A stretch of DNA of 64,000 nucleotides, from positions 304 through 64,303 of the forward strand of contig JAJXYT010000001.1 of assembly GCA_021780375.1 (NCBI GenBank). The letters run 5' to 3'. The stretch comes from a bacterium. Lineage in GTDB: Bacteria; Verrucomicrobiota; Verrucomicrobiia; Limisphaerales; UBA11358. Shown one piece after another: positions 1-64,000 of this stretch; position 1 is the first letter of the stretch; each line of letters begins with the position of its first letter. A program made the translations under genes and the position numbers. A model generated the notes under the pieces. The model had not been told where the DNA came from. It saw only the letters and a program-made list of their open reading frames with translations, and ran no database searches.

Positions 1-1
1 C

Positions 2-68
2 TTGATCTCAATCCTGCTCTTAATCGTAATCGTCCAGAAAGGATTAAGATTATGATGATGATTAAGAT
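2..68. repeat. Imperfect AT-rich hairpin whose arms are degenerate tandem TAATC/GATTAAG words (gattaag type)
   Basis: Left arm ttgatctcaatcctgctcttaatcgtaatc matches the reverse complement of right arm gattaagattatgatgatgattaagatcaa. A second element of the same type lies at 7524-7623. Confidence 0.5.
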
Positions 69-137
69 CAAAAGCATGGCTGGCACATTCCCCCTTTTCG
101 CACGCCGCCGGTTGTGCTATCCTCTTCTTCGCAGTAA

Positions 138-1523
138 TTGAAAGCGCTGATTGAAACCAGAAGCACGCGGCCAGAACGAGTCTTCCTCGTCGGCGTCGAA
201 CTTAAATCGCGCCACCGCGTGGACGTGCGCGATTCGCTCGCGGAACTCGGCGAACTCGCGACGACGGCCGGTGGCGAAGTCATTGGCCATGGCCTGCAAA
301 AAACGGAATCCCTGAATCCCGCCACCTTCATTGGCAAGGGCAAGGCGGAGGAATTCGCCGCGTTTTGCCGGTGCAACGACGTGGATACGGTCATCTTCGA
401 CGACGAACTGTCACCTGCCCAGATCCGCAACCTGGAAAAGATCTTCAACTGCAAGATTCTCGACCGCACGTCGCTGATTCTCGATATTTTCGCGCAACGC
501 GCCCGGACGCGGGAAGGCAAGCTGCAAATCGAGCTGGCGCAGCTCCAGCATCTCCTCCCGCGGTTGACGCGGTTCTGGGGCCACTTGTCGCGGCAGGCGG
601 GCGGCATCGGGATGCGCGGCGGTGAAGGCGAGTCGCAACTCGAATCCGACCGCCGCAAGGTGCAGGAGCGGATTGACAAGATCAGCCGCGACCTCGACGC
701 CGTACGCCGCCAGCGCGCGACACAGCGCGCCGGCCGCCAGCGCAGCCACTGGCCGCTGGCCTCCATCGTCGGCTACACCAATGCCGGCAAATCCACCCTG
801 CTCAATGCGCTCACCGGCGCGGACGTGATGGCCAAGGACATTCTTTTCGCCACGCTCGATCCGACCACCCGCCGGCTGCGGCTGCCGACGAACCAGAATG
901 TTTTGCTGACCGACACGGTCGGTTTCATCCGTAAACTGCCGCACGGACTGGTCGAGGCATTCAAGGCCACCCTGGAAGAGGTCGTGCAGGCGGATTTGCT
1001 GTTGCACGTCGTGGACATCAGCCATCTGCAGGCCGAGGAACAAATTCAGGCCGTGAATGCCGTGCTGGCGGAAATCGGCGCGGGTGAAAAGCCGACCATC
1101 ATGGTTTTCAACAAAATGGACCAGCTTGGGTGGGGCGAGGCTACTGACGGGCCGACCCTGGCGCGGCAAAGTAAAACGACGACGGCTCGCGAGGACGCTC
1201 GCCCCACCAAAATTGCAGATTTCGGGGTGTTAAACCGATTGCAGGAGAAATTTCCACACGCGGTGGCCATTTCGGCGGCAACGGGCGAAGGGATGGCGAC
1301 CTTGCTCGCGGAGATCGGCACGCAATTGCGGCCCAAGCGCGAATTTCTGGAATTGCGCGTGCCGCACGAACAGGCGGCCGTGATTGCCCGCCTGCACGCG
1401 GTCGGCCAGATCATCTCGCGCAGTTATCGCGGCCCGGCGGCGCGATTCAAGGCGCGCATCCCGCCGCGTCATCACGACGAATTCGCACCCTACATCGTGC
1501 GCGACCCACCGACGGTGCCGTAA
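138..1523 (+). CDS. hflX: GTPase HflX
   Basis: 461-aa ORF with a TTG start. It has an HflX-type N-terminal domain followed by G motifs GYTNAGKST (G1), DTVGF (G3) and NKMD (G4). Confidence 0.9.
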   Translation: MKALIETRSTRPERVFLVGVELKSRHRVDVRDSLAELGELATTAGGEVIGHGLQKTESLNPATFIGKGKAEEFAAFCRCNDVDTVIFDDELSPAQIRNLEKIFNCKILDRTSLILDIFAQRARTREGKLQIELAQLQHLLPRLTRFWGHLSRQAGGIGMRGGEGESQLESDRRKVQERIDKISRDLDAVRRQRATQRAGRQRSHWPLASIVGYTNAGKSTLLNALTGADVMAKDILFATLDPTTRRLRLPTNQNVLLTDTVGFIRKLPHGLVEAFKATLEEVVQADLLLHVVDISHLQAEEQIQAVNAVLAEIGAGEKPTIMVFNKMDQLGWGEATDGPTLARQSKTTTAREDARPTKIADFGVLNRLQEKFPHAVAISAATGEGMATLLAEIGTQLRPKREFLELRVPHEQAAVIARLHAVGQIISRSYRGPAARFKARIPPRHHDEFAPYIVRDPPTVP

Positions 1524-1590
1524 ATAATCCGGCAGCCGCGGCTTGCCCTGCGGCGGCGGCTGGCAATATATTGCCGGGGCAATCCGGTTT

Positions 1591-2898
1591 ATGTTGGACA
1601 GCGGCCGCCAGTCAATCAACGTCAGCAACGTCCTCTCGGTCATCATGGGGGGCGGTCAAGGCACGCGCCTGTTCCCGCTCACCAAGGAGCGCGCGAAACC
1701 CGCCGTACCGCTGGCCGGCAAATACCGGTTGGTGGACATCCCGATTTCCAATTGCATCAACTCCGGGTTCCGGCGCATCTACATTCTGACGCAATTCAAT
1801 TCCACCTCGCTGCACAGCCACATTTCGGGAACGTATAAATTCGACTTTTTTTCGAGCGGTTTCGTGGAAATCCTCGCCGCCCAACAGACGTTCACCAACA
1901 CCTCGTGGTATCAGGGCACGGCCGACGCCGTCCGTAAAAATCTGATTCACTTCCTCAATCACGATTTTGATTACCTCCTGATTCTGAGCGGCGATCAGCT
2001 GTACCGCATGGACTTTCGCCGGGTCGTGGACCAGCACGCCAAAACCGGCGCGGACATCACCGTGGCCACGATTCCGGTCGCCCGCACCGACGCGCAGTCG
2101 CTCGGCATCATGCAAATCGGCGAAGACCGCCGCATCACGCGGTTCGTGGAAAAGCCGAACGACCCGGCGGTGCTGGACACCCTGCGGCTGCCGCCCGAAT
2201 GGTATCCCAAACTCGGCATCGAAGGGGAACGCGACCTGTTCCTCGCCTCCATGGGCATCTACATTTTCAATCGCCAGCTCGTCCGCGAATTGCTGGACAA
2301 TCCCCTGCCCGACTTCGGCAAACACATCATTCCGCACGCCATCAACACCCGCCGGGTCTTCTCCTATATCTTTCAGGGTTACTGGGAGGACATCGGGACC
2401 ATCCGCTCGTTTTTCGACGCCAACCTCGACCTCGTCTCCGAACTGCCGCGCTTTAATTTCTTTGACATGAGCGCGCCGATTTTCAGCCGCCCGCGCTACC
2501 TGCCCGGCTCCAAAATCAACGGCGCCCAGATTGACCATGCGGTGATTTCCGACGGCTGCATCATCAATCACGCCCGCATCACCAGCAGCATCGTCGGCCT
2601 GCGCACCGTCGTCGGCACCGGGACGGACTTGAACCGCGTGGTCATCCTCGGCAGCGACTATTACGAATCCCAGGAATCCGTGCTCATGCACGAGTGCGAC
2701 GGCAAACCCCGCATCGGCATCGGCGCCAACTGCAAGATCGAGAACGCCATCATTGATAAAAACGCGCGCATCGGGAACAACGTGACCATTTCGCCCGCCG
2801 GCAAAGCCGACAAATTGGACCACGAACTTTACTACATCCGCGACGGCATCGTCATCATCCCCAAAAACGCCGTCATCCCGCACGGAACGGTCATCTGA
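1591..2898 (+). CDS. glgC: Glucose-1-phosphate adenylyltransferase
   Basis: GGGQGTRLFPLT nucleotide-binding motif, FVEKP, and C-terminal left-handed beta-helix repeats. ATG 1591 (MLDSGRQ...) is preferred over the longer ORF-track start at 1543. Confidence 0.9.
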   Translation: MLDSGRQSINVSNVLSVIMGGGQGTRLFPLTKERAKPAVPLAGKYRLVDIPISNCINSGFRRIYILTQFNSTSLHSHISGTYKFDFFSSGFVEILAAQQTFTNTSWYQGTADAVRKNLIHFLNHDFDYLLILSGDQLYRMDFRRVVDQHAKTGADITVATIPVARTDAQSLGIMQIGEDRRITRFVEKPNDPAVLDTLRLPPEWYPKLGIEGERDLFLASMGIYIFNRQLVRELLDNPLPDFGKHIIPHAINTRRVFSYIFQGYWEDIGTIRSFFDANLDLVSELPRFNFFDMSAPIFSRPRYLPGSKINGAQIDHAVISDGCIINHARITSSIVGLRTVVGTGTDLNRVVILGSDYYESQESVLMHECDGKPRIGIGANCKIENAIIDKNARIGNNVTISPAGKADKLDHELYYIRDGIVIIPKNAVIPHGTVI

Positions 2899-2902
2899 GA
2901 TT

Positions 2903-2927
2903 GACGATGGACGATGGACGATGGACG
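2903..2927. repeat. Tandem heptamer gacgatg x3.5 immediately after the glgC stop
   Basis: gacgatggacgatggacgatggacg read directly. It looks like a solo arm of the word-repeat hairpin class. Confidence 0.5.
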
Positions 2928-3006
2928 CGCGTAATGGGTTTCACGAATCCTGAAAACGGAAGATGGCGGGGGAGGCTCAACTCTTCCAAAAATCTCTGCA
3001 AAACTG

Positions 3007-3076
3007 GAGCGCTGGTCTCCGACCCGGCGCGAAAATGTTGGTTTCCCCAACATGCCGGGTCGGAGACCGGCGCTCC
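3007..3076. repeat. 70-nt GC-rich hairpin (REP-like), arms GGAGCGCTGGTCTCCGACCCGGC / GCCGGGTCGGAGACCGGCGCTCC
   Basis: 23-nt arms complementary with one mismatch. The loop contains a nested stem atgttgg/ccaacat. Confidence 0.75.
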
Positions 3077-3097
3077 GCCCATGATGCGCCGGCATTC

Positions 3098-3167
3098 GGA
3101 GCGCCGAGCACCGTCTCGGCTCGTTGGCAAAATCTGTCACTTCGCGCCGAGGCGGTGCTCGGCGCTC
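3098..3167. repeat. Second 70-nt GC-rich hairpin, arms GGAGCGCCGAGCACCGTCTCGGC / GCCGAGGCGGTGCTCGGCGCTCC
   Basis: 23/22-nt arms complementary with one mismatch and a 25-nt loop. It has the same end words as 3007-3076 but a different arm interior. Confidence 0.75.
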
Positions 3168-3336
3168 CATAACGCAGCGAAGGCGGGTGTCAACGCCGGG
3201 TTAAAGGATGGCAATCCCCTCAGAATTGAGGGTTAAATCGCCGTGGACAAACCACCAACACCGGAATAAAGTCTTTTCATGATACAGGATAGGCTGAGCA
3301 CTCAGCCGCCGGTTATCTGTTAGGCGGCTATGAATC

Positions 3337-3711
3337 ATGCGCGTTGCGCTAATCATTATTGGCTCTGCGGTTCTGATTTGGATACTTCTGGTCTATTTGT
3401 CATTTTATTGGCCACCGTGCATACGTGCCGTCAGATATTTCGCATACACGTTATTCGTCATCGGAGGTCTGAATTTTGCCAGCTTTTTCATTATTTCTTT
3501 GTTCATCGGAGGCGATGCGGTTGGGAACCCGCCGCAGGACGGCAGATATTTCGTATCGGAGCATGGCCGCCGGACAGAAGTTTCACGTTCGGTTTATGAG
3601 TATAGTCTGTTTCATGCGCACTCTGTTTGGGGCACTCACCCACTTATCGCTTTCGGTGCTTATATCCTGTATGGTGAGGACAGAAAGCGAAAGTCAAAGC
3701 CAGCCGTCTAA
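3337..3711 (+). CDS. Hypothetical small membrane protein (3-4 predicted helices)
   Basis: 124-aa ORF rich in hydrophobic stretches (LIIIGSAVLIWILLVYL, LFVIGGLNFASFFIISLFIGG). It is visibly AT-richer than its neighbours. No family was recognised. Confidence 0.5.
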   Translation: MRVALIIIGSAVLIWILLVYLSFYWPPCIRAVRYFAYTLFVIGGLNFASFFIISLFIGGDAVGNPPQDGRYFVSEHGRRTEVSRSVYEYSLFHAHSVWGTHPLIAFGAYILYGEDRKRKSKPAV

Positions 3712-3762
3712 ACTGAGGATAGGCTGCAAAGGATGATTCTCTCGTTGTTGCCCGGCTGCCAC

Positions 3763-3820
3763 GCGCCATTTGCTTTCCCCCGTTTCGCTGCTAAAACTTC
3801 CGCGTGCCCAACGATGTTGC
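3763..3820 (+). repeat. Direct repeat copy 1 of the kdsA start region
   Basis: 50 of 58 nt identical to 4003-4060, offset exactly 240 nt. It keeps a GTG (3804) in the same phase as the kdsA GTG (4044). Confidence 0.8.
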
Positions 3821-3967
3821 CAAATCAAAATCAAAATTGAAACCAAAGAAGGCGAAAGCGTATCGCACGAAGCCGCGCCCGCTGGGTCTTCGCAAAGGTT
3901 TCAGGTATGACAATGTTTCCCAATTGCTCACGCGCATTGAAGGCGGACGTTATCGTTGAGTTTCTCA

Positions 3968-3997
3968 ATCCGTGTTTATCCGTGTCCATCAGTGGTT
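3968..3997 (+). repeat. 30-nt ATCCGTG decamer block (copy upstream of kdsA)
   Basis: atccgtgtttatccgtgtccatcagtggtt is 27/30 identical to 21764-21793 and similar to 9669-9698. Confidence 0.75.
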
Positions 3998-4002
3998 TAA
4001 TC

Positions 4003-4043
4003 GCTGCATTTACTTTCCCCCGTTTCGCTGCTACAACTTCCGG

Positions 4044-4060
<17 letters not shown>
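4003..4060 (+). repeat. Direct repeat copy 2, containing the probable kdsA start
   Basis: See 3763-3820. Confidence 0.8.
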
Positions 4061-4862
<802 letters not shown>

Positions 4863-4863
4863 A

Positions 4864-4957
4864 CCTCGAACATCCAACCTCGAACATCCAACATCCAATT
4901 GAGTTGCCAGTTCGGAACCATTGGATGTCCGGCGTTGGATATTGGATGTTGGATGTT
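4864..4957. repeat. Imperfect hairpin built from aacatcc / ggatgtt words
   Basis: The left arm has three acatccaa words and the right arm has four ttggat(g/a)t words. It fills the kdsA-kdsC spacer. Confidence 0.6.
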
Positions 4958-4974
4958 TTCAAACTTTGATTTTC

Positions 4975-5514
4975 ATGGAGCGCCTTTCTCCGCAACTTCA
5001 ATCGCGCCTCAAGCGCGTAAAATTGTTCCTGTGCGACGTGGACGGGGTGCTGACCGACGGCGCGGTTTACCTCGGCGGCACGCGGGAAATCAAACGGTTT
5101 AACATCCGCGACGGTCTCGGCCTGATTTTTTTGCGCCGGGCCGGTTTCCCGGTCGGCTGGGTTTCCGCCCGGCCATCGCCGGTGACGAAGGCGCGCGCGG
5201 CCGAGCTGGGAATTGATTTTCTCGTCCAGCAAGGCGACCGCCGGAGCAAAACCGGCGCGGTGGAAAAACTGTTGCGCCGGACCAAACTGGATTGGGACGC
5301 CGTTTGTTTCGTCGGCGACGACGTGGTGGATTTGGGGCCGTTGACGCGGGCCGGCCTGGCGGTGGCGGTGGCCGACGCGCGGCCGGAGGCAAAGGCGGCG
5401 GCGCATTATGTCACGCGCGCGGCGGGCGGCCACGGCGCGGTGCGCGAAACGGCGGAAATGATTTTACAGGCGCAGGAAAAATGGGACGCCATTATCGCCC
5501 ACTACTGCGAATGA
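4975..5514 (+). CDS. kdsC: KDO 8-phosphate phosphatase (HAD superfamily)
   Basis: HAD motif I CDVDGVLTD, motif VGDDVVD, and KdsC-like length. ATG 4975 is preferred; the track start at 4921 lies in the hairpin repeat. Confidence 0.85.
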   Translation: MERLSPQLQSRLKRVKLFLCDVDGVLTDGAVYLGGTREIKRFNIRDGLGLIFLRRAGFPVGWVSARPSPVTKARAAELGIDFLVQQGDRRSKTGAVEKLLRRTKLDWDAVCFVGDDVVDLGPLTRAGLAVAVADARPEAKAAAHYVTRAAGGHGAVRETAEMILQAQEKWDAIIAHYCE

Positions 5515-5521
5515 CAGAACG

Positions 5522-5596
5522 GTAGCAGCGGACATTAGTCCGCTCTAAAACATGCAAAGAATTTTGAATAATGAGCCGGCTGACGCCGGCTGCTAC
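5522..5596. repeat. Double-hairpin palindromic element, full copy 1 (GTAGCAGC...GCTGCTAC family)
   Basis: Unit gtagcagcggacattagtccgctc, 27-nt spacer, inverted unit gagccggctgacgccggctgctac. Each unit is itself a 6-bp stem with a 4-nt loop. Confidence 0.8.
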
Positions 5597-6061
5597 GAGG
5601 AAGGACCAGCCCGGCCCGTTATTATTGCCATTTGGATTTTATTGGCCCAGATGGCGCTGGGACCTTTGGCCGTTGCCCGAGCACAGTCGAATGTCGTGGG
5701 CCACGCCAGCGATTTCACGTCGGTGGAGTACTACCCGGCGCCGAACCAGCAGCAGATGAAATCGCGGTTGTCCGGCGCGGAAGCGCAGCCGCTGCCGGGC
5801 GGATTGCTCGCCATCAAACAGCTCAAGCTCGAAACATTCGGACCGGACGGCAAGTCGGAAATCATCGTCAACGCGCCGGAGTGCGTTTATGATCAGTTGA
5901 GCGGCACGGCCAGCTCCGCCGGCCGGTTGCAGGTGCAGTACCAGGAAGGAAAAATCCGCATTGAAGGCAAAGGTTTTTTGTGGCGGCAAAGCGATTCCTT
6001 CCTCACCATCTCCAATCGCATATCCACCGTGCTGCAATTCGGATCGGAAAGGATGAATTAA
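5552..6061 (+). CDS. lptC: LptC-like periplasmic LPS-export protein (start uncertain)
   Basis: Has an N-terminal hydrophobic segment and a beta-rich ~150-aa body. It is assigned mainly from its position between kdsC and lptA. The first ~15 codons lie inside repeat 5522-5596. Confidence 0.5.
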   Translation: MQRILNNEPADAGCYEEGPARPVIIAIWILLAQMALGPLAVARAQSNVVGHASDFTSVEYYPAPNQQQMKSRLSGAEAQPLPGGLLAIKQLKLETFGPDGKSEIIVNAPECVYDQLSGTASSAGRLQVQYQEGKIRIEGKGFLWRQSDSFLTISNRISTVLQFGSERMN

Positions 6062-6064
6062 GCC

Positions 6065-6766
6065 GTGAAAATTTTTGGTTACATTGCACTGATGGCCCTC
6101 GCCGGCGTCGGACCGTTGCGCGCGCAGCGGAACACCAACACGAATGCCGTTGACGAAATCCTGGCGCTGGTGACAACGAATGCGCCCGCGTCGAAACCGC
6201 GACCGCGTCCGGAGACATTGATTGAAGCCGACGGCCCCGCGGATTTCGACCTGGCCGGGCACAAGGTGGTTTACCATGAGCACGTGCGGGTGGATTCCCC
6301 GAACATGAAGTTGAGTTGTGAATGGCTCGCCGCCGACCTGCCGCAAACCGGCGGTCGCGTGACCAACATCGTCGCCGAAACCAACGTGGTGATTGACGCG
6401 ACCGATGACAAAGGCCAGCAGATGCACGCAACCGGCGACAAGGCGGTGTACGTTTACAGCGTCGAAAACGGCGTGACCAACGAGACCGTCACATTGACGG
6501 GCAATGCGCGGCTGGAAAACACCCAGGGCTGGCTGACGGGTGATTCGATTATCTGGGACCGGATGCATGAACGTTTGAGCGTGCCGTCCAATCCCAAAAT
6601 GATCTTTCATCAAACCCTCAATGGCGTGGCCATCGGCACCAATGCGCCGCCGGTGGAAACCAATCCGCCGCCGGTGGCGACCCGTCCCCCGGCAACGGAC
6701 ACGAATTTGCCGCCGGCGAAACCGGATCCGACGCACAAACCCGCTCCGCCGCCTGAAAATTTCTAA
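6065..6766 (+). CDS. lptA: LptA/OstA-like periplasmic LPS transport protein with Pro-rich tail
   Basis: GTG start, signal peptide (ALMALAGVGPLRA), OstA-like beta-jellyroll sequence (ATGDKAVYVY...LTGNARLENTQGWLTGDSIIWD), and a position upstream of lptB. Confidence 0.65.
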   Translation: MKIFGYIALMALAGVGPLRAQRNTNTNAVDEILALVTTNAPASKPRPRPETLIEADGPADFDLAGHKVVYHEHVRVDSPNMKLSCEWLAADLPQTGGRVTNIVAETNVVIDATDDKGQQMHATGDKAVYVYSVENGVTNETVTLTGNARLENTQGWLTGDSIIWDRMHERLSVPSNPKMIFHQTLNGVAIGTNAPPVETNPPPVATRPPATDTNLPPAKPDPTHKPAPPPENF

Positions 6767-6772
6767 GACTGA

Positions 6773-7522
6773 ATGGAAACGACCGCGACATCGTCGAACG
6801 GCCTGCTGCTCGCCACCGAAAAGCTGATGAAGGCCTATCATGGCCGGCGGGTGGTTGACGGCGTTTCGGTGAACGTGAAGGCGGGTGAGATCGTCGGATT
6901 GCTCGGTCCGAACGGCGCGGGCAAGACCACGACCTTCAACATGGTCGTGGGCGTCGTGAAACCCGATGAAGGCGTGGTGAACTTTCAGGCCCGCAACATC
7001 ACGCGGCTGCCCATGCACAAACGCGCCCGGCTGGGCATCGGCTATCTGACGCAGGAACCGTCGGTGTTCCGCAAGCTGACGGTCGAGCAAAACATCCTGG
7101 CGATTCTGGAAACGTGCAAAATGTCGCGGGACGAGCGCGCGGTGCGGTTGAAGTACCTGCTGCAGGAACTGGATTTGACACCGGTGGCCCGGAGCCGGGC
7201 GTACCAGATCAGCGGCGGGGAGAAGCGGCGGCTGGAAATCACCCGCGCCCTGGTGACCAGCCCCCGGCTGATGCTGCTGGACGAGCCGTTCAGCGGCATT
7301 GACCCCATCGCGGTTTACGAAGTCCAGAAGATCGTGCGCCGCCTCAAGGAGCGCGGTCTGGGCATTTTGATCACCGACCATAACGTGCGGGAAACCTTGA
7401 AATTGATTGACCGCGGTTACATCATTCACAAGGGTCAAGTGCTGGTGGAGGGCAGTTCGGAATTTCTGACGAACGACCCGAAGGCGCGCGAGATTTACCT
7501 GGGACCGGAATTTAACCTGTAG
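6773..7522 (+). CDS. lptB: LPS export ABC transporter ATP-binding protein
   Basis: Walker A GPNGAGKTT, signature ISGGEKRRLE, Walker B LMLLDEP, and H-loop ITDHN. LptB-typical length of 249 aa. Confidence 0.9.
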   Translation: METTATSSNGLLLATEKLMKAYHGRRVVDGVSVNVKAGEIVGLLGPNGAGKTTTFNMVVGVVKPDEGVVNFQARNITRLPMHKRARLGIGYLTQEPSVFRKLTVEQNILAILETCKMSRDERAVRLKYLLQELDLTPVARSRAYQISGGEKRRLEITRALVTSPRLMLLDEPFSGIDPIAVYEVQKIVRRLKERGLGILITDHNVRETLKLIDRGYIIHKGQVLVEGSSEFLTNDPKAREIYLGPEFNL

Positions 7523-7523
7523 T

Positions 7524-7623
7524 CGGATTAAGACGAAGCTTAAGATTACGAGCAAGAGTATGATAACGAGAAAAGCCCGCTGCCACCTCTCGATTCTTAA
7601 ACTTAATCTTAATCGTAATCGCG
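7524..7623. repeat. gattaag-type word-repeat hairpin, copy 2
   Basis: cggattaagacgaagcttaagattacgag pairs with ctcgattcttaaacttaatcttaatcgtaatcgcg across a ~36-nt loop. It lies between lptB and hprK. Confidence 0.6.
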
Positions 7624-7635
7624 GTTGAAAAAAAT

Positions 7636-8601
7636 ATGGCACACGAACCCGTCACGGTTGAACGGTTTTATGAGGAGCATGCCGACTCGCTGCAACTGCG
7701 ATCGCTGTCCGGCAAAAACGGATTCAAACGCATCATCCGTGAGCCGACGGTCAACCGCCCCGGCCTGGCCCTGAGCGGTTTCACGCGTTATTTCGCCTAC
7801 AAACGCATCCAGGTGCTGGGCAACGCGGAAACGTATTATTTGCGGTCACTCTCCCGCGCGGAGCGCGAGACCCGCTACGCGGAACTGTTCGCCTACCGGA
7901 TTCCCGGAATCGTGTTCAGCCGCAATCTCCGGCCGGACGACGAACTGCTGGTGGCGGCGGACAAGGCGGGCGTGCCGATTTTTCACACCGCGCTCGTCAC
8001 GATGCGGTTCATCAACTTCGCCACCTTCGCCCTGGAGATGATGTTCGCGCCGCGCGGCACGGAAATGGGCAGCGCGGTGGACATCCTGGGCGTGGGTGTG
8101 CTCATTCGCGGTGAAAGCGGCATCGGCAAAAGCGAGGCGGTCCTGGCCCTCATCGAGCGCGGTTACAGTCTGGTGGCCGATGATGTGACGAAGGTGACGC
8201 TGTTGGACGGCCGCCAGGTGATGTGCACCAGCGCCGAATTGACGCGTGACCACATGGAAATCCGGGGCATCGGCATCATCAACGTGGCCGCCATGTTCGG
8301 CGTCAAAAGCGTTCGCAAGGAAAAGAACCTCGATCTGGTCATCACCCTCAAAGCCTGGAAAGAAGTGGACGAGGTGGACCGGATCGGCATGGAACAGGAA
8401 TTTGTCAAAGTGCTGGGGGTGGACATTCCGCACATCGTGATTCCCGTGCGGCCGGGCCGGGACCTGGCGCGGCTCATCGAAGTCGCCGCCTTCCAGACCA
8501 AACTGAAAATGTCGGGCTACAACGCCGCCGAAGACCTGAACCAGCGGTTGATTGCCCACATGGTGCCGGGCCATGTGATGCCGCCGACGGCACAAAAATA
8601 G
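7636..8601 (+). CDS. hprK: HPr kinase/phosphorylase
   Basis: P-loop GESGIGKSE, LVADD and the EIRGIGII signature. 321 aa. Confidence 0.9.
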   Translation: MAHEPVTVERFYEEHADSLQLRSLSGKNGFKRIIREPTVNRPGLALSGFTRYFAYKRIQVLGNAETYYLRSLSRAERETRYAELFAYRIPGIVFSRNLRPDDELLVAADKAGVPIFHTALVTMRFINFATFALEMMFAPRGTEMGSAVDILGVGVLIRGESGIGKSEAVLALIERGYSLVADDVTKVTLLDGRQVMCTSAELTRDHMEIRGIGIINVAAMFGVKSVRKEKNLDLVITLKAWKEVDEVDRIGMEQEFVKVLGVDIPHIVIPVRPGRDLARLIEVAAFQTKLKMSGYNAAEDLNQRLIAHMVPGHVMPPTAQK

Positions 8602-8633
8602 CTGGATATTTAACTTATTTCATCTAGTGTCGC

Positions 8634-8942
8634 ATGAGCAAACCGATGAGCGCGAAGACAACACCGGACCTGCAGTTCCTCACCAGGGAGCTCACCATCG
8701 CCAACCGGCTGGGGATTCACGCCCGGCCGGCAGCGGTGTTTGTGAAGACCGCCAACCGGTTTGCGTCGGAAATCCTGGTGGAAAAAGACGGCGAGAAAAT
8801 CAACGGCAAGAGTATCATGGGCTTGATGATGCTGGCCGCCGGTCCCGGCAGCAAACTGACCCTCCACGTCCGCGGCGACGACGCCTCCCAAGCCATTCAG
8901 GAACTGGAAGCGCTCGTGGCACGGAAGTTCGACGAGGAATAA
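8634..8942 (+). CDS. ptsH: Phosphocarrier protein HPr
   Basis: His-15 motif GIHARPA and Ser-46 motif GKSIMG. About 100 aa. Confidence 0.88.
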   Translation: MSKPMSAKTTPDLQFLTRELTIANRLGIHARPAAVFVKTANRFASEILVEKDGEKINGKSIMGLMMLAAGPGSKLTLHVRGDDASQAIQELEALVARKFDEE

Positions 8943-9327
8943 GCCGCAAAGTTCCGGGTCCTTTTGGATTTCGCCGGAAACTCACCGGCAACGTGCATTT
9001 CCCCTGACGAATCACGTTTTCATCGGAAGTTGCACCCCACCATGTTTGTATCCACGAGCCATTTTTCACTTTGAAATATCACCGAACAATATTCCTCGAC
9101 CCGCAGCAAAGGTTTTTTACCGCCGTTCCGCAAGAGCTCGCAAGTCGCAACCCCTTCGACTTGAGTCGCAGCCTGCAACGATCCCAAAAACAAAAGCTCA
9201 ACCACAACGCCCAGGGCGAGCGAGCGCGTCTCACAGGTGCTCCGGCTTGTTTGGGATTATTAGAACCGTCCCCCCCAGTGTCAACTTTGGACTTTGAACT
9301 TCGGGCTTTGGACTTTAGCCTGTCCCC

Positions 9328-9615
9328 ATGGCTTCCGCCGAAATTGACATCAAATACGTCGCCCACCTGGCGCGGCTGCAGCTGACCCCCGACGAGGAAA
9401 AAAAACTGGGCGCCCAACTGGAAAATATCCTCGGTTACATCGAAAAGTTGAATCAACTCGATGTTTCCGGCGTCGAGCCGACCGCCCATGCCGTGCCAAT
9501 GGTCAACGTCACGCGCCCGGATGAGATTCGCCCGTCGCTCCCGCAGGACGACGCTCTGCGCAACGCGCCCGCCCGGGCCAACGGCCTGTTCATCGTGCCG
9601 AAAATCGTTGAATGA
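9328..9615 (+). CDS. gatC: Asp/Glu-tRNA amidotransferase subunit C
   Basis: 95 aa with a GatC pattern (VAHLARLQLTPDEE...ILGYIEKLNQLD). It lies directly upstream of gatA. Confidence 0.85.
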   Translation: MASAEIDIKYVAHLARLQLTPDEEKKLGAQLENILGYIEKLNQLDVSGVEPTAHAVPMVNVTRPDEIRPSLPQDDALRNAPARANGLFIVPKIVE

Positions 9616-9620
9616 TTTCC

Positions 9621-9698
9621 AACCACGGATGAACACGGATGAACACGGATTAGAGATGAAGCAAAAGTATCCGTGTAAATCTGTGTCTATCCGTGGTT
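9621..9698. repeat. 78-nt hairpin made of cacggat / atccgtg decamer blocks
   Basis: The left arm aaccacggatgaacacggatgaacacggat matches the reverse complement of atccgtgtaaatctgtgtctatccgtggtt at 25/30, with an 18-nt loop. It fills the gatC-gatA spacer. Confidence 0.8.
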
Positions 9699-9706
9699 AA
9701 ACCTCT

Positions 9707-11185
9707 ATGTTGAACCAACTGACCATTTCCGAACTGACGGCCAGGCTCGCCAAACGCGAAGTCTCTTCACGCGAGGCCGTGCAGTCGTGTCTCGACCGGA
9801 TCGCCCGCGTGGATGGAGAAATCCACGCCTTCATCAGCCACAACGACGCCGACGCGCTCGCCCAGGCGGACGCAGCCGATCAATTGTTTTCCCGGGGCGA
9901 TAGCGCCGGCCGGCCGCTGCTCGGCGTGCCGGTGGCGGTCAAGGACGTGCTGGCGGTCAAAAATCAGCCGCTCAATTGTGGCTCGAAAATCCTGGGCCGG
10001 TTTGTTTCACCCTATGACGCAACGGTCGTGGAAAAATTAAAAGCGGCGGGCGCCATTGTCTTTGGCCGGTTGAACATGGATGAGTTTGCCATGGGCAGCT
10101 CGACGGAAAATTCCGCGTTCGGTGTCACACGCAATCCGTGGGATACCACGCGCATTCCCGGCGGCTCGTCCGGCGGCTCGGCGGCGGCCGTCGCCGCGGA
10201 TGAAGTCATGGCCGCGCTCGGCTCGGACACCGGCGGCTCCATTCGCCAGCCGGCAGCGCTTTGTGGTTGCGTCGGTTTGAAACCCACTTACGGCCGCGTT
10301 TCGCGATACGGCCTGGTCGCCTTTGCCAGCTCGCTCGACCAGATCGGCCCGTTCACCAAAGACGTGCGCGATGCGGCGACGATGCTCGGGGTCATCGGGG
10401 GACACGATCCGCGCGATTCGACCAGCGTGCCGCAACCGCTGCCCGACTATGCCGCGGCGTTGACCGGGTCCTCGCCGGACGGGCCAATCCTCAAAGGGCT
10501 CAAGCTCGGTTTGCCGAAGGAATACCTGATTGGCGGTCTGGACGCGGAAGTGAAAGCGGCCGTGGACGCCGCCGTGAAAAAATTCCAGGAACTTGGCGCG
10601 GAGATTATCGAGATTTCGTTGCCGCACACGGATTACGCCGTGGCGACGTATTACATCATTGCCACCGCCGAGGCTTCGGCCAATCTGGCGCGGTTTGACG
10701 GCATCCGTTACGGCGCGCGGGTGGAGGGGGCGGACCCGGTGGAGCTTTATGGCAGGACCCGCGGGGCGGGTTTTGGCACGGAAGTGAAGCGGCGGATCAT
10801 TCTCGGCACCTACGTCTTGAGCAGCGGTTACCACGATGCGTACTACCTGCGCGCCCAAAAAGTCCGCACGCTCATCCGCAATGATTTTTTGAAAGCGTTT
10901 AAAACCGTGGATGCCGTGGTGACGCCCACCTCGCCGACGGCGGCGTTCAAGATCGGCGAGAAATCGGACGACCCGCTGCAGATGTATCTGAGCGACATCT
11001 TCACCATTTCCTGCAACCTGGCGGGCATCTGCGGCATCAGCCTTCCGTGCGGCTTCATGAAAAATCCGAAGCTGCCGATTGGTTTGCAACTGTTGGGCAA
11101 ACCGTTCGGCGAGGAAACCCTTTTACAGGCTGCCCACGCCTACGAACGGGGCACGAACTGGCACCGGGAGAAACCGCCACTCTAA
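9707..11185 (+). CDS. gatA: Glutamyl-tRNA(Gln) amidotransferase subunit A
   Basis: Amidase signature [13 protein letters not shown]. GatA-like over its full length of 492 aa. Confidence 0.93.
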
Positions 11186-11236
11186 GCTGCGGCCGTTTTC
11201 GGACTTTCCCTGGAACAAACGAAGGGGCTTGCATTT

Positions 11237-11258
11237 CAAGTAACTTGATGGTTACTTG
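11237..11258 (+). promoter_or_regulatory. Candidate TetR operator: perfect inverted repeat CAAGTAAC-N6-GTTACTTG
   Basis: Perfect 8-bp arms read directly. The repeat ends 10 nt before the ATG (11268) of the TetR gene that heads the efflux operon. Confidence 0.55.
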
Positions 11259-11267
11259 GCAGGCTTG

Positions 11268-11918
11268 ATGGCCAGACCCGCCAGAACCTCAGGCGTCTCG
11301 TTGCGGAACCCGGAACGCACGCGCGAGCGCATTTTATCCGCCGCGCTGAAGGAGTTCGCCGCGAACGGTTTTGCCGGGGCACGGGTGGATGCCATCGCGC
11401 AGCGCGCGGCCGTCAACAAACGGATGCTTTACCATTACTTCGGCAACAAGGAACATCTGTTTCGGGAAGTGCTGCGTCTGAAAATGGCCGAGCGGCAGGC
11501 GTGGGCCGAAACGTTGTCGGGCGATCCGGCGGAAAGTCTTGCCTTCTGGTTCGACGCCGCGTGCCGGGACCCGGATTGGGTTCGTCTGCTGGAGTGGGAA
11601 GCGTTGCAGGAAGCCAACCGGCGGTTGATTGACGAAAAAAAACGGCGCGCCGCAACAAACCGCGGACTGGAGCGCATCCGGCAGCGGCAGACCCGCGGCC
11701 AGGTTTCGGCTGAATTCGATCCGCGCCACGTCATGCTGGCCATGCGGTCGCTGACCATGTTTCCGGCGGCGTTCCCCCAATTGACCCGGCTCATCATGGG
11801 GCGACCCGTTTCCGACCCCATGTTTCAGAAGGATCGTACCGCGTTTTTGAAAAGATTCGCGGCCGCCTTTCAACCGCCCCCGGCGCGGAGCTCCGCCAAG
11901 AACGATCTGGCAAAGTAA
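11268..11918 (+). CDS. TetR/AcrR family transcriptional regulator
   Basis: N-terminal TetR HTH (RERILSAALKEFAANGFAGARVDAIAQRAAVNKRMLYHYF). It sits directly upstream of the RND adaptor and pump genes. Confidence 0.85.
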   Translation: MARPARTSGVSLRNPERTRERILSAALKEFAANGFAGARVDAIAQRAAVNKRMLYHYFGNKEHLFREVLRLKMAERQAWAETLSGDPAESLAFWFDAACRDPDWVRLLEWEALQEANRRLIDEKKRRAATNRGLERIRQRQTRGQVSAEFDPRHVMLAMRSLTMFPAAFPQLTRLIMGRPVSDPMFQKDRTAFLKRFAAAFQPPPARSSAKNDLAK

Positions 11919-11924
11919 AGCAGC

Positions 11925-13028
11925 ATGAAAAAATCCTCTTTTATTTCCGGAATATTGGCGGTGACCGCCGGGCTGCTGGCGGGCGGCTGTTCCCGCAGCG
12001 CGAAACCCGCCGCGGGCGGCGCAGCGCCGGTGCTGGTCGCCGCCGCCTTCACCACCAATGTGCCCATGCAGATTGATCCGCCGCCGGTCGGCCATGTGAT
12101 GCCGTACTCGACCGTGACGATTCACTCGCAAATCGGCGGCATCATCAGCCAGGTGCATTTCAAGGAAGGCCAGCAGGTCAGCCAGGGCGATTTGCTGTTC
12201 ACGATTGATCCGCGGCCGTCGCAGGCGGCACTGGCCCAGGCCCAGGCAAATCTGTTGCGCGACCGGGCGCAACTGGAAAATGCCAGGATCCAGTTTGATC
12301 GCGAGCGGAAATTATTCGACCAGAAACTTGTCTCCCAGGATGAATTTGACACCAGCAAGGCCGGCATGGACGCGCTTCAGGGCACCGTCCAGGCGGATCA
12401 AGCCGCAGTCACCAATGCCGGCCTCAACCTCGAGTTCACCGAAATCCGGTCGCCCATAGACGGAATCACCGGCAGCCTGCTGTTCTACCAGGGCAATGTC
12501 GTCAAGGCCCCGGACGACACGTTGCTGACGATCAACCAAATCCGTCCGATCTATGTCGGGTTTGCCGTGCCGGAACAGTATCTGCCGGAAATCAGAAGTG
12601 AAATGAAGCAAAGAAAGCTCAAGGTCCAGGCCGCGTTTGAGGGCATGAATGTGCCGCCGCCGCAGGGTGAATTGACCTTCATCAACAACACGGTGGATGA
12701 AACCACCGGATCGATCCTGCTTAAGGCGACCTTTCCGAACGAGCAAGGCGTGCTGTGGCCGGGACAGTTTGTGAACGTTGAGTTGACATTGTCGGAACTG
12801 ACGAACGCGGTCGTCGTACCGTCACCGGCCATCCAGACCGGGCAAAACGGGGAGTACGTTTACGTCGTAAAACCGGATCAAACCGTGGCTGAACGTCCCG
12901 TGACCATCGGCATCACCTATCAGGATGAGACGGTCGTGCAAACAGGCCTGGTCGCGGGTGAAACGGTGGTGACCGACGGGCAATTGCGGCTGACGCCCGG
13001 CGCGAAGGTCAGTGTCAAACAACCCTGA
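11925..13028 (+). CDS. RND efflux periplasmic adaptor (membrane fusion protein)
   Basis: Lipoprotein-type signal (LLAGGCS) and HlyD/MFP lipoyl and beta-barrel sequence features. It is adjacent to an RND permease. Confidence 0.85.
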   Translation: MKKSSFISGILAVTAGLLAGGCSRSAKPAAGGAAPVLVAAAFTTNVPMQIDPPPVGHVMPYSTVTIHSQIGGIISQVHFKEGQQVSQGDLLFTIDPRPSQAALAQAQANLLRDRAQLENARIQFDRERKLFDQKLVSQDEFDTSKAGMDALQGTVQADQAAVTNAGLNLEFTEIRSPIDGITGSLLFYQGNVVKAPDDTLLTINQIRPIYVGFAVPEQYLPEIRSEMKQRKLKVQAAFEGMNVPPPQGELTFINNTVDETTGSILLKATFPNEQGVLWPGQFVNVELTLSELTNAVVVPSPAIQTGQNGEYVYVVKPDQTVAERPVTIGITYQDETVVQTGLVAGETVVTDGQLRLTPGAKVSVKQP

Positions 13029-13083
13029 TGAAGCAAAACCACCATGACGCGGGGCGACCGGGCGGTTGTTTCGTTGATCGGCC

Positions 13084-16000
13084 ATGAGCATTCCCGAACT
13101 GTTCATCCGCCGGCCGGTAATGACCACGTTGGTCATGCTGGCCATCCTGTTGTTCGGCATCATTGGTTACAGCCTGTTACCGGTCAGCGACCTGCCGGAC
13201 GTGGATTATCCCACCATCAACGTTTCGGCGAGCCTGCCCGGCGCGAGTCCTGACACCATGGCCTCGGCCGTGGCCACGCCGCTGGAAAAACAATTCTCCA
13301 CCATTGCGGGCGTGGATTCCATGAGTTCGGTCAGCGCGCTGGGCGCTTCGCAAATCACCATTCAATTTTCGCTGGACCGCAATATTGATGCGGCAGCACA
13401 GGACGTGCAGGCGGCCATCGCCAAGGCGGCCCGGCAGTTGCCGCCGAACATGCCCACCCCGCCGACGTACAGCAAAGTCAATCCGGCCGACGCGCCGATT
13501 CTTTATCTCGCGATGTCGTCGCCGACCCTGCCGCTCTCCGTCGTGGACAATTACGCCGAAAATTTGCTGGCGGAACAGATTTCCATGGTGGACGGCGTGG
13601 CGCAGGTTTCCGTCTATGGCTCACAACAATACGCCGTGCGCATCCAGGTGGACCCGAACAAGCTGGCGGCCTATGGCCTGGGCATTGACCAGGTCGAACA
13701 GGCGGTGGAACAAGGCAACGTGGATCAGCCGACGGGCATCCTTTACGGCAAACACCAGGCCTTCACCGTGGAGGCCAACGGCCAACTGGAGGACGCGGCG
13801 GCTTTTCGCCCGCTGATTGTCGCCTGGCGCAACGGCAATCCGGTGCGGCTGGAGCAGTTGGGCAACGTGCTCGACAGCGTGCAAAACAACAAGGTGGCAG
13901 CGTGGTACAACACGCCGAAAGGAAGCACCCGCGCCGTGGTGCTGGCCATTCAGCGCCAGCCCGGAGCGAACACCGTTGCCGTGGTGGACAACATCAAGAA
14001 ATTGCTGCCGCAGTTCCGCACCCAGATTCCCGCTGCCGTTCAGCTCAATGTGCTTTTTGACCGTTCCCAATCCATCCGCGAATCGGTAGCGGAGGTCGAG
14101 CACACCCTGTTTTTGGCCGTCTGCCTTGTCATCATGGTCATATTCATTTTTCTGCGGAACCTCTCGGCGACACTCATTCCCAGCCTGGCCTTGCCGATGT
14201 CCATCATCGGCACGTTTGCCGTGATGGCCCTGCTCGGTTACAGCCTCGACAATCTGTCGCTCATGTCACTGACACTCTGCGTCGGATTCGTGGTCGATGA
14301 CGCCATTGTCATGCTCGAGAACATTGTGCGTCACATGGAAAACGGCGAATCCCCGATGGCAGCGGCGCTGAAGGGTTCCCGGGAAATCGGCTTCACCATT
14401 GTTTCGATGACGCTGTCGCTCACGGCGGTGTTCATCCCGGTGCTGTTCATGAGCGGCCTGGTCGGGCGACTGCTGCACGAATTTGCCGTGACCATTGTCA
14501 CCGCCGTGTTGGTGTCCGGTTTTGTTTCGCTGACGCTGACGCCGATGATGTGCAGCCGGTTTGTGCACGCGGAGCGTGGGCGCCAGCACGGCCGGGTTTA
14601 CAATGCCTTCGAACGGTATTTTAACGGGATGCGCGACACCTACGACCGCACGCTCAAAGTGGTCCTGCGCCACCGCCGCACGACCTTGATCGTCTCGCTG
14701 GTGATCTTTGTCGTCACCTTGTTCTTATTTGTCGTCATTCCCAAGGGCTTTTTTCCCAGTGAAGACACCGGCCAGATTTTTGCGATTACCGAGGCGTCGC
14801 AGGACATATCCTTTGACGCCATGCGGCAACATCAAATGGCCGCGGCGAAAATCGTGGCAGCGGACCCGAACGTGGCCGCGTTCATGTCCGCCATTGGCGC
14901 CGGCGGACCGTCCTCCACCTTGAATCAGGGCCGCATGTTCATGCGCTTGAAACCGCGTTCCGAACGCAAACTGAGCGCGGATCAGATCATTCAGGAATTG
15001 CGTCCGAAGCTGGCGCAGGTGACAGGCATTAATGTTTACCCGCAAAACCTGCCGCTCATTCGGGTCGGCGGCCGGCTGACCAAGGCGTTGTATCAATACA
15101 GTTTGCAGGACTCCGACACCAAGGAACTCTTCCACTGGGCGCCGATTTTGACTGACCGGATGGCCAAACTGCCCGGTCTGCAGGACGTGACCAGCGATTT
15201 GCAGATCGCCAGCCCGCAGGTGAACGTGGACATCGATCGTGACAAAGCGGCCGCGCTGGGTGTGACCGCGCAGCAGGTCGAAAACGCTTTGAATTATGCC
15301 TACGGGGAAATGCAGGCCTCGACCATCTACTCCGATGTGGCCGAATACTGGGTGGTCTTTGAAGTCCTGCCGCAATTTCAACTTGAACCCGCCGCGCTGG
15401 CGCGGCTCTACATCACCAGTTCGATGACGAGCACCAATGGGACGCCGAATCTCGTTCCTTTGAGCGCCGTCGCCCGGCTTTCCCGGAGCCTGGGTCCGGC
15501 GACCATTGCACATATCGGCCAGTTGCCGGCGGTCACCATTTCGTTCAACCTCGCTCCCGGTGTGGCCCTCGGCACAGCGGTATCGGAAATTCAAGAAATG
15601 GAGGCGCAAACGCACCTCCCGGCCACCGTCACCGGCAGTTTTCAGGGCGCGGCACAGGTTTACCAATCTTCTCTGCAGGGCCTCTTCGCTTTGCTCATCA
15701 TGTCCATTCTCGTCATTTACATCATTCTGGGCATTCTTTACGAAAGCTTTATTCATCCGCTGACGATTTTGTCCGGCCTCCCCTCGGCAGGATTTGGGGC
15801 GTTGATGACACTGATTATTTTCAGTTGGTGCAACACGAACACCCTTCACGAATTGGCGCATCCCCAAAATCTTAAAGCATTTTTCGAGACATTGGTCTCG
15901 CACGCCGAACTGAACATATACGGATTTGTGGGGTTGATCATGCTCATTGGCATAGTAAAAAAGAACGCCATCCTGATGATTGACTTTGCCATCGTCGCGC

Positions 16001-16311
16001 AACGCGAGCATGGCAAGGACCCCTATGACGCCATTTACGAAGGCTGCCTGTTGCGGTTCCGGCCCATCATGATGACCACCATGGCCGCGCTGATGGCCAC
16101 ATTACCCATCGCGCTGGGCCTCGGCGCGGGCGGTTCCTCGCGGCAGACGCTTGGCCTGGCGGTTGTCGGCGGCTTGCTGGTTTCCCAGCTTCTTACGCTT
16201 TATATCACACCGGTGATTTATCTCTACCTGGAATCGGCCCACCAATGGTATTTGCGCAAGCACGCCAGACGCGCCGCGATTCAGACGGGAACGAATCCGG
16301 CGGCGGCGTGA
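13084..16311 (+). CDS. RND multidrug efflux permease (AcrB/MdtB/MdtC-like)
   Basis: 1075 aa with a 12-TM architecture. Conserved blocks include VVDDAIVMLENI and KKNAILMIDFA. Confidence 0.92.
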   Translation: MSIPELFIRRPVMTTLVMLAILLFGIIGYSLLPVSDLPDVDYPTINVSASLPGASPDTMASAVATPLEKQFSTIAGVDSMSSVSALGASQITIQFSLDRNIDAAAQDVQAAIAKAARQLPPNMPTPPTYSKVNPADAPILYLAMSSPTLPLSVVDNYAENLLAEQISMVDGVAQVSVYGSQQYAVRIQVDPNKLAAYGLGIDQVEQAVEQGNVDQPTGILYGKHQAFTVEANGQLEDAAAFRPLIVAWRNGNPVRLEQLGNVLDSVQNNKVAAWYNTPKGSTRAVVLAIQRQPGANTVAVVDNIKKLLPQFRTQIPAAVQLNVLFDRSQSIRESVAEVEHTLFLAVCLVIMVIFIFLRNLSATLIPSLALPMSIIGTFAVMALLGYSLDNLSLMSLTLCVGFVVDDAIVMLENIVRHMENGESPMAAALKGSREIGFTIVSMTLSLTAVFIPVLFMSGLVGRLLHEFAVTIVTAVLVSGFVSLTLTPMMCSRFVHAERGRQHGRVYNAFERYFNGMRDTYDRTLKVVLRHRRTTLIVSLVIFVVTLFLFVVIPKGFFPSEDTGQIFAITEASQDISFDAMRQHQMAAAKIVAADPNVAAFMSAIGAGGPSSTLNQGRMFMRLKPRSERKLSADQIIQELRPKLAQVTGINVYPQNLPLIRVGGRLTKALYQYSLQDSDTKELFHWAPILTDRMAKLPGLQDVTSDLQIASPQVNVDIDRDKAAALGVTAQQVENALNYAYGEMQASTIYSDVAEYWVVFEVLPQFQLEPAALARLYITSSMTSTNGTPNLVPLSAVARLSRSLGPATIAHIGQLPAVTISFNLAPGVALGTAVSEIQEMEAQTHLPATVTGSFQGAAQVYQSSLQGLFALLIMSILVIYIILGILYESFIHPLTILSGLPSAGFGALMTLIIFSWCNTNTLHELAHPQNLKAFFETLVSHAELNIYGFVGLIMLIGIVKKNAILMIDFAIVAQREHGKDPYDAIYEGCLLRFRPIMMTTMAALMATLPIALGLGAGGSSRQTLGLAVVGGLLVSQLLTLYITPVIYLYLESAHQWYLRKHARRAAIQTGTNPAAA

Positions 16312-16344
16312 AACGGTGTTTAACGGGACTTCCCGCTCGTTCGG

Positions 16345-18795
16345 TTACCAGGGCCGTTCGACGCGGAAAAACCCGCTCCCCGACGCAGGCAAAGTGACAC
16401 TCAGCAGGCTGGAGTTGGTATCGAGAGCATTGGTGACCCACAACCATTGCGCGGGTGAAGCAAGCGCATCGTTCTTCCTCAGCAAGGTGTCAATGATGGT
16501 ATTGGGCCACGAAACGGTGATGGAGTCGCCGGCACGGGCAATATTCAACTGTACCGGATTACCGGCCACAATCAGGCCGGCATCCACCGAGCTGTTTCCC
16601 GACACGGTGGCAATCACGGTCCAAAGGTAAGTGCCCGGAAGCTGGTAGGTGTGGGTGGCGAACTGGTTTGTCCCATGCGGCGTATTGTCGCCGAAGTTCC
16701 AATCGTAGGTCACCGGCGCGGCGTTGTTGGAAACGGCGGGCACGGCCGCAAACGGAGCCGGCCAATTTGCCGGATAGGACGGCGGGACGTATCCGATGGC
16801 GCTTATGGAATATGGCCCTTGCGCCACGGACACGATACCGGTGCCAAGGTTCGAATTTTTGTTGCCGTCATAGGCCGCAAACATAAACGTGTCCGTCCCC
16901 ACGTAACCTGGATTCGGGAAATAGGTCGCCACATTGTTGCTCAACCCCACGGAACCGTTGGTCGCCTGGGAGAGGATCCGCAGGGTGAGGTTGCTGCCGG
17001 TCGCCGGCAATATCATGGCCACGGCCCTGTTATTGGTGGTGTTGGTGGAAACATTGCTCACGGCGGGTGGAACGCTGTTGTTGGGGTTGCTGTTGCCGGG
17101 TCCGTTGTGACAGAGGTAACAGCCAATTTCCGCCCCGCGGTAGAGATTGACCGTGTTCGTAACCGTGTCAAAACTGGCTATCAACGTGCGATCCGCCTGG
17201 GCGCGGGACAGGACGGTTCCCCGATAATCCGTTCCGTGGCAGATGGCACAGGCCGTCACCCCGCCCGGCAGCGAGTTGATCAAATCCCCGTGCGAGCCGA
17301 TCCAATTCTGGCCCAGCATGTGCATTCCGTGCGGCCCGCCGTTGGCGGTATTGGGCATGCTCACATGGCAGGCGGTGCATTCAATCATCATACCGACATG
17401 GCCCTGAATCTGGATGTTCCGCAAATTATCGTTGAGGTGCGTGCTGGGAAACTCCGCATGCGTCGAGCCATGGCACGCCTCGCATTGCAAACCGCCATGG
17501 CCGACGGAAAACCGGTACAACGCAAGATTATTGATGGCGAAAGTCTGGTCCACCGCAGTCCGAACGGTCCAGTTGGTATCGGTGAAGACGGAGGTGTAGC
17601 GGATTTGCCCGTTGTTATTGACGGCGGTGCCGGAGTGGCAGCTCTGGCACAGCGGTTCGTCCAGCCAGCCGGTGCGATTGGTCGAGCCAACCAGGCTCAT
17701 GTTGCCGTGGCAACTCTGGCATTGCATTTCCATGGAACCATCCGCTGCAATGGCCCCGCCCATCGCGCCGCGCAGGCATCTCGTCGTGGAACCGGGATGA
17801 CAGCGGTAACAGGCGGAACGGTTGGCGAGATTATCGAGGGTGGTATTGGACGTTGGATCCACCACATGCGCGTGGAATCCGTGCATGGAAGCTGTGAATG
17901 GAGGGATGTTGCTGTAACTGTTCAGAATATTCAGCGCCACGTCGGCATGACAAGCCGCGCACAGAACCGGTTTCCCATCGGCGGTCACGTTACGGTAGAG
18001 GCCTTGTGGATTGAAACCTCGGGCGGCCAGGGCGGCCTGGTAAAGTCCGGGAGACTGCGAGAACTGCCGCTCGTCGTGCAACCGAAGAATGTTCAGCCGG
18101 AAATCGCGTTCCGGCAAACCGTCCCAGACCCAGCCGGCCAGCGGCTCGGCGGCCGTTTGCGTGCCCGAAGCATGACAGGCGCGGCAATCCATTTCATCGG
18201 AGATGGGCAGGACAATCTGGTTCGTCGCGAGGATGTTGTTCCCGGCATCACGCGCCACGAGCAACATGAGCGGATAAGGATTTTTCTTGAGGGCATCGTC
18301 GTAAGGTGAAAGCGGAATTCCCTCGGCGCGCCACCAGTTGACCGGCGTGGTGACGCCGGGAAGCGGTGGAACGGGTGTGTTGGTTTGCTCGAAGAGCATT
18401 CCTTGCGGCGTGTTGTTGAGGCCGGGCATGCCCCAGTTGAGTAATCCCGCGTTCACCGGCAAATTGGCGCCGTACAACGGAAAGACAAAGCTGTAAAAAT
18501 TGCCTTTGCCCGCAGACGTGGAATTGAACGAGCCGGTGGGATCGGCCACCGCCTGGTACGTCACGGTGTAACCGCCGTTCGTAACCAGCAGTCCGCCGAC
18601 GATGAGCTGAGCCTCAATGGTGTTGTAGGGCGGCAGGATGGAGAACACCGAGTAATCGCTGTCTATGCAATGCATGCCGAGATTGTTCCAGCCAAGAACC
18701 TGGGCATTGGCCCCGCAACTCGTGTGGGGGAAAAGAAAAGTCAAAGCGAACAAACAAACCGCCAAACGCAAACGCCATGGTCGCCACGCTTTCAT
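16345..18795 (-). CDS. Secreted nonaheme c-type cytochrome with C-terminal Ig-like, PKD and FYR-tail domains
   Basis: Signal peptide and nine CxxCH motifs (CRACH, CAACH, CYRCH, CQSCH x2, CEACH, CTACH, CAICH, CYLCH). A PKD-type block is present (YDWNFGDNTPHGTNQFATHTYQLPGTY). The protein ends GFFRVERPW. Confidence 0.85.
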   Translation of the reverse strand: MKAWRPWRLRLAVCLFALTFLFPHTSCGANAQVLGWNNLGMHCIDSDYSVFSILPPYNTIEAQLIVGGLLVTNGGYTVTYQAVADPTGSFNSTSAGKGNFYSFVFPLYGANLPVNAGLLNWGMPGLNNTPQGMLFEQTNTPVPPLPGVTTPVNWWRAEGIPLSPYDDALKKNPYPLMLLVARDAGNNILATNQIVLPISDEMDCRACHASGTQTAAEPLAGWVWDGLPERDFRLNILRLHDERQFSQSPGLYQAALAARGFNPQGLYRNVTADGKPVLCAACHADVALNILNSYSNIPPFTASMHGFHAHVVDPTSNTTLDNLANRSACYRCHPGSTTRCLRGAMGGAIAADGSMEMQCQSCHGNMSLVGSTNRTGWLDEPLCQSCHSGTAVNNNGQIRYTSVFTDTNWTVRTAVDQTFAINNLALYRFSVGHGGLQCEACHGSTHAEFPSTHLNDNLRNIQIQGHVGMMIECTACHVSMPNTANGGPHGMHMLGQNWIGSHGDLINSLPGGVTACAICHGTDYRGTVLSRAQADRTLIASFDTVTNTVNLYRGAEIGCYLCHNGPGNSNPNNSVPPAVSNVSTNTTNNRAVAMILPATGSNLTLRILSQATNGSVGLSNNVATYFPNPGYVGTDTFMFAAYDGNKNSNLGTGIVSVAQGPYSISAIGYVPPSYPANWPAPFAAVPAVSNNAAPVTYDWNFGDNTPHGTNQFATHTYQLPGTYLWTVIATVSGNSSVDAGLIVAGNPVQLNIARAGDSITVSWPNTIIDTLLRKNDALASPAQWLWVTNALDTNSSLLSVTLPASGSGFFRVERPW

Positions 18796-18982
18796 GGATT
18801 GTCCTGTCAGAACCGCTTCTTATCCTAACACAGATTTTAAGTCTGACAATCCACCAATCTGGGGAATTTTATGCCAAAAAATGCTGCGGTTCGGAACAGA
18901 GGAACCCCTGCCAATGGCTGATTTCAACCCTTGCCGTGCATCACGCCGTCCGCTGTGCTGGCTTCGCCGTTTCCCCAATGGT

Positions 18983-19516
18983 TCAATTGCCGGCAACGAT
19001 ATGTTGGCCTTCCGCTTTGAATCCTTCGTGGAAAGCGACCGTGCCCTGCGGAGTACGCCCGCCGAAAGACAGAGCGAAGAAGACCTCCGGCGGCACTCCC
19101 TCAGGCACAAGGCCAGGCATGTTTTTGAATCCGAATTTCCTGTAGTAATCCGGGTGTCCCACGAGACAACATCCTTGAGCGTTCATCTCTTTCAAACGTG
19201 ACAACCCTTCTCTCATCAGGGCTTTGCCGATGCCCTTGCGCTGGTGCTCCGGCAAAACGGAAACCGGTCCCAGGCCGTACCAGTTCGGGGTGCCGTCGGA
19301 AATGGTCACGGGCGAGAAAGCAATATGGCCGATCACCCGGCCATCCGTTTCTGCGACCAGCGATACCGTCAGAGCCTTGGCGGCCCGCAGCGCCTCGATG
19401 ATGAACTGCTCCGTGTGGTGGCTGATCGCCAGGGTCTTGAACGCCGCGATCGTCACCTCAGTGATCGGGCCAACATCGTCCGGCGTCTCGTTCCGGATAA
19501 CGAACTTTGGATTCAT
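18983..19516 (-). CDS. GNAT family N-acetyltransferase (YhbS-like)
   Basis: Acetyl-CoA binding motif QRKGIGKALM. 177 aa. Confidence 0.8.
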   Translation of the reverse strand: MNPKFVIRNETPDDVGPITEVTIAAFKTLAISHHTEQFIIEALRAAKALTVSLVAETDGRVIGHIAFSPVTISDGTPNWYGLGPVSVLPEHQRKGIGKALMREGLSRLKEMNAQGCCLVGHPDYYRKFGFKNMPGLVPEGVPPEVFFALSFGGRTPQGTVAFHEGFKAEGQHIVAGN

Positions 19517-19545
19517 GGTTTCATATTCCTCACTCTTCAGGCCAA

Positions 19546-21090
19546 CTATCGGGCTTCGCCAACCAGCAGCGGCGGATGGGTCGGGCCAAAATTCACGCTG
19601 TATTCGACATTGAGCAGCAACACGCGCTCACCGGCGAAACGGCAGGTGAACGTGATGGCCAGCGGCGTTTCGTAATAGGCCAGTTTCACCGTGTAGGTGT
19701 CGTCCGTCGTCCACGCACCGCTGGCGGCAATTGGTTGCTCGACCGGCGCCGCCACCCAGGAATCCACACCGGCATTAAAAGCGGTCCGCTGCTTTTTCCA
19801 AACACCACAACCACAGGCAATGCGATATTCCTGACCTAGACTGCGCACCACGAGGGTTGCATCCTTCCCTTTGAATTCCAGTGTCACCGCGTCCAGGTTC
19901 CGGGCGTTGGTCGGAAACAGATAAGTCCGGCCCGATACTTGTGCGGCGATGGCCGAGGTGGCTGAACCTTGCGGCTGGTGCAACGTCAGGCCGGCCAGTG
20001 CGTGTTCCAGTTTCCGGTCCGTTTCAGCATCCGCCGGCAGTGGCGTCGGCTGCATGGCCGGGAGCAGTTTGTCCCAGACCAGGTTCATGACGGCCTGCAT
20101 GTCCCTCGTGCCGCTGGTGATGGCGACCACGGCGTCCTGTTGCGGCATTACGATGCAGAACTGTCCGAACGCGCCGTCGCCGCGATAAAGGCCGTGCCGG
20201 CAGCGCCAGAATTGATAGCCATAGCCCTGGTCCCAATCGCTGGTCGGCTCGCTGCCATTGGAGGTCTGCCGCGCGGTGGCGGTTTCCACCCACGCCGCCG
20301 GCAACAGTCGTTTCCCATTCCACATGCCTTTCTGCAAATAAAGCAGCCCAAACCGCGCGATGTCTTCCGTCCGGATATTCAACCCAACACCGCCGAATGT
20401 GACGCCTTGCGGGCTCGCGTCCCAGGTCGGGTTCGCAATGCCCAGCGGTTGGAAAAGCCGCGGCTGGAGATAGTCGAACACAGTTTGGCCGGTCACCTTT
20501 TGCACGATGGCCGACAGCATGTAACTGCCCGGTGTGTTATAGACGAACAGCGTGCCGGGTTTGCAGGCCACCGGCGCGGCGAGGAAGGCCCTGGCAATAT
20601 TTTCGCCTGAACGGGCAGAGTTTCTCATCGCCTCGTCCACGTGGGCCACGGTATTCGAATCCTGGCCGCTGGACATGATCAACAAATCCCGCACGCGCAT
20701 GGCCTTCAAATAAGTGCCGGGATGGGGTGGCGCGTCCTCCGGAAAAAAGGAAAGCACCGGATCGTCCAGGCTGAGTTTCCCTTCGGCAATCGCCAGCCCG
20801 ACGGCGGTGGCGGTGAAGCTTTTGCTCAACGAAAACAGCTTGTGCGGAATGTCCGGACCGTAGGGCGACCACCAGCCTGCGGCCACCACCTGACCGTGTC
20901 GCACCAGCATGAAACTCTGGATGGCATTGGTCGTAACGGATTGCTCATCGGCGGCCTTGACGAAGGCCAGAATGGCAGCGGAAGAAATCCCCTGCTCTTC
21001 CGGCGTGCTGCGCGGCAGGGATGTACTTTCCGCCGAAGCGCCAACGACACCCAGACAGGCAAAGAACGCGGCGACAATGAATGTTTTCAT
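19546..21090 (-). CDS. Serine hydrolase / beta-lactamase-family protein
   Basis: Signal peptide from ATG 21090 (MKTFIVAAFFACLGVVGASA) and an SxxK motif (SLSKSF). Confidence 0.8.
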   Translation of the reverse strand: MKTFIVAAFFACLGVVGASAESTSLPRSTPEEQGISSAAILAFVKAADEQSVTTNAIQSFMLVRHGQVVAAGWWSPYGPDIPHKLFSLSKSFTATAVGLAIAEGKLSLDDPVLSFFPEDAPPHPGTYLKAMRVRDLLIMSSGQDSNTVAHVDEAMRNSARSGENIARAFLAAPVACKPGTLFVYNTPGSYMLSAIVQKVTGQTVFDYLQPRLFQPLGIANPTWDASPQGVTFGGVGLNIRTEDIARFGLLYLQKGMWNGKRLLPAAWVETATARQTSNGSEPTSDWDQGYGYQFWRCRHGLYRGDGAFGQFCIVMPQQDAVVAITSGTRDMQAVMNLVWDKLLPAMQPTPLPADAETDRKLEHALAGLTLHQPQGSATSAIAAQVSGRTYLFPTNARNLDAVTLEFKGKDATLVVRSLGQEYRIACGCGVWKKQRTAFNAGVDSWVAAPVEQPIAASGAWTTDDTYTVKLAYYETPLAITFTCRFAGERVLLLNVEYSVNFGPTHPPLLVGEAR

Positions 21091-21166
21091 GATGCTGGTG
21101 GAAACAAGTTGAGAGACGAATGCGTGGTGCATGAAATCCGGGAGCATTTTGAGCGGCAGAACCCGG

Positions 21167-21598
21167 TTAATCCAGATTCAAATACTTCAATACTTCCGGC
21201 GGCGGGCCGCCGAATTTGGCCAGCGCCACGTTGCCGAGATATTGAATGTCCTTCCAGCCCTGCGGCGTCGTGTAAAACCCGCCGGCTGTCAGGTTTCGGA
21301 ATTTGGCAAAAAACCAGGCAGCGGTTTTAAATCCGGGTTTCGCTCTGGGCACAAAACAAATATCATCGCAGATATCGTGCTTTTGCTTGTCGTTCAAATC
21401 GGCAAACACCCTGGCAAAGCGTTTTTCAGATTCTTTTTCCAACCAGGCCAGTCCATTCAGGATTTCCTCCCGGTCGGCCCGTTGGCCGGGGTACGGCGCG
21501 CTGATCCCTTCGTCAATGAAATCCGGCACGCCCAGACTGCTGACACTGGGCGACTTGTCATCAGCGGGTAGGGACGCCGCGCTGCGGCGTCCGGTCAT
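21167..21598 (-). CDS. Gluconate 2-dehydrogenase subunit 3-family protein (orphan small subunit)
   Basis: Tat-like N-terminus (MTGRRSAA) and a C-terminal block GGFYTTPQGWKDIQYLGN typical of this family. The longer track ORF runs through a repeat. Confidence 0.55.
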   Translation of the reverse strand: MTGRRSAASLPADDKSPSVSSLGVPDFIDEGISAPYPGQRADREEILNGLAWLEKESEKRFARVFADLNDKQKHDICDDICFVPRAKPGFKTAAWFFAKFRNLTAGGFYTTPQGWKDIQYLGNVALAKFGGPPPEVLKYLNLD

Positions 21599-21763
21599 CG
21601 CGGCGCGATGACCCTGCCACGCCGGGTTTCTTTGCCATAAATTGAGATCAGGAAATGCGCGTCCGCTCGTCAATGAGTCCGCAAACTTCATACCGTGGTT
21701 CAAAGGGAGGATAGGCGGAGCAAAGTCGCTGGAGTGGCTCTGGGAGCGGACAAACGGCCAAAA

Positions 21764-21793
21764 ATCCGTGTTCATCCGTGTCCATCCGTGGTA
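21764..21793 (+). repeat. 30-nt ATCCGTG decamer block (copy upstream of gatB)
   Basis: atccgtgttcatccgtgtccatccgtggta ends 16 nt before the gatB ATG. Confidence 0.75.
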
Positions 21794-21809
21794 AAAATCC
21801 TCCGCGACT

Positions 21810-23306
21810 ATGGACTACGAAGCGGTCATCGGCCTGGAAACCCACGTCCAGCTCAAGACGAAATCGAAGATGTGGTGCGGCTGCGCCAACGCGTTCGGCT
21901 CGCCGCCGAACACGAATGTTTGCCCGGTCTGCCTCGGCCTGCCCGGCGTATTGCCCGTCGCCAACGAGGAAGCGTTGAAGCTCACTGCGCTCACCGGTTT
22001 GTTGTTGAACTGCCGGATTCCACCTCGCGCGAAGTTCGACCGGAAGAATTATTTCTACCCGGACATGCCCAAGAACTACCAGATTACGCAATACGACCAG
22101 CCGTCCACCGCGAACGGCTACGTGGATTTCGAGTTTAACGGCGGCATTGCCCGCGTGCGCATCACCCGCGCCCATCTGGAGGAAGACGTCGGCAAGAGTT
22201 TCCATTTCGAGCGCAACAGTGGTGTGGATTTCAACCGCGCCGGGGTGCCATTGATGGAAATTGTCTCCGAACCGGACCTTACCAGCGCGGACATGGCCTA
22301 CGAATATCTCAACGCCCTCAAGGACATTCTGGTTTATGGCGGCGTGAGCGATTGCGACATGGAAAAGGGCATGGTGCGTTGCGACGTGAACGTGAGCGTG
22401 CGGCCGGTCGGCACCAGGGAACTGGGCGCCAAGATCGAAATCAAGAACATGAACAGCTTCTCCGGCGTGCGCCGCGCCCTGGAATACGAAATCCCGCGCC
22501 AGATTGAAGTGCTGAGCAAGGGCGGCAAACTGATCCAATCCACTCGCCGCTGGGACGACGCGGCGGGCGTGACCGAGGAAATGCGCACCAAAGAACACGC
22601 GCATGATTACCGCTATTTCCCCGACCCGGACCTGATGCCATTTGCGCCAACGGAACCGTGGCTGGCGGACGTGAAATCGCGCGCGGTCGAATTGCCATTG
22701 GCGCGCAAACAGCGGTTCATGAAGGATTATGGTTTGCCGGCATCGGACGCCGAAACGTTCAAGAACGACGTGCCGCTGGGCAATTATTTTGAAGGCATTG
22801 CCAAACAGTCGAAAAATCCGAAAGCGGTCGCGAACTGGGTGATCAACAATTTGCGGGCGAAACTTTCTGAGAGTAGGAGCCGAGGTAACGAGGCTCTCAC
22901 TGAAAACGGCAAGAATGGTCAGAGCCTCCTCACGTCGGCTCCTGCGGAATTAACGCTGGCCGACTTGAAATTCAAACCGGAAGCGATCCTGGAGCTGGCC
23001 AACCTGGTCGAAGCCAGAACCATCAGCAGTTCCGCGGCGCAGCAGGTGTTTGCCGAAATGTTCGACACCGGCAAATCGCCCACGGCCATCGTCCAGGAAA
23101 AAGGCCTGGCGCAGGTCAGCGACACGGGGGCGATTGAGAAATTCTGCGACGAAGCCATTGCGGCTAATCCGGGCCCCGTTGCCGATTTCAAATCCGGCAA
23201 GGTGGCCGCGTTGAATTTCCTGAAAGGCCAGGTGATGAAATTGAGCAAGGGCAAGGCAAACCCGGCGCTGGCGGGTGAGATTCTGGAAAGAAAACTGAAA
23301 GGGTGA
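21810..23306 (+). CDS. gatB: Asp/Glu-tRNA amidotransferase subunit B
   Basis: GatB-like over its full length (GLETHVQL, CPVCLGLPG, NFDRKNYFYPD-like block, C-terminal YqeY-like domain). It carries a ~24-aa insertion (see repeat 22873-22945). Confidence 0.93.
   Translation: MDYEAVIGLETHVQLKTKSKMWCGCANAFGSPPNTNVCPVCLGLPGVLPVANEEALKLTALTGLLLNCRIPPRAKFDRKNYFYPDMPKNYQITQYDQPSTANGYVDFEFNGGIARVRITRAHLEEDVGKSFHFERNSGVDFNRAGVPLMEIVSEPDLTSADMAYEYLNALKDILVYGGVSDCDMEKGMVRCDVNVSVRPVGTRELGAKIEIKNMNSFSGVRRALEYEIPRQIEVLSKGGKLIQSTRRWDDAAGVTEEMRTKEHAHDYRYFPDPDLMPFAPTEPWLADVKSRAVELPLARKQRFMKDYGLPASDAETFKNDVPLGNYFEGIAKQSKNPKAVANWVINNLRAKLSESRSRGNEALTENGKNGQSLLTSAPAELTLADLKFKPEAILELANLVEARTISSSAAQQVFAEMFDTGKSPTAIVQEKGLAQVSDTGAIEKFCDEAIAANPGPVADFKSGKVAALNFLKGQVMKLSKGKANPALAGEILERKLKG
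22873..22945. repeat. Double-hairpin palindromic element, copy 2, inside the gatB reading frame
   Basis: gtaggagccgaggtaacgaggctc, 25-nt spacer, gagcctcctcacgtcggctcctgc. The long-range arms are complementary (aggagccga/tcggctcct, gaggctct/agagcctc). It has the same unit-spacer-unit geometry as 5522-5596 and 25345-25418. Confidence 0.7.
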
Positions 23307-23320
23307 TTCCTGGAACGAAA

Positions 23321-24298
23321 TCACCCGCCAATGGCCGTCATCGGGCGCAGCGGCTGGTAGAGGTCACGAAACTGATGTTCCTGGGGCTTCAAGCGCAAGG
23401 CTTCCAGGAATAACTGCCGCAACGGCGTATCGTCACTGTGATGGCGCAGGGCTTCGCGCAAATCAATTTCGCCATGGTTGCCCAGGCACGGCCGGATCTT
23501 CCCGTCCGCCGTGAGCCGCATTTTGTTGCAGCTCTCGCAAAATTGCAGATTCGTCAGCGCCCCGACAAAACCCACCAGCGCGCCGGTTTGTTTCAGCAAA
23601 TAATATTTCGCCGGGCCATGGCCGATCTTCACCTCCGGCTGGGGAATCAATTCGTCGCGCTGGCCGAGCAACCGCATTACTTCGCCGACGGGCAGGAAAT
23701 TTTTTTCCGTCAGCACGTCCGTCCGCGTCAACGGCATCAGCTCGATCAACCGGAGCGGGAGGCGGTGTTCGGCGGCAAACAGGACGAGCGGCCAGAGCTC
23801 CTGCTCGTTCACGCCGCGCATGAGCACGCAGTTCAGTTTCACGCGGTCGAATCCGGCCGCCACCGCGGCGCGAATGCCGGCAATGACCGCGTTCACGTCG
23901 CCGCCGGTCACCTGCCGGTACACCCGCGGATCCAAGGCATCGAGACTGAGGTTGACCGTGTTGGTTCCGGCGTCGCGCAACGGCTGCGCCAGCCCGGCCA
24001 GTTTGATCCCGTTCGTCGAAAGACCGATGACTTCCACGCCGGAAATTTTTCTCATGCCCTGGACGATCTCCAAAATGTCGCCGCGCACCAGCGGTTCGCC
24101 GCCGGTCAGCCGGAATTTTCGGAAGCCCAGCTCCGCCGCCACCCGCACCGCGCGGATGATTTCGTCTGCGGTCAAATGGTCCTGGCGGCGTTCCCAGCCT
24201 TTGTAACCTTCCGGCATGCAGTAGAGACACCGTTCGTTGCAACGATCAGTGATCGAAATGCGCAAATAATCAACCGTGCGCCCAAACGTATCGTTCAT
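23321..24298 (-). CDS. moaA: GTP 3',8-cyclase (radical SAM)
   Basis: CNERCLYC radical-SAM cluster motif. MoaA length, with a C-terminal second cluster region. Confidence 0.92.
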   Translation of the reverse strand: MNDTFGRTVDYLRISITDRCNERCLYCMPEGYKGWERRQDHLTADEIIRAVRVAAELGFRKFRLTGGEPLVRGDILEIVQGMRKISGVEVIGLSTNGIKLAGLAQPLRDAGTNTVNLSLDALDPRVYRQVTGGDVNAVIAGIRAAVAAGFDRVKLNCVLMRGVNEQELWPLVLFAAEHRLPLRLIELMPLTRTDVLTEKNFLPVGEVMRLLGQRDELIPQPEVKIGHGPAKYYLLKQTGALVGFVGALTNLQFCESCNKMRLTADGKIRPCLGNHGEIDLREALRHHSDDTPLRQLFLEALRLKPQEHQFRDLYQPLRPMTAIGG

Positions 24299-24302
24299 TT
24301 TC

Positions 24303-24791
24303 TTAACTTTGGTGCGGGTCTTCGCCCCGCAAATGGGCCATGCCTTCGCGGATCGCCGGCGCGAGAATCTCCAGACACTCGCGCACCGCCGAAGGTTTGC
24401 CGGGCAAATTCACAATCAATGTCCTCCCGCGCGTGCCGGCCAGCGCGCGCGATAAAATGGCCGTTTTCACCCGGGTCAGCGATTGCATTCGCATCGCTTC
24501 GCTGAAGCCCGGCAATTCCTTTTCCAAAACCGGCCGCGTCGCCTCCGGCGTCACGTCGCGGACGGCAATGCCGGTGCCTCCCGTCGTCACCACCAGGTCA
24601 CACCTTAATTCATCCGCGAATTTTTTCAACGTTGCGGAAATTGTTTCCACCTCATCCGGGACCACCGCCTGTTCAAATCCGGCCTCGTTGCCAAAGAATT
24701 CTTCCAATACCTTCTCGATCTCCGGCCCGCTGCGGTCTTCGTAAATTCCCGCCGAGGCACGGTCACTGACGGTGATGCGCCCGATTTTCAT
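24303..24791 (-). CDS. mog: Molybdopterin adenylyltransferase / MoaB-MogA family
   Basis: TTGGTG motif, MogA-like length from ATG 24791. The track N-terminal extension is encoded by hairpin repeat 24802-24876. Confidence 0.8.
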   Translation of the reverse strand: MKIGRITVSDRASAGIYEDRSGPEIEKVLEEFFGNEAGFEQAVVPDEVETISATLKKFADELRCDLVVTTGGTGIAVRDVTPEATRPVLEKELPGFSEAMRMQSLTRVKTAILSRALAGTRGRTLIVNLPGKPSAVRECLEILAPAIREGMAHLRGEDPHQS

Positions 24792-24801
24792 GGTAGCACC
24801 C

Positions 24802-24876
24802 GGGAGCGCCGGCGTCTCGCCGGCGTGTTGCAGGGTTCCAAATTCAAATACTCGCCGGCGAGACGCCCCCACTCCC
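24802..24876. repeat. GC-rich ~75-nt hairpin (GGGAGCGCC... / ...CACTCCC)
   Basis: The arms gggagcgccggcgtctcgccggcg and cgccggcgagacgcccccactccc are complementary at 21/24, with a 27-nt loop. It lies in the mog-moaC spacer. Confidence 0.65.
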
Positions 24877-24888
24877 GGAACAAGCCAT

Positions 24889-25341
24889 TCATTGTTTTGT
24901 TTTCTCCACGACGCGGATGCCTTCGATCCGCATTGTTTTATCCACCGCCTTGCACATGTCGTAAAGGGTGAGCGCCGCGACGCTCACGCCGGTCAGCGCT
25001 TCCAGTTCGACGCCCGTCTGCGAATGGGTTTCCGCCGCGCAAACGATTTCAATGGCCGCGGCCCGGACGCGAAAGGTTATGGCCACGTGGTGGAGCGCCA
25101 GCGGATGGCAAAGCGGAATCAATTCGCCGGCGCGTTTAGCCGCCTGTATCCCCGCAATTTGCGCCACGGTCAAAACGTCACCTTTGGGCAGCGCGTTCTT
25201 TTTAAGGGCGCGAACGGTCGCGGGCCGGCAAATCAATTTGCCTTCGGCGACCGCGCGGCGGCGCTGGACCGGTTTGTGGCCGACGTTTACCATGCGCGCC
25301 CCGCCGGCTTCGTCCAGATGCGAAAATTTATGTGTTTTCAC
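24889..25341 (-). CDS. moaC: Cyclic pyranopterin monophosphate synthase
   Basis: MoaC-like throughout (FSHLDEAGGARMVNVGHK..., LIPLCHPL). GTG 25341 is chosen as the start. Confidence 0.88.
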   Translation of the reverse strand: MKTHKFSHLDEAGGARMVNVGHKPVQRRRAVAEGKLICRPATVRALKKNALPKGDVLTVAQIAGIQAAKRAGELIPLCHPLALHHVAITFRVRAAAIEIVCAAETHSQTGVELEALTGVSVAALTLYDMCKAVDKTMRIEGIRVVEKTKQ

Positions 25342-25344
25342 TTC

Positions 25345-25418
25345 GTAGCAGCCGATGTGAATCGGCTCATTCTCGAGTCTCCGCCGAAAGGTTAGAGCGG
25401 ACTCACGTCCGCTGCTAC
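25345..25418. repeat. Double-hairpin palindromic element, full copy 3
   Basis: gtagcagccgatgtgaatcggctc, 26-nt spacer, gagcggactcacgtccgctgctac. It exactly fills the moeA-moaC spacer. Confidence 0.85.
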
Positions 25419-25420
25419 AA

Positions 25421-27064
25421 TTATTCGGTGGTGGTCGGCAAAAAATCCACGATTGCGCCTGATTCAATTGAGCCGCGGTTCGCCGGCACCCGGATCAACG
25501 CATTCGTTTCCGTCAGACACGTCACGTCGCCGGAACTTACCCACGCTAGCGGATGCAAACCCGCCGCATCCCGGCGTGCCGGCCACAGAGTTTCGCGCGG
25601 ATTCGGCCCGTCTTCAAGCTTCGCTGCCAGTGTGCCGCGCCGAAATTCCGGCGGTGCGCCACCAGTCAGTTTTGCCAGGGCCGCCGCCACAAACAGATGG
25701 AAACAGACGAAATGCGACAGCGGATTGCCCGGCAAGCCGAAGGCAATGCGCCCGCCCTTTTGGCCGAAAATCAGCGGCCGGCCGGGACGAACGTTGACCT
25801 GTGAAAAAATGATTTCAAAGCCGAGGGATTCGAGCAACGGGCGGGTAAAATCCTTTTCCCCCACGCTCGCCCCGCCGGAAACCAGCAATACATCCGCGTC
25901 GCCAACCGTCGATTGCCGATGGCTGATTTTCGATTTTGCCAGCTCGAACTTTTCCGGCCAATGCGCTTGTTCCAGATGGCAGGGATATTTTTGGAGCAAA
26001 TTGCGGATCAAAATCGAATTGCTGTCACGGATCTGTCCCGGTTTTGGCGTTTGTTCCGGCAAAATAATTTCGTCACCGGTGGTAAAATGGCAGACCCGCA
26101 ATCGCGGGCTGACGAGCGGTTGCGTGCCGCCCACGGTCGCCAGCAACGCCAGAGTTCCGGCGCCGAGTTTTACACCCGGCTGCAAAACGGCTTCACCCGT
26201 GCGCAGCTCTTCACCGCGCCGGCGCACATTCGATGCGGATTCACGGCGGAGAATTCTGATCCGGTCGCCCGTGCGTTCGACATTTTCCTGCATGAGCACC
26301 CGTAAATGTTCACACGGCAACGTCGCGCCGGTCGCAACCCGGACAGTTTCGCCAATTTTCAATTCGCGCGGTTTCCAATCGGCGGCGTGCAGCGTGTCCA
26401 CGACCCGGAAAATCTCCGACTCGTCGTTCGGCAAAATGGCATAGCCGTCGCGCGTGGAGCGGTCGCCATCGGGAAAATCTTCGGACGCACAAATGGTTTC
26501 GCGCAGCACGCGGCCGAAACATGCTTCCAACGGTGTACGAACGGCAGGCAATGGCTGGCAGTGCGTGTGGATTTCGGCAAGGGCGTCGTCCAGTGACCGA
26601 ACGCTTTGTAGCCGCCGATGCGAATCGGCGGACTGATGGGAACCGGAAATCCGCAAATTCACATTTGCGGCTACGGACGATAAGGCCTGGCGTTTCCAGA
26701 TCGGCACGTCCTGCTTCAGCCGGTCCATGAACTCCGCCAGCAGAGCAATGGCTTCGCCACGGTGGCTGGCGGCGATCCCAACATAAATCGCCGTTTCACC
26801 CACCGGAATGATTCCGATGCGATGGACAACCCTGGCCGCGAGGCAGGGATGCCGCGACGAAATTTCTTCCAGCAACCGCCGAATTTCGCGCGCGGCCATT
26901 TCGGGATAAGCCTCGTATTCAAGCGCCGAAATGCTCTGCGCATTTTCCTCGCCGCGAACGACCCCGCGAAACTCCAGCCACGCACCGTGCCCGCCGATCG
27001 GCGGCGGGGACATTTTCTCCGCAACCGGCTCGTGTAGGAGTTGAATCTCGATTTCCATGCTCAA
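25421..27064 (-). CDS. Fusion protein: MoaE (molybdopterin synthase catalytic subunit) plus MoeA (molybdopterin molybdenumtransferase)
   Basis: The N-terminal ~130 aa are MoaE-like (ALEYEAYPEMA..., VGETAIYVGIAASHRGEA..., VPIWKRQ). The remaining ~400 aa are MoeA-like (STRDGYAI..., LVSGGASVGEKDF). Confidence 0.82.
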   Translation of the reverse strand: MSMEIEIQLLHEPVAEKMSPPPIGGHGAWLEFRGVVRGEENAQSISALEYEAYPEMAAREIRRLLEEISSRHPCLAARVVHRIGIIPVGETAIYVGIAASHRGEAIALLAEFMDRLKQDVPIWKRQALSSVAANVNLRISGSHQSADSHRRLQSVRSLDDALAEIHTHCQPLPAVRTPLEACFGRVLRETICASEDFPDGDRSTRDGYAILPNDESEIFRVVDTLHAADWKPRELKIGETVRVATGATLPCEHLRVLMQENVERTGDRIRILRRESASNVRRRGEELRTGEAVLQPGVKLGAGTLALLATVGGTQPLVSPRLRVCHFTTGDEIILPEQTPKPGQIRDSNSILIRNLLQKYPCHLEQAHWPEKFELAKSKISHRQSTVGDADVLLVSGGASVGEKDFTRPLLESLGFEIIFSQVNVRPGRPLIFGQKGGRIAFGLPGNPLSHFVCFHLFVAAALAKLTGGAPPEFRRGTLAAKLEDGPNPRETLWPARRDAAGLHPLAWVSSGDVTCLTETNALIRVPANRGSIESGAIVDFLPTTTE

Positions 27065-27068
27065 CCTT

Positions 27069-27308
27069 TCAACCGCCTGACACCGGCGGTATCAAGGCGA
27101 CTTCATCATCGTTTGAAAACAGCGTGTCCGACGCGGCGTATTCCCAATTCCGGGACAGGCGCACCTGGGCGCGATGGGCGGCGAGCGCGGGAAATTGTTT
27201 CAGCAATTCCGCCCAGAATTGCTCTGAGTTCAATGACGAGGGCGGCGCGAGTTCAATCGAATCGCAACCGGTGGCGTCCTTGAGTTGGGCGAAAAACAGC
27301 ACGCGCAT
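27069..27308 (-). CDS. moaD: Molybdopterin synthase sulfur carrier subunit
   Basis: 79 aa, ubiquitin-like, ending in PPVSGG. It lies immediately upstream of moaE. Confidence 0.8.
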   Translation of the reverse strand: MRVLFFAQLKDATGCDSIELAPPSSLNSEQFWAELLKQFPALAAHRAQVRLSRNWEYAASDTLFSNDDEVALIPPVSGG

Positions 27309-27329
27309 TGAAATTATTTAGCAGCAGTT

Positions 27330-28394
27330 TCAGCGCGGCACAAGATGGATGGCCGGCGTTTTAATGAGGGCGGTGATGGTTTCGCCCTCATGCAATTCGA
27401 GTTCAGCACAAGCGGGACGTGTCACCAGCGCGAACAGGGGAAATCCAGCATCCAGTTCGACGCGCACGAGCGCGCCCTCCGGGCGAAAGGCAATAATTCT
27501 GGCCGGGAGGCGATTACGCACACTGCTGACGGCGGTGTCGCGCTGGAGCACCACGTCTTCGCCGCGAATGCAGACAAAAACGGTGCGCGCCGGCGGTGCG
27601 GGGGCCAGGGCCGTGAGCGTAACGCGATTGATGCTCACCGTGGCAAGCCCCTCGTTCACGCTCGTGATCCGGCCAGGTTGCAGAGTTTCGACCCCGACAA
27701 ATTTGGCGACTCCCGCATTGGCGGGGCGGGCAAAAACGTCGGCCACCGGCCCGGTTTGTATGACCTTGCCGTTGACCAAAACGACAATCTCGTCCGCCAA
27801 CGCAAGCGCCTCGAAACGGTCGTGTGTTACACACAACATCGGAATCTGGAATTCGTCGCGGACCCGGGCGAGGTAGGGAATGATTTTTTCCTTCAACGCC
27901 GCATCGAGACTGGCGAGCGGCTCGTCCAGCAACAACAGGCGCGGCGACGTGAGCAGGGCGCGGGCAAGAGCGACGCGTTGTTTTTCGCCGCCGGAAAGCT
28001 CCGTCACGCCGCGCGCCATCAACGGCTGGATTTCCAGCACTTCCGTCACGTGCTCGAACGTGAATAACCTGCCGGCGGCACGGGCATTTTGGCCGTAAAG
28101 CAGGTTCCGTCTTACCGACAGATGCGGGAACAATGCCAGGTCCTGCGGCACGTAGCCGATGCCCCGCCGGCGCGTCGGCACGAAAACATTTTTTGCCGAA
28201 TCAGCCAGCACGGTTCCGTCGAGTTGGACGAAAACCGAGCGTGCGGCGCGCAATCCGGCGATGAGATCAAGCAACGACGTTTTGCCGGCGCCGGACGGGC
28301 CAAAAATGGCGGTGACGCGGCCGCGCATTTCGACATCCACTTCGAGCGTGAAATCGGCGAGCGGCAATGAAATGTTTTTCAGCCGCAGGCTCAT
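27330..28394 (-). CDS. modC: Molybdate ABC transporter ATP-binding protein
   Basis: Walker A GPSGAGKTS, signature LSGGEKQRVA, Walker B LLLLDEP, and a C-terminal Mop/TOBE-like domain. Its ATG overlaps the modB stop (ATGA). Confidence 0.87.
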   Translation of the reverse strand: MSLRLKNISLPLADFTLEVDVEMRGRVTAIFGPSGAGKTSLLDLIAGLRAARSVFVQLDGTVLADSAKNVFVPTRRRGIGYVPQDLALFPHLSVRRNLLYGQNARAAGRLFTFEHVTEVLEIQPLMARGVTELSGGEKQRVALARALLTSPRLLLLDEPLASLDAALKEKIIPYLARVRDEFQIPMLCVTHDRFEALALADEIVVLVNGKVIQTGPVADVFARPANAGVAKFVGVETLQPGRITSVNEGLATVSINRVTLTALAPAPPARTVFVCIRGEDVVLQRDTAVSSVRNRLPARIIAFRPEGALVRVELDAGFPLFALVTRPACAELELHEGETITALIKTPAIHLVPR

Positions 28395-29065
28395 GTCCTC
28401 GTTATTTTTCGGCGCAGGAAAAATTCGCTGCACCAGACGGCGGCGAAGGCGAGCACAACCGACACGCCCAGCAGGCGGAAGGCGTGCGCGTCCCGGCCGA
28501 GTTGCACGTTTTCGTAAATGGCCAGCGAGAGGGTCGCGGTTTTACCCGGCAGATACCCGGCGACCATGATGGTCGCGCCGAATTCGCCGAGCGCGCGGGC
28601 GAACGCAAGCAGCATGCCGCCAACGATGCCGCGCGCGGCCAAGGGAACCGTGATGGTGAAAAAAACGCGCCAGCCGCCCGCGCCGAGCGTGCGGGCGATC
28701 TGTTCCAGGCGCGGATTGACTTCTTCAAAGGCCACGCGCGCGGAACGGATCAGCAACGGCGCCGACATCACGCTTAACGCCAGCAACACCGCGCGCCAGG
28801 TGAAGATGATGTCAAGATTGCAGCGGTTGTGCAGAAAGCCGCCGACGGCACCGCGCCGTCCAAAAACTTCCAGCAGGATCAACCCGACCGCCACCGGCGG
28901 CATGACGAGGGGCAGCGTGACGAGGGTTTCCACGAGAGATTTGCCCGGCCAATCGCCCCGCGCCAGCACCCACGCGAGCGCCAAACCGAACGGCAGAATA
29001 ACCACGGTGCTCAAGGCAGCCACCCACACGGTAAATCCGACAATCTGCCATTCGATGGCCGTCAT
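28391..29065 (-). CDS. modB: Molybdate ABC transporter permease
   Basis: 224 aa, with about five TM segments and an EAA-like loop (ARTLGAGGWRVFFTITVPLA). Confidence 0.87.
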   Translation of the reverse strand: MTAIEWQIVGFTVWVAALSTVVILPFGLALAWVLARGDWPGKSLVETLVTLPLVMPPVAVGLILLEVFGRRGAVGGFLHNRCNLDIIFTWRAVLLALSVMSAPLLIRSARVAFEEVNPRLEQIARTLGAGGWRVFFTITVPLAARGIVGGMLLAFARALGEFGATIMVAGYLPGKTATLSLAIYENVQLGRDAHAFRLLGVSVVLAFAAVWCSEFFLRRKITRT

Positions 29066-29817
29066 TGGCGCAACAGGAAGCCATACCGTACAAAGATCTG
29101 TCCAGCTTCTTCGGAGGCAAGATAGTCCAGGAACTTTTTCGCGGCTTCGGATTGCGCCGACCCTTTCACCAGCGCCATCGTGTAACGGATGTCCGGGCCG
29201 TCGGCGCGCGGGACTTCGTAGGCAATTTTAACGTTCCGGGAAATGGCGGCGTCGGTTTTATAGACGACGCCCGCGTCCACGTTGCCGGAGGCGACAGCGG
29301 CGAGCGCGGCGCGGACATTTTCCGTCGGAATAACTTTCGGCTGGATGACCCGCCAAAGCTGCAACTTTACCAGCCAGGCCCTGGCATACACCCCCGCCGG
29401 CACGGCCTGCGGGTCGGCGAGCGCGATTCGTTTCACATCGATTCCAGCGAGGTCACCGGCGGATTTGATCGGCAGCACACTGTCATGGGGGACGACAACA
29501 ACGAGCGAGTTGCCGAGGCGGTCCTGGCGCGTGGCGGGATCGATCAAATCCTGCTTTGCCAGCGCGTTCATTTGCGCTTCATCGGCGGAAAAGAAGAGAT
29601 CGGCCGGCGCGCCGGCCTCGATTTGCCGCGCCAGCGTGCTGGAGGCGCCAAAGTTGAAAATGATTTTGTCACCGGAAGTTTTTTCGTAAGTGGCGGCGAT
29701 TGACTTCAGGCTGTCGGTCAAACTGGCGGCGGCAAAGACGGTGATTTCCACTGAATAAGCCGAAGGCGAGGGCAACCAACAGGCGCCCGCCGTGATGCCC
29801 ACGGAGAACAGACGCAT
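29062..29817 (-). CDS. modA: Molybdate-binding periplasmic protein
   Basis: Signal peptide from ATG 29817 and a ModA-like sequence (VFAAASLTD..., FNFGASS..., ADLFFSAD). It overlaps modB by 4 nt. Confidence 0.85.
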   Translation of the reverse strand: MRLFSVGITAGACWLPSPSAYSVEITVFAAASLTDSLKSIAATYEKTSGDKIIFNFGASSTLARQIEAGAPADLFFSADEAQMNALAKQDLIDPATRQDRLGNSLVVVVPHDSVLPIKSAGDLAGIDVKRIALADPQAVPAGVYARAWLVKLQLWRVIQPKVIPTENVRAALAAVASGNVDAGVVYKTDAAISRNVKIAYEVPRADGPDIRYTMALVKGSAQSEAAKKFLDYLASEEAGQIFVRYGFLLRQ

Positions 29818-30012
29818 CAGTCTTGTTTGTCGCCAAAAGGACAACCTGTGGTTTGCCATAAATTCTCCGTCAAAATGGAACCCGCGCCGACAAAATCAAG
29901 TTGTGGTGACAAAGCGGCTGGCCGGAAACCGCAATTGGGCAACCCGCTCCCGCGGTCAGTCCCGGTCGGCCCGCAATCGGGATTTCGATCGCACCGGACG
30001 AACATACCGGGC

Positions 30013-30036
30013 CGTTATATTTTGTCAAATATAACG
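30013..30036. promoter_or_regulatory. Mo-box-like operator CGTTATAT-N8-ATATAACG
   Basis: Perfect 8-bp inverted repeat read directly. It lies between the modE-like gene and modA, ~195 nt upstream of the modA ATG, and resembles the ModE site pattern CGnTATAT...ATATAnCG. Confidence 0.65.
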
Positions 30037-30079
30037 CCTCAAAATCCGTCGTCCCCTGGAGATGTGACCAGTTTCCTGA

Positions 30080-30451
30080 TTAATCACGCAACAGCTTTTG
30101 CAGTATCCGCCAATCCGCCCGGATGGTTTTGAGGCTATGTCTTTCCATCCGCCGATATAACGCCAGCACGCGGCGCCCTGCCGGTGTCAATGCCGCACCG
30201 CCGTGCTGTTGGCCGCCGCGGGCCGAGGCAACGACCGGCGGCTTAAAGCATTGATTCATTTCCTGGATGAGCGACCAGGCGCGCATATAGGACATGCCCA
30301 TGCGTGCAGCCGCGGCGCCGATGGAGCCGGTCTTCGCGATCCCCTCCAGCAAATCCGCCTTGCCCGGCCCAAAAGCGATTTTTGTCCCGCGGGTGATGCG
30401 GAAGCGCGGGCGCAGAATCGGCCGGCCCGCCGAAATCTCTTTCGTTGTCAT
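30080..30451 (-). CDS. ModE-like winged-helix regulator, N-terminal DNA-binding domain only
   Basis: GSIGAAAARMGMSYMRAWSLIQEMN...GG..GGGA.LT is ModE-N/LysR-HTH-like. At 123 aa it has no C-terminal Mop domains. Confidence 0.7.
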   Translation of the reverse strand: MTTKEISAGRPILRPRFRITRGTKIAFGPGKADLLEGIAKTGSIGAAAARMGMSYMRAWSLIQEMNQCFKPPVVASARGGQQHGGAALTPAGRRVLALYRRMERHSLKTIRADWRILQKLLRD

Positions 30452-30520
30452 GAAGGGCGTCAGCGTAGGCGGGCGAATTCACCTTTGCAAAGTAGAAACG
30501 GGGTATCTGAAAGGCATCAA

Positions 30521-30738
30521 GTGGAGGACAACGCGATTCAATCCCGGCTTTCGTCGTTTGGCGCGCGGCTGCGCCAACTGCGGCGGCGGCGGGGCTGGAC
30601 CCGGCAGGAACTGGCCGCCCGGAGCGGGCTTTCCAAGCCGCTTTTTCGCGGCTCGAATCGGGCGGCCGTCCGGCTTCCATCGCGGCAGTGCTGACCCTCT
30701 CCCGGATTTTCGACGTTTCGCTGGCAAGGCGAAACATT
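30521..30738 (+). pseudogene. XRE-family HTH regulator remnant with a 1-nt frameshift
   Basis: FGARLRQLRRRRGWTRQELAARSGLSK is in frame 2 and continues as AFSRLESGGRPASIAAVLTLSRIFDVSLA in frame 1. The switch is near 30637-30647 at a T5 run. No effector domain or stop follows. Confidence 0.6.
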
Positions 30739-30960
30739 ATGAACAAGCTGCGTTCCAATGGTCTGAATTTCACCGGACTCCTGGCGGAAAATATCGCGCT
30801 CATCTCACCCACTATGACGGCGGCGCTGATCATTCCGCTGATGCTTTCCACGATTGGCAACCTCAGTTGGGTGGGTTACGCGCCGGGCACAATCTTACCG
30901 ATGTTCGTCGTGTTCAATTTGAATCGTTTGCCCCCCAATCAGTTCGGTTGCAACCGGTAA
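30739..30960 (+). pseudogene. N-terminal ~70-aa fragment of an APC-family amino-acid permease
   Basis: MNKLRSNGLNFTGLLAENIALISPTMTAALIIPLMLSTIGNLSWVGYAPGTILPMFVVFNLN resembles the first two TM segments of APC permeases. The ORF ends where the convergent GH53 gene ends. Confidence 0.5.
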
Positions 30961-32270
30961 AAACGGGTCTGGCTCGAGTCCACCGGGAGGGTGACGGTAA
31001 ACACTACCCCCGTGGTTTGGGCCGTGTTGGGCACCAACGACCAGATCGCTGAGGGCTCCAGAGTGGTTGTGGTCGTCAACATCAAAGCCGCTCCACTGAA
31101 TGGCCACTGAAGCTGTAGATTTGAACCGTTGAGTGAGGGGCTTATCAAAAGCGGGGCGGCCATTCCCCCAACGGCGCGGGCCACCGGCAGAACATTGCCA
31201 CCGGCATCAAAAAACGACGACGAATTGAACCCGGCTTCATTGACACCGCTGGCCGCTTGATACTCGGCGCCCCAATAGACGAAGCCGGCCCCGAGGTGGT
31301 TGGGCACACTTTCCACAATCCTGGCCAGCGCGGCGATAAAGCTGACCTGACCAGCCGGGGTGGGAGGGTAGCCGTAAAGTTTGCCAAGCCAGGCGGAAGG
31401 GCAGGTATTGGTGTAGGGAAAGGCGTCCTCAGCTACGATGATGGGTTTGCCAAATTCAACGGCTGCATTGCTGAGACAATTATTCAGATTCGCCGGTGAT
31501 CCCTGGTAAAAAGGGTAATAACTCTCGCCGATGATATCGTAAGGAACTCCTTGAGCATTCAGGTTTTCAAAAAATGACCTGGTCGTGCCCCAGTCACCGC
31601 CTCTGTCAATATGTACGATGATCTTAGGCATTTTAGCCCCCGTAGCATTCGTCGCATCCTTGATTCCCTGGATTGCCGCATTCATCAATTGGCCCAGCCG
31701 GATCCACGATGGGTTGGAGCTGCTCCATGAGCCCGTTAGCTGTCCGTTGGTCCACAACATGCCGTAGGTGATTTCATTCCCGATCTGGACGTAATCCGGC
31801 ATTGCCCCGGCTGCCGCAAAAGCGACGATGGTGTTGCTGTTGTAAGCGCGCATCTGTGACACCAGTTGGGCGAAAGTCAGGGTTGCCCAGGCAGCCGGAG
31901 TGGTTTGATGCCCGGGGTCAGCCCAGGTGTCGGAGTAATGAAAATCCAGCATGAACTGTAACCCGGCGTTTTTGACGCGTTGAGCGAGCGGCAGCGTATA
32001 GGCAAGATTGTTGGTGTAGTTATATGGGTCGGCCTGGGCTTGAGCCGCGCTGCTGGTCCAGAGCCGCAATCTAATGCAATTAATGCCGTGATTCTTGAGA
32101 ATCTGAATCCCGTCCTGAACCTGCCCGGCGTCCTTGTAGGTAATACCCCGATCTTCGAAAAATTTTAGATCAGAAAAGTCCGCCCCGGCGATAAAGCTGT
32201 TTTGCGCGAATGATATACCCGGCGCAAACAGTGCCGCTATCATCATTAAAGAGACACAGGCAGATTTCAT
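30939..32270 (-). CDS. GH53 arabinogalactan endo-beta-1,4-galactanase with FYR-tail domain
   Basis: Signal peptide from ATG 32270. GH53 blocks are present (GADFSDL, NCIRLRLW, MLDFHYSDTWADPGHQ, VQIGNEI). The protein ends RFYRLQPN. Confidence 0.87.
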   Translation of the reverse strand: MKSACVSLMMIAALFAPGISFAQNSFIAGADFSDLKFFEDRGITYKDAGQVQDGIQILKNHGINCIRLRLWTSSAAQAQADPYNYTNNLAYTLPLAQRVKNAGLQFMLDFHYSDTWADPGHQTTPAAWATLTFAQLVSQMRAYNSNTIVAFAAAGAMPDYVQIGNEITYGMLWTNGQLTGSWSSSNPSWIRLGQLMNAAIQGIKDATNATGAKMPKIIVHIDRGGDWGTTRSFFENLNAQGVPYDIIGESYYPFYQGSPANLNNCLSNAAVEFGKPIIVAEDAFPYTNTCPSAWLGKLYGYPPTPAGQVSFIAALARIVESVPNHLGAGFVYWGAEYQAASGVNEAGFNSSSFFDAGGNVLPVARAVGGMAAPLLISPSLNGSNLQLQWPFSGAALMLTTTTTLEPSAIWSLVPNTAQTTGVVFTVTLPVDSSQTRFYRLQPN

Positions 32271-32382
32271 TTTAATAATGCTTACCTCGATCCAGCTGTT
32301 CACCCTGAAACTGAAGCTGGAGTCATTCCATTTTTGCGCGAACAACTCCAGCTTCGTGTCCGGATTTTATAATCCCGAACGG

Positions 32383-35094
32383 TCAGGGTGTCTTCAAGCG
32401 GAAGAATGTCCGGGATCCGGTGGCCGGCACCGGCAACGAATAAAGTCCATACGTGCCGGGCACATCCTGCCAATTCAAGCTGCTGCTTAAATTGGTGGAA
32501 CTCTGCAACTTCACCGCGGGGTTTCCAACCCAGGACAGATTGAGGTTGCCGCCTGTCAGCGGGCCGGCATTGATGCCGCCAACAACTCCCAGGTCCGCAA
32601 TCTGGAAGTTATCGAAGTTGAAAGTTCCCCCGCTCCCGACCGTGACGAACACCAGGCCGGCGCCCGTCATCACACCGCTCAAGTTGCCGGCCGCTGCCGA
32701 CCCAATCAACCCGCCCGAACTGGTCACGGTCAAGTTGTTCCAATTTGCCGCGGCGGGATTAAAGTTCATGGTGTAAGTGGAGAACACCGAGTTCGAGGCG
32801 GCATTCGGCCCCAACAAGGGGTTCGCGGAAATGTACCAATTGGCGCCATTAAGCTGCACCGCCACGTAGGCCGCGACGTTGGTGGCGGAAGCCGAGTTGG
32901 GCGCAATATCCGCCGAGATGCTCAAGTTGGGATAGGCGGCCAGGGCGATGTTCGGGAACGGCAGTCCAGACTGATTGGTATCGGAGGCCGTCGTGGCGTA
33001 ATACACCGTCGTGCCCGGAGTGCCAAGGTAGGCAAAGGCGGCTCCCTGGCTTGCGGCGCTTGTCTGGGCCGTTCCCACCTGGTAGAGGGCGTTGGGAGTG
33101 CCGGGAACCGCTTCCACCCAGCCAATACTGCTGATCGGATAGTTGCCGGCAACCGGGCCTACAAACGGAAACCCTTCCGAATAAACCAGGCCGACGGAAG
33201 GATTGGTTACCGTCAGGGTGGTGGCGCCAAAAATTGCGGCACTGTTATCACCGCCGGCCGCGTTGGTGACATATGCGACGATCTGCAGGCCATTATCGTT
33301 GGCAGTCAGATCCGAGATCGTCAAGGTCGCGGTGTTGGCGCCGGAGATTCGGCCTCCGTTGGAAACAAAGACGCCGTTGGTCGTCCAACTGTAGGTGAAG
33401 GGCGGAGACCCGGCGGCAGAAACCCCAAAGCTCGCGCCACCCCCGGCAGCCACCGTTACCGCCAGCGGGTAATTCAAGCCGATCGACGGCGGTGTTCCGA
33501 CGGCTTGATTGGTAATGATTTCAAAATTCTGGAAATTCATGTCCGAACCGGTCCCGGTATTGTGAGCAATCACCAGGCCGGCGCCAATGATGTTGCCGCT
33601 CAGGGCGCTTGAGGCCTGGCTGCCGATGATCGCACCCGTGCTCGTAATGGCCAGGTTGTTCCAATTGGTTGCCGCGGGGTCAAATCCATATTGATAGGTC
33701 TGATAATTGTTCAATGACGAGAGATCAATCAGGGCAGGTTGTGCCGAGCAATACCACCCGCTGGTCATCTTGACCGCCCAATAAACCGAGATGGCTCCGG
33801 AGACCTGGCCGGCGGCATTTCCCGGGACAAAACCAGCCTGGAAACTTACATACGGGTAACTGGACGGATTTATATCCACAAACGGCAATCCGGACAGTCC
33901 GGTGTCGTTGGTGTCCGTTGTGTAGTAAGCGTTGGTTGTGGCGGAAGGTGAATAGGAAAAGACATCGCCCAGCCCCCCGCCGGCCGGGTAAATGCCCACC
34001 ACCGTGCTGCCCGGCGCGGCACTGACCCAGCCGGGGCCAGTGATTGGCAGGTTGCCATTAGGTCCCACATAAGGGAATGTTTCCGCATACAAGAGCCCCG
34101 GAGGCACGTTACTGACAATCAGCTGCAGGCCGCTGTTGGTGGCGCCGCCAAATTTATTTGTCACGACCAGCGTGTAAAAGGAACCCGCATCGTTGAGGTT
34201 GCAATTGGTGATGGTGAGCGTATTGCCGCTGGTGCCGAGATACCTGCCGCCGCTGATATTAACTCCATTCGTCTGCCACTGGTAAACCAGGAGCGGACCG
34301 GCAAAGGTTGACAGAAACGATGCCCCACCGCCGACGTACACGTATTGCGGGCTTACCGCGGCGGCAGTATTGGTTGGCGCAGTTTGTGGAAAATCGCCCG
34401 GACCTTGATTTATGACGAGTTCGTTATAGTTGAACCCTCCGCTGGTCGGAAGCTCAACAATGCCAATGCCGGTGATCGGCGAGGTCAGGTTGGGGGAGGC
34501 CACGGCACCGATTGTCACATTGGTGGTGCCGTTGATGGTCAAAGTTTGCCAGACGTTGGCCGGATTGGTATAAATCAAGGCATCATTGGTAAACTGGGGG
34601 TAACCAAGATTGCCTTGATTGGGAAACTGATAAGAGGTTGCCACATACCACTGTCCACCCACCAGAACGGCAAAGTAATTGGTGTCCGTTGCCGCCCCGC
34701 GAACCTCGATGTTGAAGGTCAGGTTGGTGTACAGGGTCGGGTTAATATCACTGAAGGAGGAATTGCCGCCGGCTCCGGCGCCCGAGGTGTCGGTTGTGTA
34801 AAGCATCCCGGCCCGGTTGGTGCTCTGAAAGGCTGTAAAATAAACCGTATTGGGCGGCAGCGCCAGGCCGAGGGTCGGGTCGCTCGCGCCCGTGGCCGTG
34901 TAGATGCCGACATAAGGTCCGGCAGTCTGTGATGCCGCAATCGCCGTCCACCCAACCGTATTGATATTGCCGTTCCCGGTGACGCCGCTGTTACCGGTAC
35001 CCCAGTTTTCGGTGTAAACAGTCACCGCAGATGCAAACGGGACCGCGCTCAGCAGAGCGCTCCCGACGACAGCTATGAGTAGTATTTTTTTCAT
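32383..35094 (-). CDS. Large secreted protein: three [~200-aa LamG-like module + Ig-like domain] units plus FYR tail
   Basis: Signal peptide from ATG 35094. The internal threefold repeat is visible in the translation (modules starting VYTENWG, LLYAETFPYVGP, LVYSEGFPFVGP, each followed by an Ig-like YQW/YSW...TLTI block). The protein ends TFFRLKTP. Confidence 0.7.
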   Translation of the reverse strand: MKKILLIAVVGSALLSAVPFASAVTVYTENWGTGNSGVTGNGNINTVGWTAIAASQTAGPYVGIYTATGASDPTLGLALPPNTVYFTAFQSTNRAGMLYTTDTSGAGAGGNSSFSDINPTLYTNLTFNIEVRGAATDTNYFAVLVGGQWYVATSYQFPNQGNLGYPQFTNDALIYTNPANVWQTLTINGTTNVTIGAVASPNLTSPITGIGIVELPTSGGFNYNELVINQGPGDFPQTAPTNTAAAVSPQYVYVGGGASFLSTFAGPLLVYQWQTNGVNISGGRYLGTSGNTLTITNCNLNDAGSFYTLVVTNKFGGATNSGLQLIVSNVPPGLLYAETFPYVGPNGNLPITGPGWVSAAPGSTVVGIYPAGGGLGDVFSYSPSATTNAYYTTDTNDTGLSGLPFVDINPSSYPYVSFQAGFVPGNAAGQVSGAISVYWAVKMTSGWYCSAQPALIDLSSLNNYQTYQYGFDPAATNWNNLAITSTGAIIGSQASSALSGNIIGAGLVIAHNTGTGSDMNFQNFEIITNQAVGTPPSIGLNYPLAVTVAAGGGASFGVSAAGSPPFTYSWTTNGVFVSNGGRISGANTATLTISDLTANDNGLQIVAYVTNAAGGDNSAAIFGATTLTVTNPSVGLVYSEGFPFVGPVAGNYPISSIGWVEAVPGTPNALYQVGTAQTSAASQGAAFAYLGTPGTTVYYATTASDTNQSGLPFPNIALAAYPNLSISADIAPNSASATNVAAYVAVQLNGANWYISANPLLGPNAASNSVFSTYTMNFNPAAANWNNLTVTSSGGLIGSAAAGNLSGVMTGAGLVFVTVGSGGTFNFDNFQIADLGVVGGINAGPLTGGNLNLSWVGNPAVKLQSSTNLSSSLNWQDVPGTYGLYSLPVPATGSRTFFRLKTP

Positions 35095-35181
35095 GATGGT
35101 TGGGTTTATTTTGATTATTTGCTTGGTGCCGATAATGAAAGGAATGTTAAGCAATGGAAAAATCGGGCAATCACCGATGAA

Positions 35182-36090
35182 TTAATTGTAATTGTTCATC
35201 CATGTCGGCCAGTTCGGCGTCCAGGGGACAAAAATCTTGCTCCAAGGCAACGTCCAAAGCTCTTTCAACCCCACGTTCCTGACGGAACCATCTACGAAGG
35301 TCATATTGACAGGGCTTCGGCCGGGATGTCTGGCAGTGGCAAATGACTGCAATTCGGTGAATTTCCCGCAAAAACCTTGAGACTGAGGCGGCAAATTATA
35401 AATCAGGTTGCCGGTGCCAGGGGAGTGCGGATTGGATCCCTGCCAGACGCAGTCGCTGAATAATGGCACTCGTGTCGCGTACCTGCCCGCGGCGGTCATG
35501 GTCCGCCAATACCCCGGCGCATCGGGATCACCAACAATGGTTGCGGTCGGAGGGTTGGCCATCCAGCCGTTAAACCCATAACTGCCGCCCATTCCTGGAC
35601 GACCCCACGTCTCCGTCTGTCCCGTTCCGGGCGCCGTGCTCGAACCGACGGGATAAGCATTTGTACCCATTATCCCCCAGGCTAAAAAAGTGGTGTTGTT
35701 GACAGTCCACATGTTTGCACCCAATGAACTGCGGCATGTGGTGGCGGCAGGGCAAAAGCACATTTTACCGCCCATGCCGGTGCCCGTGCTGGATCCGGGA
35801 ATGTACGGCTGCAAAGCGAACATCCACATCCCATCAGGATCATACCAGCCCAACGGCAAACTGTCGTGGTGGTCCCCCGCATAAAGCTGAAAGGACAACC
35901 CCCACTGCCTGAGGTTCGATACGCACAGAATACGCTGCGCTCGGAGTTTTGCGGCGGACAGGGCCGGCAGCAACAAGGCCGCTAAAATGGCAATGATGGC
36001 AATCACCACCAGCAATTCAATCAACGTAAAGCCTGATCGCCATGGTCGCCTCTTTTTCAATTTTGATATTTTAAAATCGGGCGTCTGCAT
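35182..36090 (-). CDS. DUF1559-type protein with prepilin N-terminal cleavage/methylation signal
   Basis: [25 protein letters not shown] class-III signal and a C-terminal ...[11 protein letters not shown] block typical of the PVC-expanded DUF1559 family. Confidence 0.8.
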
Positions 36091-36266
36091 CTGGTATAAA
36101 TGAATTATCCGGATTGTATATTATTATATATCCTTTATCCGCTCTTGTTCAGCACATTTATGACAAGCCAGTTTTCATCTCATTTGTCCCGCTGTTGGAA
36201 CAACAACGGGCATTGTTTCACCTGACGGCATGAGTGATTACGTCAAACGTAGTTGGTTTTTTGGCC

Positions 36267-36295
36267 TTTGCCTAGCCTCACAAATGTAGAGTATT
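36267..36295 (-). promoter_or_regulatory. Conserved upstream motif, copy A (tttgcctagcctcacaaatgtagagtatt on the plus strand)
   Basis: 29/29 identical to 37391-37419. It lies 177 nt upstream of the DUF1559 gene start. Confidence 0.5.
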
Positions 36296-36567
36296 ACCGT
36301 GGCTACCTCGGCATGGCAAACGACCTAAGTCGTTTTGGATAAATACCATCATCCCGGTTCCGTTTTGCCGAATTGAATTTAAACGGAGCTTTGGGTCGGG
36401 AGCGGACTGGATCACGAAATGAATTTCGTCGATGCACAGTATGTGTCATCTGACAAACGGGCCTGCCGAATCCCGACGCCAAAATTGGCTGGATGATGTT
36501 ACAAGCACAAAGTGCTGCTCATTTTCACAAGCAGCACTTTTGCCTTTCACAATGGTCAAAATCAAAA

Positions 36568-37335
36568 CTAACGGGCGGAAAATACCCTTCGGCGCACAAT
36601 CATCAGCAACGCGCCCAAACCGAGGAATGCGCTCGCAACCGGTTCGGGTACCACGGTGTACCTATACGCCGCCGTGCCAAACTTCGTGGCGGCTCCCCCG
36701 GCATCGGTAGCAGCGTCATAAGCATTTTGACCAAGAGTATAAGCGTGATAGCTATTATCTGTCTCCGCCGGATAATTGCTGAGCAATGAACCATAGGCGG
36801 ATTGCCCGGCACTATTGGGGTACGATGACGCAACGTCAAAGTAGAACTGGCTGCCAACACTCAATCCGAGGCTGCTTAACGGCACGGTGAACGTGAGGAA
36901 ATTGTTTCCTGTGCCGCCAGCATCATAGCTCACTGCGGCGTTCTGCGTCCATGCGCCGCCACTGTAGGTGTCCGCACTGGCGCCCGTGTTCCAAGTGGCC
37001 GCAAAGGCGTTTTCACCGGTACTGATGCCAAGACTGGGCCCCCACCCGTTCAGGGCTCCCGCGGAGTTAAACAGCGCCGTACTGCCACTGGCACCCTGGC
37101 CGACATACTGCAAGAGGACATAATACTGAACGTACGCGCTCTGCGCCGCGCTCGTATTAATGGAGAAAGTGATGCTGCTGGCAGTATTGTTGATTACGAC
37201 GCTGCTGATACCTTCCCCATTGGCCCCGCCGCCATTCGCAGTACCGGGACCGATATAAGTGACCTGAGCCTTAGCCGGCAACAGGGCGATTGACAACGCG
37301 GCGAGTACTGATGCGACTGAAGAAACAATTTTCAT
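36568..37335 (-). CDS. PEP-CTERM sorting-domain protein
   Basis: Signal peptide from ATG 37335. The C-terminus VVPEPVASAFLGLGALLMIVRRR has the PEP motif, a TM helix and a basic tail. Confidence 0.8.
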   Translation of the reverse strand: MKIVSSVASVLAALSIALLPAKAQVTYIGPGTANGGGANGEGISSVVINNTASSITFSINTSAAQSAYVQYYVLLQYVGQGASGSTALFNSAGALNGWGPSLGISTGENAFAATWNTGASADTYSGGAWTQNAAVSYDAGGTGNNFLTFTVPLSSLGLSVGSQFYFDVASSYPNSAGQSAYGSLLSNYPAETDNSYHAYTLGQNAYDAATDAGGAATKFGTAAYRYTVVPEPVASAFLGLGALLMIVRRRVFSAR

Positions 37336-37390
37336 AGACGATTGATTTACGGGTTTGCCAACTGCATCAATTATGCCCAAAATTCTTGAG

Positions 37391-37419
37391 TTTGCCTAGC
37401 CTCACAAATGTAGAGTATT
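37391..37419 (-). promoter_or_regulatory. Conserved upstream motif, copy B
   Basis: Identical 29-mer, 56 nt upstream of the PEP-CTERM gene start and just downstream of the response-regulator stop. Confidence 0.5.
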
Positions 37420-37462
37420 CCAAGCCTTCGCCCGGCCCGCATATTATGTAAGTCCTTCTGAA

Positions 37463-38110
37463 TTAACGGCTATCCGGTTTATCCTGTTTGGTGGAACGGA
37501 ATTTGAGGGCCGCTTCGGTGCGGGAACGGACATGCAGCTTATTGTACACGTGCCGGAGATGCCAGCGCACTGTGCCATCGGTCAATCCCAAGCGGTCGGC
37601 GATTTGTTTGTTGGGGAATCCGCTGGCCAGCAATTCCAGGATCTCCCGCTCGCGCGCCGTGAGGTCTTCCACTTCCATGGCGGTCGCCAGCGGCTCTTGA
37701 AAGGAAGCGATGACCTTGCGCGCGATTTCCCGCGACATCGGGGCGCCGCCCTGCCGGACTTCGCGGATGGCGGCAATGAGTTCTTCGGGGGCGCAACGTT
37801 TCAGGAGATAACCACAGGCCCCCATGCGCAGGGCTTTGAAAATCCGTTCGGTGTCTTCATAGACCGTTACCATGATAATTTGGACGGCGGGCAGCGATTG
37901 TTTCAGTTGAGCGAGGCAATCAATGCCCGACATGTTGGGCAATTGAATGTCCATCAGCACAATCTCGGGCTCGTGTTTGGGAATCACCTTCAACGCTTCT
38001 TCGGCCGTCGCACAAGCGCAGACACAGCGGCATTCCGGGTCCGCGTGGATGAATTCCATGAGACTCTCGCGAATCACTTTGTTGTCTTCAACAATGGCAA
38101 TCCTGGTCAT
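37463..38110 (-). CDS. NarL/LuxR-family response regulator
   Basis: REC domain (IVLMDIQLP) plus a LuxR HTH (LTAREREILELLASGFPNKQIADRLGLTDGTVRWHL). The start overlaps the kinase stop (ATGA). Confidence 0.9.
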   Translation of the reverse strand: MTRIAIVEDNKVIRESLMEFIHADPECRCVCACATAEEALKVIPKHEPEIVLMDIQLPNMSGIDCLAQLKQSLPAVQIIMVTVYEDTERIFKALRMGACGYLLKRCAPEELIAAIREVRQGGAPMSREIARKVIASFQEPLATAMEVEDLTAREREILELLASGFPNKQIADRLGLTDGTVRWHLRHVYNKLHVRSRTEAALKFRSTKQDKPDSR

Positions 38111-41100
38111 GAACTTAAAGGCACGTAAAATCGCACTGTGGTGCCGTGACTGGCTTCACTGGTAATTTCAAATCTTCCACCCAACTTTTCAATGCGCGCC
38201 CGCATGTTGGCCACGCCGTCCATTTCCCCGGTGGGCACCCCCGCGGAGAATCCACGCCCGTTGTCGGCGACGGCCAGCCACACCTGACCTTGTTCCGCCT
38301 GGATGCTCAAGCGAACTTCCGAAGCGTCGGCGTGGCGCACCACATTGGTTAACGCCTCCTTGAACGCCAGGAACAACTGATGCCGGTGCCGTGAATCCAC
38401 CATGGGATCGGGCATTGCGGGCATGCCTTCCAGGCGCCAGGCGATGTTGGCCAGGCCCAGGAAACGGTCCGCGTAAAGACAAAAATAACTGACCAGCGAC
38501 GCGAGGGAATCGTGTTTTGGATTCATGGCCCAGACGATCTCATCCAGCGCCGTGACCATTTCGCGGGCTTTTTCACGCGCTTGTTCCAGATAATGGTTCC
38601 GCTTTTGGTCGGGGGCGGTGGCGGATCTTGCCCGGGCGGCCAACATGCTGATTTCGGTGATGCCCGAGCCGAGTTCATCGTGCAGATCCTGGGCAATCCG
38701 GGCGCGTTCCTGCTCCATGGCGCGCTGGTGCTCGACCTTCTGGCGCTGCTGGATTTGAGCTCCCAGCTCCCGGGTGCGTTGTTCAACCTGCCGATGCAAT
38801 TGAGTAATCCACAGCGCGGCGGCGGCCAGCACACACACCAACACACCCATCATGACCAGCAACCGTTCCAGCGTCCACCACGGCGGCCGCGCCAACACTT
38901 TGATGTCCGCGGACGAATTGAGCAGCAGTTCGAAAGAGGTGATATCCTGACCCATCGCCCGGTTCCCGCCTTCACCCAGATAAACTCCGACCAGTTCCAA
39001 ACGGGCGCCCGGAGCCAGCGAATGGACGGAATCATTCCGGGTATTGAGCCGGGCCATAAACGTGCGGACGCCGCTCCGCATTTCCAGAGCCTGGCCGGCC
39101 GGCGTTTCCCGCACGTTCACGAGCAATCCGTCCACCGTCACGAGCGTCGAGTCATACTCCGCATGGATTAAATTGTCCGGTTGCAGCTTGCGCGCCTTCG
39201 GCAGGGGGGCGTGGCCGATCTTGCGCGCCACGGCCTCATGCAGGAGCGGAGAAGCGCCGCTCAGTCCCGGAAAGCCGACCACTTCCACCCGATCACCGGC
39301 TGCCAGTCCCGGAACCGGTTTCTTCAAAACAAATTGCACGCCGTATTTGTCATCCATCAGATAATATTCCGGAGCCTGTGCGTAAATAATCTGTCCCGAA
39401 ACTTTCACCCGCTGGAACACGCCGGCTTGCGGGTTGAACTGCAACAATTCCGCCACGGTCTTCAAGGGAAGCGAAAACAAATCTGTCGGGGCCGGCTGAT
39501 CCACCGAGATTTCCGCGCCGTAAACCCGGATCTCGCCCACTTTTACCTGGTGCGTCACGTAATCCCAGGAGGCCAGCAGACAGCCCCGCACGCGGACGAC
39601 GGCATCTTCATAGCGCTCCAGCCCCGCCGTCTTGATTCCGACAACCCTTAACTCCAACTTGAGCTGGCCGTCCCCCGTGAACAGCGTTACGCCATTGGTG
39701 CTGACCGACGTGATGATGCCCTGTAATTCAACATACTGGGCATCCAGACTTCCGTTCATCAACTGTTCCCAGGCCGGATGCACCGGCTGCGGCAAACGGC
39801 CCGCCCCCAGATCCCCGACACGGTCCGCATCAACAATGGGAGCAAACAGGCTGGGATCGGTCTTGCCTTCGACCTCGAGGTACTCACCAATCTTCGGCGG
39901 CACGGACCGGCTCTCGGAAGCATCAACCACATACAATCCGCGGGTGGCATCTTGAATGGTGAAAGCCTGGCGTTCCGGCAGGACACAGGTAACGACCCCC
40001 TGGATTTTTACAGGATAGCCCCGCTGCGCCTCTTCCCGGTTCAATTGATGAACTTCACTGGCGGTGGTCAACACCGGCAATGTTCCCGCGCGGGTGTCCT
40101 TGTTTTTGGGCGTGGGATTGGTTGTCCCGATGATTTGGATGGCGTGTTTGTCCGAAACCAACAGGACACCACCCACTTGCTCTGCCTCGGCATCGTAAAC
40201 ACTTTGGCAAACGCCGGTGACCCGGACCCGGCTGTTCAACAGCCGGCCCACCGACAATCCGGAACCATCCGCCACCTTGAGCTTCAGGCGGCCGGTCTCG
40301 GAGGTTAATTCCAGGTCCCAACCATCTTTCCGATCACTGACAAACGTGACTTTTCCTTCAACTTCAACCCACTGATAATCACCGCTTTCGCTCAATGTCT
40401 GCCCGATGGTCATCCGGCGCGGTTTCGGCAGTTCTATCCGTCCGATCGTTTCCAGCCGGAGCCCTGAAAGTGTTCGGGGTTCACCAATGAATAATTGACT
40501 GCCATCATCCGAGGTAAGGTAAAAGGTATAAAGGCCGTCGCGGGGAACCTGAAGATAGCCCGTGTATTCCAATCCAACGTGTTCGTTGTGGCTCATCACA
40601 CCCAGCATGACGCCGAGATCAAAGTTGGACACGTTCCCGGTTTTGAGGGGAGCCAGCTCTTTGAAGTCAGGCAAAACCTCGCCGTCAGCTTCGTAACAGG
40701 CATAATTCAATCCGTTTACAAAATTGGTTGCCTCCGTGGCATCCGTTGGAACACGAAAGAGCACTGAATCAGGAATGCTTTGACGGGGCAGGGCCGGCCC
40801 TTGATAAGCCACTTCCAGGCCATATTTTTCGACACCATTAAACCAATCGACGCGAATGGGATGGCGGCCCGCCTGAAGATAGACCGCCCCGGATTTTTCA
40901 ATCATCGTATGGATGCCGTCGTCATCCACCACCGGTCCCACGATTCCGAGTTGAACACCCGCATCCCGCCGGGTAATGGTGCTTTGGCCCTCCAATCGCA
41001 CGCGCTGGCCCGGTTCGAGGGACCGGCCCGCCAAATCCATCTCCAACTCGTCCGTCCCGGACGCATCCTGCAAAACGAATTTTCCCTGCGCCGGGTCCGC

Positions 41101-41328
41101 CCACAAAATGTCTCCTTCCAGACGGATCCGATAGCTGACATTCGGGTTCTGGGAACCCAGCCGGGCGAGTTGCACAAGGTTGGTCACTGCGGACGAATCG
41201 GTCGGGGCGGTGGCGGGCAACGCCGATCCGGCAGTGAAAATCAAAACACAGCCGATCGTGACACACCCCTGTGCCGTCCCCAACGCTTGACGCGCGCGTG
41301 TCGAAAAGGGCTTCAAGAATTCAATCAT
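38107..41328 (-). CDS. Sensor histidine kinase (HisKA_3/NarX-DesK type) with ~800-aa extracytoplasmic region containing PA14-like segments and repeated OB-like modules
   Basis: H-box IAQDLHDELGS and an HATPase block (VADNGRGF...GGRFEI). There are two hydrophobic anchors. PA14-like sequence: GLNYACYEADGE...GLYTFYLTSDDGSQLFIGE. ATG 41328 is preferred over the track start at 41661. Confidence 0.85.
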   Translation of the reverse strand: MIEFLKPFSTRARQALGTAQGCVTIGCVLIFTAGSALPATAPTDSSAVTNLVQLARLGSQNPNVSYRIRLEGDILWADPAQGKFVLQDASGTDELEMDLAGRSLEPGQRVRLEGQSTITRRDAGVQLGIVGPVVDDDGIHTMIEKSGAVYLQAGRHPIRVDWFNGVEKYGLEVAYQGPALPRQSIPDSVLFRVPTDATEATNFVNGLNYACYEADGEVLPDFKELAPLKTGNVSNFDLGVMLGVMSHNEHVGLEYTGYLQVPRDGLYTFYLTSDDGSQLFIGEPRTLSGLRLETIGRIELPKPRRMTIGQTLSESGDYQWVEVEGKVTFVSDRKDGWDLELTSETGRLKLKVADGSGLSVGRLLNSRVRVTGVCQSVYDAEAEQVGGVLLVSDKHAIQIIGTTNPTPKNKDTRAGTLPVLTTASEVHQLNREEAQRGYPVKIQGVVTCVLPERQAFTIQDATRGLYVVDASESRSVPPKIGEYLEVEGKTDPSLFAPIVDADRVGDLGAGRLPQPVHPAWEQLMNGSLDAQYVELQGIITSVSTNGVTLFTGDGQLKLELRVVGIKTAGLERYEDAVVRVRGCLLASWDYVTHQVKVGEIRVYGAEISVDQPAPTDLFSLPLKTVAELLQFNPQAGVFQRVKVSGQIIYAQAPEYYLMDDKYGVQFVLKKPVPGLAAGDRVEVVGFPGLSGASPLLHEAVARKIGHAPLPKARKLQPDNLIHAEYDSTLVTVDGLLVNVRETPAGQALEMRSGVRTFMARLNTRNDSVHSLAPGARLELVGVYLGEGGNRAMGQDITSFELLLNSSADIKVLARPPWWTLERLLVMMGVLVCVLAAAALWITQLHRQVEQRTRELGAQIQQRQKVEHQRAMEQERARIAQDLHDELGSGITEISMLAARARSATAPDQKRNHYLEQAREKAREMVTALDEIVWAMNPKHDSLASLVSYFCLYADRFLGLANIAWRLEGMPAMPDPMVDSRHRHQLFLAFKEALTNVVRHADASEVRLSIQAEQGQVWLAVADNGRGFSAGVPTGEMDGVANMRARIEKLGGRFEITSEASHGTTVRFYVPLSS

Positions 41329-41401
41329 GGTAGAACCGGGGCTGCATTTGTCGAGACTCTTACATTCAGGTTCAGCAGATGGTTCGGACATTCGGTTTGC
41401 T

Positions 41402-41907
41402 TCAGGCTCGCACGGTTCTGGTACGCGCCAGCGCGTCCGTTTGGGAGGGAACCTCTGTTGAACCGCGGCTCCGCTCGGTGACATTGAATCCCCAAAATCG
41501 AATCGGTTGACCATTCCCTTTGACCAGTGGGTCGCCCTCCGCGCGAATAAAGCCGTCCTTTCCCGCGGGCGCATCCAGCCGGAAAGAAAAATCAATGACG
41601 GAGTTGGTGGCGTGGCGATAATCGATGACAAAAGGCTTAAGCTCGATTCCCGGTGACGCAAACGGCGTCGTCAGCCCGAAGGACCGTCTGAAGAAATCGG
41701 ATCTCCACCGGGGGCATTTATCTTGGTCGTTTCCACACCGCCGTTCGGCGCTTGTCTGCCGGCCGGTGGCACTCCATTCCGGGCCGGCGCCGGCGCCGGG
41801 GTTAAAAGCAAAAACAGAAGGGTCCATCCGGGCGCTCGAATTTTCATCTTCCAGTAAAAGTCGCCGGTTCGGAAGCCTGCGCCCAAAAGTCCGCACCTGA
41901 TTGACAT
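41402..41907 (-). pseudogene. Frameshifted, 3'-truncated remnant of a secreted glycoside-hydrolase-like gene
   Basis: A signal peptide MKIRAPGWTLLFLLLTPAPAPA is in one frame. In another frame, LKPFVIDY...LDAPAGKDGFIRAEGDPLVKGNGQPIRFWGFNV resembles the entry to a GH TIM barrel. The ORF stops ~25 codons later. Confidence 0.4.
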
Positions 41908-41990
41908 CCAAGCTCTCCGCGGGGACAGTTTGGTTCATCGTCGGAGAATCGAGGTTGGCTGTTAACCGGGATATTTCACACTCATTGGCA

Positions 41991-42056
41991 GGGAGCGCCG
42001 GCTTGGAGCCGGCCTGGCGCGTTCGTCGCCCAATGCCGGTTGCAGACCGGCGCTCC
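41991..42056. repeat. Degenerate GC-rich hairpin of the GGAGCGCC...GGCGCTCC class
   Basis: gggagcgccggcttggagccggc ... gccggttgcagaccggcgctcc. The outer 10-11 nt are complementary and the interior is degenerate. Confidence 0.5.
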
Positions 42057-42095
42057 GTTCTGTCGGCGTTTTGTGCGAAGTGCGAAATATTCAGG

Positions 42096-43454
42096 TTAAT
42101 GTCGTCCAATCGTTTCCGCCTGCGCTGTTGGCACTGCCGGCTGAGGGCCTAATACGTACAGAGCGGGAAGCGGGTTGCCCCTGGCATCAAAAAGTGAGTT
42201 GGCATCAGGCCCGTTCCAGCGATTGGTGGAACCCGGAATGAAAGTGGCCTCGGGATGCCAGTAATTCACTCCGATGCCACGCCCTTCCGGCGCTTGCCGG
42301 ACCACTCTGATGAGGTCGGCCAAAAATCGTTCCTGTCCTTCAGGGGTCATGGGCCAAATCATATTCTTCGCCGCGGCGGGCGAGGGATGAACATCCCGGG
42401 AAGGATATGCGGTTTCAACAATCATCACGTCCTTGTGGTAACGTTCAATCGTGTGGCGCAGGTTGTCGCGGACATCCTCCAATGTGCCGTGCCAGTTCGG
42501 ATAATAACTCTGGCCGATGACATCATAGTCAACTCCGGCCCGGGTCAGATGGTCAAAATACCATTTGGTCACCGGCCAGTCACCGCCGCAATCAATATGA
42601 ATGACGATGCGGACGTGGTCCTCCGGCGCGGTGACCGAACGAACGCCACGGGCATCGGCTTTTAAAAGCCGGATGAGATGATCCCACTGTTTGGCATCGT
42701 CGTAAGGTTCCGGCGGTTTGATTGCCGTCACATCACCTCCAAACACCTTGACGGTGGAAAGCGGAACCTTCACCTGGCCTTCCGGCCACAGCATACCGCC
42801 AGTGATTTCGTTGCCGAGCTGGACGAAATCCGGCGTTGCGCCGGCGTCCTTCAACGTCTTGATTACCTGGGCGGTGTAGGCCTGCGTTTGTTTGACCAGG
42901 GCATCAAAATCCAGATTCGCCCACGCGGCGGGCTTGTTCTGTTTCTGTGGATCGGCCCACCAATCGGAATAATGAAAATCAAGCATGAACGTCCCGCCCG
43001 CGTCCTTGATTCGTTTGGCCAGTTTGGTGGTATATTCAAGGCCATTGACACCGTCGCGGGGATCAACCCAAATCCGCAAACGAAAACAGGTCCAGCCGTG
43101 TTTCATGAAAATGGCCAGCGCGTCACCGGGTTTGTCACCGTCCATATAAATGCCGCCGCGCTGCTCGACTTCTGCGAGGGTGGAAATATCCGCCCCCAGA
43201 TAGAACGGGGCCGGATTAACCCGGGCCGCCGCTTGAGGAGCGGGGCCGCTCGCACCTCCGGTGGTCGGGAACAAGAGAATGGCCGCGAGTAGCCCGATCC
43301 CCGATGGAACGCTGTTCCAGGACAAAACGGTGGATGATATTTTTATCTTTCCTGAGGTGCTATGGTTGTCGTATCTGTGGGCAGCCGTTGACCGGTGGGC
43401 GCAGTTGCCGACGACGCCACTGCGACGCAGCCAGGCCGGAAAAAATGTGTCCAT
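42096..43454 (-). CDS. GH53 endo-beta-1,4-galactanase, second paralog without FYR tail (start uncertain)
   Basis: GH53 blocks GADISTL, TCFRLRIW, MLDFHYSDWWADPQKQ and VQLGNEI. The hydrophobic signal-like segment begins ~50 codons after the track start. Confidence 0.85.
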   Translation of the reverse strand: MDTFFPAWLRRSGVVGNCAHRSTAAHRYDNHSTSGKIKISSTVLSWNSVPSGIGLLAAILLFPTTGGASGPAPQAAARVNPAPFYLGADISTLAEVEQRGGIYMDGDKPGDALAIFMKHGWTCFRLRIWVDPRDGVNGLEYTTKLAKRIKDAGGTFMLDFHYSDWWADPQKQNKPAAWANLDFDALVKQTQAYTAQVIKTLKDAGATPDFVQLGNEITGGMLWPEGQVKVPLSTVKVFGGDVTAIKPPEPYDDAKQWDHLIRLLKADARGVRSVTAPEDHVRIVIHIDCGGDWPVTKWYFDHLTRAGVDYDVIGQSYYPNWHGTLEDVRDNLRHTIERYHKDVMIVETAYPSRDVHPSPAAAKNMIWPMTPEGQERFLADLIRVVRQAPEGRGIGVNYWHPEATFIPGSTNRWNGPDANSLFDARGNPLPALYVLGPQPAVPTAQAETIGRH

Positions 43455-43518
43455 GGAATGATGTTACACCCGCAAATCAACTTGTTGCATCAGGAAATCA
43501 ACCGAAGGGCCAAAACCA

Positions 43519-43540
43519 TACATTTGTGAGGCTATGCAAA
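43519..43540 (+). promoter_or_regulatory. Conserved upstream motif, copy C (tacatttgtgaggctatgcaaa)
   Basis: 21/22 identical to the reverse complement of the core of copies A and B. It has the same orientation relative to its downstream gene (GH2, ATG 43638). Confidence 0.5.
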
Positions 43541-43637
43541 ATCCTTCCAAAAGGTTGCCATTCATCCAATGGCCACCACGAAGTTCTTGAAGCGGAACCT
43601 CTCGCTTCGGAATTAACAAGCTGGAAAGGCGATACTT

Positions 43638-46214
43638 ATGAAAGGAACAACACACCTCAGTTTATCTCAACCGGGTGGGAAACATCTGGTTGTCGCCAGC
43701 CTCCTCATTCTGAATTTGTTGACAACCGCTGCTCCGGCAACCAGTCACGTTCGGGAACGTCTTTCATTCGACTCCGACTGGCGTTTTACCAAAGGCGATC
43801 CGCCCGGGACGGGTGATGAACTCAGTTATACCAACATCAAACCCTGGGTTGTGGCCACCGGCAATGAGTTTGTAGTGGACGGCAAAACCATGACGCGCCC
43901 GCCGGGCAATCCTGGTGCAGAGGTCGTCTACACCCGGGGAGGATATGATGACAGCGGCTGGCAGCAACTGAATCTTCCCCACGATTGGGGCATTGCAGGG
44001 CCATTCAACCGGAAAGCTCCCGGCTCAACCGGCAAACTGCCCTGGGAAGGCATCGGCTGGTATCGCAAGCACTTTACGGTCCCCGCCTCCGACCAGGACC
44101 GCCGCCTCTATCTTGCAGTGGATGGCGCGATGTCTTACGCGAACGTCTGGCTGAACGGCCAATACGTCGGCGGTTGGCCCTACGGATATTCCTCCTGGGA
44201 ACTTGACCTTACGCCGTATGTCAAAGCCGGCGCGGAAAATGTCCTCGCCATCCGTTTGGACAACCCGCCGGATTCCTCGCGCTGGTATCCGGGCGGCGGC
44301 ATTTACCGCAATGTCTGGCTGGTCAAAACCGGGCCGGTGCATGTGGCGCACTGGGGCACTTACGTCACCACGCCGAAAATCAGTCCCGCCGCCGCCACGG
44401 TGAAAATACAGGTCATTGTGGAGAACGAGGCGAAAATTGCCGCCACCGTATCGGTGAAAAATGAGGTTTACGAACTCAAGGCTGAGGGAGACAAAGGTGA
44501 ATCCGTTGCCACAACCACGACCGACGGTGTGCAAGTTGCGCCGCAAAGCAACCGGCTGATTCCGGCGCAGGCCACCGTCAAAAACCCGCGGCTTTGGAGC
44601 CTGAAAAAACCGCAACGCTACGTTGTGGTCACTTCGATTGAGCAAAACGGCAAACGGTTGGACCATTACGAAACGCCCTTCGGCATCCGCACCATCAAGT
44701 TTGACGCCAACCAGGGTTTCTTCCTGAATGGAAAACACGTCCGCCTTAACGGCGTTTGCGACCATGCCGACCTGGGCGCGCTTGGCACGGCAATCAATAC
44801 CCGCGCCCTGGAGCGCCAAATCCAAATTCTACAGAAAATGGGCTGCAATGCCATCCGTACCAGTCATAATCCGCCCGCGCCGGAGTTGCTCGATTTGTGC
44901 GACCGCATGGGGATGCTGGTGATGGACGAGTCGTTTGACTGCTGGGAGCGCGGCAAACGGCCCAATGATTATCATCTGCTGTTCGATGATTGGCATGAAA
45001 AAGACTGGCGCGCGGAATTGCGCCGCGACCGGAATCATCCCGGCATCATCCTCTGGAGCATCGGCAACGAGGTGCCCGATCAGAGAACGCCCGCCGGTCT
45101 GCGAATTGCCGCCGAATTGACCCGCATCGCGCACGAGGAAGACCCGACCCGGCCCACGACCGCCGCCTGCGACCAAATTGCGTCGGGCTTCGATGGTTTC
45201 CAGACCAACGTTGATGTTTTCGGCTATAACTACAAACCTTTCCTGTACGCCAGGGTCCATGCGGCCAATCCCGGTCTGCCGATCTTTGGCAGCGAAACCG
45301 CCTCCTGCATCAGCTCACGCGGTGAGTACTTTTACCCCGTCAGCACCAACAAGAATGATGGCAAGTCCGATTTCCAGATGAGTTCGTACGACCTTTCGGC
45401 GCCGCCTTGGGCGACGATCCCGGACACCGAATTCAAAGGCCAGGACGAAAATCCATTCGTAGCCGGCGAGTTTGTGTGGACGGGTTTTGATTACCTCGGC
45501 GAACCGACGCCGTACGATGCTCCCAACGATCCTTCGCGCAGTTCTTATTTCGGGATCGTTGACCTGGCCGGCTTCCAGAAAGACCGTTTTTATCTGTATC
45601 AAGCGCGCTGGCGGCCTGACTTGCCCATGGCTCACTTGGTGCCGCAGTGCTGGAACTGGCCGGACCGCGCCGGGCAGACCACACCCGTGTTTGTTTATAC
45701 TTCCGGCGATGCTGCCGAACTGTTCCTCAACGGCAAATCGCTGGGCCGGAAGACCAAGGAACAATATGAATACCGTCTTTGTTGGAATGAAGTGAAATAC
45801 GAACCGGGCAAACTCAAAGTGGTTGCTTACAAAAACGGCAAGCCGTGGGCAACCGACATGGTGCAGACCACCGGCCCGGCCGCGAAGCTCGCCTTGCAGC
45901 CGGATCGCAAAAAAATCCACGCTAACGGTAAAGATTTATCCTTCGTCACATTGACGGTCGAGGATAAGAACGGTTTGATGGTCCCCCGGGCGGCCAATGC
46001 CATCCATTTCGAAATTTCCGGTCCGGGCGAAATTGCGGCCACCGATAACGGCGACCCAACGGATTTGGTCTCGTTTCCCTCCCACGACCGCAAGGCATTT
46101 AACGGCCTTTGCCTCGCCATCGTTCGCTCCCAGGCAGGACAGAGCGGGACCATTAAACTCACAGCAATATCCGATGGCTTAAAAGCGGCCAGCGTTTCCA
46201 TCCGGGCCCGATGA
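43638..46214 (+). CDS. GH2 beta-galactosidase
   Basis: 858 aa with a signal-like N-terminus. It has a GH2 sugar-binding domain, Ig domain and TIM barrel, with blocks NAIRTSHNPP and WSIGNEV. Confidence 0.9.
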   Translation: MKGTTHLSLSQPGGKHLVVASLLILNLLTTAAPATSHVRERLSFDSDWRFTKGDPPGTGDELSYTNIKPWVVATGNEFVVDGKTMTRPPGNPGAEVVYTRGGYDDSGWQQLNLPHDWGIAGPFNRKAPGSTGKLPWEGIGWYRKHFTVPASDQDRRLYLAVDGAMSYANVWLNGQYVGGWPYGYSSWELDLTPYVKAGAENVLAIRLDNPPDSSRWYPGGGIYRNVWLVKTGPVHVAHWGTYVTTPKISPAAATVKIQVIVENEAKIAATVSVKNEVYELKAEGDKGESVATTTTDGVQVAPQSNRLIPAQATVKNPRLWSLKKPQRYVVVTSIEQNGKRLDHYETPFGIRTIKFDANQGFFLNGKHVRLNGVCDHADLGALGTAINTRALERQIQILQKMGCNAIRTSHNPPAPELLDLCDRMGMLVMDESFDCWERGKRPNDYHLLFDDWHEKDWRAELRRDRNHPGIILWSIGNEVPDQRTPAGLRIAAELTRIAHEEDPTRPTTAACDQIASGFDGFQTNVDVFGYNYKPFLYARVHAANPGLPIFGSETASCISSRGEYFYPVSTNKNDGKSDFQMSSYDLSAPPWATIPDTEFKGQDENPFVAGEFVWTGFDYLGEPTPYDAPNDPSRSSYFGIVDLAGFQKDRFYLYQARWRPDLPMAHLVPQCWNWPDRAGQTTPVFVYTSGDAAELFLNGKSLGRKTKEQYEYRLCWNEVKYEPGKLKVVAYKNGKPWATDMVQTTGPAAKLALQPDRKKIHANGKDLSFVTLTVEDKNGLMVPRAANAIHFEISGPGEIAATDNGDPTDLVSFPSHDRKAFNGLCLAIVRSQAGQSGTIKLTAISDGLKAASVSIRAR

Positions 46215-46340
46215 ACCGCGGGTGGCGCCCGTGAGCCGGAATGATGCAGCTGGGTTTGCGTGGAAGCGACGCCTCGTCGCTTGGCTGTGGCGGCGACGCC
46301 CTCGCCGCCACCGGTTTTGCCCCAAACCAAACAGTGACTG

Positions 46341-46364
46341 AAAAAACGCGACGGGGGCGTCGCG
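46341..46364 (-). terminator. Rho-independent terminator-like hairpin (cgcgacg-cccc-cgtcgcg followed by T6 on the minus strand)
   Basis: 7-bp GC stem plus a T-run, directly after the stop of the ISL3 fragment. Two further GC hairpins lie at 46265-46283 and 46288-46313, downstream of GH2. Confidence 0.55.
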
Positions 46365-46365
46365 C

Positions 46366-46671
46366 TCACCCTTCCCACGGAGGACGCACCCGGAAGACGT
46401 GGCCGCACTGGCGGCACTTGCCGCGCGGCAAACGGCAGGTGATCTCGCAACGATGCTGGAAAACATTGAGCTGCCGCCAGGTCAACACCTCGGTATGGTC
46501 GTAACAGAAAACAAAACCGCCGTCTTTCGGACAGCGCGCCAACTCCCATAGTTTGAACGTCTCGCGGATTTCCAGAAAGACCGTTCCGCTTTCACGCTCA
46601 AAGCGGCTCTCGATTACTTCCCAGTTCAAACCCAAACCCAATAGTTCGTGAAACAGTTTTTCAGGTGTCAT
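46366..46671 (-). mobile_element. ISL3-family transposase N-terminal fragment (zinc-finger/HTH part only)
   Basis: LLGLGLNWEVIE...CPKDGG...WRQLNVFQHRCEITCRLPRGKCRQCGHVFRVRPPWEG matches the ISL3 N-terminal pattern. The catalytic ~300 aa are absent and no terminal inverted repeats were seen. Confidence 0.7.
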
Positions 46672-46928
46672 CCCGCCAGCCTAACCAACCTCATCTTCTG
46701 TTCCACCGAAAACAGCGGGGAACCGGATTATCCGCGCAACGGCGGGGATAGCGCGAAATCAACCCCGCGGTTTTACGGCGCGCGGAGGGGATACGAATGC
46801 CCGTTGCACCTGTTATTTACGAGCGGGAAACGGTCGGCTGGATGTGGTGCAGAAATCTCATGTTATCTTGCAAAAGATAGTAGTTATTATTAACGGGGAT
46901 TGGAGTTATTCTGGTTGCGTCGCGGGGA

Positions 46929-48263
46929 ATGGATGATTTTATGGCAGAATTATTAAAACTAGAGAAATTTTCGTTTGGGGTCGGGGACCGTTTTGCGCGC
47001 CAGGCCAGGGCACAACTCCGGGCATTCATATTGGCCGCTCAACAAGGCCTGGACGTCATTCCGGTCTGGAATAAATCCAACCGCGAGCACGTCATCGTCG
47101 GCTCCGAGCCGTCCGGCACCCGGGCGGCGGTGGAGGCCGCGGTGAAGCAATTGGGCTGGCGAAAGGCCTATCACGTGGATGCCGACCATATCGGACTGAA
47201 AACGGTGGACCGGTTCGTACCGCATTCGGATTTTTACACGATTGACGTGGCGGATTGGATTGGAAAGCCGGCGGACGCAACGGCGGTGGAAGCGTTTATC
47301 CGGAAACATCCCGAACTGGCGGGCCAGATTTCGATTCCCCGGATTGAATGGCCGTTCCAGACCACCGCGGCGGAGGTGCGGCGCATTGCCGGCAAATATC
47401 TGCTGGCGGTGCAGGAAGCTGGAAAAATTTACCGGCACATTGTCGAGGCCAAGGGCGGCCGGAAATTTATTACCGAGGTTTCCATGGACGAAACCGACCA
47501 GCCGCAGACGCCGCCGGAATTGTTGATTATCCTGGCCGCCATCGCCGATGAGAAGATTCCCATCCAGACGATTGCGCCGAAGTTTACCGGGCGGTTCAAC
47601 AAGGGCGTGGACTATGTGGGAGACGTTGCGCAGTTCGAGAAAGAGTTCAACGAAGATCTGGCGGTCATTGCCTTTGCGGTGAAACAGTACGGGTTGCCGG
47701 AGACGTTAAAGTTGAGCGTGCATTCCGGCAGCGATAAGTTTTCCATTTACGCGCCGATGCGCCGGGCGTTGGCGCGGTTTGGCTGCGGCTTGCACATCAA
47801 AACGGCGGGGACAACCTGGCTGGAGGAAGTGATTGGCCTGGCGGAGGCCGACGGAGACGGGTTGGCGTTGGCCAGGGAAATTTATGCCGGGGCGGTGGAG
47901 CATGCCGAGGAACTTTGCGCTCCTTATGCGACGGTCATTGACATTGATTCCCAAAAGCTGCCGTCGATTGTCACGGTCAACGGCTGGAGCGCCGCACAAT
48001 TCACCGCCGCCTTGCGCCATGACCAGAAAAATCCGGCCTACAACCGCCATCTGCGACAATTGATCCACGTCGGCTACAAAATTGCGGCAAAGATGGGTGA
48101 GCGCTATCTCAACGCGTTGGATAAATATGAAGAGACGGTGGCGAGAAACGTCACCACCAACCTTTACGAACGCCATATGAAACCTTTGCTGCTCGGACTG
48201 GAACGCGTTGCCCCGCCGGAGGCGGCCGTCCGGGCGCCGGAGGCAACGGTGTCGTCGCTATGA
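46929..48263 (+). CDS. uxaE: Tagaturonate/fructuronate epimerase-family protein
   Basis: FSFGVGDRFARQ...PVWNKSNREH...VDADHI...FYTIDVAD blocks are as recalled for UxaE. It overlaps uxaC by 4 nt. Confidence 0.65.
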   Translation: MDDFMAELLKLEKFSFGVGDRFARQARAQLRAFILAAQQGLDVIPVWNKSNREHVIVGSEPSGTRAAVEAAVKQLGWRKAYHVDADHIGLKTVDRFVPHSDFYTIDVADWIGKPADATAVEAFIRKHPELAGQISIPRIEWPFQTTAAEVRRIAGKYLLAVQEAGKIYRHIVEAKGGRKFITEVSMDETDQPQTPPELLIILAAIADEKIPIQTIAPKFTGRFNKGVDYVGDVAQFEKEFNEDLAVIAFAVKQYGLPETLKLSVHSGSDKFSIYAPMRRALARFGCGLHIKTAGTTWLEEVIGLAEADGDGLALAREIYAGAVEHAEELCAPYATVIDIDSQKLPSIVTVNGWSAAQFTAALRHDQKNPAYNRHLRQLIHVGYKIAAKMGERYLNALDKYEETVARNVTTNLYERHMKPLLLGLERVAPPEAAVRAPEATVSSL

Positions 48264-49744
48264 AATTCATTCACGAGGATTTTCTACTGCAGACACGAAC
48301 CGCCCGGCGGCTTTACCACCAATTTGCCGAAATCGAGCCAATTTTGGACTACCATTGTCACCTTTCCCCAAAGGATATTGCGGAGAATCGCCAGTTCAAA
48401 AATCTCTTCGAAATCTGGCTCGAAGGCGACCATTACAAATGGCGGGCGATGCGTTCCAATGGCGTGGCCGAACGCTTCTGCACGGGAGACGCCGATCCCT
48501 TTGCCAAATTTCAGGCGTGGGCGGCGACCGTGCCGCAGACGTTGCGCAATCCGCTCTATCATTGGACGCATCTGGAATTGCAGCGTTATTTTGGCGTTGA
48601 TGAGTTGCTGGATGAGGCGAGTGCCATTCGCATCTGGAACAACGCGAATAAACTACTGGCCACCCCGGAACTGACGACGCAGGGCATCCTGAAGAAATTC
48701 AACGTCAAAACCGTCTGTACGACGGACGACCCAACGGATGATTTAAACCACCATAAAGCCATCCTGGCTTCCGATCTGACCACGCGCGTGCTGCCGGCGT
48801 TCCGTCCGGACAAGGCGCTGACGGTGCATCAACCGGTGTCATTCAATCATTGGGTAAACCGGTTGTCTGAAACCAGTGGCATTGAAATTGGCGGCTTTGC
48901 GGAATTTCTCGACGCCTTGCGTGCACGTCATGATTTTTTCCACGCTCAAGGTTGCCGCCTTTCGGACCATGGCCTGACGCAATGCTCTGCGGACTTTTGT
49001 TCCGAGAAGGCGGCCGCGGTGATTTTTGCCCGGGCGCAAAAAGGGAAGGCCGCCACGCCGGAGGAACAGGCGCAATTTTCCGCGTTCATGATGCTCTTTT
49101 TCGGCGCATTGGATGCGGGGAAGAACTGGACAAAACAACTTCATCTGGGCGCGCTGCGAAACAACAACACGCGCTTGCTCAAGCAGCTGGGGCCGGATAC
49201 CGGGTTTGATTCCATTGGCGATTTCCCGCAAGCCGCCGCGTTGGCCGCCTTTCTGGATCGTTTGGACCAGGAAAAAGCGCTGCCCAAAACCATCATCTAT
49301 AACAACAATCCGATGGACAATTACGTCTTTGCGACGATGCTGGGCAACTTCCAGGACGGCGCGATGGCGGGGAAAATCCAACTCGGTTCCGGCTGGTGGT
49401 TCCTCGACCAGAAGGAAGGCATCGAGTGGCAGCTCAACGCGCTTTCCAATCTGGGGCTGCTCTCGCGCTTCGTCGGCATGGTGACGGATTCCCGCTCGTT
49501 CATGTCCTACCCCCGCCACGAATACTTCCGGCGCGTGTTGTGCAATCTGGTCGGACGCGACGTGGAAAACGGCGAAATTCCCGATGACGATTCCTTGCTC
49601 GGGCCGATGATTCAAAACATCTGCTATGCCAATGCACAGCAGTATTTGCAACTGCCGACAAACGGATCGAACAAGGAGACTCGCAAACAGCCGGCGGCAC
49701 GCTCCGGCACCCGGATTCCTCCCGCAACCCGCCGGGAAAAATGA
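48260..49744 (+). CDS. uxaC: Glucuronate isomerase
   Basis: The N-terminus FIHEDFLLQT..A..LYH......PI.DYHCHL and WLEGDHYKWRAMR are hallmarks of UxaC. It has a ~25-aa basic C-terminal extension. Confidence 0.92.
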   Translation: MKFIHEDFLLQTRTARRLYHQFAEIEPILDYHCHLSPKDIAENRQFKNLFEIWLEGDHYKWRAMRSNGVAERFCTGDADPFAKFQAWAATVPQTLRNPLYHWTHLELQRYFGVDELLDEASAIRIWNNANKLLATPELTTQGILKKFNVKTVCTTDDPTDDLNHHKAILASDLTTRVLPAFRPDKALTVHQPVSFNHWVNRLSETSGIEIGGFAEFLDALRARHDFFHAQGCRLSDHGLTQCSADFCSEKAAAVIFARAQKGKAATPEEQAQFSAFMMLFFGALDAGKNWTKQLHLGALRNNNTRLLKQLGPDTGFDSIGDFPQAAALAAFLDRLDQEKALPKTIIYNNNPMDNYVFATMLGNFQDGAMAGKIQLGSGWWFLDQKEGIEWQLNALSNLGLLSRFVGMVTDSRSFMSYPRHEYFRRVLCNLVGRDVENGEIPDDDSLLGPMIQNICYANAQQYLQLPTNGSNKETRKQPAARSGTRIPPATRREK

Positions 49745-49774
49745 ACCTCCGGAGCGGTGGTCTTCTCCCCTGAA

Positions 49775-50926
49775 TCAGCGCATCACGCTGTCACGAAATT
49801 GCTTGGGGGACATTCCGGTTGCCTGCTTGAAGGCCACGCAAAAAGTGTTGGCGCTTTGATAACCGCATTGACCCGCCAGCACTTCCAGTTTGTTGCTGGA
49901 TTCGGCCAGCAGCCGTTTGGCGCGTTCGATCCGCACGCGTTGCAGTTCCTGGCCGGGAGTCCGCCCCACATTTTCGAGGAAAGCCTTGTGCAATCCGCGC
50001 CGCGACATCGCCGCCACGCCCACCAAATCCTTCACGGTGATCGGCTCGGCGGCATGTTCCCAGATAAACCGGAGACTGTTGGCCACACCCTTGTGGTTGA
50101 TGGCCAGCAGATCACTGCTCTTGCGGGTAATAATGCCGGTCGCAGGAACCCGGATGGGTTTTGGGGGCGGACTTTTGCCATTCATTAAATCCTGCAACAG
50201 GGACGCGCCCATGTAACCCAAAGTTTCCAGATTGGTATCCACGCTGGAGATGGGGGTGTGCATGGTGTTTGCCGCCAACAGATTGTTTTCCGCCCCGATG
50301 ATGGCCACCTGCTCGGGCACGGTCAGGCCCGCGCTCTCGCAGGATTCCAACAAGTCGAGCGCCTGCTCGTCGTTCGCCGCGAAAACCGCCAGCGGTTTGG
50401 GCTTGGATTTCAACTGGGCGAGCAGCCATTTTCGTTTATGCTTCCACTGTTCCCGATCGTCGCGATAAGCCGGAGACTCGTGCCAGCGCAACCAGGTGCA
50501 ATCGTGCCCGGACCGCTTCAAGGCTTCGACGAAACCGCGGCCGCGTTCTTCGTAAGTCCAGTTATCGGTGTCGCTGTAATACAAAAAATTGTGAATGCCG
50601 CGGGACAGGAAATGTTCGGCCGCCAGTTGTGCCGCATGGGCATGATCCTCCAATACTCTGGGAAATCGCAATTGGGGGCGACGATAGCTGAAGTCCACCG
50701 TCGGTTTTTTGACGCTGACGACAAACTCCGCCAGATCATCCCCGGCCCCAAGCCACGCCAGAATGCCATGTCCTTCCCAACCCCAGGGAATGACCTTCTC
50801 CCGGGTCAGATTGGCCGAAAGGTGCCAATCGTGTTCCTGGGCAAACTTCTCGATTCCGCGGTGCAGTCTGTAGTCATACCATCCAAGCGCGATCAGGACC
50901 CGCTTTTGCTTGTTTCGCATGCCCAA
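49775..50926 (-). CDS. XylR-like regulator (periplasmic-binding-protein-like sensor plus AraC HTH)
   Basis: The N-terminus KRVLIALGWYDYRLHRGI is XylR-like and the C-terminus is an AraC-type double HTH (GYQSANTFCVAFKQATGMSPKQFR). Confidence 0.8.
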   Translation of the reverse strand: MGMRNKQKRVLIALGWYDYRLHRGIEKFAQEHDWHLSANLTREKVIPWGWEGHGILAWLGAGDDLAEFVVSVKKPTVDFSYRRPQLRFPRVLEDHAHAAQLAAEHFLSRGIHNFLYYSDTDNWTYEERGRGFVEALKRSGHDCTWLRWHESPAYRDDREQWKHKRKWLLAQLKSKPKPLAVFAANDEQALDLLESCESAGLTVPEQVAIIGAENNLLAANTMHTPISSVDTNLETLGYMGASLLQDLMNGKSPPPKPIRVPATGIITRKSSDLLAINHKGVANSLRFIWEHAAEPITVKDLVGVAAMSRRGLHKAFLENVGRTPGQELQRVRIERAKRLLAESSNKLEVLAGQCGYQSANTFCVAFKQATGMSPKQFRDSVMR

Positions 50927-51315
50927 TCAGAGTGAGCCGGATTAGCATCCGTTTCAATCGATTTTTAGCAAAAGAGTTCCGTGATGACACTTCTCAGGTT
51001 TCGCCAAATCAAACGAACGTGAATTTATCCCGCAAAACAACATGAAAATATGGCTCGCCCGGCGGAAGGGGTGCCCAATTTTCAAACAGGTTTGCAACAA
51101 TACGGGGGTGACACCAAGCATTGGTTCAGCTAAGATTTTAGAATCAATCAATGTTAAGCGAAGCCGCAATTTATGCTCATGACAGGTGAGTAGCGGCGGG
51201 TGGAAGCCGGTTAAGCCCAATAAGGTAAAAATTAAATAAACGTATAATTCTCAAACCTTCTGGAGATTCCTATGAAACAGATTCATTCAATTCTCGCCAT
51301 CATCCTGGGTGTCAC

Positions 51316-53535
51316 GTGAGCCTGAGCGCCTACGCCGACACAGTTTTGACAGAACAATTTCAAGACTACGCCACCGGGAACCTCGGCGCGACCGGAACGG
51401 GGGCTACGGGCGGCGTTCCCGGTTGGAATACCCCGAAATCTCACATCACTGTCACCAACGGCAGCGGCAGTCTGGATGGAACCGGACTGGGTCTGGTCGC
51501 GTCCGCCGGCGACATGGTTTACATCATACCCACCGCCAATACCAATGACAATTTCGATACCAACTCGGCGGGCATTCCCAACGGCTGCTACAACCTGTTT
51601 GCCTACAAAACTTCGCCGTATCCGACTTTCCCCGGGACCACCAATGTCAATCTTTATTGTTCGTTCCTTTTTCAGTTCAACGACAACACGAATTTTCCCG
51701 CCAACGGGGTTTCAATGATTGCAGGGATGTATCTGGAAAACGGCGGCATTCAAAGCTCCAGTGGGGCTGATGCGTATTGGCAATTGTTGGCGAGGTCGGC
51801 TGGCGGTAATAACGTTCAGCTTGGAATCGCCAAAAACATCTTCGGCCCTGTTCCTGGCATTACCAACTGGGATTCCACCACCATTACGGTGGGACAACCC
51901 ATTTTTGTCGTCACCCGGCTGCAAATTGCAGCGACCAACGGTTTGAACAATTACACGAATGACGAATCGGATCTCTGGATCAACCCGCCGGCCAATACGT
52001 TCGGGACCAACGAGGCCAATGTGCCGGCCCCCGACGCGAGCTCACCTCCGGGTGACGGCGCTCCTCCCTCAAGTTCCACCGGACCGGGGCGCTTTTTCAT
52101 AACGGACAACGGTCTGGGCGCCAATTTGGATGAATTGCGCATTGCCACGAATTGGGCGGAGGTCACGCCTCCCTTTGGCCAATGTCTCTCGGCGGCCTTT
52201 ACTACGAATCCGACAAACTTAACGCAGGTTGCGGAGATCAGCGCGACTTTTTATTCAAAAGCGGCCAACAGCACCAGCCCCGAGTACCAGTGGCAGATCA
52301 GCCAGAACGGCGGCGCCACGTGGTCCGACATCAGCGGCGCGATTCGCAACATTTACACCACCCCCAACTTGCAGTTGGCGACTGACAATGGAAATCAATA
52401 TCGGGCCATCGTCAGTGTCCCCTGCGACGGGTCCTCGGCCACTTCCTCGGTTGCAACCGTGACGCTGACTGCGCCGACGGTTACGCCGTCGCCCAGCACG
52501 ATCATGAATGATGTTTTCCCGGGCAATACTTTCCGCGATGTGGGTCCCGTCACGACCACTCATTCAACCTGGTTCACTGGCAATGCGGCGCCTTCAAGCT
52601 CGTCAGATTTGTTGACGGATCCTAGCGGGACGGGCCTGATCGCCCTGCCGATTAGTGGGAGTTCGAGTTTGTATTTGGGTTATTTTGTCAATGAAACCCC
52701 CAGCAGCAAGTTGCCGGTTCATTTGGCCATCGGAACCCAAATCACCGCCACCCTCAAGTTCATTCCCAGCTCATTCAACGCCTTTACCAACAATGGGGCG
52801 CTGCGATTCGGCCTGTTTGATTACGCTGATAGCGGTACGTTGATTACCAGTGATCAGGCAAACCTCACTGGGAGCCTGGGTTATGGATTGAACGTCCGGG
52901 GGTATATGCTCAGTTTGGACTTTGGCACCAACTTCATCGATAACACGCCCTTGTCGCTCTATGTCAGGAACGGCCTGGGTGATAATAATCTGATGGGCAC
53001 AACGGGCGATTACTTATCCATGGGAGGCGGGCCGGCGGGAGGCGCATATTCAAATACGCCCGCGTTCCAAGCCGGCACTACTTATACTTTGGCATTGACC
53101 GTGGCACGAACAGGCACCAATGCCTCTACGGTCACAGCGGCGATTACCGGCGGCAGCCTGAATCTGTCGTTTACCGCCACCGACACCAACAGTTTCGGCT
53201 ACCATAGATTCGATACGCTTGCCGTCCGGCCCAACAAGCTTGAGAACGCAGCCGACCAGTTCACGTTCCCGCTGTTCACCGTCCAAGTGACCAATGCGCC
53301 GGTGCAGGTGTCGAGTGTGGCGCTTGCGAGTGTTTCCCGTACCGGAAATAACGTGACTCTCACATGGCAGGCGGCCCCGGGTGGCGCTGATGTCAGCAGC
53401 GGTTTTAGTGTGTATCGCAAGAACAGCCTGACCGATGCTACTTGGACCTTGCTGCAATCCGCGATCACTACAACAAATTATACGGACACGACAGCGACCA
53501 ACAGTGCGGGCTTCTACCGCATAAGTTATCCGTGA
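51316..53535 (+). CDS. Secreted LamG-like/Ig-like/FN3-like protein with FYR tail; signal peptide is split off by a frameshift
   Basis: The main ORF starts at GTG 51316 with no signal peptide. ATG 51272 encodes MKQIHSILAIILGVT and then a stop in another frame. The N-terminal module resembles that of PEP-CTERM protein 61498-62343. The protein ends GFYRISYP. Confidence 0.7.
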   Translation: MSLSAYADTVLTEQFQDYATGNLGATGTGATGGVPGWNTPKSHITVTNGSGSLDGTGLGLVASAGDMVYIIPTANTNDNFDTNSAGIPNGCYNLFAYKTSPYPTFPGTTNVNLYCSFLFQFNDNTNFPANGVSMIAGMYLENGGIQSSSGADAYWQLLARSAGGNNVQLGIAKNIFGPVPGITNWDSTTITVGQPIFVVTRLQIAATNGLNNYTNDESDLWINPPANTFGTNEANVPAPDASSPPGDGAPPSSSTGPGRFFITDNGLGANLDELRIATNWAEVTPPFGQCLSAAFTTNPTNLTQVAEISATFYSKAANSTSPEYQWQISQNGGATWSDISGAIRNIYTTPNLQLATDNGNQYRAIVSVPCDGSSATSSVATVTLTAPTVTPSPSTIMNDVFPGNTFRDVGPVTTTHSTWFTGNAAPSSSSDLLTDPSGTGLIALPISGSSSLYLGYFVNETPSSKLPVHLAIGTQITATLKFIPSSFNAFTNNGALRFGLFDYADSGTLITSDQANLTGSLGYGLNVRGYMLSLDFGTNFIDNTPLSLYVRNGLGDNNLMGTTGDYLSMGGGPAGGAYSNTPAFQAGTTYTLALTVARTGTNASTVTAAITGGSLNLSFTATDTNSFGYHRFDTLAVRPNKLENAADQFTFPLFTVQVTNAPVQVSSVALASVSRTGNNVTLTWQAAPGGADVSSGFSVYRKNSLTDATWTLLQSAITTTNYTDTTATNSAGFYRISYP

Positions 53536-53558
53536 TTCGGCGTTGATGCTTGAAACGA

Positions 53559-53594
53559 AAGCGTCCTTGGCGTCCAGCCAAGGACGCTTTTTTC
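53559..53594 (+). terminator. Rho-independent terminator
   Basis: aagcgtccttgg-cgtccag-ccaaggacgctt followed by a T-run, 24 nt after the stop at 53535. Confidence 0.8.
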
Positions 53595-53738
53595 ATGCCT
53601 GGCTGAAGTTTGCACGTTCCGCGGGCATGAGCAAAACGACCCGGAGTGACAAATCTCAGAGCGTGTCCGAAAAACAGCAGCAGCCAGCGTGAACTGGCCC
53701 TGACATCATGACCGCAGCGGCGTTTCACGAGGGAATTT

Positions 53739-53762
53739 GAGCCGACTCACGTCGGCTGCTAC
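53739..53762. repeat. Solo unit of the double-hairpin element (gagccgactcacgtcggctgctac)
   Basis: Perfect 6-bp stem gccgac/gtcggc with loop tcac and the GCTGCTAC end word. No partner unit was seen. Confidence 0.7.
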
Positions 53763-53890
53763 GGCGAATATGGAATTTTCACACACACTCTCAGCCTTTT
53801 GGCGTTTCCCCTTTAGAGCTCGCGCAATGGCCGGCCGTTGTCCTGCATGATCGCATGGCGCAGTTGCCGCAAAGCCCGCGCAGCCTCATT

Positions 53891-54006
53891 GGTAGCGCAG
53901 CCATCCTGGCTGCGGGTGGAACGGCGTCTCGCCCGGTTTTCGCGTGGACGGTTTGACTGGCGGCGGGACGCCGCCGGAACCCGCAGGCGCGGACGCCTGC
54001 GCTACC
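53891..54006. repeat. GC-rich inverted repeat GGTAGCGCAG...CTGCGCTACC
   Basis: The outer words ggtagcgcag / ctgcgctacc and ctgcggg / cccgcag are complementary, with a long GC-rich interior. Confidence 0.45.
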
Positions 54007-54616
54007 CCAAACTGCGGCCACGGGAACGTGTCAGACACCGCGTTCGACGTGTGGCTGGATGTGCCACCCGGTCTGGAGCATCGTGCCACGAACCACGCCC
54101 AATGAATCTCCATCAGGAAATGCCGAAGGAATAATTGTCGGCAAATGGGAACACGGTTCATTTATCAGCCGGTTTCATTGCGAAATGCAGCGCGGGATCG
54201 GTTCCACCTGCGCCAATAATCTCGTTGTAGCAGCCCGGCAACCTGGAAAATGTCGCTTCGCAGGCGGCAGCATTGAAGAAGTGGAGTCTTCCCGCCACGC
54301 GTTGGCGTCGTGATGAGGCCTTCGAACCGGTGGAAAAGGAATGTCTGGCCTCGTTTTTTAGCCGCCTTTGAGGTTGGCTGCAAAATCAGCGAAGTCCTGG
54401 AAGCCCCGTTCGGGTGTGGTCATGGCGTAAAACAGGAGTCGCGCCTGTTTCTGACTTTGAATGATCGCCTTGAGGCGTGGTTTTTCCCGGCTGGCTCGCC
54501 ATGACCAAAAGTTGAGGGAAAATTTTCAGCTCGAGAGAGGCGCGAGGCCTGTCCTCCCCGAGTTGGCACACGTATTGCGGGGATTGCCTGCTGAATGGAT
54601 ACGGCTCAGGCCAGAA

Positions 54617-55582
54617 TCACGGAGGCAAAATTGCCCTGACATACCGGAAGATGTCGGCACCTCCCGATTCGCCAATGGAGGCGGTCGAACTGCTCACATT
54701 CCAATACGTGACAATGCCATTGGGTCCCGTGCTCGACGCATTGAAGAGATTAAACGCATTGGGATTATCCTGTTGCCCCTCCCAGCGGACGTGGCCGTCA
54801 GGGAAAAGCGCATTCATCCCGATATCCCCCTTCGCAAAGGCAAAGTTATCATTTCCCTGGGTTTGATCGGTGGCAATGCACTTTTTCTGATCCAATTCCG
54901 AAACCGTTACGGCCGGTTTTGGGCGATAGAAACCTTTGCCAGCGTATTCCGTGTTTCTTGACTGGGGAAAATAATCATAACCAATCCGGATGTAACCTGG
55001 GTTTTGGCCTGCGTTTGGTTGGGTGCAGTATGACGGCCACGCATAGGGGGGGTTGACATAACAACCGTAGGTCATGTTAAAGCCGATGACTCCCGCCCCG
55101 ACCGGGGTATAAAATACTTTGGGATTGGCAATATCCCTGTCTCCCCATAGAAGCCCAAGGTTCCACCAGCCGGAGGTGGTTTCCCCTGGAACAGTTCCAT
55201 CATCTGTGGAGAAGGTGCTACCCGACTTCATACGCGCTATTTCATGGGTCCGCCACGGGCTGGCCACACTGCTGCCGACGTTTACAGTTCGGTTCATGGC
55301 AACAACTCCCGGCCAGTGAGCCGGCAACAATTGGTTGCGGTGATCGCCCGGATACATTGTCCAGCCTTCGCCAAGTTGTTTCTCGTTGCTGGTGTCGGCT
55401 ACGCGCAACGCCTTTTGCTTGGCCGCCGACAGCGCCGGCAACAGCATCGCGGCCAGGATGGCAATGATGGCAATGACCACCAGCAATTCAATCAAGGTAA
55501 AACCTTGGTGCGGTGGACGTTGCGGCCGACCGGCAGCCGGTCTTACGCCCTTCTGGGCGTCACGATTTAAATTAATAGGCAT
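54617..55582 (-). CDS. DUF1559-type protein with prepilin N-terminal signal, second copy
   Basis: [29 protein letters not shown] class-III signal and a C-terminal ...[11 protein letters not shown] block. Confidence 0.8.
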
Positions 55583-55724
55583 AATGTTTAAAATGTGTTG
55601 TTACGCCAAACACTTCAGGATTGTTTAATACCTACATCCTAACTCCGCGCACAAGCGCCGGCAATTGGTTGCATTTGCAAATCCAATTGAAGAAAGTGCA
55701 CTGGAAAAGTTCCCGGTTCCTTCA

Positions 55725-57098
55725 TTAGTTGAGGCCACCACCCTGGTTGGCGGTCAAATGGATGCGGCTGGCGTTGGTGATAATGCTCCTGGCCCCGGCA
55801 CCTGGAAAAATGCAATGCGCAATGGTGACATCAGTAATACGTACCGAATCGGAAAAGCCTTCAATGCTGATTGGCTGTCTGGATAAGCGGTCGAACGTGC
55901 AGTCGCGAATGTCAATGTCCCGAATGACCGGCGTGGCATGGCCATTAAGAGTTCCTGAGTATTTCATCGTAATGCCGATGCCGGTCCGGGCCGATTTGAC
56001 CGTGCAATTGCGGATATAGACGTTTTTGATGAAACCGCCGCGGGTCATGCCGGTCTTGAATCGCATGGCAATGTCCAGGTTGGGACTGTTGAATTGGCAA
56101 TCCTCGGCAAACACATTTTCCACGCCCCCGGAGGTTTCACTGCCCACCGTCACGCCGCCATGGCCATCTTTGAAGACGCAATTCTGAATCACGATGTTCC
56201 GGCTGGGAATATTGACCCGGCGGCCGTCCACGTCCCGTCCCGACTTGATGGCGATGCAATCGTCGCCATCGCTGAAATGGCAATTCTTGATCAACACGTC
56301 GGTGCAGGAATCCGGGTCGCAACCGTCCGTGTTGGGGCCGTCGGCGTTCACCGTGACACCTTCCACGGTTACATTGGTGCAATAAAGAGGAGTTATCACC
56401 CACATCGGTGAATCAACGATATGCACGCCTTGGATCAAAACGTCTTTGCATCGCGTTGGCTGGATAAAATACGGGCGCAAGTGATGGCCTTCGCCAAAAA
56501 TCCGTTGTGCCACGGGCACTCCACGGTCCCCCATGGCGACCAGTTCGCTGGGGTCCGGAATTCGTTTCCAGGAATACCAGATTGCCTGATGACCTTGACC
56601 GTCCAGGGTTCCTTCACCGGTGATGGCGATGTTCTCCTGACTCAGCGCGTAGATGAACGGCGAGTAATTCATGACCTCTGTCCCTTCATAACGAGTAAAA
56701 ACGACCGGCAAATAGCTCCTGGGATCGGTACTGAAACGGATGGTGGCACCTTTGGCGACGTCCAGGTCCACATTGCTTTTCAGGTGAATGGCGCCGGTCA
56801 AATAAACACCCGCCGGCACGACGACCTTTCCGCCACCGGCTTCATTGCAGGCTGCAATCGCCTGGCGGAACGCCTCGGTGCAATCGGTGACGCCGTCGCC
56901 TTTCGCGCCGTATTTCGTAATCATAAATGACCGATCGGGAAAAGCGGGCGGCACAATTCGGGCCAAAATATCCGGCAGCTTCGACCAGGCCTGGGCGTCA
57001 TTCGTGGCTGCGGTATCAGCTACCCCTTGAAAAGGGAAAAAGGCAGCTGCCGATATGAGAATAAAAATCTGGCGAAACAAAAATTTAATCATAATCAT
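55725..57098 (-). CDS. GH28 polygalacturonase (exo-type likely)
   Basis: Signal peptide and GH28 catalytic blocks NTDGCDP, GDDCIAIKSG, GHGGVTVGSE and RFKT. Confidence 0.87.
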   Translation of the reverse strand: MIMIKFLFRQIFILISAAAFFPFQGVADTAATNDAQAWSKLPDILARIVPPAFPDRSFMITKYGAKGDGVTDCTEAFRQAIAACNEAGGGKVVVPAGVYLTGAIHLKSNVDLDVAKGATIRFSTDPRSYLPVVFTRYEGTEVMNYSPFIYALSQENIAITGEGTLDGQGHQAIWYSWKRIPDPSELVAMGDRGVPVAQRIFGEGHHLRPYFIQPTRCKDVLIQGVHIVDSPMWVITPLYCTNVTVEGVTVNADGPNTDGCDPDSCTDVLIKNCHFSDGDDCIAIKSGRDVDGRRVNIPSRNIVIQNCVFKDGHGGVTVGSETSGGVENVFAEDCQFNSPNLDIAMRFKTGMTRGGFIKNVYIRNCTVKSARTGIGITMKYSGTLNGHATPVIRDIDIRDCTFDRLSRQPISIEGFSDSVRITDVTIAHCIFPGAGARSIITNASRIHLTANQGGGLN

Positions 57099-57220
57099 GG
57101 GACTTCAGAATAGCGGAATCAGAAGACATGCAAACCCGGAACCTTTGCAAAAAGGCATGAGGAAAGTGCATCCCTGACGAAAACCACTTTGTTATCAATA
57201 GCAACCCCCAATGAGAACCA

Positions 57221-57747
57221 CTACGGTTTCTCATGATAAGGGGAACGGCTTTCAAAGAGCTTGAGCTGGTTTTGAATGACATCAGCCAGTGCCTTGTTGT
57301 TTTGCGCGACGCTCAGCTCCATTGCCTGCCGGGCCGTTCCGACTGCTTCCGGAAATCGTCCAGCCCCGGCATAAGCGGCCGCGAGCGTATCCAGGATCTG
57401 GGGCGATGAGCCTGCGGAAAGTTGCACGGCCCGTTGTGCCGCTTCCACAGCCTTTGGCCCATTGCGCAGCGACGCGTCCGGACAGGTCGCCAGTATCCAG
57501 GCCAGATTGAGGCGCGCGCCGGAATGACCAGGATCAAGTCCGAGAGTTCTTTGATATTCGGCGATGGCGGCGGAGAATTTCTTTTCTTTTTCCAAGGCCC
57601 GGGCGTAACGGAAGTGGGCCTGGGCGGATGGTAAACAATGACTGTGGCCACCAGCAAAACCAATCCGGGCAACCAGCCCTGGTTCCATAACTTCCAGGCG
57701 AATTCAATGGCTGGTTGTGGAGGTTTGTTTGCCACGGTGACCGGCAA
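57221..57747 (-). pseudogene. 5'-truncated, frameshifted paralog of the TMTC-like/TPR gene (TPR tail only)
   Basis: The C-terminal ~95 aa are ~70 percent identical to the end of 59182-61404. An N-terminal TM-like segment (WLPGLVLLVATVIVYH) is in a different frame, with the switch near 57620. Confidence 0.55.
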
Positions 57748-57753
57748 AAACTA

Positions 57754-57784
57754 AACAGGCGCTGGAAAATTACCAGCGCCTGTT
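57754..57784 (-). terminator. Hairpin aacaggcgctgg-N7-ccagcgcctgtt after the PEP-CTERM gene stop
   Basis: Perfect 12-bp stem followed on the minus strand by a T-rich tract. A near-identical hairpin lies at 61449-61477. Confidence 0.65.
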
Positions 57785-57807
57785 CGTGAAAAAATACCAG
57801 ACAGGTA

Positions 57808-58809
57808 TTAACGACGGACCCGACGATAGCCCAGAACCATTCCCAACACGCCAAAGCCAAAAATGGCCATTGAGGCGGGCTCTGGCACTGACGAAACCGC
57901 ATCAATAGTTAAGGAATTGACATCCATGGTGGAAGCCGGATCGCTAGAAACGCCCGAATATCGCCACCCGATGGCCATGCCGCTAAACGTGCTGGTCAGG
58001 ATGGTCGAGGTGGTAACGCTTTGACTCCAGAGATCCGTCCCGCCAGTTCCCACTCCATCATAGAGATCGTAAGCAATTGTGTATTGGCCAGCCGCACTCG
58101 AAGTAATCCGGTAGTTAACCGTGTACTGATTGCCACCAGTGAGGGCCAGAGCCGACGCCGCCGTACCTAACGATGTGCCTGTCGGATTTTTATAAGTACC
58201 GGTGCCAGCACCGGTGAAAAGCAGGTCTTGGTTTCCATTGTTGTCATTTCCGGTTCCGTCGGTTACCGCGTTCTGCTGGTTTCGGGTGTAAATCCCGGCG
58301 GTACCGCTTTGAAACACCCTGCCCATGTAACCCTGCCAAAGCTGGGCACCGCCTGTGTTGTATGTCGTCGCCGAGCTGAGGCCGCTCTGATCAAGACCCG
58401 TCAATGGAGCAACCCCGCCGCTGTCGTACAGGCCAACATTGAGGGTAGCCGACGTGCCACTGCCGCCCAGAATGCCGGACGTGTCTGTAAACACAAAATT
58501 AAGGTTCACATAATCCCCGACAGAACCAAGTGTTACCGACGGAAACAAAGCTTGTGCTTCGACAAATGCCGAGGAAGTCGAAGGGAGGCCGAAACTAAAG
58601 TTTCCCGTGGACATCGAAGCAGCCGGGGCATTTTTTGTGGAGGCAATTTCGTAGCTGGTCGAAGTGGAAGTCGGTGCTACTGGTGCAACATTGACGGTGC
58701 TGCTGGAAAAATCATCACTGAATATGTTTCCAGCAAATGCAGATTGGCCGACCACTGCCAGGCTGACAATTGCACTTAGGGTGAGAATAGAGGAACTCGA
58801 ACTTTTCAT
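57808..58809 (-). CDS. PEP-CTERM sorting-domain protein (Ser/Thr/Gly-rich)
   Basis: Signal peptide and the C-terminus VPEPASMAIFGFGVLGMVLGYRRVRR. Confidence 0.8.
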   Translation of the reverse strand: MKSSSSSILTLSAIVSLAVVGQSAFAGNIFSDDFSSSTVNVAPVAPTSTSTSYEIASTKNAPAASMSTGNFSFGLPSTSSAFVEAQALFPSVTLGSVGDYVNLNFVFTDTSGILGGSGTSATLNVGLYDSGGVAPLTGLDQSGLSSATTYNTGGAQLWQGYMGRVFQSGTAGIYTRNQQNAVTDGTGNDNNGNQDLLFTGAGTGTYKNPTGTSLGTAASALALTGGNQYTVNYRITSSAAGQYTIAYDLYDGVGTGGTDLWSQSVTTSTILTSTFSGMAIGWRYSGVSSDPASTMDVNSLTIDAVSSVPEPASMAIFGFGVLGMVLGYRRVRR

Positions 58810-59181
58810 TTGATTTGTGGCTTCCGGATTTTTGTATGTACTCCTTCATTTTGCATATTCCCGGACGTTTGTCAGCTTAAATCTCCTCCAATAGGCTGCA
58901 AAAGACATTGAAAATTCAGCACTCGCTTCGGCGTTATCCGCATAATTTCATGACTTTGAGCAGCATTCGCAAATACCAAGGTCAGTCGGCCGGAAAACAG
59001 GAAAAATGCGCCTGAACGCCCGCTGGGAACACTTCCTGGAACTCGGTTTCCTTATTCAGCATCCGAACCGCGCCTGGCTGGCGTGAATGGAATGGATGGT
59101 CCGCTTGATAGAGCTTCAGTTGTGATCGAAGGGCGAGATGCTGGATTTTCGGACACGATAATTGCCAATGGTCTGTAACCA

Positions 59182-61404
59182 CTAAGGTTTCTCATGGTAG
59201 GCGAAATGCCTTTCAAAGAGTTTCAGTTGAGTCTGTATGTCGTCGGTCAACGCCTTGTTGTTTTGAGCAGTGCTCAAATCCAAAGCCCGGCGCGCGGTTG
59301 CGACCGCTTCGGGAAAACGTCCGGTTTCAGCATAAGCGGCCGCCAGCGTGTCCAGAATCTGCGGGGCTACGCCTGCGGAAAGTTTCACGGCACGTTGCGC
59401 CAGTTCCACCGCCTTTGGACCATCACGCAAGGATGCGTCCGAACAGGTCGCCAGGATCCAGGCCAGATCGTTTTGAGCTGTGACATGAAGCGGGTTCAGT
59501 TCGAGAACCTTCTGAAATTGAGCGATGGCTGCCGCGGATTTGCCCAGGCATCGAAAGGCCAGACCCAATTGATAATGAGCGTGGATTGAATCAGGCGCCT
59601 GTTTCAGCGCTTGCTGGTAATTTTCAGCGGCACCCTGCCACTGGCCTTGGGCGAAAAGCAAATCGGCAAGATTGTCATGCGCCTTGGCGTAGTCCGGATC
59701 AATTTCAAGGGCTTTCTGAAATTGCTCAATGGCCTGTGCCGACTGTCCCTGTCTGGCTAACAGGTCGCCGAGATTATTGTAAAACTCTGCGCGACCCGGC
59801 TCGATTTCGGTCGCCTGCTGATATTGTTCGATCGCCTGATCGACCCGGCCTTGTCTGGCCAGAAGGATTCCCATGTTGTTGTGCGCTTCGGCAAAGGTCG
59901 GGTCAACCGCCAGCGCATGGCGAAAACATTCCAGCGCCTTGTTCAGTTTTCCCTGACGGAGAAGAGCCGTTCCAAGATTGTTATTGCAATCCACACAGTC
60001 GGGATTGATCTGGAGAGCTTTCTGATAATGCCTGACGGCTTCCTCGGTCCGCCCGCGGGCGGCCAGATCATAACCCAAATTGTTTTGGGCGATGTAATTT
60101 CCGCGGGTGCAGGCGATAGCGTGTTTCCAAAGCGATTCATCATTCTTCCAAAAAGAGATTTGCCTCCAAGTGCAGACCGCCAAAGCAACGATTATGATGG
60201 ACGCCGCCGTTGCCAGGATCTGACCGCGATAACGCCAGGTAGTGGTCAAACCTGCGACAACCCACACTATGGCAATATATAATCCGATTTGCGGCAAATA
60301 AGTATAGCGATCGGCATGGGCGTAGAAGGATATCTGCACGATTCCAATGACCGGGATCAGCATCCCCAAATACCAAAGCCAGCCAACCACCAGCCATGGG
60401 TGTTGTTTGTGAAAAGTCCAGACCACCACAGATATGGCCAGTAACAGCGCCACTGCTCCAGCCACCTGCCAGAGGGGCAAATTAGAGGTGGGGTTGGGAT
60501 AAAGACACGCCAGGCCCGACGGATAAAACATCTGCCCGAGGCAGGTAACATACGAGACCACGGCGTTTTCCAGCCGCAATTCCAAAGGCAGACGCAGAAA
60601 ACCAGAAATTTTTTCCGGGGCCAAAAACGTCATCACGCACGATCCAATTGTCAGTGCAAACAGCGGAACCTTCTCGACCAACAGCCTCGCAAAATCCCGG
60701 ATTCCGGATTCCGGATTCCGAATTCGATTCAATGGCCAGTAATCCAGCAACAAGAGCACGAAGGGCAGTGTCACCAGCATGTTCTTGGACAGGAGTCCCA
60801 ACGCGAAGCATAGCGCCACCACGCTGTAGCGAATCATTGAGGGCTGACGGACATAGCGGAGATAAGCACCGAGGGTCAGCATAAAGAAGAACGCGCTTAA
60901 CACGTCCTTGCGTTCCGCCACCCAGGCCACTGATTCCACCCGCAGCGGATGAACCGCAAATACCGCCGCCACAAACGCGCTGCGCCAGAGGGCGCCGGTC
61001 ATCTGTCGCAGCACCAGGAAAAGCAAGATCACCGTTGCCGTGTGCAACAAGACATTGGTGAAATGATGACCTTCGGCATTCAATCCGTAGAGTTGGCAAT
61101 CCAGCATGTGGGAGAGCCAGGTCAGCGGATGCCAGTGGCCAATGGCACTGTAAGTCAGTGCCCAGCGAAATCCTTCCCAGGTCAGACCTCTTTGGACAAT
61201 GAGATTCCTGGAGACATACACACCGTCATCGAAGACGAATCCGCATCCGAGCGTCCGCCCGAAGACGAGGAACACCATCAGTGCCAGCAGAACGCACACG
61301 CTGAAAACTGTCCGGCTGCTGACCGCTTTGCCGGAAAACGATGGTGGCTGCGGAACTGCCATAGGCTTTGACCATATTTGCCGGTCAGGGCCTGAAGGGG
61401 CCAC
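59182..61404 (-). CDS. TMTC-like GT-C membrane glycosyltransferase domain fused to TPR repeats
   Basis: The N-terminal ~400 aa are polytopic, with an FVFDD motif in the first loop as in PMT/TMTC-type GT-C enzymes. The C-terminal ~330 aa are TPR repeats. Confidence 0.75.
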   Translation of the reverse strand: MAPSGPDRQIWSKPMAVPQPPSFSGKAVSSRTVFSVCVLLALMVFLVFGRTLGCGFVFDDGVYVSRNLIVQRGLTWEGFRWALTYSAIGHWHPLTWLSHMLDCQLYGLNAEGHHFTNVLLHTATVILLFLVLRQMTGALWRSAFVAAVFAVHPLRVESVAWVAERKDVLSAFFFMLTLGAYLRYVRQPSMIRYSVVALCFALGLLSKNMLVTLPFVLLLLDYWPLNRIRNPESGIRDFARLLVEKVPLFALTIGSCVMTFLAPEKISGFLRLPLELRLENAVVSYVTCLGQMFYPSGLACLYPNPTSNLPLWQVAGAVALLLAISVVVWTFHKQHPWLVVGWLWYLGMLIPVIGIVQISFYAHADRYTYLPQIGLYIAIVWVVAGLTTTWRYRGQILATAASIIIVALAVCTWRQISFWKNDESLWKHAIACTRGNYIAQNNLGYDLAARGRTEEAVRHYQKALQINPDCVDCNNNLGTALLRQGKLNKALECFRHALAVDPTFAEAHNNMGILLARQGRVDQAIEQYQQATEIEPGRAEFYNNLGDLLARQGQSAQAIEQFQKALEIDPDYAKAHDNLADLLFAQGQWQGAAENYQQALKQAPDSIHAHYQLGLAFRCLGKSAAAIAQFQKVLELNPLHVTAQNDLAWILATCSDASLRDGPKAVELAQRAVKLSAGVAPQILDTLAAAYAETGRFPEAVATARRALDLSTAQNNKALTDDIQTQLKLFERHFAYHEKP

Positions 61405-61448
61405 TTAAAATTTGCCGGCTCGGATACAGAATCGTCTCCAAATACAAA

Positions 61449-61477
61449 ACAGGCGCTGGAAAATTTCCAGCGCCTGT
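61449..61477 (-). terminator. Hairpin acaggcgctgg-N7-ccagcgcctgt after the PEP-CTERM gene stop
   Basis: 11-bp perfect stem. It is a paralog of 57754-57784. Confidence 0.65.
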
Positions 61478-61497
61478 CACAAGGAAAACCACAACGA

Positions 61498-62343
61498 TTA
61501 GCGTTGCATCCGACGCCGGGCTGAGGCAATCAAACCGAATATTCCCAAGCCTGCCAGCGCCAAGACAGACGGTTCGGGAACGCCCGCGGGCGTCACATCC
61601 GCCCAAGTTGTGCCAATCAAAAGATTATCAACCAAATAAGGACCACCCGCCGCGGTTTGAGCTTTGAACCCTACGTTGTCTATGTTTCCGTACGACCCTC
61701 CCCCAGTTCCATACGCTCCAGACGCCGTAAGACCTGAAAGAGTTGCAATCGCTGTGGGTGCGGTTCCACCAAAGGTGCTTGCGTCCGGGTCTATCCAAAG
61801 GCTGGCAGTATGTGCATCGAGGTCAATCATTTCAACGATGAGGTACGTCGTATTAAGTGTCAAGGCGGTGCCGGTCCCAGCGGTTGCCGAAGCAGGGTTG
61901 GCTCGCAACTCCATCTTTCCGTTCGAATAATAATAGGCATCAATCGCGTCGCTGCCGCCATTGGGAGTATTGGCGCCCGCATTCAACGCGGTGAAGTAGT
62001 TATTGGCACTGTCGGCTGCAGTTGCATTAAACAAGAAGGAATAGTAAACCTGCCCGCTGGTCTGATTTGCGAACGTATTATAAATAGTTCCCGCGGCCCC
62101 GTTAGCGATTTGAAGTTCGTTGCCGCCCGAATCTGCCAAACCCGCATAAGTCAGGTTACCGCTGGCAACGGTCAAACCGGAATTACCGGCGCTCCAAGCG
62201 GTGCTGTTACCGGGGTTGATATTACCGCCAAGGACACCCGGGCTATAATTAAAAGCTTCTGAAAAAAGCAGCGTGGCATGGGCAGTCTGAAAAGCAAAAC
62301 AGAGGGCGCCCATAGTGAGAATGACTGAGTATGTACGTTTCAT
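61498..62343 (-). CDS. PEP-CTERM sorting-domain protein with LamG-like module
   Basis: Signal peptide from ATG 62343. The body is LLFSEAFNYSPG...LWIDPDASTFGG...LLIGTTWADVTP and the C-terminus is VPEPSVLALAGLGIFGLIASARRR. Confidence 0.8.
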   Translation of the reverse strand: MKRTYSVILTMGALCFAFQTAHATLLFSEAFNYSPGVLGGNINPGNSTAWSAGNSGLTVASGNLTYAGLADSGGNELQIANGAAGTIYNTFANQTSGQVYYSFLFNATAADSANNYFTALNAGANTPNGGSDAIDAYYYSNGKMELRANPASATAGTGTALTLNTTYLIVEMIDLDAHTASLWIDPDASTFGGTAPTAIATLSGLTASGAYGTGGGSYGNIDNVGFKAQTAAGGPYLVDNLLIGTTWADVTPAGVPEPSVLALAGLGIFGLIASARRRMQR

Positions 62344-62581
62344 AATAAGACTTTGCGATTTATGGTTCGTTCTTCTGATTGCTTTATAATAACCCACTTC
62401 TGCAATCTGTCAGCCCCGTTTTGTTGCAAACATGCATGAAAATTGAGAACTATCGATTTCGAATGATGCTCTATAACCTGTTTATTATTAGCCACTAAAG
62501 ACCACTGTTGCCTAAGCTTTTGAAATGCAGTAAGGAACGCAAATTCGCGCTGTTCCTGGCTCCGGCTGGCCATTCCACCGA

Positions 62582-64000
62582 TTACGGTATTTCCAAAATG
62601 TAATACGCTTGTGGCGCTTTCGGATCGGGGACGTTGGTGAAAATGAAATGACCGCTCCCATCAAAGAGATTGGTGGCAACCGGCGTCCACTGGTTCAGCG
62701 GAAGCGCGATATTGGTGGAAACCAGCATGTAAAAAGTGCCGTTGGTTGTGCCGCCAGTGCCGCTCATGACCAAGCCATTGGCCGTGGCGCTGATGCTGCT
62801 GAAGCTCGGCGGCGACGGCAGCTGAGGTGTCGCGCTCACTTCGGACGAATTGGCGCTTTCGCCGCCTCCATTTACCGCCGATACCACATAATAGTAAGTG
62901 GTGCCGTTTGTGACCTGCGTGTCGGTGTAGCTCGTCGCTGTGACACTGGCATTGGTCGCTGACTCGTTGCCACTGATGGTCGTGCGTTTGACATTGTAGC
63001 TGGTCGCCCCGGAGGAAGCATTCCAAGTCAAGGCGACTTGCGCGTTGCCGGCCGTGGCCGACAAACCCGTCGGCGCCGCCGGCGGGCCGTTGGTCGACGT
63101 GACGACCAAATTCACTTGCCCGGCTGTGCTGGTGTTTAACTGATAAGTATAACCCGCCGGTGTGGCACCCAACACAGGCGTGCCGGCCCGGGTGCCAGTA
63201 TAGGTGAACAACGTGTAGGCACCCGCGCCGAAGCCGGCGCCAGCGGCGATGTTCAGCGTGCTGTTCAGGGTCAGATTGCCGGTTACTGCGATTTCGGCGA
63301 CGTTGGTACCCAAGGTAAAATTCACAGGGGTTGTGGCACCCAGCGTCAGACTCGTTCCATCCGAGAGCGCGCTCCCGCCCAGACTGATGGGATTGGCGCC
63401 GAATATGGTGGAGTCGCTCAAGGATGCCGACTGATTGTAAAATGCCAGGGCATTGGTGACCGACGTGCCGTCCAGCGTGATGGTGCCGTCGCCGGTCGCA
63501 GAGTTCGTAAAGGTAACCTGCGAGTTAAACAACTCGAAGGTTTTGCTCCCAGCCGGGAAGATTTGGGAGTCCACAACTTGAACGCCCCGAACATTGTAAA
63601 GGGCAAACGCACTGTCACCAGCGGAGGAATCGGTCGAGGTGATGTTGAGTTTGCTCAAAACAATATTGGACGCGGGCAACTCACTGCGCGCCCAAATCAT
63701 GCCCGGTTGGGCGGCCGTCGCCGTCACATTACTGATGACGATGTTCCGCCATATCGGCGTCGTGCTGCTCACCGATGACACCGCTGTTCCCGCTGCCACC
63801 GATGGCGTGATGCCGGCCGTGGTCGGATTGCCGTATGAATTGTAATAGCTGTAAATCAAAATCGGCGCATACTTGATGTTCGTCATGCCGATGTTGTAGT
63901 AGGACATGTTTTGCACCACCCCCCCGCGGTCGTTGTCGGACTTCATGCGGATGGCATTGTCGGTATTGGTGAAGATGCAGTTGATGACGGTCACATTTGA
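62582..64000 (-). CDS. Pectin-lyase-fold (GH28-like) protein, 5' end outside the window, with FN3-like domain and FYR-type tail
   Basis: The frame is open to the window edge. A beta-helix segment (NAIRMKSDNDRGG...) is followed by an FN3-like block (PTGLSATAGNAQVALTWNASSGATSYNVKR). The protein ends AYYILEIP. Confidence 0.7.
   Translation of the reverse strand, partial: SNVTVINCIFTNTDNAIRMKSDNDRGGVVQNMSYYNIGMTNIKYAPILIYSYYNSYGNPTTAGITPSVAAGTAVSSVSSTTPIWRNIVISNVTATAAQPGMIWARSELPASNIVLSKLNITSTDSSAGDSAFALYNVRGVQVVDSQIFPAGSKTFELFNSQVTFTNSATGDGTITLDGTSVTNALAFYNQSASLSDSTIFGANPISLGGSALSDGTSLTLGATTPVNFTLGTNVAEIAVTGNLTLNSTLNIAAGAGFGAGAYTLFTYTGTRAGTPVLGATPAGYTYQLNTSTAGQVNLVVTSTNGPPAAPTGLSATAGNAQVALTWNASSGATSYNVKRTTISGNESATNASVTATSYTDTQVTNGTTYYYVVSAVNGGGESANSSEVSATPQLPSPPSFSSISATANGLVMSGTGGTTNGTFYMLVSTNIALPLNQWTPVATNLFDGSGHFIFTNVPDPKAPQAYYILEIP

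Follow-up and report, generated by a model that had tools for sequence, protein, structure and literature searches.

A membrane sensor kinase of the Verrucomicrobia type with a predicted circularly permuted PA14 domain, encoded beside galactanase genes

The bacterial DNA analysed here (GCA_021780375.1 JAJXYT010000001.1:304-64303; 64,000 nucleotides, hereafter the window) encodes a membrane sensor kinase of the soil-Verrucomicrobia type. We consider it probable that this HisKA_3 kinase senses galacto-oligosaccharides through a circularly permuted PA14 domain, carried in a chain of OB-like modules, and that it drives a galactan locus.

Architecture of the kinase

The gene and the parts of its product in and below the membrane are located as follows:
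38107..41328, (-) strand: sensor histidine kinase gene, 1073 aa, with a start supported by homologue N-termini
41206..41286, (-) strand: N-terminal hydrophobic segment, residues ~15-41 (hydropathy scan; AF2 pLDDT <50)
38794..38880, (-) strand: transmembrane helix 2 (TM2), residues 817-845 (hydropathy peak 2.76; helix in the AF2 model)
38515..38793, (-) strand: signalling helix that runs unbroken into the HisKA_3 dimerisation/phosphoacceptor domain, residues 846-938, with the invariant H883 (Pfam, conservation, AF2 and Foldseek to DesK)
38113..38397, (-) strand: HATPase_c catalytic domain, residues 978-1072 (Pfam)

A longer TTG-started frame reaching 41661 was disfavoured, as homologues begin at MIEFL. 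A Kyte-Doolittle scan detected hydrophobic segments at residues ~15-41 and 817-845 and nowhere else, and the region between them, outside the membrane, is all-beta and comprises ~775 aa. This agrees with an earlier note made from the sequence, which described two hydrophobic anchors around a very large sensor region. Residues ~15-41 form either a signal anchor or a cleaved signal peptide.

The cytoplasmic part had been described in the same note as a plain HisKA_3/HATPase core. Indeed, both domains scored above their Pfam cutoffs: HisKA_3 at residues 874-938 (38.9 bits vs a cutoff of 24) and HATPase_c at residues 984-1072 (50.7 bits vs 26.4). The phospho-acceptor H883 is invariant in 117 sequences, no HAMP domain was found, and DesK was the top Foldseek match for the cytoplasmic part. 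The kinase scored below the NCBIfam equivalog cutoffs for NarX, NarQ, UhpB, LiaS, MctS, and MadS; the best score, 76.7 bits vs cutoffs of 400-700, spans the cytoplasmic part only. A 1075-aa ORF at 13084-16311, considered as a paralogue of the kinase within the window, was ruled out since it encodes an AcrB-type pump.

PA14 halves in swapped order

Three consecutive segments of the sensor region are relevant to the PA14 assignment:
40744..40935, (-) strand: C-terminal half of the permuted PA14, placed first, residues 132-195, with VVDDDGxH, WFN and the GVEKY loop (CBL2 equivalent) (PA14 profile 80-133; 9S8A and 6QDI/6QE7 alignments; conservation)
40717..40743, (-) strand: linker of variable sequence, residues 196-204, between what were ancestrally the C- and N-termini of PA14 (entropy)
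40477..40716, (-) strand: N-terminal half of the permuted PA14, placed second, residues 205-284, with GLEY and, at S273-D274-D275-G276-S277, the DcisD calcium motif (PA14 profile 4-77; 9S8A alignment; invariant SDDGS)

In the Pfam scan of the full-length protein, PA14 (PF07691) was matched with 42 bits vs a cutoff of 24, covering only profile positions 38-77 (residues 243-282). When searched alone, residues 196-300 matched profile positions 4-77 (E 2.4e-9), and residues 120-200 matched positions 80-133 with an E of 0.036, which is marginal against Pfam. The two halves sum to 48.7 bits, and an artificial re-ordering into N-half plus C-half gave a single contiguous PA14 match of 55.5 bits. No collinear full-length PA14 match was obtained in the native kinase, where residues 132-195 correspond to profile positions 80-133 and residues 205-284 to positions 4-77.

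Searches of PDB sequences led to the same picture. Sulfatase 9S8A has a single PA14, to which the N-half aligns at 506-605 and the C-half at 631-677, as in the canonical order. In their native C-then-N order, the halves align without a break across the junctions of two tandem dyads, 6QDI (E 4e-12) and 6QE7 (RsgI3), with the upstream C-half aligning to the first domain of these dyads. Sequence comparisons thus support complementary PA14 halves in swapped order. Both the PA14 relationship and the reversed order had been claimed in the earlier note, and they were borne out by the Pfam match and by the complementary profile pieces (80-133, then 4-77); its nucleotide coordinates for the two halves were right to within one or two residues.

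Structure prediction

The AF2 model of residues 118-300 reached a pTM of 0.74, whereas the ceiling would be ~0.44 if just one PA14 half were rigid. Residues 138-284 (pLDDT 85-95) form a single rigid all-beta body of 147 residues. Its strands are identical to those of the full-length AF2 model, and the fragment folds without the preceding module B0. It should be noted that two of the five fragment models were poor (mean pLDDT 57 and 54). A Foldseek search of the PDB with this 183-residue model gave nothing significant (best E 0.027) and no PA14 among the top 50; the matches were only generic jelly-roll and CBM structures, with E values of at least 0.027. As the Foldseek aligner depends on sequence order, this result neither confirms nor refutes a permuted PA14 fold. 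The permuted halves are predicted, on the basis of the AF2 models, to form one compact all-beta domain.

The earlier note had left a choice between circular permutation and two partial domains. The complementary halves, the rigid body in the AF2 models and the conserved calcium/sugar site spanning both halves argue for a permutation into one domain and against two partial ones. Another arrangement would be a domain swap, in which each half pairs with its counterpart from the other chain of the kinase dimer and ligand binding is coupled to dimer geometry. Histidine kinases are obligate dimers, and the halves are joined by a short stretch of about 9-15 residues, no different in length from the linkers between domains in canonical dyads. 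Nevertheless, in the AF2 model of the monomer the two halves pack in the same chain (pTM 0.74), and we regard such a swap as very unlikely.

Predicted sugar site and conservation

The calcium and sugar-binding motifs of PA14, DcisD and CBL2, were defined experimentally for the RsgI PA14 dyads (PMC6852018). In the kinase, both the DcisD motif and the CBL2 asparagine are present: D274-D275 lies within the invariant SDDGS, and N164 (of WFN) aligns with the FNNTGN loop of 6QDI. The conserved site residues are therefore split across the two halves, with D274-D275 in the downstream half and W162-F163-N164 in the upstream half. Across 117 orthologues, no variation occurs at S273, D275, G276, S277, and F163, and very little at W162, N164, and D274. 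The calcium/sugar-site residues are also retained across all paralogues.

The five residues that follow WFN (165-169) show a different pattern. GVEKY is kept among orthologues and hypervariable among paralogues, with an entropy of 0.7-1.7 bits in the 117 orthologues vs 2.7-3.7 bits in the paralogues. This short loop tracks the type of neighbouring enzyme across the family; GH53-linked loci carry WFN-G[VLP]EK[YF]GL. Because it varies between paralogues linked to different glycosidases, we infer that loop 165-169 may set ligand specificity, as would be expected by analogy with CBL2.

Both PA14 halves are as conserved as the kinase catalytic core over the 117 orthologues, and the joining linker is variable (mean entropy of 2.09 bits for residues 196-204 vs 0.9 in the halves). 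This conservation, together with the invariant site residues, bears on the reading in which the PA14 pieces are decayed leftovers of a tandem pair and make no functional lectin site, with the kinase responding to a signal other than a glycan. Such decay could account for the recognition of only 40 residues in the full-length Pfam scan and for the lack of PA14 structures among the top Foldseek matches of the model. However, the arrangement is also kept in 78 representative proteins (50% identity clusters) and the linkage to glycosidase genes is consistent, which makes this reading extremely unlikely.

OB-like modules

The rest of the sensor region consists of OB-like modules:
40948..41187, (-) strand: module B0, residues 48-127 (AF2 strands; sub-threshold BOF/YgiW match)
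38890..40458, (-) strand: five more modules, alternating: A1 291-404, B1 413-509, A2 515-611, B2 620-706, A3 715-813 (hhalign, AF2 and Foldseek)

At least five repeated modules had been claimed in this region. The repeats are real, as residues 291-542 paired with 503-739 (probability 96.5%) and residues 704-816 with 295-404 (85%) in an hhalign self-comparison, and the AF2 strand pattern gives six modules (pLDDT 80-90 for A1-A3 and B1-B2). The OB-like nature held at the level of the fold: the best Foldseek match of the full model was the tandem-OB p204 HINab (E 7e-13). It did not hold at sequence-family thresholds, since B0 scored 24.5 bits vs a cutoff of 35 for the BOF/YgiW-YdeI family NF033674 (residues 64-115) and no module scored above a family cutoff. 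No real match was found for residues 291-820 among PDB sequences. B0 was also considered as a diverged PA14 N-half; this was ruled out by its helix plus five-strand pattern and by the F-x-LQD-x-x-G motif of the OB modules, and also because the PA14 fragment folds without it.

Modules B1 and A2 have mean entropies of 0.82 and 0.78 bits, as low as those of the PA14 halves, and B1 holds many invariant residues. This degree of conservation would fit a kinase in which the PA14 folds as predicted but has no role beyond that of an anchor, spacer, or dimer contact, while the BOF-like modules B1 (413-509) and A2 (515-611) bind the ligand. We find this unlikely, given that the PA14 calcium/sugar residues are kept in all paralogues while the adjacent loop varies with the linked glycosidase, and that BOF-type OB folds have no established ligand. 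A sugar site in the PA14 domain is the reading that we retain.

Gene neighbourhood and a repeated 15-mer

The kinase gene is flanked by a regulator and by CAZyme genes (two GH53 and one GH2), and a 15-mer recurs in the locus:
37463..38110, (-) strand: NarL/LuxR-family response regulator, whose start overlaps the kinase stop (ATGA)
42096..43454, (-) strand: GH53 endo-beta-1,4-galactanase, upstream of the kinase; adjacency kept in orthologue loci
43638..46214, (+) strand: GH2 beta-galactosidase-like gene, divergent from GH53
43519..43533, (+) strand: exact 15-mer TACATTTGTGAGGCT upstream of GH2, also found at equivalent places in locus L001
37398..37412, (-) strand: exact copy of the 15-mer, upstream of the PEP-CTERM-like ORF 36568-37380
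36274..36288, (-) strand: exact copy of the 15-mer, preceding the prepilin-like N_methyl/DUF1559 gene 35182-36090

A LuxR-type regulator coupled to the kinase by an ATGA overlap had been reported in the earlier note. The overlap can be read directly off the sequence, and the regulator contains Response_reg (95.8 bits) and GerE (68.9 bits) domains in Pfam, with 162.8 bits to the NarL model. It is adjacent to the kinase gene in 30/30 orthologue loci. GH53 was found within 10 kb of the kinase gene in 23 of these 30 loci, and GH53 or GH2 in 26. Only two of 16 paralogues have a GH53 nearby; the neighbours of the paralogues include GH20 (twice), GH123, and, in the cultured Verrucomicrobiae bacterium DG1235, a GH87/GH65/GH71-like cluster that includes alpha-1,3-glucanase and GH65 genes together with an MFS transporter.

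Three exact copies of the 15-mer precede locus genes, both here and in L001, and the kinase gene itself has none immediately upstream. On sequence grounds, the 15-mer is a candidate for the regulator's operator. SusC/D are absent from this locus. In this genome, unlike in its relatives, a 768-bp spacer separates the kinase gene from GH53. A promoter/terminator scan of the spacer gave nothing convincing, the ORF at 41402-42109 had no Pfam match, and an Rfam scan of 36000-44000 gave no match.

Spread and probable origin of the permutation

A profile of the permuted unit detected 85 isolated single C-then-N units in 78 kinase representatives; the control set comprised 150 representatives, with clustering at 50% identity. 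The family comprises at least 935 close clusters and at least 566 genome matches, and almost all kinase-type members seen belong to Verrucomicrobiota. Full-text literature searches returned no report of a permuted PA14, and this large family of OB/permuted-PA14 kinases is undescribed in the literature searched.

On canonical tandem arrays, the same profile matched only an N-half at the beginning and only a C-half at the end, and gave units across the repeat junctions. This pattern suggests, as the probable origin of the permuted domain, a PA14 dyad trimmed of most of its first N-half and most of its last C-half. Vestigial PA14 strands flanking the unit are only a suggestion, as the hhalign comparisons of RRDAGVQLGIVG with SDDGSQLFIGE and of LETIGRIELPKPRR with IEKSGAVYLQAGRH were non-significant (E 0.27 and 0.47).

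Proposed function and significance

The linkage to GH53 and GH2 genes, which is conserved in orthologues, and the presence of other glycosidases near paralogues give indirect support to glycan sensing, and the kinase is most likely a periplasmic galacto-oligosaccharide sensor. In a bacterium with two membranes, a periplasmic oligosaccharide is a more likely ligand than the polymer itself. We infer the ligand, signal path, and regulon as follows. The periplasmic part would be a chain of six OB-like beta-barrels bearing one circularly permuted PA14 lectin domain, in which the C-half and the N-half that follows it would pack together as a single PA14-like sandwich of 147 residues. D274-D275 of the downstream half and the WFN-GVEKY loop of the upstream half would together re-form the calcium-dependent sugar site. 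In this orthologue group, the ligand would most likely be a beta-1,4-galacto-oligosaccharide freed by the co-encoded GH53 galactanase. Sugar binding would be transmitted through the rigid OB chain to TM2, the continuous helix, and the DHp domain, and the output would be an altered phosphorylation of the overlapping NarL-type regulator. The latter would act on the galactan locus, with the repeated 15-mer as its probable site and the GH2, pseudopilin-like, and PEP-CTERM genes as its targets.

Verrucomicrobiota abound in soil and water as degraders of glycans, and their polysaccharide recognition is poorly known. To our knowledge, neither SusC/D nor the HTCS machinery of Bacteroidota is present in them. 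We tentatively suggest that the OB/permuted-PA14/OB module might be a general glycan sensor of this phylum, comparable to HTCS and RsgI, with the post-WFN residues encoding specificity and the permutation being adaptive. The shifted termini would put the lectin in line within a rigid OB rod, so that sugar binding could act mechanically on the membrane helix. If the loop encodes specificity, the sensed glycan could be read from the sequence, which would allow substrate prediction for uncharacterised loci and the design of glycan biosensors. For protein evolution, this would be a natural circular permutation of PA14 that has become widely fixed and that plausibly descends from canonical tandem arrays.

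Comparison with known systems

The BOF/YgiW-YdeI and HIN-200 OB folds share with the kinase modules a small five-stranded barrel with a leading helix, but in the kinase six copies are strung together and no module reaches a family cutoff. With NarX/NarQ, DesK, LiaS, and UhpB, the kinase shares the HisKA_3 plus HATPase_c core, the phospho-acceptor histidine, and a NarL-family partner. The sensors of the NarX/DesK class are four-helix bundles or membrane-only, whereas that of the kinase is unrelated and lacks HAMP.

The HTCS of Bacteroides have large periplasmic all-beta sensors that recognise oligosaccharides of one glycan and induce the adjacent degradation genes. The role proposed for the kinase is similar, with a periplasmic all-beta sensor encoded beside degradation genes. 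However, HTCS combine Reg_prop/Y_Y_Y beta-propellers with a fused receiver and an AraC output, and the Pfam scan of the kinase showed no such domains.

Circularly shifted strand orders are known from concanavalin A and favin. Montanier et al., in 2010, reportedly described CBM36 and CBM60 as circularly permuted carbohydrate-binding modules. These are likewise calcium-dependent beta-sandwich sugar binders with circularly shifted strands, but of another fold family than PA14; a paper on their permutation is cited in PMC6852018.

RsgI3 and RsgI4 (Clostridium thermocellum/C. clariflavum; 6QE7, 6QDI) were among the best PDB sequence matches to the kinase PA14. RsgI is membrane-anchored, and its PA14, with DcisD and a five-residue CBL2 loop, senses pectin or xylan and turns on the matching glycosidase genes (PMC6852018). 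RsgI has two complete canonical PA14 domains and an N-terminal anti-sigma-I domain and acts by sigma-factor release, whereas the kinase would carry one permuted PA14 and a HisKA_3 output.

Kinase gene, topology and cytoplasmic domains

The reading frame of the kinase (38107-41661, minus strand) is open from a TTG, and its start is the ATG at 41328 (MIEFL...), where the homologues also start; the protein thus has 1073 residues. The earlier note described a plain HisKA_3/HATPase core coupled by an ATGA overlap to a LuxR regulator. Indeed, the kinase stop and the start of the regulator gene (37463-38110; 215 aa) share the sequence ATGA, and the nearest NCBIfam model of the regulator is NarL. Pfam recovered both core domains of the kinase and, in part, a PA14:

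Residues 243-282: PA14, short match to profile positions 38-77 of 147
Residues 874-938: HisKA_3
Residues 984-1072: HATPase_c

The kinase belongs to the HisKA_3 class. Its cytoplasmic part is nearest to MctS, MadS, UhpB, NarX, and LiaS in NCBIfam, far under all equivalog cutoffs. A hydropathy scan showed hydrophobic segments at residues ~15-41 and 817-845 and nowhere else, which leaves about 775 residues outside the cytoplasmic membrane; the first segment could be a signal peptide that is cleaved off or could stay in place as an anchor. In the full-length AF2 model, one helix spans TM2 (about residue 830) to residue 901, entering the DHp domain.

Reversed PA14 halves

Domain parsing with Pfam confirmed both the PA14 relationship and the reversed order that had been read from the sequence: residues 132-195 correspond to profile positions 80-133, and residues 205-284 to positions 4-77. 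Scanned alone, residues 120-200 matched positions 80-133 with an E-value of 0.036, and residues 196-300 matched positions 4-77 at 2.4e-9. Joining the pieces by hand in the opposite order gave one contiguous match of 55.5 bits, versus 48.7 bits split over two stretches in the native order. Among PDB sequences, the sulfatase 9S8A has one PA14, to which the downstream piece aligns at residues 506-605 and the upstream piece at 631-677, an order that is canonical in the target and reversed in the kinase. In its native order, the kinase sequence aligns without a break over the PA14-PA14 junction of the 6QDI tandem dyad (E 4e-12), and the junction in the 6QE7 dyad (RsgI3 anti-sigma factor) is likewise spanned. 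From the profile and PDB alignments, the pieces are complementary halves meeting at one profile position (77 | 80), as would be expected if a tandem pair had given rise to a circular permutation. This reading is supported by the complementarity and by the score on re-ordering, and the domain is a PA14 relative that a collinearity criterion leaves out.

The full-length AF2 model (117 homologues; mean pLDDT 77) has an all-beta sensor region with module pLDDT values of 80-90. A model of residues 118-300, made from a 45-sequence sub-alignment, reached a pTM of 0.74, with pLDDT values of 85-95 over residues 138-284 and below 50 in both flanks; two of its five models were poor. By the TM-score formula for 183 residues, this pTM corresponds to one rigid body spanning about 147 residues, and the ceiling would be about 0.44 if the larger half alone were rigid. 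Strand positions are the same in both models. However, the order-dependent Foldseek comparison of the fragment with the PDB gave no significant match and no PA14 in the top 50; such an aligner would be expected to miss a permuted sandwich, so the result speaks neither for nor against a PA14 fold, and the three-dimensional likeness is a prediction.

OB-like modules

Residues 290-820 matched no family in the Pfam scan. Aligning the family alignment against itself with hhalign paired residues 291-542 with 503-739 (96.5%) and 704-816 with 295-404 (85%). Together with the AF2 strand pattern, this gives the order B0 (48-127), PA14 unit, A1, B1, A2, B2, A3, in which every module has a short helix leading into five or six strands. 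At least five OB-like modules had been proposed; six are predicted here. The top Foldseek match of the whole model is the OB-fold string of p204 HINab (E 7e-13), followed by DesK for the cytoplasmic part. At 24.5 bits, the BOF/YgiW sequence match stays below its cutoff of 35, so "OB-like" is a statement about the fold.

Permuted units among relatives

With residues 37-412 as the query, 1.84 billion cluster representatives yielded 7997 proteins at E up to 0.001, 565 of them at E up to 1e-30, and a profile of the permuted unit was then built and run on the best 150 of the 7997. Among these 150, long secreted tandem-PA14 proteins, such as the representative P0124 (eight PA14 stretches, NPCBM, and a T9SS tail), always begin with an N-half-only match and end with a C-half-only match, with full units between; these arrays follow the canonical register. 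In the kinases, the C-then-N unit stands alone (85 units in 78 representatives of the 150). Paralogues with identities as low as about 33-40% retain the OB/C-half/N-half/OB order and its break point, which also occur in longer kinases with two copies of the module and in a HisKA plus receiver hybrid kinase. Because arrangement and break point recur across paralogues, the permutation is old and fixed and does not stem from a frameshift or a faulty assembly.

The great majority of named relatives belong to Verrucomicrobiota (Verrucomicrobiia, Limisphaerales); within the same PA14 subfamily, canonical arrays come mostly from Bacteroidota, e.g. Hymenobacter and Ginsengibacter. A few close relatives occur in MAGs assigned to Limnocylindrales, Acidiferrales, Bifidobacteriaceae, or Actinomycetota (loci L010, L011, L023, L029, L031, L036, L039, and L045), probably mis-binned contigs or wrong labels.

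Putative sugar-site residues

In RsgI PA14 domains, the sugar site consists of the DcisD calcium motif and a five-residue loop, CBL2, which determines pectin or xylan specificity (PMC6852018). The DcisD equivalent is D274-D275 within an invariant S-D-D-G-S in the downstream half, and the CBL2 equivalent is N164 plus G165-Y169, behind W162-F163, in the upstream half; a working site would therefore need both halves. Entropy over the 85 paralogous units is at most 0.53 bits at W, F, N, and SDDGS and 2.7-3.7 bits in loop 165-169; among 117 orthologues, the loop falls to 0.7-1.7 bits, with WFNGVEKYG in 58 of them. The two halves (0.86 and 0.96 bits) are as conserved as the kinase core (0.76 and 0.98), and the nine-residue linker between the ancestral termini is variable (2.09 bits). 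The motif V-D-[DN]-[DN]-G-x-H (134-140) is common to the kinases and the canonical arrays.

Linkage to glycosidase genes

Genes and repeated blocks of the locus
30939-32345: second GH53
32383-35154: 923-aa Ig-domain protein
35182-36090: prepilin-like N_methyl/DUF1559 protein
36267-36295 and 37391-37419: identical 29-nt blocks holding TACATTTGTGAGGCT
36568-37380: PEP-CTERM-like ORF
42096-43454: GH53
43512-43543: third, related block holding TACATTTGTGAGGCT
43638-46214: GH2, divergent from GH53

UxaE and UxaC are also encoded in the window. The Ig-domain, prepilin-like, and PEP-CTERM-like genes occupy the stretch from the regulator to the second GH53; by tblastn, Ig-domain and N_methyl/DUF1559 relatives recur in many orthologue loci.

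The kinase-regulator pair is kept with GH53 and/or GH2 in five metagenome orthologue loci. A scan of species-representative genomes (566 relatives; 80 loci tabulated) provided 30 full-length orthologues of at least 55% identity and 16 paralogues below 55%. The regulator adjoins the kinase in 30/30 orthologues; GH53 lies within 10 kb in 23/30, and GH53 or GH2 in 26/30, the other four being loci of at most 10.6 kb. Only 2/16 paralogue loci have GH53. The paralogues inspected adjoin GH20 (two cases), GH123, or the glycosidase cluster of strain DG1235 described below. GH53-linked loci carry the loop WFN-G[VLP]EK[YF]GL and other loci different loops. Linkage and loop pattern fit a family of glycan sensors with diverged specificities. 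The cultured Verrucomicrobiae bacterium DG1235 (L057, 3679992-3700447 of DS990592.1) encodes a 1061-aa paralogue with a NarL-type regulator beside GH99/GH71-like, alpha-1,3-glucanase, GH65, and MFS transporter genes, and could serve as an experimental model.

Three exact copies of the 15-mer TACATTTGTGAGGCT were found in the window, each upstream of and co-oriented with a gene of the locus (the pseudopilin-like gene, the PEP-CTERM-like ORF, and GH2). The orthologue locus L001 has three copies in equivalent places, and the paralogue locus L008, whose kinase is about 48% identical (best tblastn segment) and has GH123 and a DUF1349 protein nearby, has one (4339-4353) upstream of the DUF1349 gene. 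We infer that the regulator binds this candidate operator; the identical word in L008 suggests that regulators of different sensor paralogues share DNA specificity.

Between the GH53 stop and the kinase start lies a 768-bp spacer (41329-42095); in orthologue loci L001 and L002, this stop and start overlap. The spacer ORF 41402-42109 (minus strand) has no Pfam match; its C-terminal part (…FIRAEGDPLVKGNGQPIRFWGFNVTE) resembles a glycosidase start, and the ORF may be what is left of a gene. Directly past the GH53 stop is an imperfect inverted repeat (41992-42021/42027-42056). Elsewhere, ORFs 51316-53535 and 5639-7642 (739 and 667 aa) had no Pfam match at E 1e-4, the former showing a faint BNR repeat match only, and 16345-18795 encodes an MtrC/MtrF-like multihaem cytochrome of 816 aa, which has PKD and Big_9 domains, adjoins an AcrB/HlyD efflux pair, and bears no relation to the kinase finding.

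Comparison with known systems

Overall, the observation of the earlier note is confirmed and its interpretation supported, with ligand, topology, and regulon as proposals. Full-text literature searches brought up no relevant report of a permuted PA14 or of a sensor kinase with a PA14; one match dealt with the permuted order of whole domains in a GH3 enzyme, not with a permutation inside PA14. The kinase family is large and real, and undescribed as far as these searches reach. In its proposed way of working, the kinase resembles an RsgI PA14 sensor or a Bacteroides HTCS, but it is a member of neither. A two-component sensor bearing a carbohydrate module is of a familiar kind; a permuted PA14 within an OB array appears to be new.

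What the first reader, a model, noticed from the sequence alone, without database searches (positions are those of the whole stretch)
57221..62343. Recurring gene pair: PEP-CTERM protein, conserved hairpin, then TMTC-like/TPR gene - a possible dedicated glycosylation module for exosortase substrates
The same order occurs twice on the minus strand: a Ser/Thr/Gly-rich PEP-CTERM protein gene (61498-62343; 57808-58809), a near-identical hairpin acaggcgctgg-N7-ccagcgcctgt (61449-61477; 57754-57784), then a TPR gene (59182-61404; 57221-57747). The intact TPR gene carries an N-terminal polytopic domain with an FVFDD loop motif, like eukaryotic TMTC/PMT GT-C protein O-mannosyltransferases. PEP-CTERM proteins are widely thought to be glycosylated during exosortase-dependent export. 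A GT-C enzyme with a TPR substrate-recognition arm encoded directly behind its putative substrate would be a concrete candidate for that step. The hairpin between the genes could set the substrate-to-enzyme expression ratio.
Basis: inference. Interest (0 to 1): 0.65.

Follow-up and report, generated by a model that had tools for sequence, protein, structure and literature searches.

The report
PEP-CTERM gene, hairpin, GT-C/TPR enzyme module
In a group of uncultured soil and mine-drainage Verrucomicrobiota, genes for exosortase-sorted surface proteins are followed by an almost letter-invariant RNA hairpin and then a membrane glycosyltransferase with a TPR arm. That enzyme is a concrete but unproven candidate for modifying such proteins.

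Summary
Two PEP-CTERM genes (61498-62343, 57808-58809, minus strand) are each followed 20-24 nt after the stop by the same hairpin (stem ACAGGCGCUGG/CCAGCGCCUGU, then a U-tract), and then by a TPR gene.

The intact downstream protein (59182-61362/61404) has a GT-C glycosyltransferase fold. Its best structural matches are Pmt4, STT3, Pmt1/2, PglB and ArnT. It has an invariant DD loop, about 11 membrane helices and a C-terminal TPR arm, which is the TMTC architecture. It does not match Pfam's TMTC signature.

The second TPR gene is a wreck. Compared with an intact orthologue in a relative, about 618 residues are deleted and the two remaining pieces lie in different frames.

The triplet recurs on at least 10 independent contigs of related Verrucomicrobiota, with unrelated PEP-CTERM proteins and two GT-C subfamilies. 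In that clade, PEP-CTERM genes followed by the enzyme carry the hairpin (11/11). Those not followed by it do not (0/5). Two exceptions turned up in a search that selected for the stem.

Across the whole GT-C/TPR family the pairing is rare: 4 of 136 evaluable genes.

The most likely reading is an operon with a leaky terminator. Glycosylation of the neighbouring protein is plausible but untested.

The parts
62386..62413 (-). Promoter-like site (CTGACA-16-TATTAT, 10/12) upstream of PEP-CTERM gene A
   Evidence: Consensus scan only. Function not shown.
61498..62343 (-). PEP-CTERM protein A, 281 aa. Signal peptide ending AHA, then a beta-rich exported domain, then the tail VPEPSVLALAGLGIFGLIASARRRMQR.
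   Evidence: Pfam PF07589. At least 264 homologues, mostly 262-275 aa, several named 'PEP-CTERM sorting domain-containing protein'. Orthologue at about 76% identity in L201.
61438..61477 (-). Hairpin A: stem ACAGGCGCUGG / CCAGCGCCUGU, loop AAAUUUU, then UUUUGUAUUUGG. The stem starts 20 nt after the stop codon.
   Evidence: Fold -30.8 kcal/mol, z -5.4. Covariance model match 73.4 bits.
59182..61404 (-). GT-C glycosyltransferase domain (residues about 30-430, about 11 TM helices, DD59-60) fused to a C-terminal TPR arm (about 435-740). The likely true start is the ATG at 61362 (726 aa).
   Evidence: Structure models with pLDDT 83.5 and 87.3. Foldseek top hits are all GT-C enzymes. TPR Pfam hits. 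15 of 41 homologues hit PMT_2. Invariant motifs.
58848..58875 (-). Promoter-like site (CTGACA-16-CAAAAT, 9/12) upstream of PEP-CTERM gene B
   Evidence: Consensus scan only.
57808..58809 (-). PEP-CTERM protein B, 333 aa, S+T 27%, tail VPEPASMAIFGFGVLGMVLGYRRVRR
   Evidence: Pfam PF07589. 35 homologues. Unrelated to protein A outside the tail.
57742..57785 (-). Hairpin B: same stem as A, loop UAAUUUU, then UUAGUUUUUGCC. The stem starts 24 nt after the stop codon.
   Evidence: Fold -31.9 kcal/mol, z -6.2. Covariance model match 74.5 bits.
57598..57747 (-). Remnant of the N-terminus (cytoplasmic tail plus TM1) of a second GT-C/TPR paralogue
   Evidence: Aligns to residues 13-53 of the intact 806-aa paralogue L201:7702-10122. 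It lies in a different frame from the C-terminal piece.
57221..57628 (-). Remnant of the last TPR unit and the C-terminal cap domain of the same paralogue. The 155-aa ORF from the ATG at 57688 has no catalytic domain and no membrane anchor.
   Evidence: 64% identical to residues 672-806 of L201:7702-10122. About 618 residues, including the DD motif, are missing.

Best explanation
This is a lineage-restricted, operon-like module. A strongly expressed gene for an exosortase-sorted (PEP-CTERM) surface protein heads one or more genes for a polytopic GT-C glycosyltransferase. The enzyme's TPR arm sits in the periplasm, as in eukaryotic TMTC enzymes.

Between the two genes, at a fixed 20-24 nt after the stop codon, lies an 11-bp G+C-rich RNA hairpin followed by a U-tract. 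It most likely works as a leaky intrinsic terminator, a 3'-end stabiliser, or both. Much surface-protein mRNA and little enzyme mRNA would then come from one promoter.

The enzyme probably transfers a sugar from a polyprenyl-phosphate-sugar donor to Ser/Thr of exported proteins held by the TPR arm. The neighbouring PEP-CTERM protein is the prime candidate substrate.

Shown: gene order, conservation of the hairpin and its context, the GT-C fold, conserved catalytic-site motifs, and the decay of the second copy.

Inferred: termination or read-through, the identity of the substrate, the sugar and the donor.
For: GT-C fold. The model of residues 1-432 has pLDDT 87.3 and pTM 0.89. Apart from one weak transporter hit at rank 28, the top 30 Foldseek matches in the PDB are all GT-C enzymes: Pmt4 9i5k, STT3, Pmt1/2 6p25, PglB, ArnT 5f15, AftD, DPY19 and AglB.

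Catalytic motifs. D59-D60, R165-x-D167, K207...T212 and D365-R366-x-x-Y369 are invariant or nearly so in 41 homologues at 42-66% identity. They correspond to TMTC motifs M1, M3, M4 (in part) and M7 of PMC7801869.

Recurrence of the module in loci found through proteins, not through the stem:
- window A and B
- L001 and L002
- L201 and L202, the latter with two copies
- L203, L205 and L206
- L207, a stem variant

In the metagenome pattern scan, 8 further contigs carry the hairpin 20-24 nt after a PEP-CTERM stop codon, and 6 of them have a GT-C/TPR gene behind it.

The upstream proteins belong to at least 3 unrelated families. The downstream enzymes belong to 2 subfamilies with different DD-loop contexts, (V/I)N(Y/F)DD (FVFDD in the window) and (I/L/V)WDDD.

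Correlation in this clade. A PEP-CTERM gene followed by a GT-C/TPR gene has the hairpin in 11 of 11 cases. A PEP-CTERM gene without one (L204, L207-B, L208, L209, window 36568-37380) has it in 0 of 5. In L204 the element is replaced by a degenerate stem with a T7 run.

Stem. 121 of 121 cells pair. The only two changes, both in L207, give G-U pairs, which are valid only in the sense-strand RNA.

Co-transcription. The enzyme's start codon lies 17-34 nt behind the hairpin in L199, L093 and L107, which leaves no room for a separate promoter. No promoter-like site lies between the hairpin and the enzyme gene in the window.
Against: Across the family the pairing is rare. Of 147 GT-C/TPR genes in 80 species, 136 could be evaluated. 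Four have a PEP-CTERM-like gene upstream and 46 have another paralogue, which is about what chance would give.

Only the first gene of a tandem array has the PEP-CTERM gene and hairpin in front of it (L002, L201, L203).

The hairpin occurs without the enzyme in L082, where it sits between convergent genes, and in L156.

Homologues of protein B usually lack the enzyme.

The conserved partners may simply be parts of one conserved pectin-degradation locus: GH28 and pectinesterase genes flank the pair in the window, L201, L203, L205 and L206.

The loci are phylogenetically related, so the 11/0 against 0/5 table overstates independence.

The metal-binding Glu of TMTC motif M4 is missing, and there is no DUF1736 hit.

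There are no transcript data: metatranscriptomes of the same study hold no contigs of this locus. There are no glycoproteomic data.
Confidence: 0.45

Rival explanations
1. The genes are neighbours by history only. The PEP-CTERM gene and the GT-C/TPR genes are separate functions inside a conserved pectin-utilisation locus. The enzymes are general periplasmic protein glycosyltransferases, or act on other targets. The hairpin is simply the PEP-CTERM gene's own terminator, kept alike by shared descent and by gene conversion among PEP-CTERM 3' ends.
For: No family-wide linkage: 4 of 136 evaluable genes. The enzymes form tandem arrays of up to 5-6 paralogues with no matching number of PEP-CTERM genes. 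GH28 and pectinesterase genes flank the pair repeatedly. The hairpin also closes a PEP-CTERM gene that faces a convergent GH28 gene in L082. The PEP-CTERM tails next to the hairpin are themselves very alike at the nucleotide level.
Against: The hairpin is absent from 5 of 5 PEP-CTERM genes of the clade that lack the enzyme, including a 71% homologue of protein A. The same hairpin joins unrelated PEP-CTERM proteins to two enzyme subfamilies. In several loci the start codon lies too close behind the hairpin for a separate promoter.
Confidence: 0.33
2. The GT-C/TPR protein does not glycosylate proteins. Like ArnT or the arabinosyltransferases, it modifies a lipid or polysaccharide of the envelope, perhaps the acceptor to which exosortase attaches its cargo. 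Alternatively, it serves mainly as a TPR scaffold.
For: The structural matches include the lipid and glycan transferases ArnT, AftA/B/D and Emb at scores similar to those of PMT and STT3. The Glu of TMTC motif M4 is missing. No bacterial member of this family has a tested function in the literature searched.
Against: The best match is the protein O-mannosyltransferase Pmt4. The only Pfam family hit by homologues is PMT_2. A long periplasmic TPR arm is the protein-binding module of the TMTC enzymes (PMC7801869).
Confidence: 0.12
3. The hairpin is not a transcript feature. It is a REP/MITE-like repeat, or a DNA palindrome bound by a dimeric regulator.
For: The stem is a perfect 11-bp palindrome and is almost invariant, while the flanks and the loop vary. 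No Rfam family matches.
Against: Loop length varies from 5 to 9 nt, which is awkward for a dimeric DNA-binding site. The only stem changes give G-U pairs, which would be C-A mismatches on the other strand. The orientation is always that of the gene, with a U-tract on the 3' side and a fixed distance from the stop codon. The element was never seen behind any other kind of gene in about 214 kb of clade sequence.
Confidence: 0.07

Closest known systems
Eukaryotic TMTC1-4 protein O-mannosyltransferases (GT-C/PMT clan; PMC7801869)
   Same: The architecture is the same: N-terminal GT-C domain of about 11 TM helices, a DD motif in the first extracytoplasmic loop, and a C-terminal TPR arm on the same side of the membrane. 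Counterparts of motifs M1 (DD), M3 (RxD) and M7 ([E/D]RxxY) are present, and partial counterparts of M2 and M4.
   Different: There is no match to Pfam DUF1736, the TMTC signature. The M4 glutamate is absent. The protein is bacterial, so the donor would be an undecaprenyl-type rather than a dolichyl phosphate sugar. Many tandem paralogues exist. No substrate is known.
PMT-family protein O-mannosyltransferases (Pmt4, Pmt1/Pmt2; Pfam PMT and PMT_2)
   Same: Pmt4 is the best structural match (9i5k, TM-score 0.55 over the query). 15 of 41 homologues hit PMT_2.
   Different: There is no MIR domain; a TPR arm takes its place. The window protein itself is below detection for PMT_2.
Intercistronic hairpins that set expression ratios in operons for a major structural subunit and its accessory genes (for example papBA, pufBA-LMX, malEFG REP; from general knowledge)
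   Same: A stable stem-loop lies directly after the abundant structural gene and before the less-needed downstream genes, with the look of a terminator.
   Different: Here the stem sequence is nearly invariant across organisms whose proteins differ by 20-40%, and its distance from the stop codon is fixed. No transcript data exist.
XrtA/PEP-CTERM system TPR lipoprotein PrsT (TIGR02917)
   Same: It is a TPR protein genomically associated with PEP-CTERM/exosortase systems. The TPR arm of the window protein gives a sub-threshold match.
   Different: The score is 140.9 bits against a cut-off of 312. PrsT has no GT-C membrane domain.
   Same: The same idea: a GT-C O-mannosyltransferase-like enzyme with TPR repeats directly downstream of a PEP-CTERM gene.
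   Different: It concerns a different GT-C family (Pfam PF11028), which the window protein does not match.

Membership tests
PEP-CTERM sorting-signal proteins (Pfam PF07589 / TIGR02595) | C-terminal P-E-P motif, hydrophobic helix and basic cluster at the very end of the protein | tested here: met
   PF07589 above the cut-off for both proteins. TIGR02595 above the cut-off for protein B. The tails are visible.
PEP-CTERM sorting-signal proteins (Pfam PF07589 / TIGR02595) | An exosortase (EpsH/Xrt) encoded in the same genome | not testable with these tools
GT-C fold glycosyltransferases | Polytopic membrane domain with the GT-C fold | tested here: met
   Model pLDDT 87.3. Apart from one weak transporter hit at rank 28, the top 30 Foldseek PDB hits are all GT-C enzymes, probability 0.99-1.00.
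GT-C fold glycosyltransferases | Conserved acidic motif in the first extracytoplasmic loop | tested here: met
   D59 and D60 are invariant in 28 and in 41 homologues. They follow TM1 (helix 30-53) in the model.
Pfam PMT_2 (PF13231) | Significant match to the family profile | tested here: inconclusive
   The window protein has no hit even at E<=10. 15 of 41 aligned homologues hit it, best E 1.6e-10, as do the products on L203.
TMTC family (Pfam DUF1736 PF08409 plus TPR) | About 11 TM helices followed by C-terminal TPR repeats | tested here: met
   Helix list of the models. TPR Pfam hits at 435-740. Topology is inferred from the odd number of helices.
TMTC family (Pfam DUF1736 PF08409 plus TPR) | DUF1736 loop between TM7 and TM8 | tested here: not met
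   No Pfam hit on residues 1-435 at E<=10. None among the 41 homologues.
TMTC family (Pfam DUF1736 PF08409 plus TPR) | Motifs M1-M7 of PMC7801869 | tested here: inconclusive
   By eye against the list: M1 DD, M3 R165xD167 and M7 D365-R366-x-x-Y369 are present. M2 is partial (GHWHPLTW against SHKSYRPLT). M4 has K207 and T212 but no Glu. M5 and M6 are unclear. No direct profile comparison with TMTC sequences was possible.
TMEM260-like (Pfam PF11028) | Match to the family profile | tested here: not met
   No hit.
PrsT, XrtA-system TPR lipoprotein (TIGR02917) | Score above the curated cut-off | tested here: not met
   140.9 bits against a cut-off of 312.2, on the TPR region only.
Rho-independent (intrinsic) terminator | G+C-rich stem-loop directly followed by a U-tract, downstream of a stop codon | tested here: met
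   The two top-ranked terminator-like sites. Fold energies -29 to -37 kcal/mol, z -4.9 to -6.3.
Rho-independent (intrinsic) terminator | Transcripts end at the U-tract | not testable with these tools
   Metatranscriptome runs of the same study hold no contigs of the locus.
Any Rfam family | Match to a covariance model | tested here: not met
   No match at E<=1 over 57000-62600.
REP / MITE-like dispersed repeat | Many copies in varied intergenic contexts | tested here: not met
   Two copies in 64 kb. Every copy with the terminator form lies behind a PEP-CTERM gene. The whole genome could not be searched.

The most novel reading that the evidence does not exclude
The nearly invariant hairpin is a sequence-specific regulatory RNA element, for example the target of an antiterminator or a processing factor. 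It couples synthesis of particular exosortase cargo proteins to their own dedicated GT-C/TPR O-glycosyltransferase. This would be the first cargo-specific glycosylation module for PEP-CTERM proteins and a bacterial counterpart of the TMTC-cadherin relationship. It would also give a first function to an enormous orphan family (79,432 clusters at 50% identity).
Probability: 0.18. Interest if true: 0.8.

Novelty: new variant of a known kind. Interest (0 to 1): 0.56.

Why it matters
PEP-CTERM/exosortase cargo proteins have long been suspected of being modified during export, but no enzyme has been assigned. Bacterial GT-C enzymes with a TPR arm form one of the largest families without a tested function: 79,432 clusters at 50% identity, and no Pfam or NCBIfam model for the membrane domain of this protein.

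A conserved three-part unit of cargo gene, fixed-position hairpin and enzyme gene gives one specific substrate-enzyme pair to test by heterologous expression. It also gives a compact RNA element whose letter-level conservation asks for an explanation. If the link holds, it opens both questions at once.

If it does not hold, the result is still a clean example of a conserved terminator inside a verrucomicrobial pectin-utilisation locus.

Tried and rejected
- Sequence searches of the N-terminal domain found nothing: Pfam, NCBIfam and the PDB with the single sequence, and the PDB with a 41-sequence profile.
- The fold search with the full-length model was swamped by TPR proteins. It was repeated with the membrane domain alone.
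- The covariance model of the hairpin found no diverged copies in 78 loci of more distant relatives, so no compensatory changes could be collected. Covariation support is therefore nil beyond two G-U changes.
- Most of the 120 hits in the metagenome pattern scan were chance matches inside coding regions of high-G+C organisms. They were set aside by requiring a T-rich 3' flank.
- RNA evidence: only DNA runs hold the locus, and three metatranscriptomes of the same study gave zero contigs.
- The idea that the 155-aa ORF 57221-57688 is a working short TPR gene was considered. L002 has a free-standing 103-aa C-terminal-cap ORF in the same position. It is judged unlikely here, because an orthologous TM1 piece sits just upstream in another frame.
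- A sigma-70-like promoter overlapping the hairpin was considered (TTGTCA upstream, AT-rich loop as the -10). The spacing of about 22 nt does not fit.
Full report
**What is in the window.** On the minus strand the order is as follows.
- The end of a GH28 gene (62582-63994).
- PEP-CTERM gene A (61498-62343).
- Hairpin A (61449-61477).
- A 740-aa TPR gene (59182-61404).
- PEP-CTERM gene B (57808-58809).
- Hairpin B (57754-57784).
- A short TPR reading frame (57221-57688/57747).
- A GH28 gene (55725-57098).
- A prepilin-like gene (54617-55582).

Both PEP-CTERM ORFs pass Pfam PF07589. Outside the sorting tail they are unrelated. The hairpin pattern occurs exactly twice in 64 kb, with none expected by chance. 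A third PEP-CTERM-type gene at 36568-37380 has neither the hairpin nor a TPR gene behind it. The surroundings form a pectin and galactan utilisation region with GH28, GH53, GH2, UxaE and an AraC/XylR-type regulator. No exosortase gene lies in the window.

**The intact downstream protein.** Residues 1-435 match nothing in Pfam, NCBIfam or the PDB by sequence.

The family is nevertheless enormous. More than 8,000 close hits were found, mostly from Verrucomicrobiota and named only 'tetratricopeptide repeat protein', with a few JGI entries named 'protein O-mannosyl-transferase'. In the representative library, 79,432 clusters at 50% identity match with E<=1e-3.

An AlphaFold model of the membrane domain, built from 41 homologues, has pLDDT 87.3 and pTM 0.89. 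Apart from one weak transporter hit at rank 28, its top 30 Foldseek matches in the PDB are all GT-C glycosyltransferases. They are led by Pmt4, followed by STT3, Pmt1/Pmt2, PglB, ArnT, AftD, DPY19 and AglB. Fifteen of the 41 homologues hit Pfam PMT_2.

Several residues are invariant or nearly invariant: D59-D60 (inside GFVFDD), GHWHPLTW, HPLxVESVAW-x2-ERKD, K207...T212 and ADRYTY. They line up with TMTC motifs M1, M2 (partly), M3, M4 (without its Glu) and M7 as listed in PMC7801869. About 11 membrane helices precede at least 6 TPR units.

So the protein has a GT-C fold and the TMTC architecture. It is not a demonstrable member of the TMTC family, because there is no DUF1736 match. The likely start is the ATG at 61362, as in the database copy and the orthologues.

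**The second TPR gene is a remnant.** In L201, a contig whose orthologue of the intact gene is 80% identical, the order is GH28, PEP-CTERM A, hairpin, GT-C/TPR 1, GT-C/TPR 2 (806 aa, intact), GH28, prepilin-like.

The window's 57598-57747 frame matches residues 13-53 of that second paralogue. The 57221-57628 frame matches residues 672-806 at 64% identity. About 618 residues are gone, including the DD loop, the whole catalytic domain and most TPR units, and the two pieces are out of frame.

A contig from a public DNA run spans 57470-59034 without a difference. The module therefore does occur twice in the window, but only once in working order.

**The hairpin is a conserved element with a fixed context.** In L001 and L002, which are species representatives with about 60% identical enzymes, the same stem follows a PEP-CTERM stop codon and precedes the enzyme gene.

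Looking up homologues of the enzyme and of proteins A and B gave further copies in L201, L202 (two), L203, L205, L206 and L207.

A pattern scan of metagenome contigs returned mostly chance coding matches. It also returned 8 contigs with the full form: TTTCnCGA, stem, AT-rich loop of 7-9 nt, stem, TTTnnTTTT. In every one of these the element starts 20-24 nt after a PEP-CTERM stop codon. Six of the 8 have a GT-C/TPR gene behind it. L082 has a convergent GH28 gene instead, and L156 has nothing recognisable.

In the 11 copies found through proteins, all 121 stem cells pair. Nine of the 11 pairs never vary. The only two changes, both in L207, turn A-U and U-A into G-U and U-G. Those pairs exist only in the sense-strand RNA. 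Meanwhile the loop, the spacer and the downstream flank vary freely.

There is no Rfam match. The predicted folds are -29 to -37 kcal/mol, with z-scores of -4.9 to -6.3.

**Does the hairpin go with the enzyme or with the PEP-CTERM gene?** Within the clade, every PEP-CTERM gene followed by a GT-C/TPR gene has the hairpin (11 of 11, counting the window's remnant and the L207 variant).

PEP-CTERM genes not followed by the enzyme lack it (0 of 5). These are the 71% homologue of A on L204, the B homologues on L207, L208 and L209, and window 36568-37380. In L204 the position holds a degenerate stem (CCAGCG...CGCTGG) with a T7 run.

Taken at face value this table gives a Fisher probability of about 2e-4 (my arithmetic). 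The loci are related, however, and L082 and L156 show that the hairpin can occur without the enzyme.

The upstream proteins fall into at least three unrelated families. The enzymes fall into two subfamilies that are about 30% identical and differ in the DD-loop context: (V/I)N(Y/F)DD, which is FVFDD in the window, and (I/L/V)WDDD.

**Family-wide view.** In 80 loci from 80 species (Verrucomicrobiota, Planctomycetota, Desulfobacterota, Acidobacteriota and others) I counted 147 GT-C/TPR genes. Of the 136 that could be evaluated, 46 have another paralogue directly upstream and 4 have a PEP-CTERM-like gene: L001, L002, L036 and L077. The covariance model finds no hairpin in the other 78 loci. The linkage is therefore a feature of one clade, not of the family.

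**How it most likely works.** The hairpin has every formal property of an intrinsic terminator. Yet the enzyme's start codon lies 17, 19 and 34 nt behind it in L199, L093 and L107. No promoter-like site lies between the hairpin and the enzyme gene in the window, whereas both PEP-CTERM genes have one upstream.

The simplest reading is a single transcription unit in which the hairpin ends or stabilises most transcripts after the abundant surface-protein gene and lets a minority continue into the enzyme gene or genes. The near-invariance of the stem letters goes beyond what pairing alone requires and remains unexplained. A sequence-specific factor is possible.

The claim that the enzyme glycosylates its neighbour rests on gene order and on analogy with TMTC and PMT enzymes only. 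The Ser/Thr richness of A and B is shared with other exported proteins of the window.

**Known or new.** No paper in the held library links PEP-CTERM proteins with TMTC-like or other GT-C enzymes. PMC7801869 mentions prokaryotic TMTC homologues only in passing. An unverified note of this scan reports a TMEM260-like GT-C/TPR gene behind a PEP-CTERM gene in another genome. The window protein does not match that family. I did not test that note.

**Limits.** I therefore could not obtain genome-wide counts or locate the exosortase. No transcript data exist for the locus.

Noticed in passing
window 57221-57520; 59182-59480; L002 7987-8297: All GT-C/TPR paralogues end in the same cap of about 100 aa (LAWxLATxPDASLRNG...LDTLAAAYAEAGRF...PYHEKP). 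The two window copies are 77% identical over 300 nt here. In L002 the cap stands alone as a 103-aa ORF, directly behind the hairpin and in front of the full-length enzyme gene.
   Followed up: partly
L012, L052, L045, L028, L002 (whole loci): GT-C/TPR genes often form head-to-tail arrays of 4-6 paralogues. In 46 of 136 evaluable cases the upstream neighbour is another paralogue.
   Followed up: partly
L202 4300-6628: In one hairpin unit both partners look broken. The PEP-CTERM tail is frameshifted, and the GT-C/TPR gene behind it is split over two frames and lacks its first 70 or so profile positions.
   Followed up: no
L204 880-3870 and 6828-6900: The homologue of protein A that lacks the enzyme sits next to a phage-type integrase and a HigB toxin gene. 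Its hairpin position holds a degenerate stem with a T7 run.
   Followed up: partly
L181 678-720; L205 6856-6900; L206 6860-6905; L202 7900-7925: Behind the hairpin, units with a WDDD-type enzyme (L181, L205) or a divergent one (L206), and also L202b whose enzyme is not WDDD-type, share a further conserved stretch (TTTGGTTTTCAGAaTGACCCAACCGGC). It could be part of a 5' leader.
   Followed up: no
window 62386-62413 and 58848-58875: Both PEP-CTERM genes have a promoter-like site that starts with the same CTGACA hexamer at a 16-nt spacing.
   Followed up: no
L201 (DATJNM010000084.1): The record is labelled Candidatus Sulfopaludibacter (Acidobacteriota). Its locus is nevertheless syntenic with this verrucomicrobial window and 76-80% identical to it. 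The contig is probably mis-binned.
   Followed up: no
window 60820-61201: In DNA run X1 the summed contig depth rises from about 8 to 14-28 over the most conserved part of the GT-C domain. Many loose ends show that paralogues or related organisms in the sample map there.
   Followed up: no
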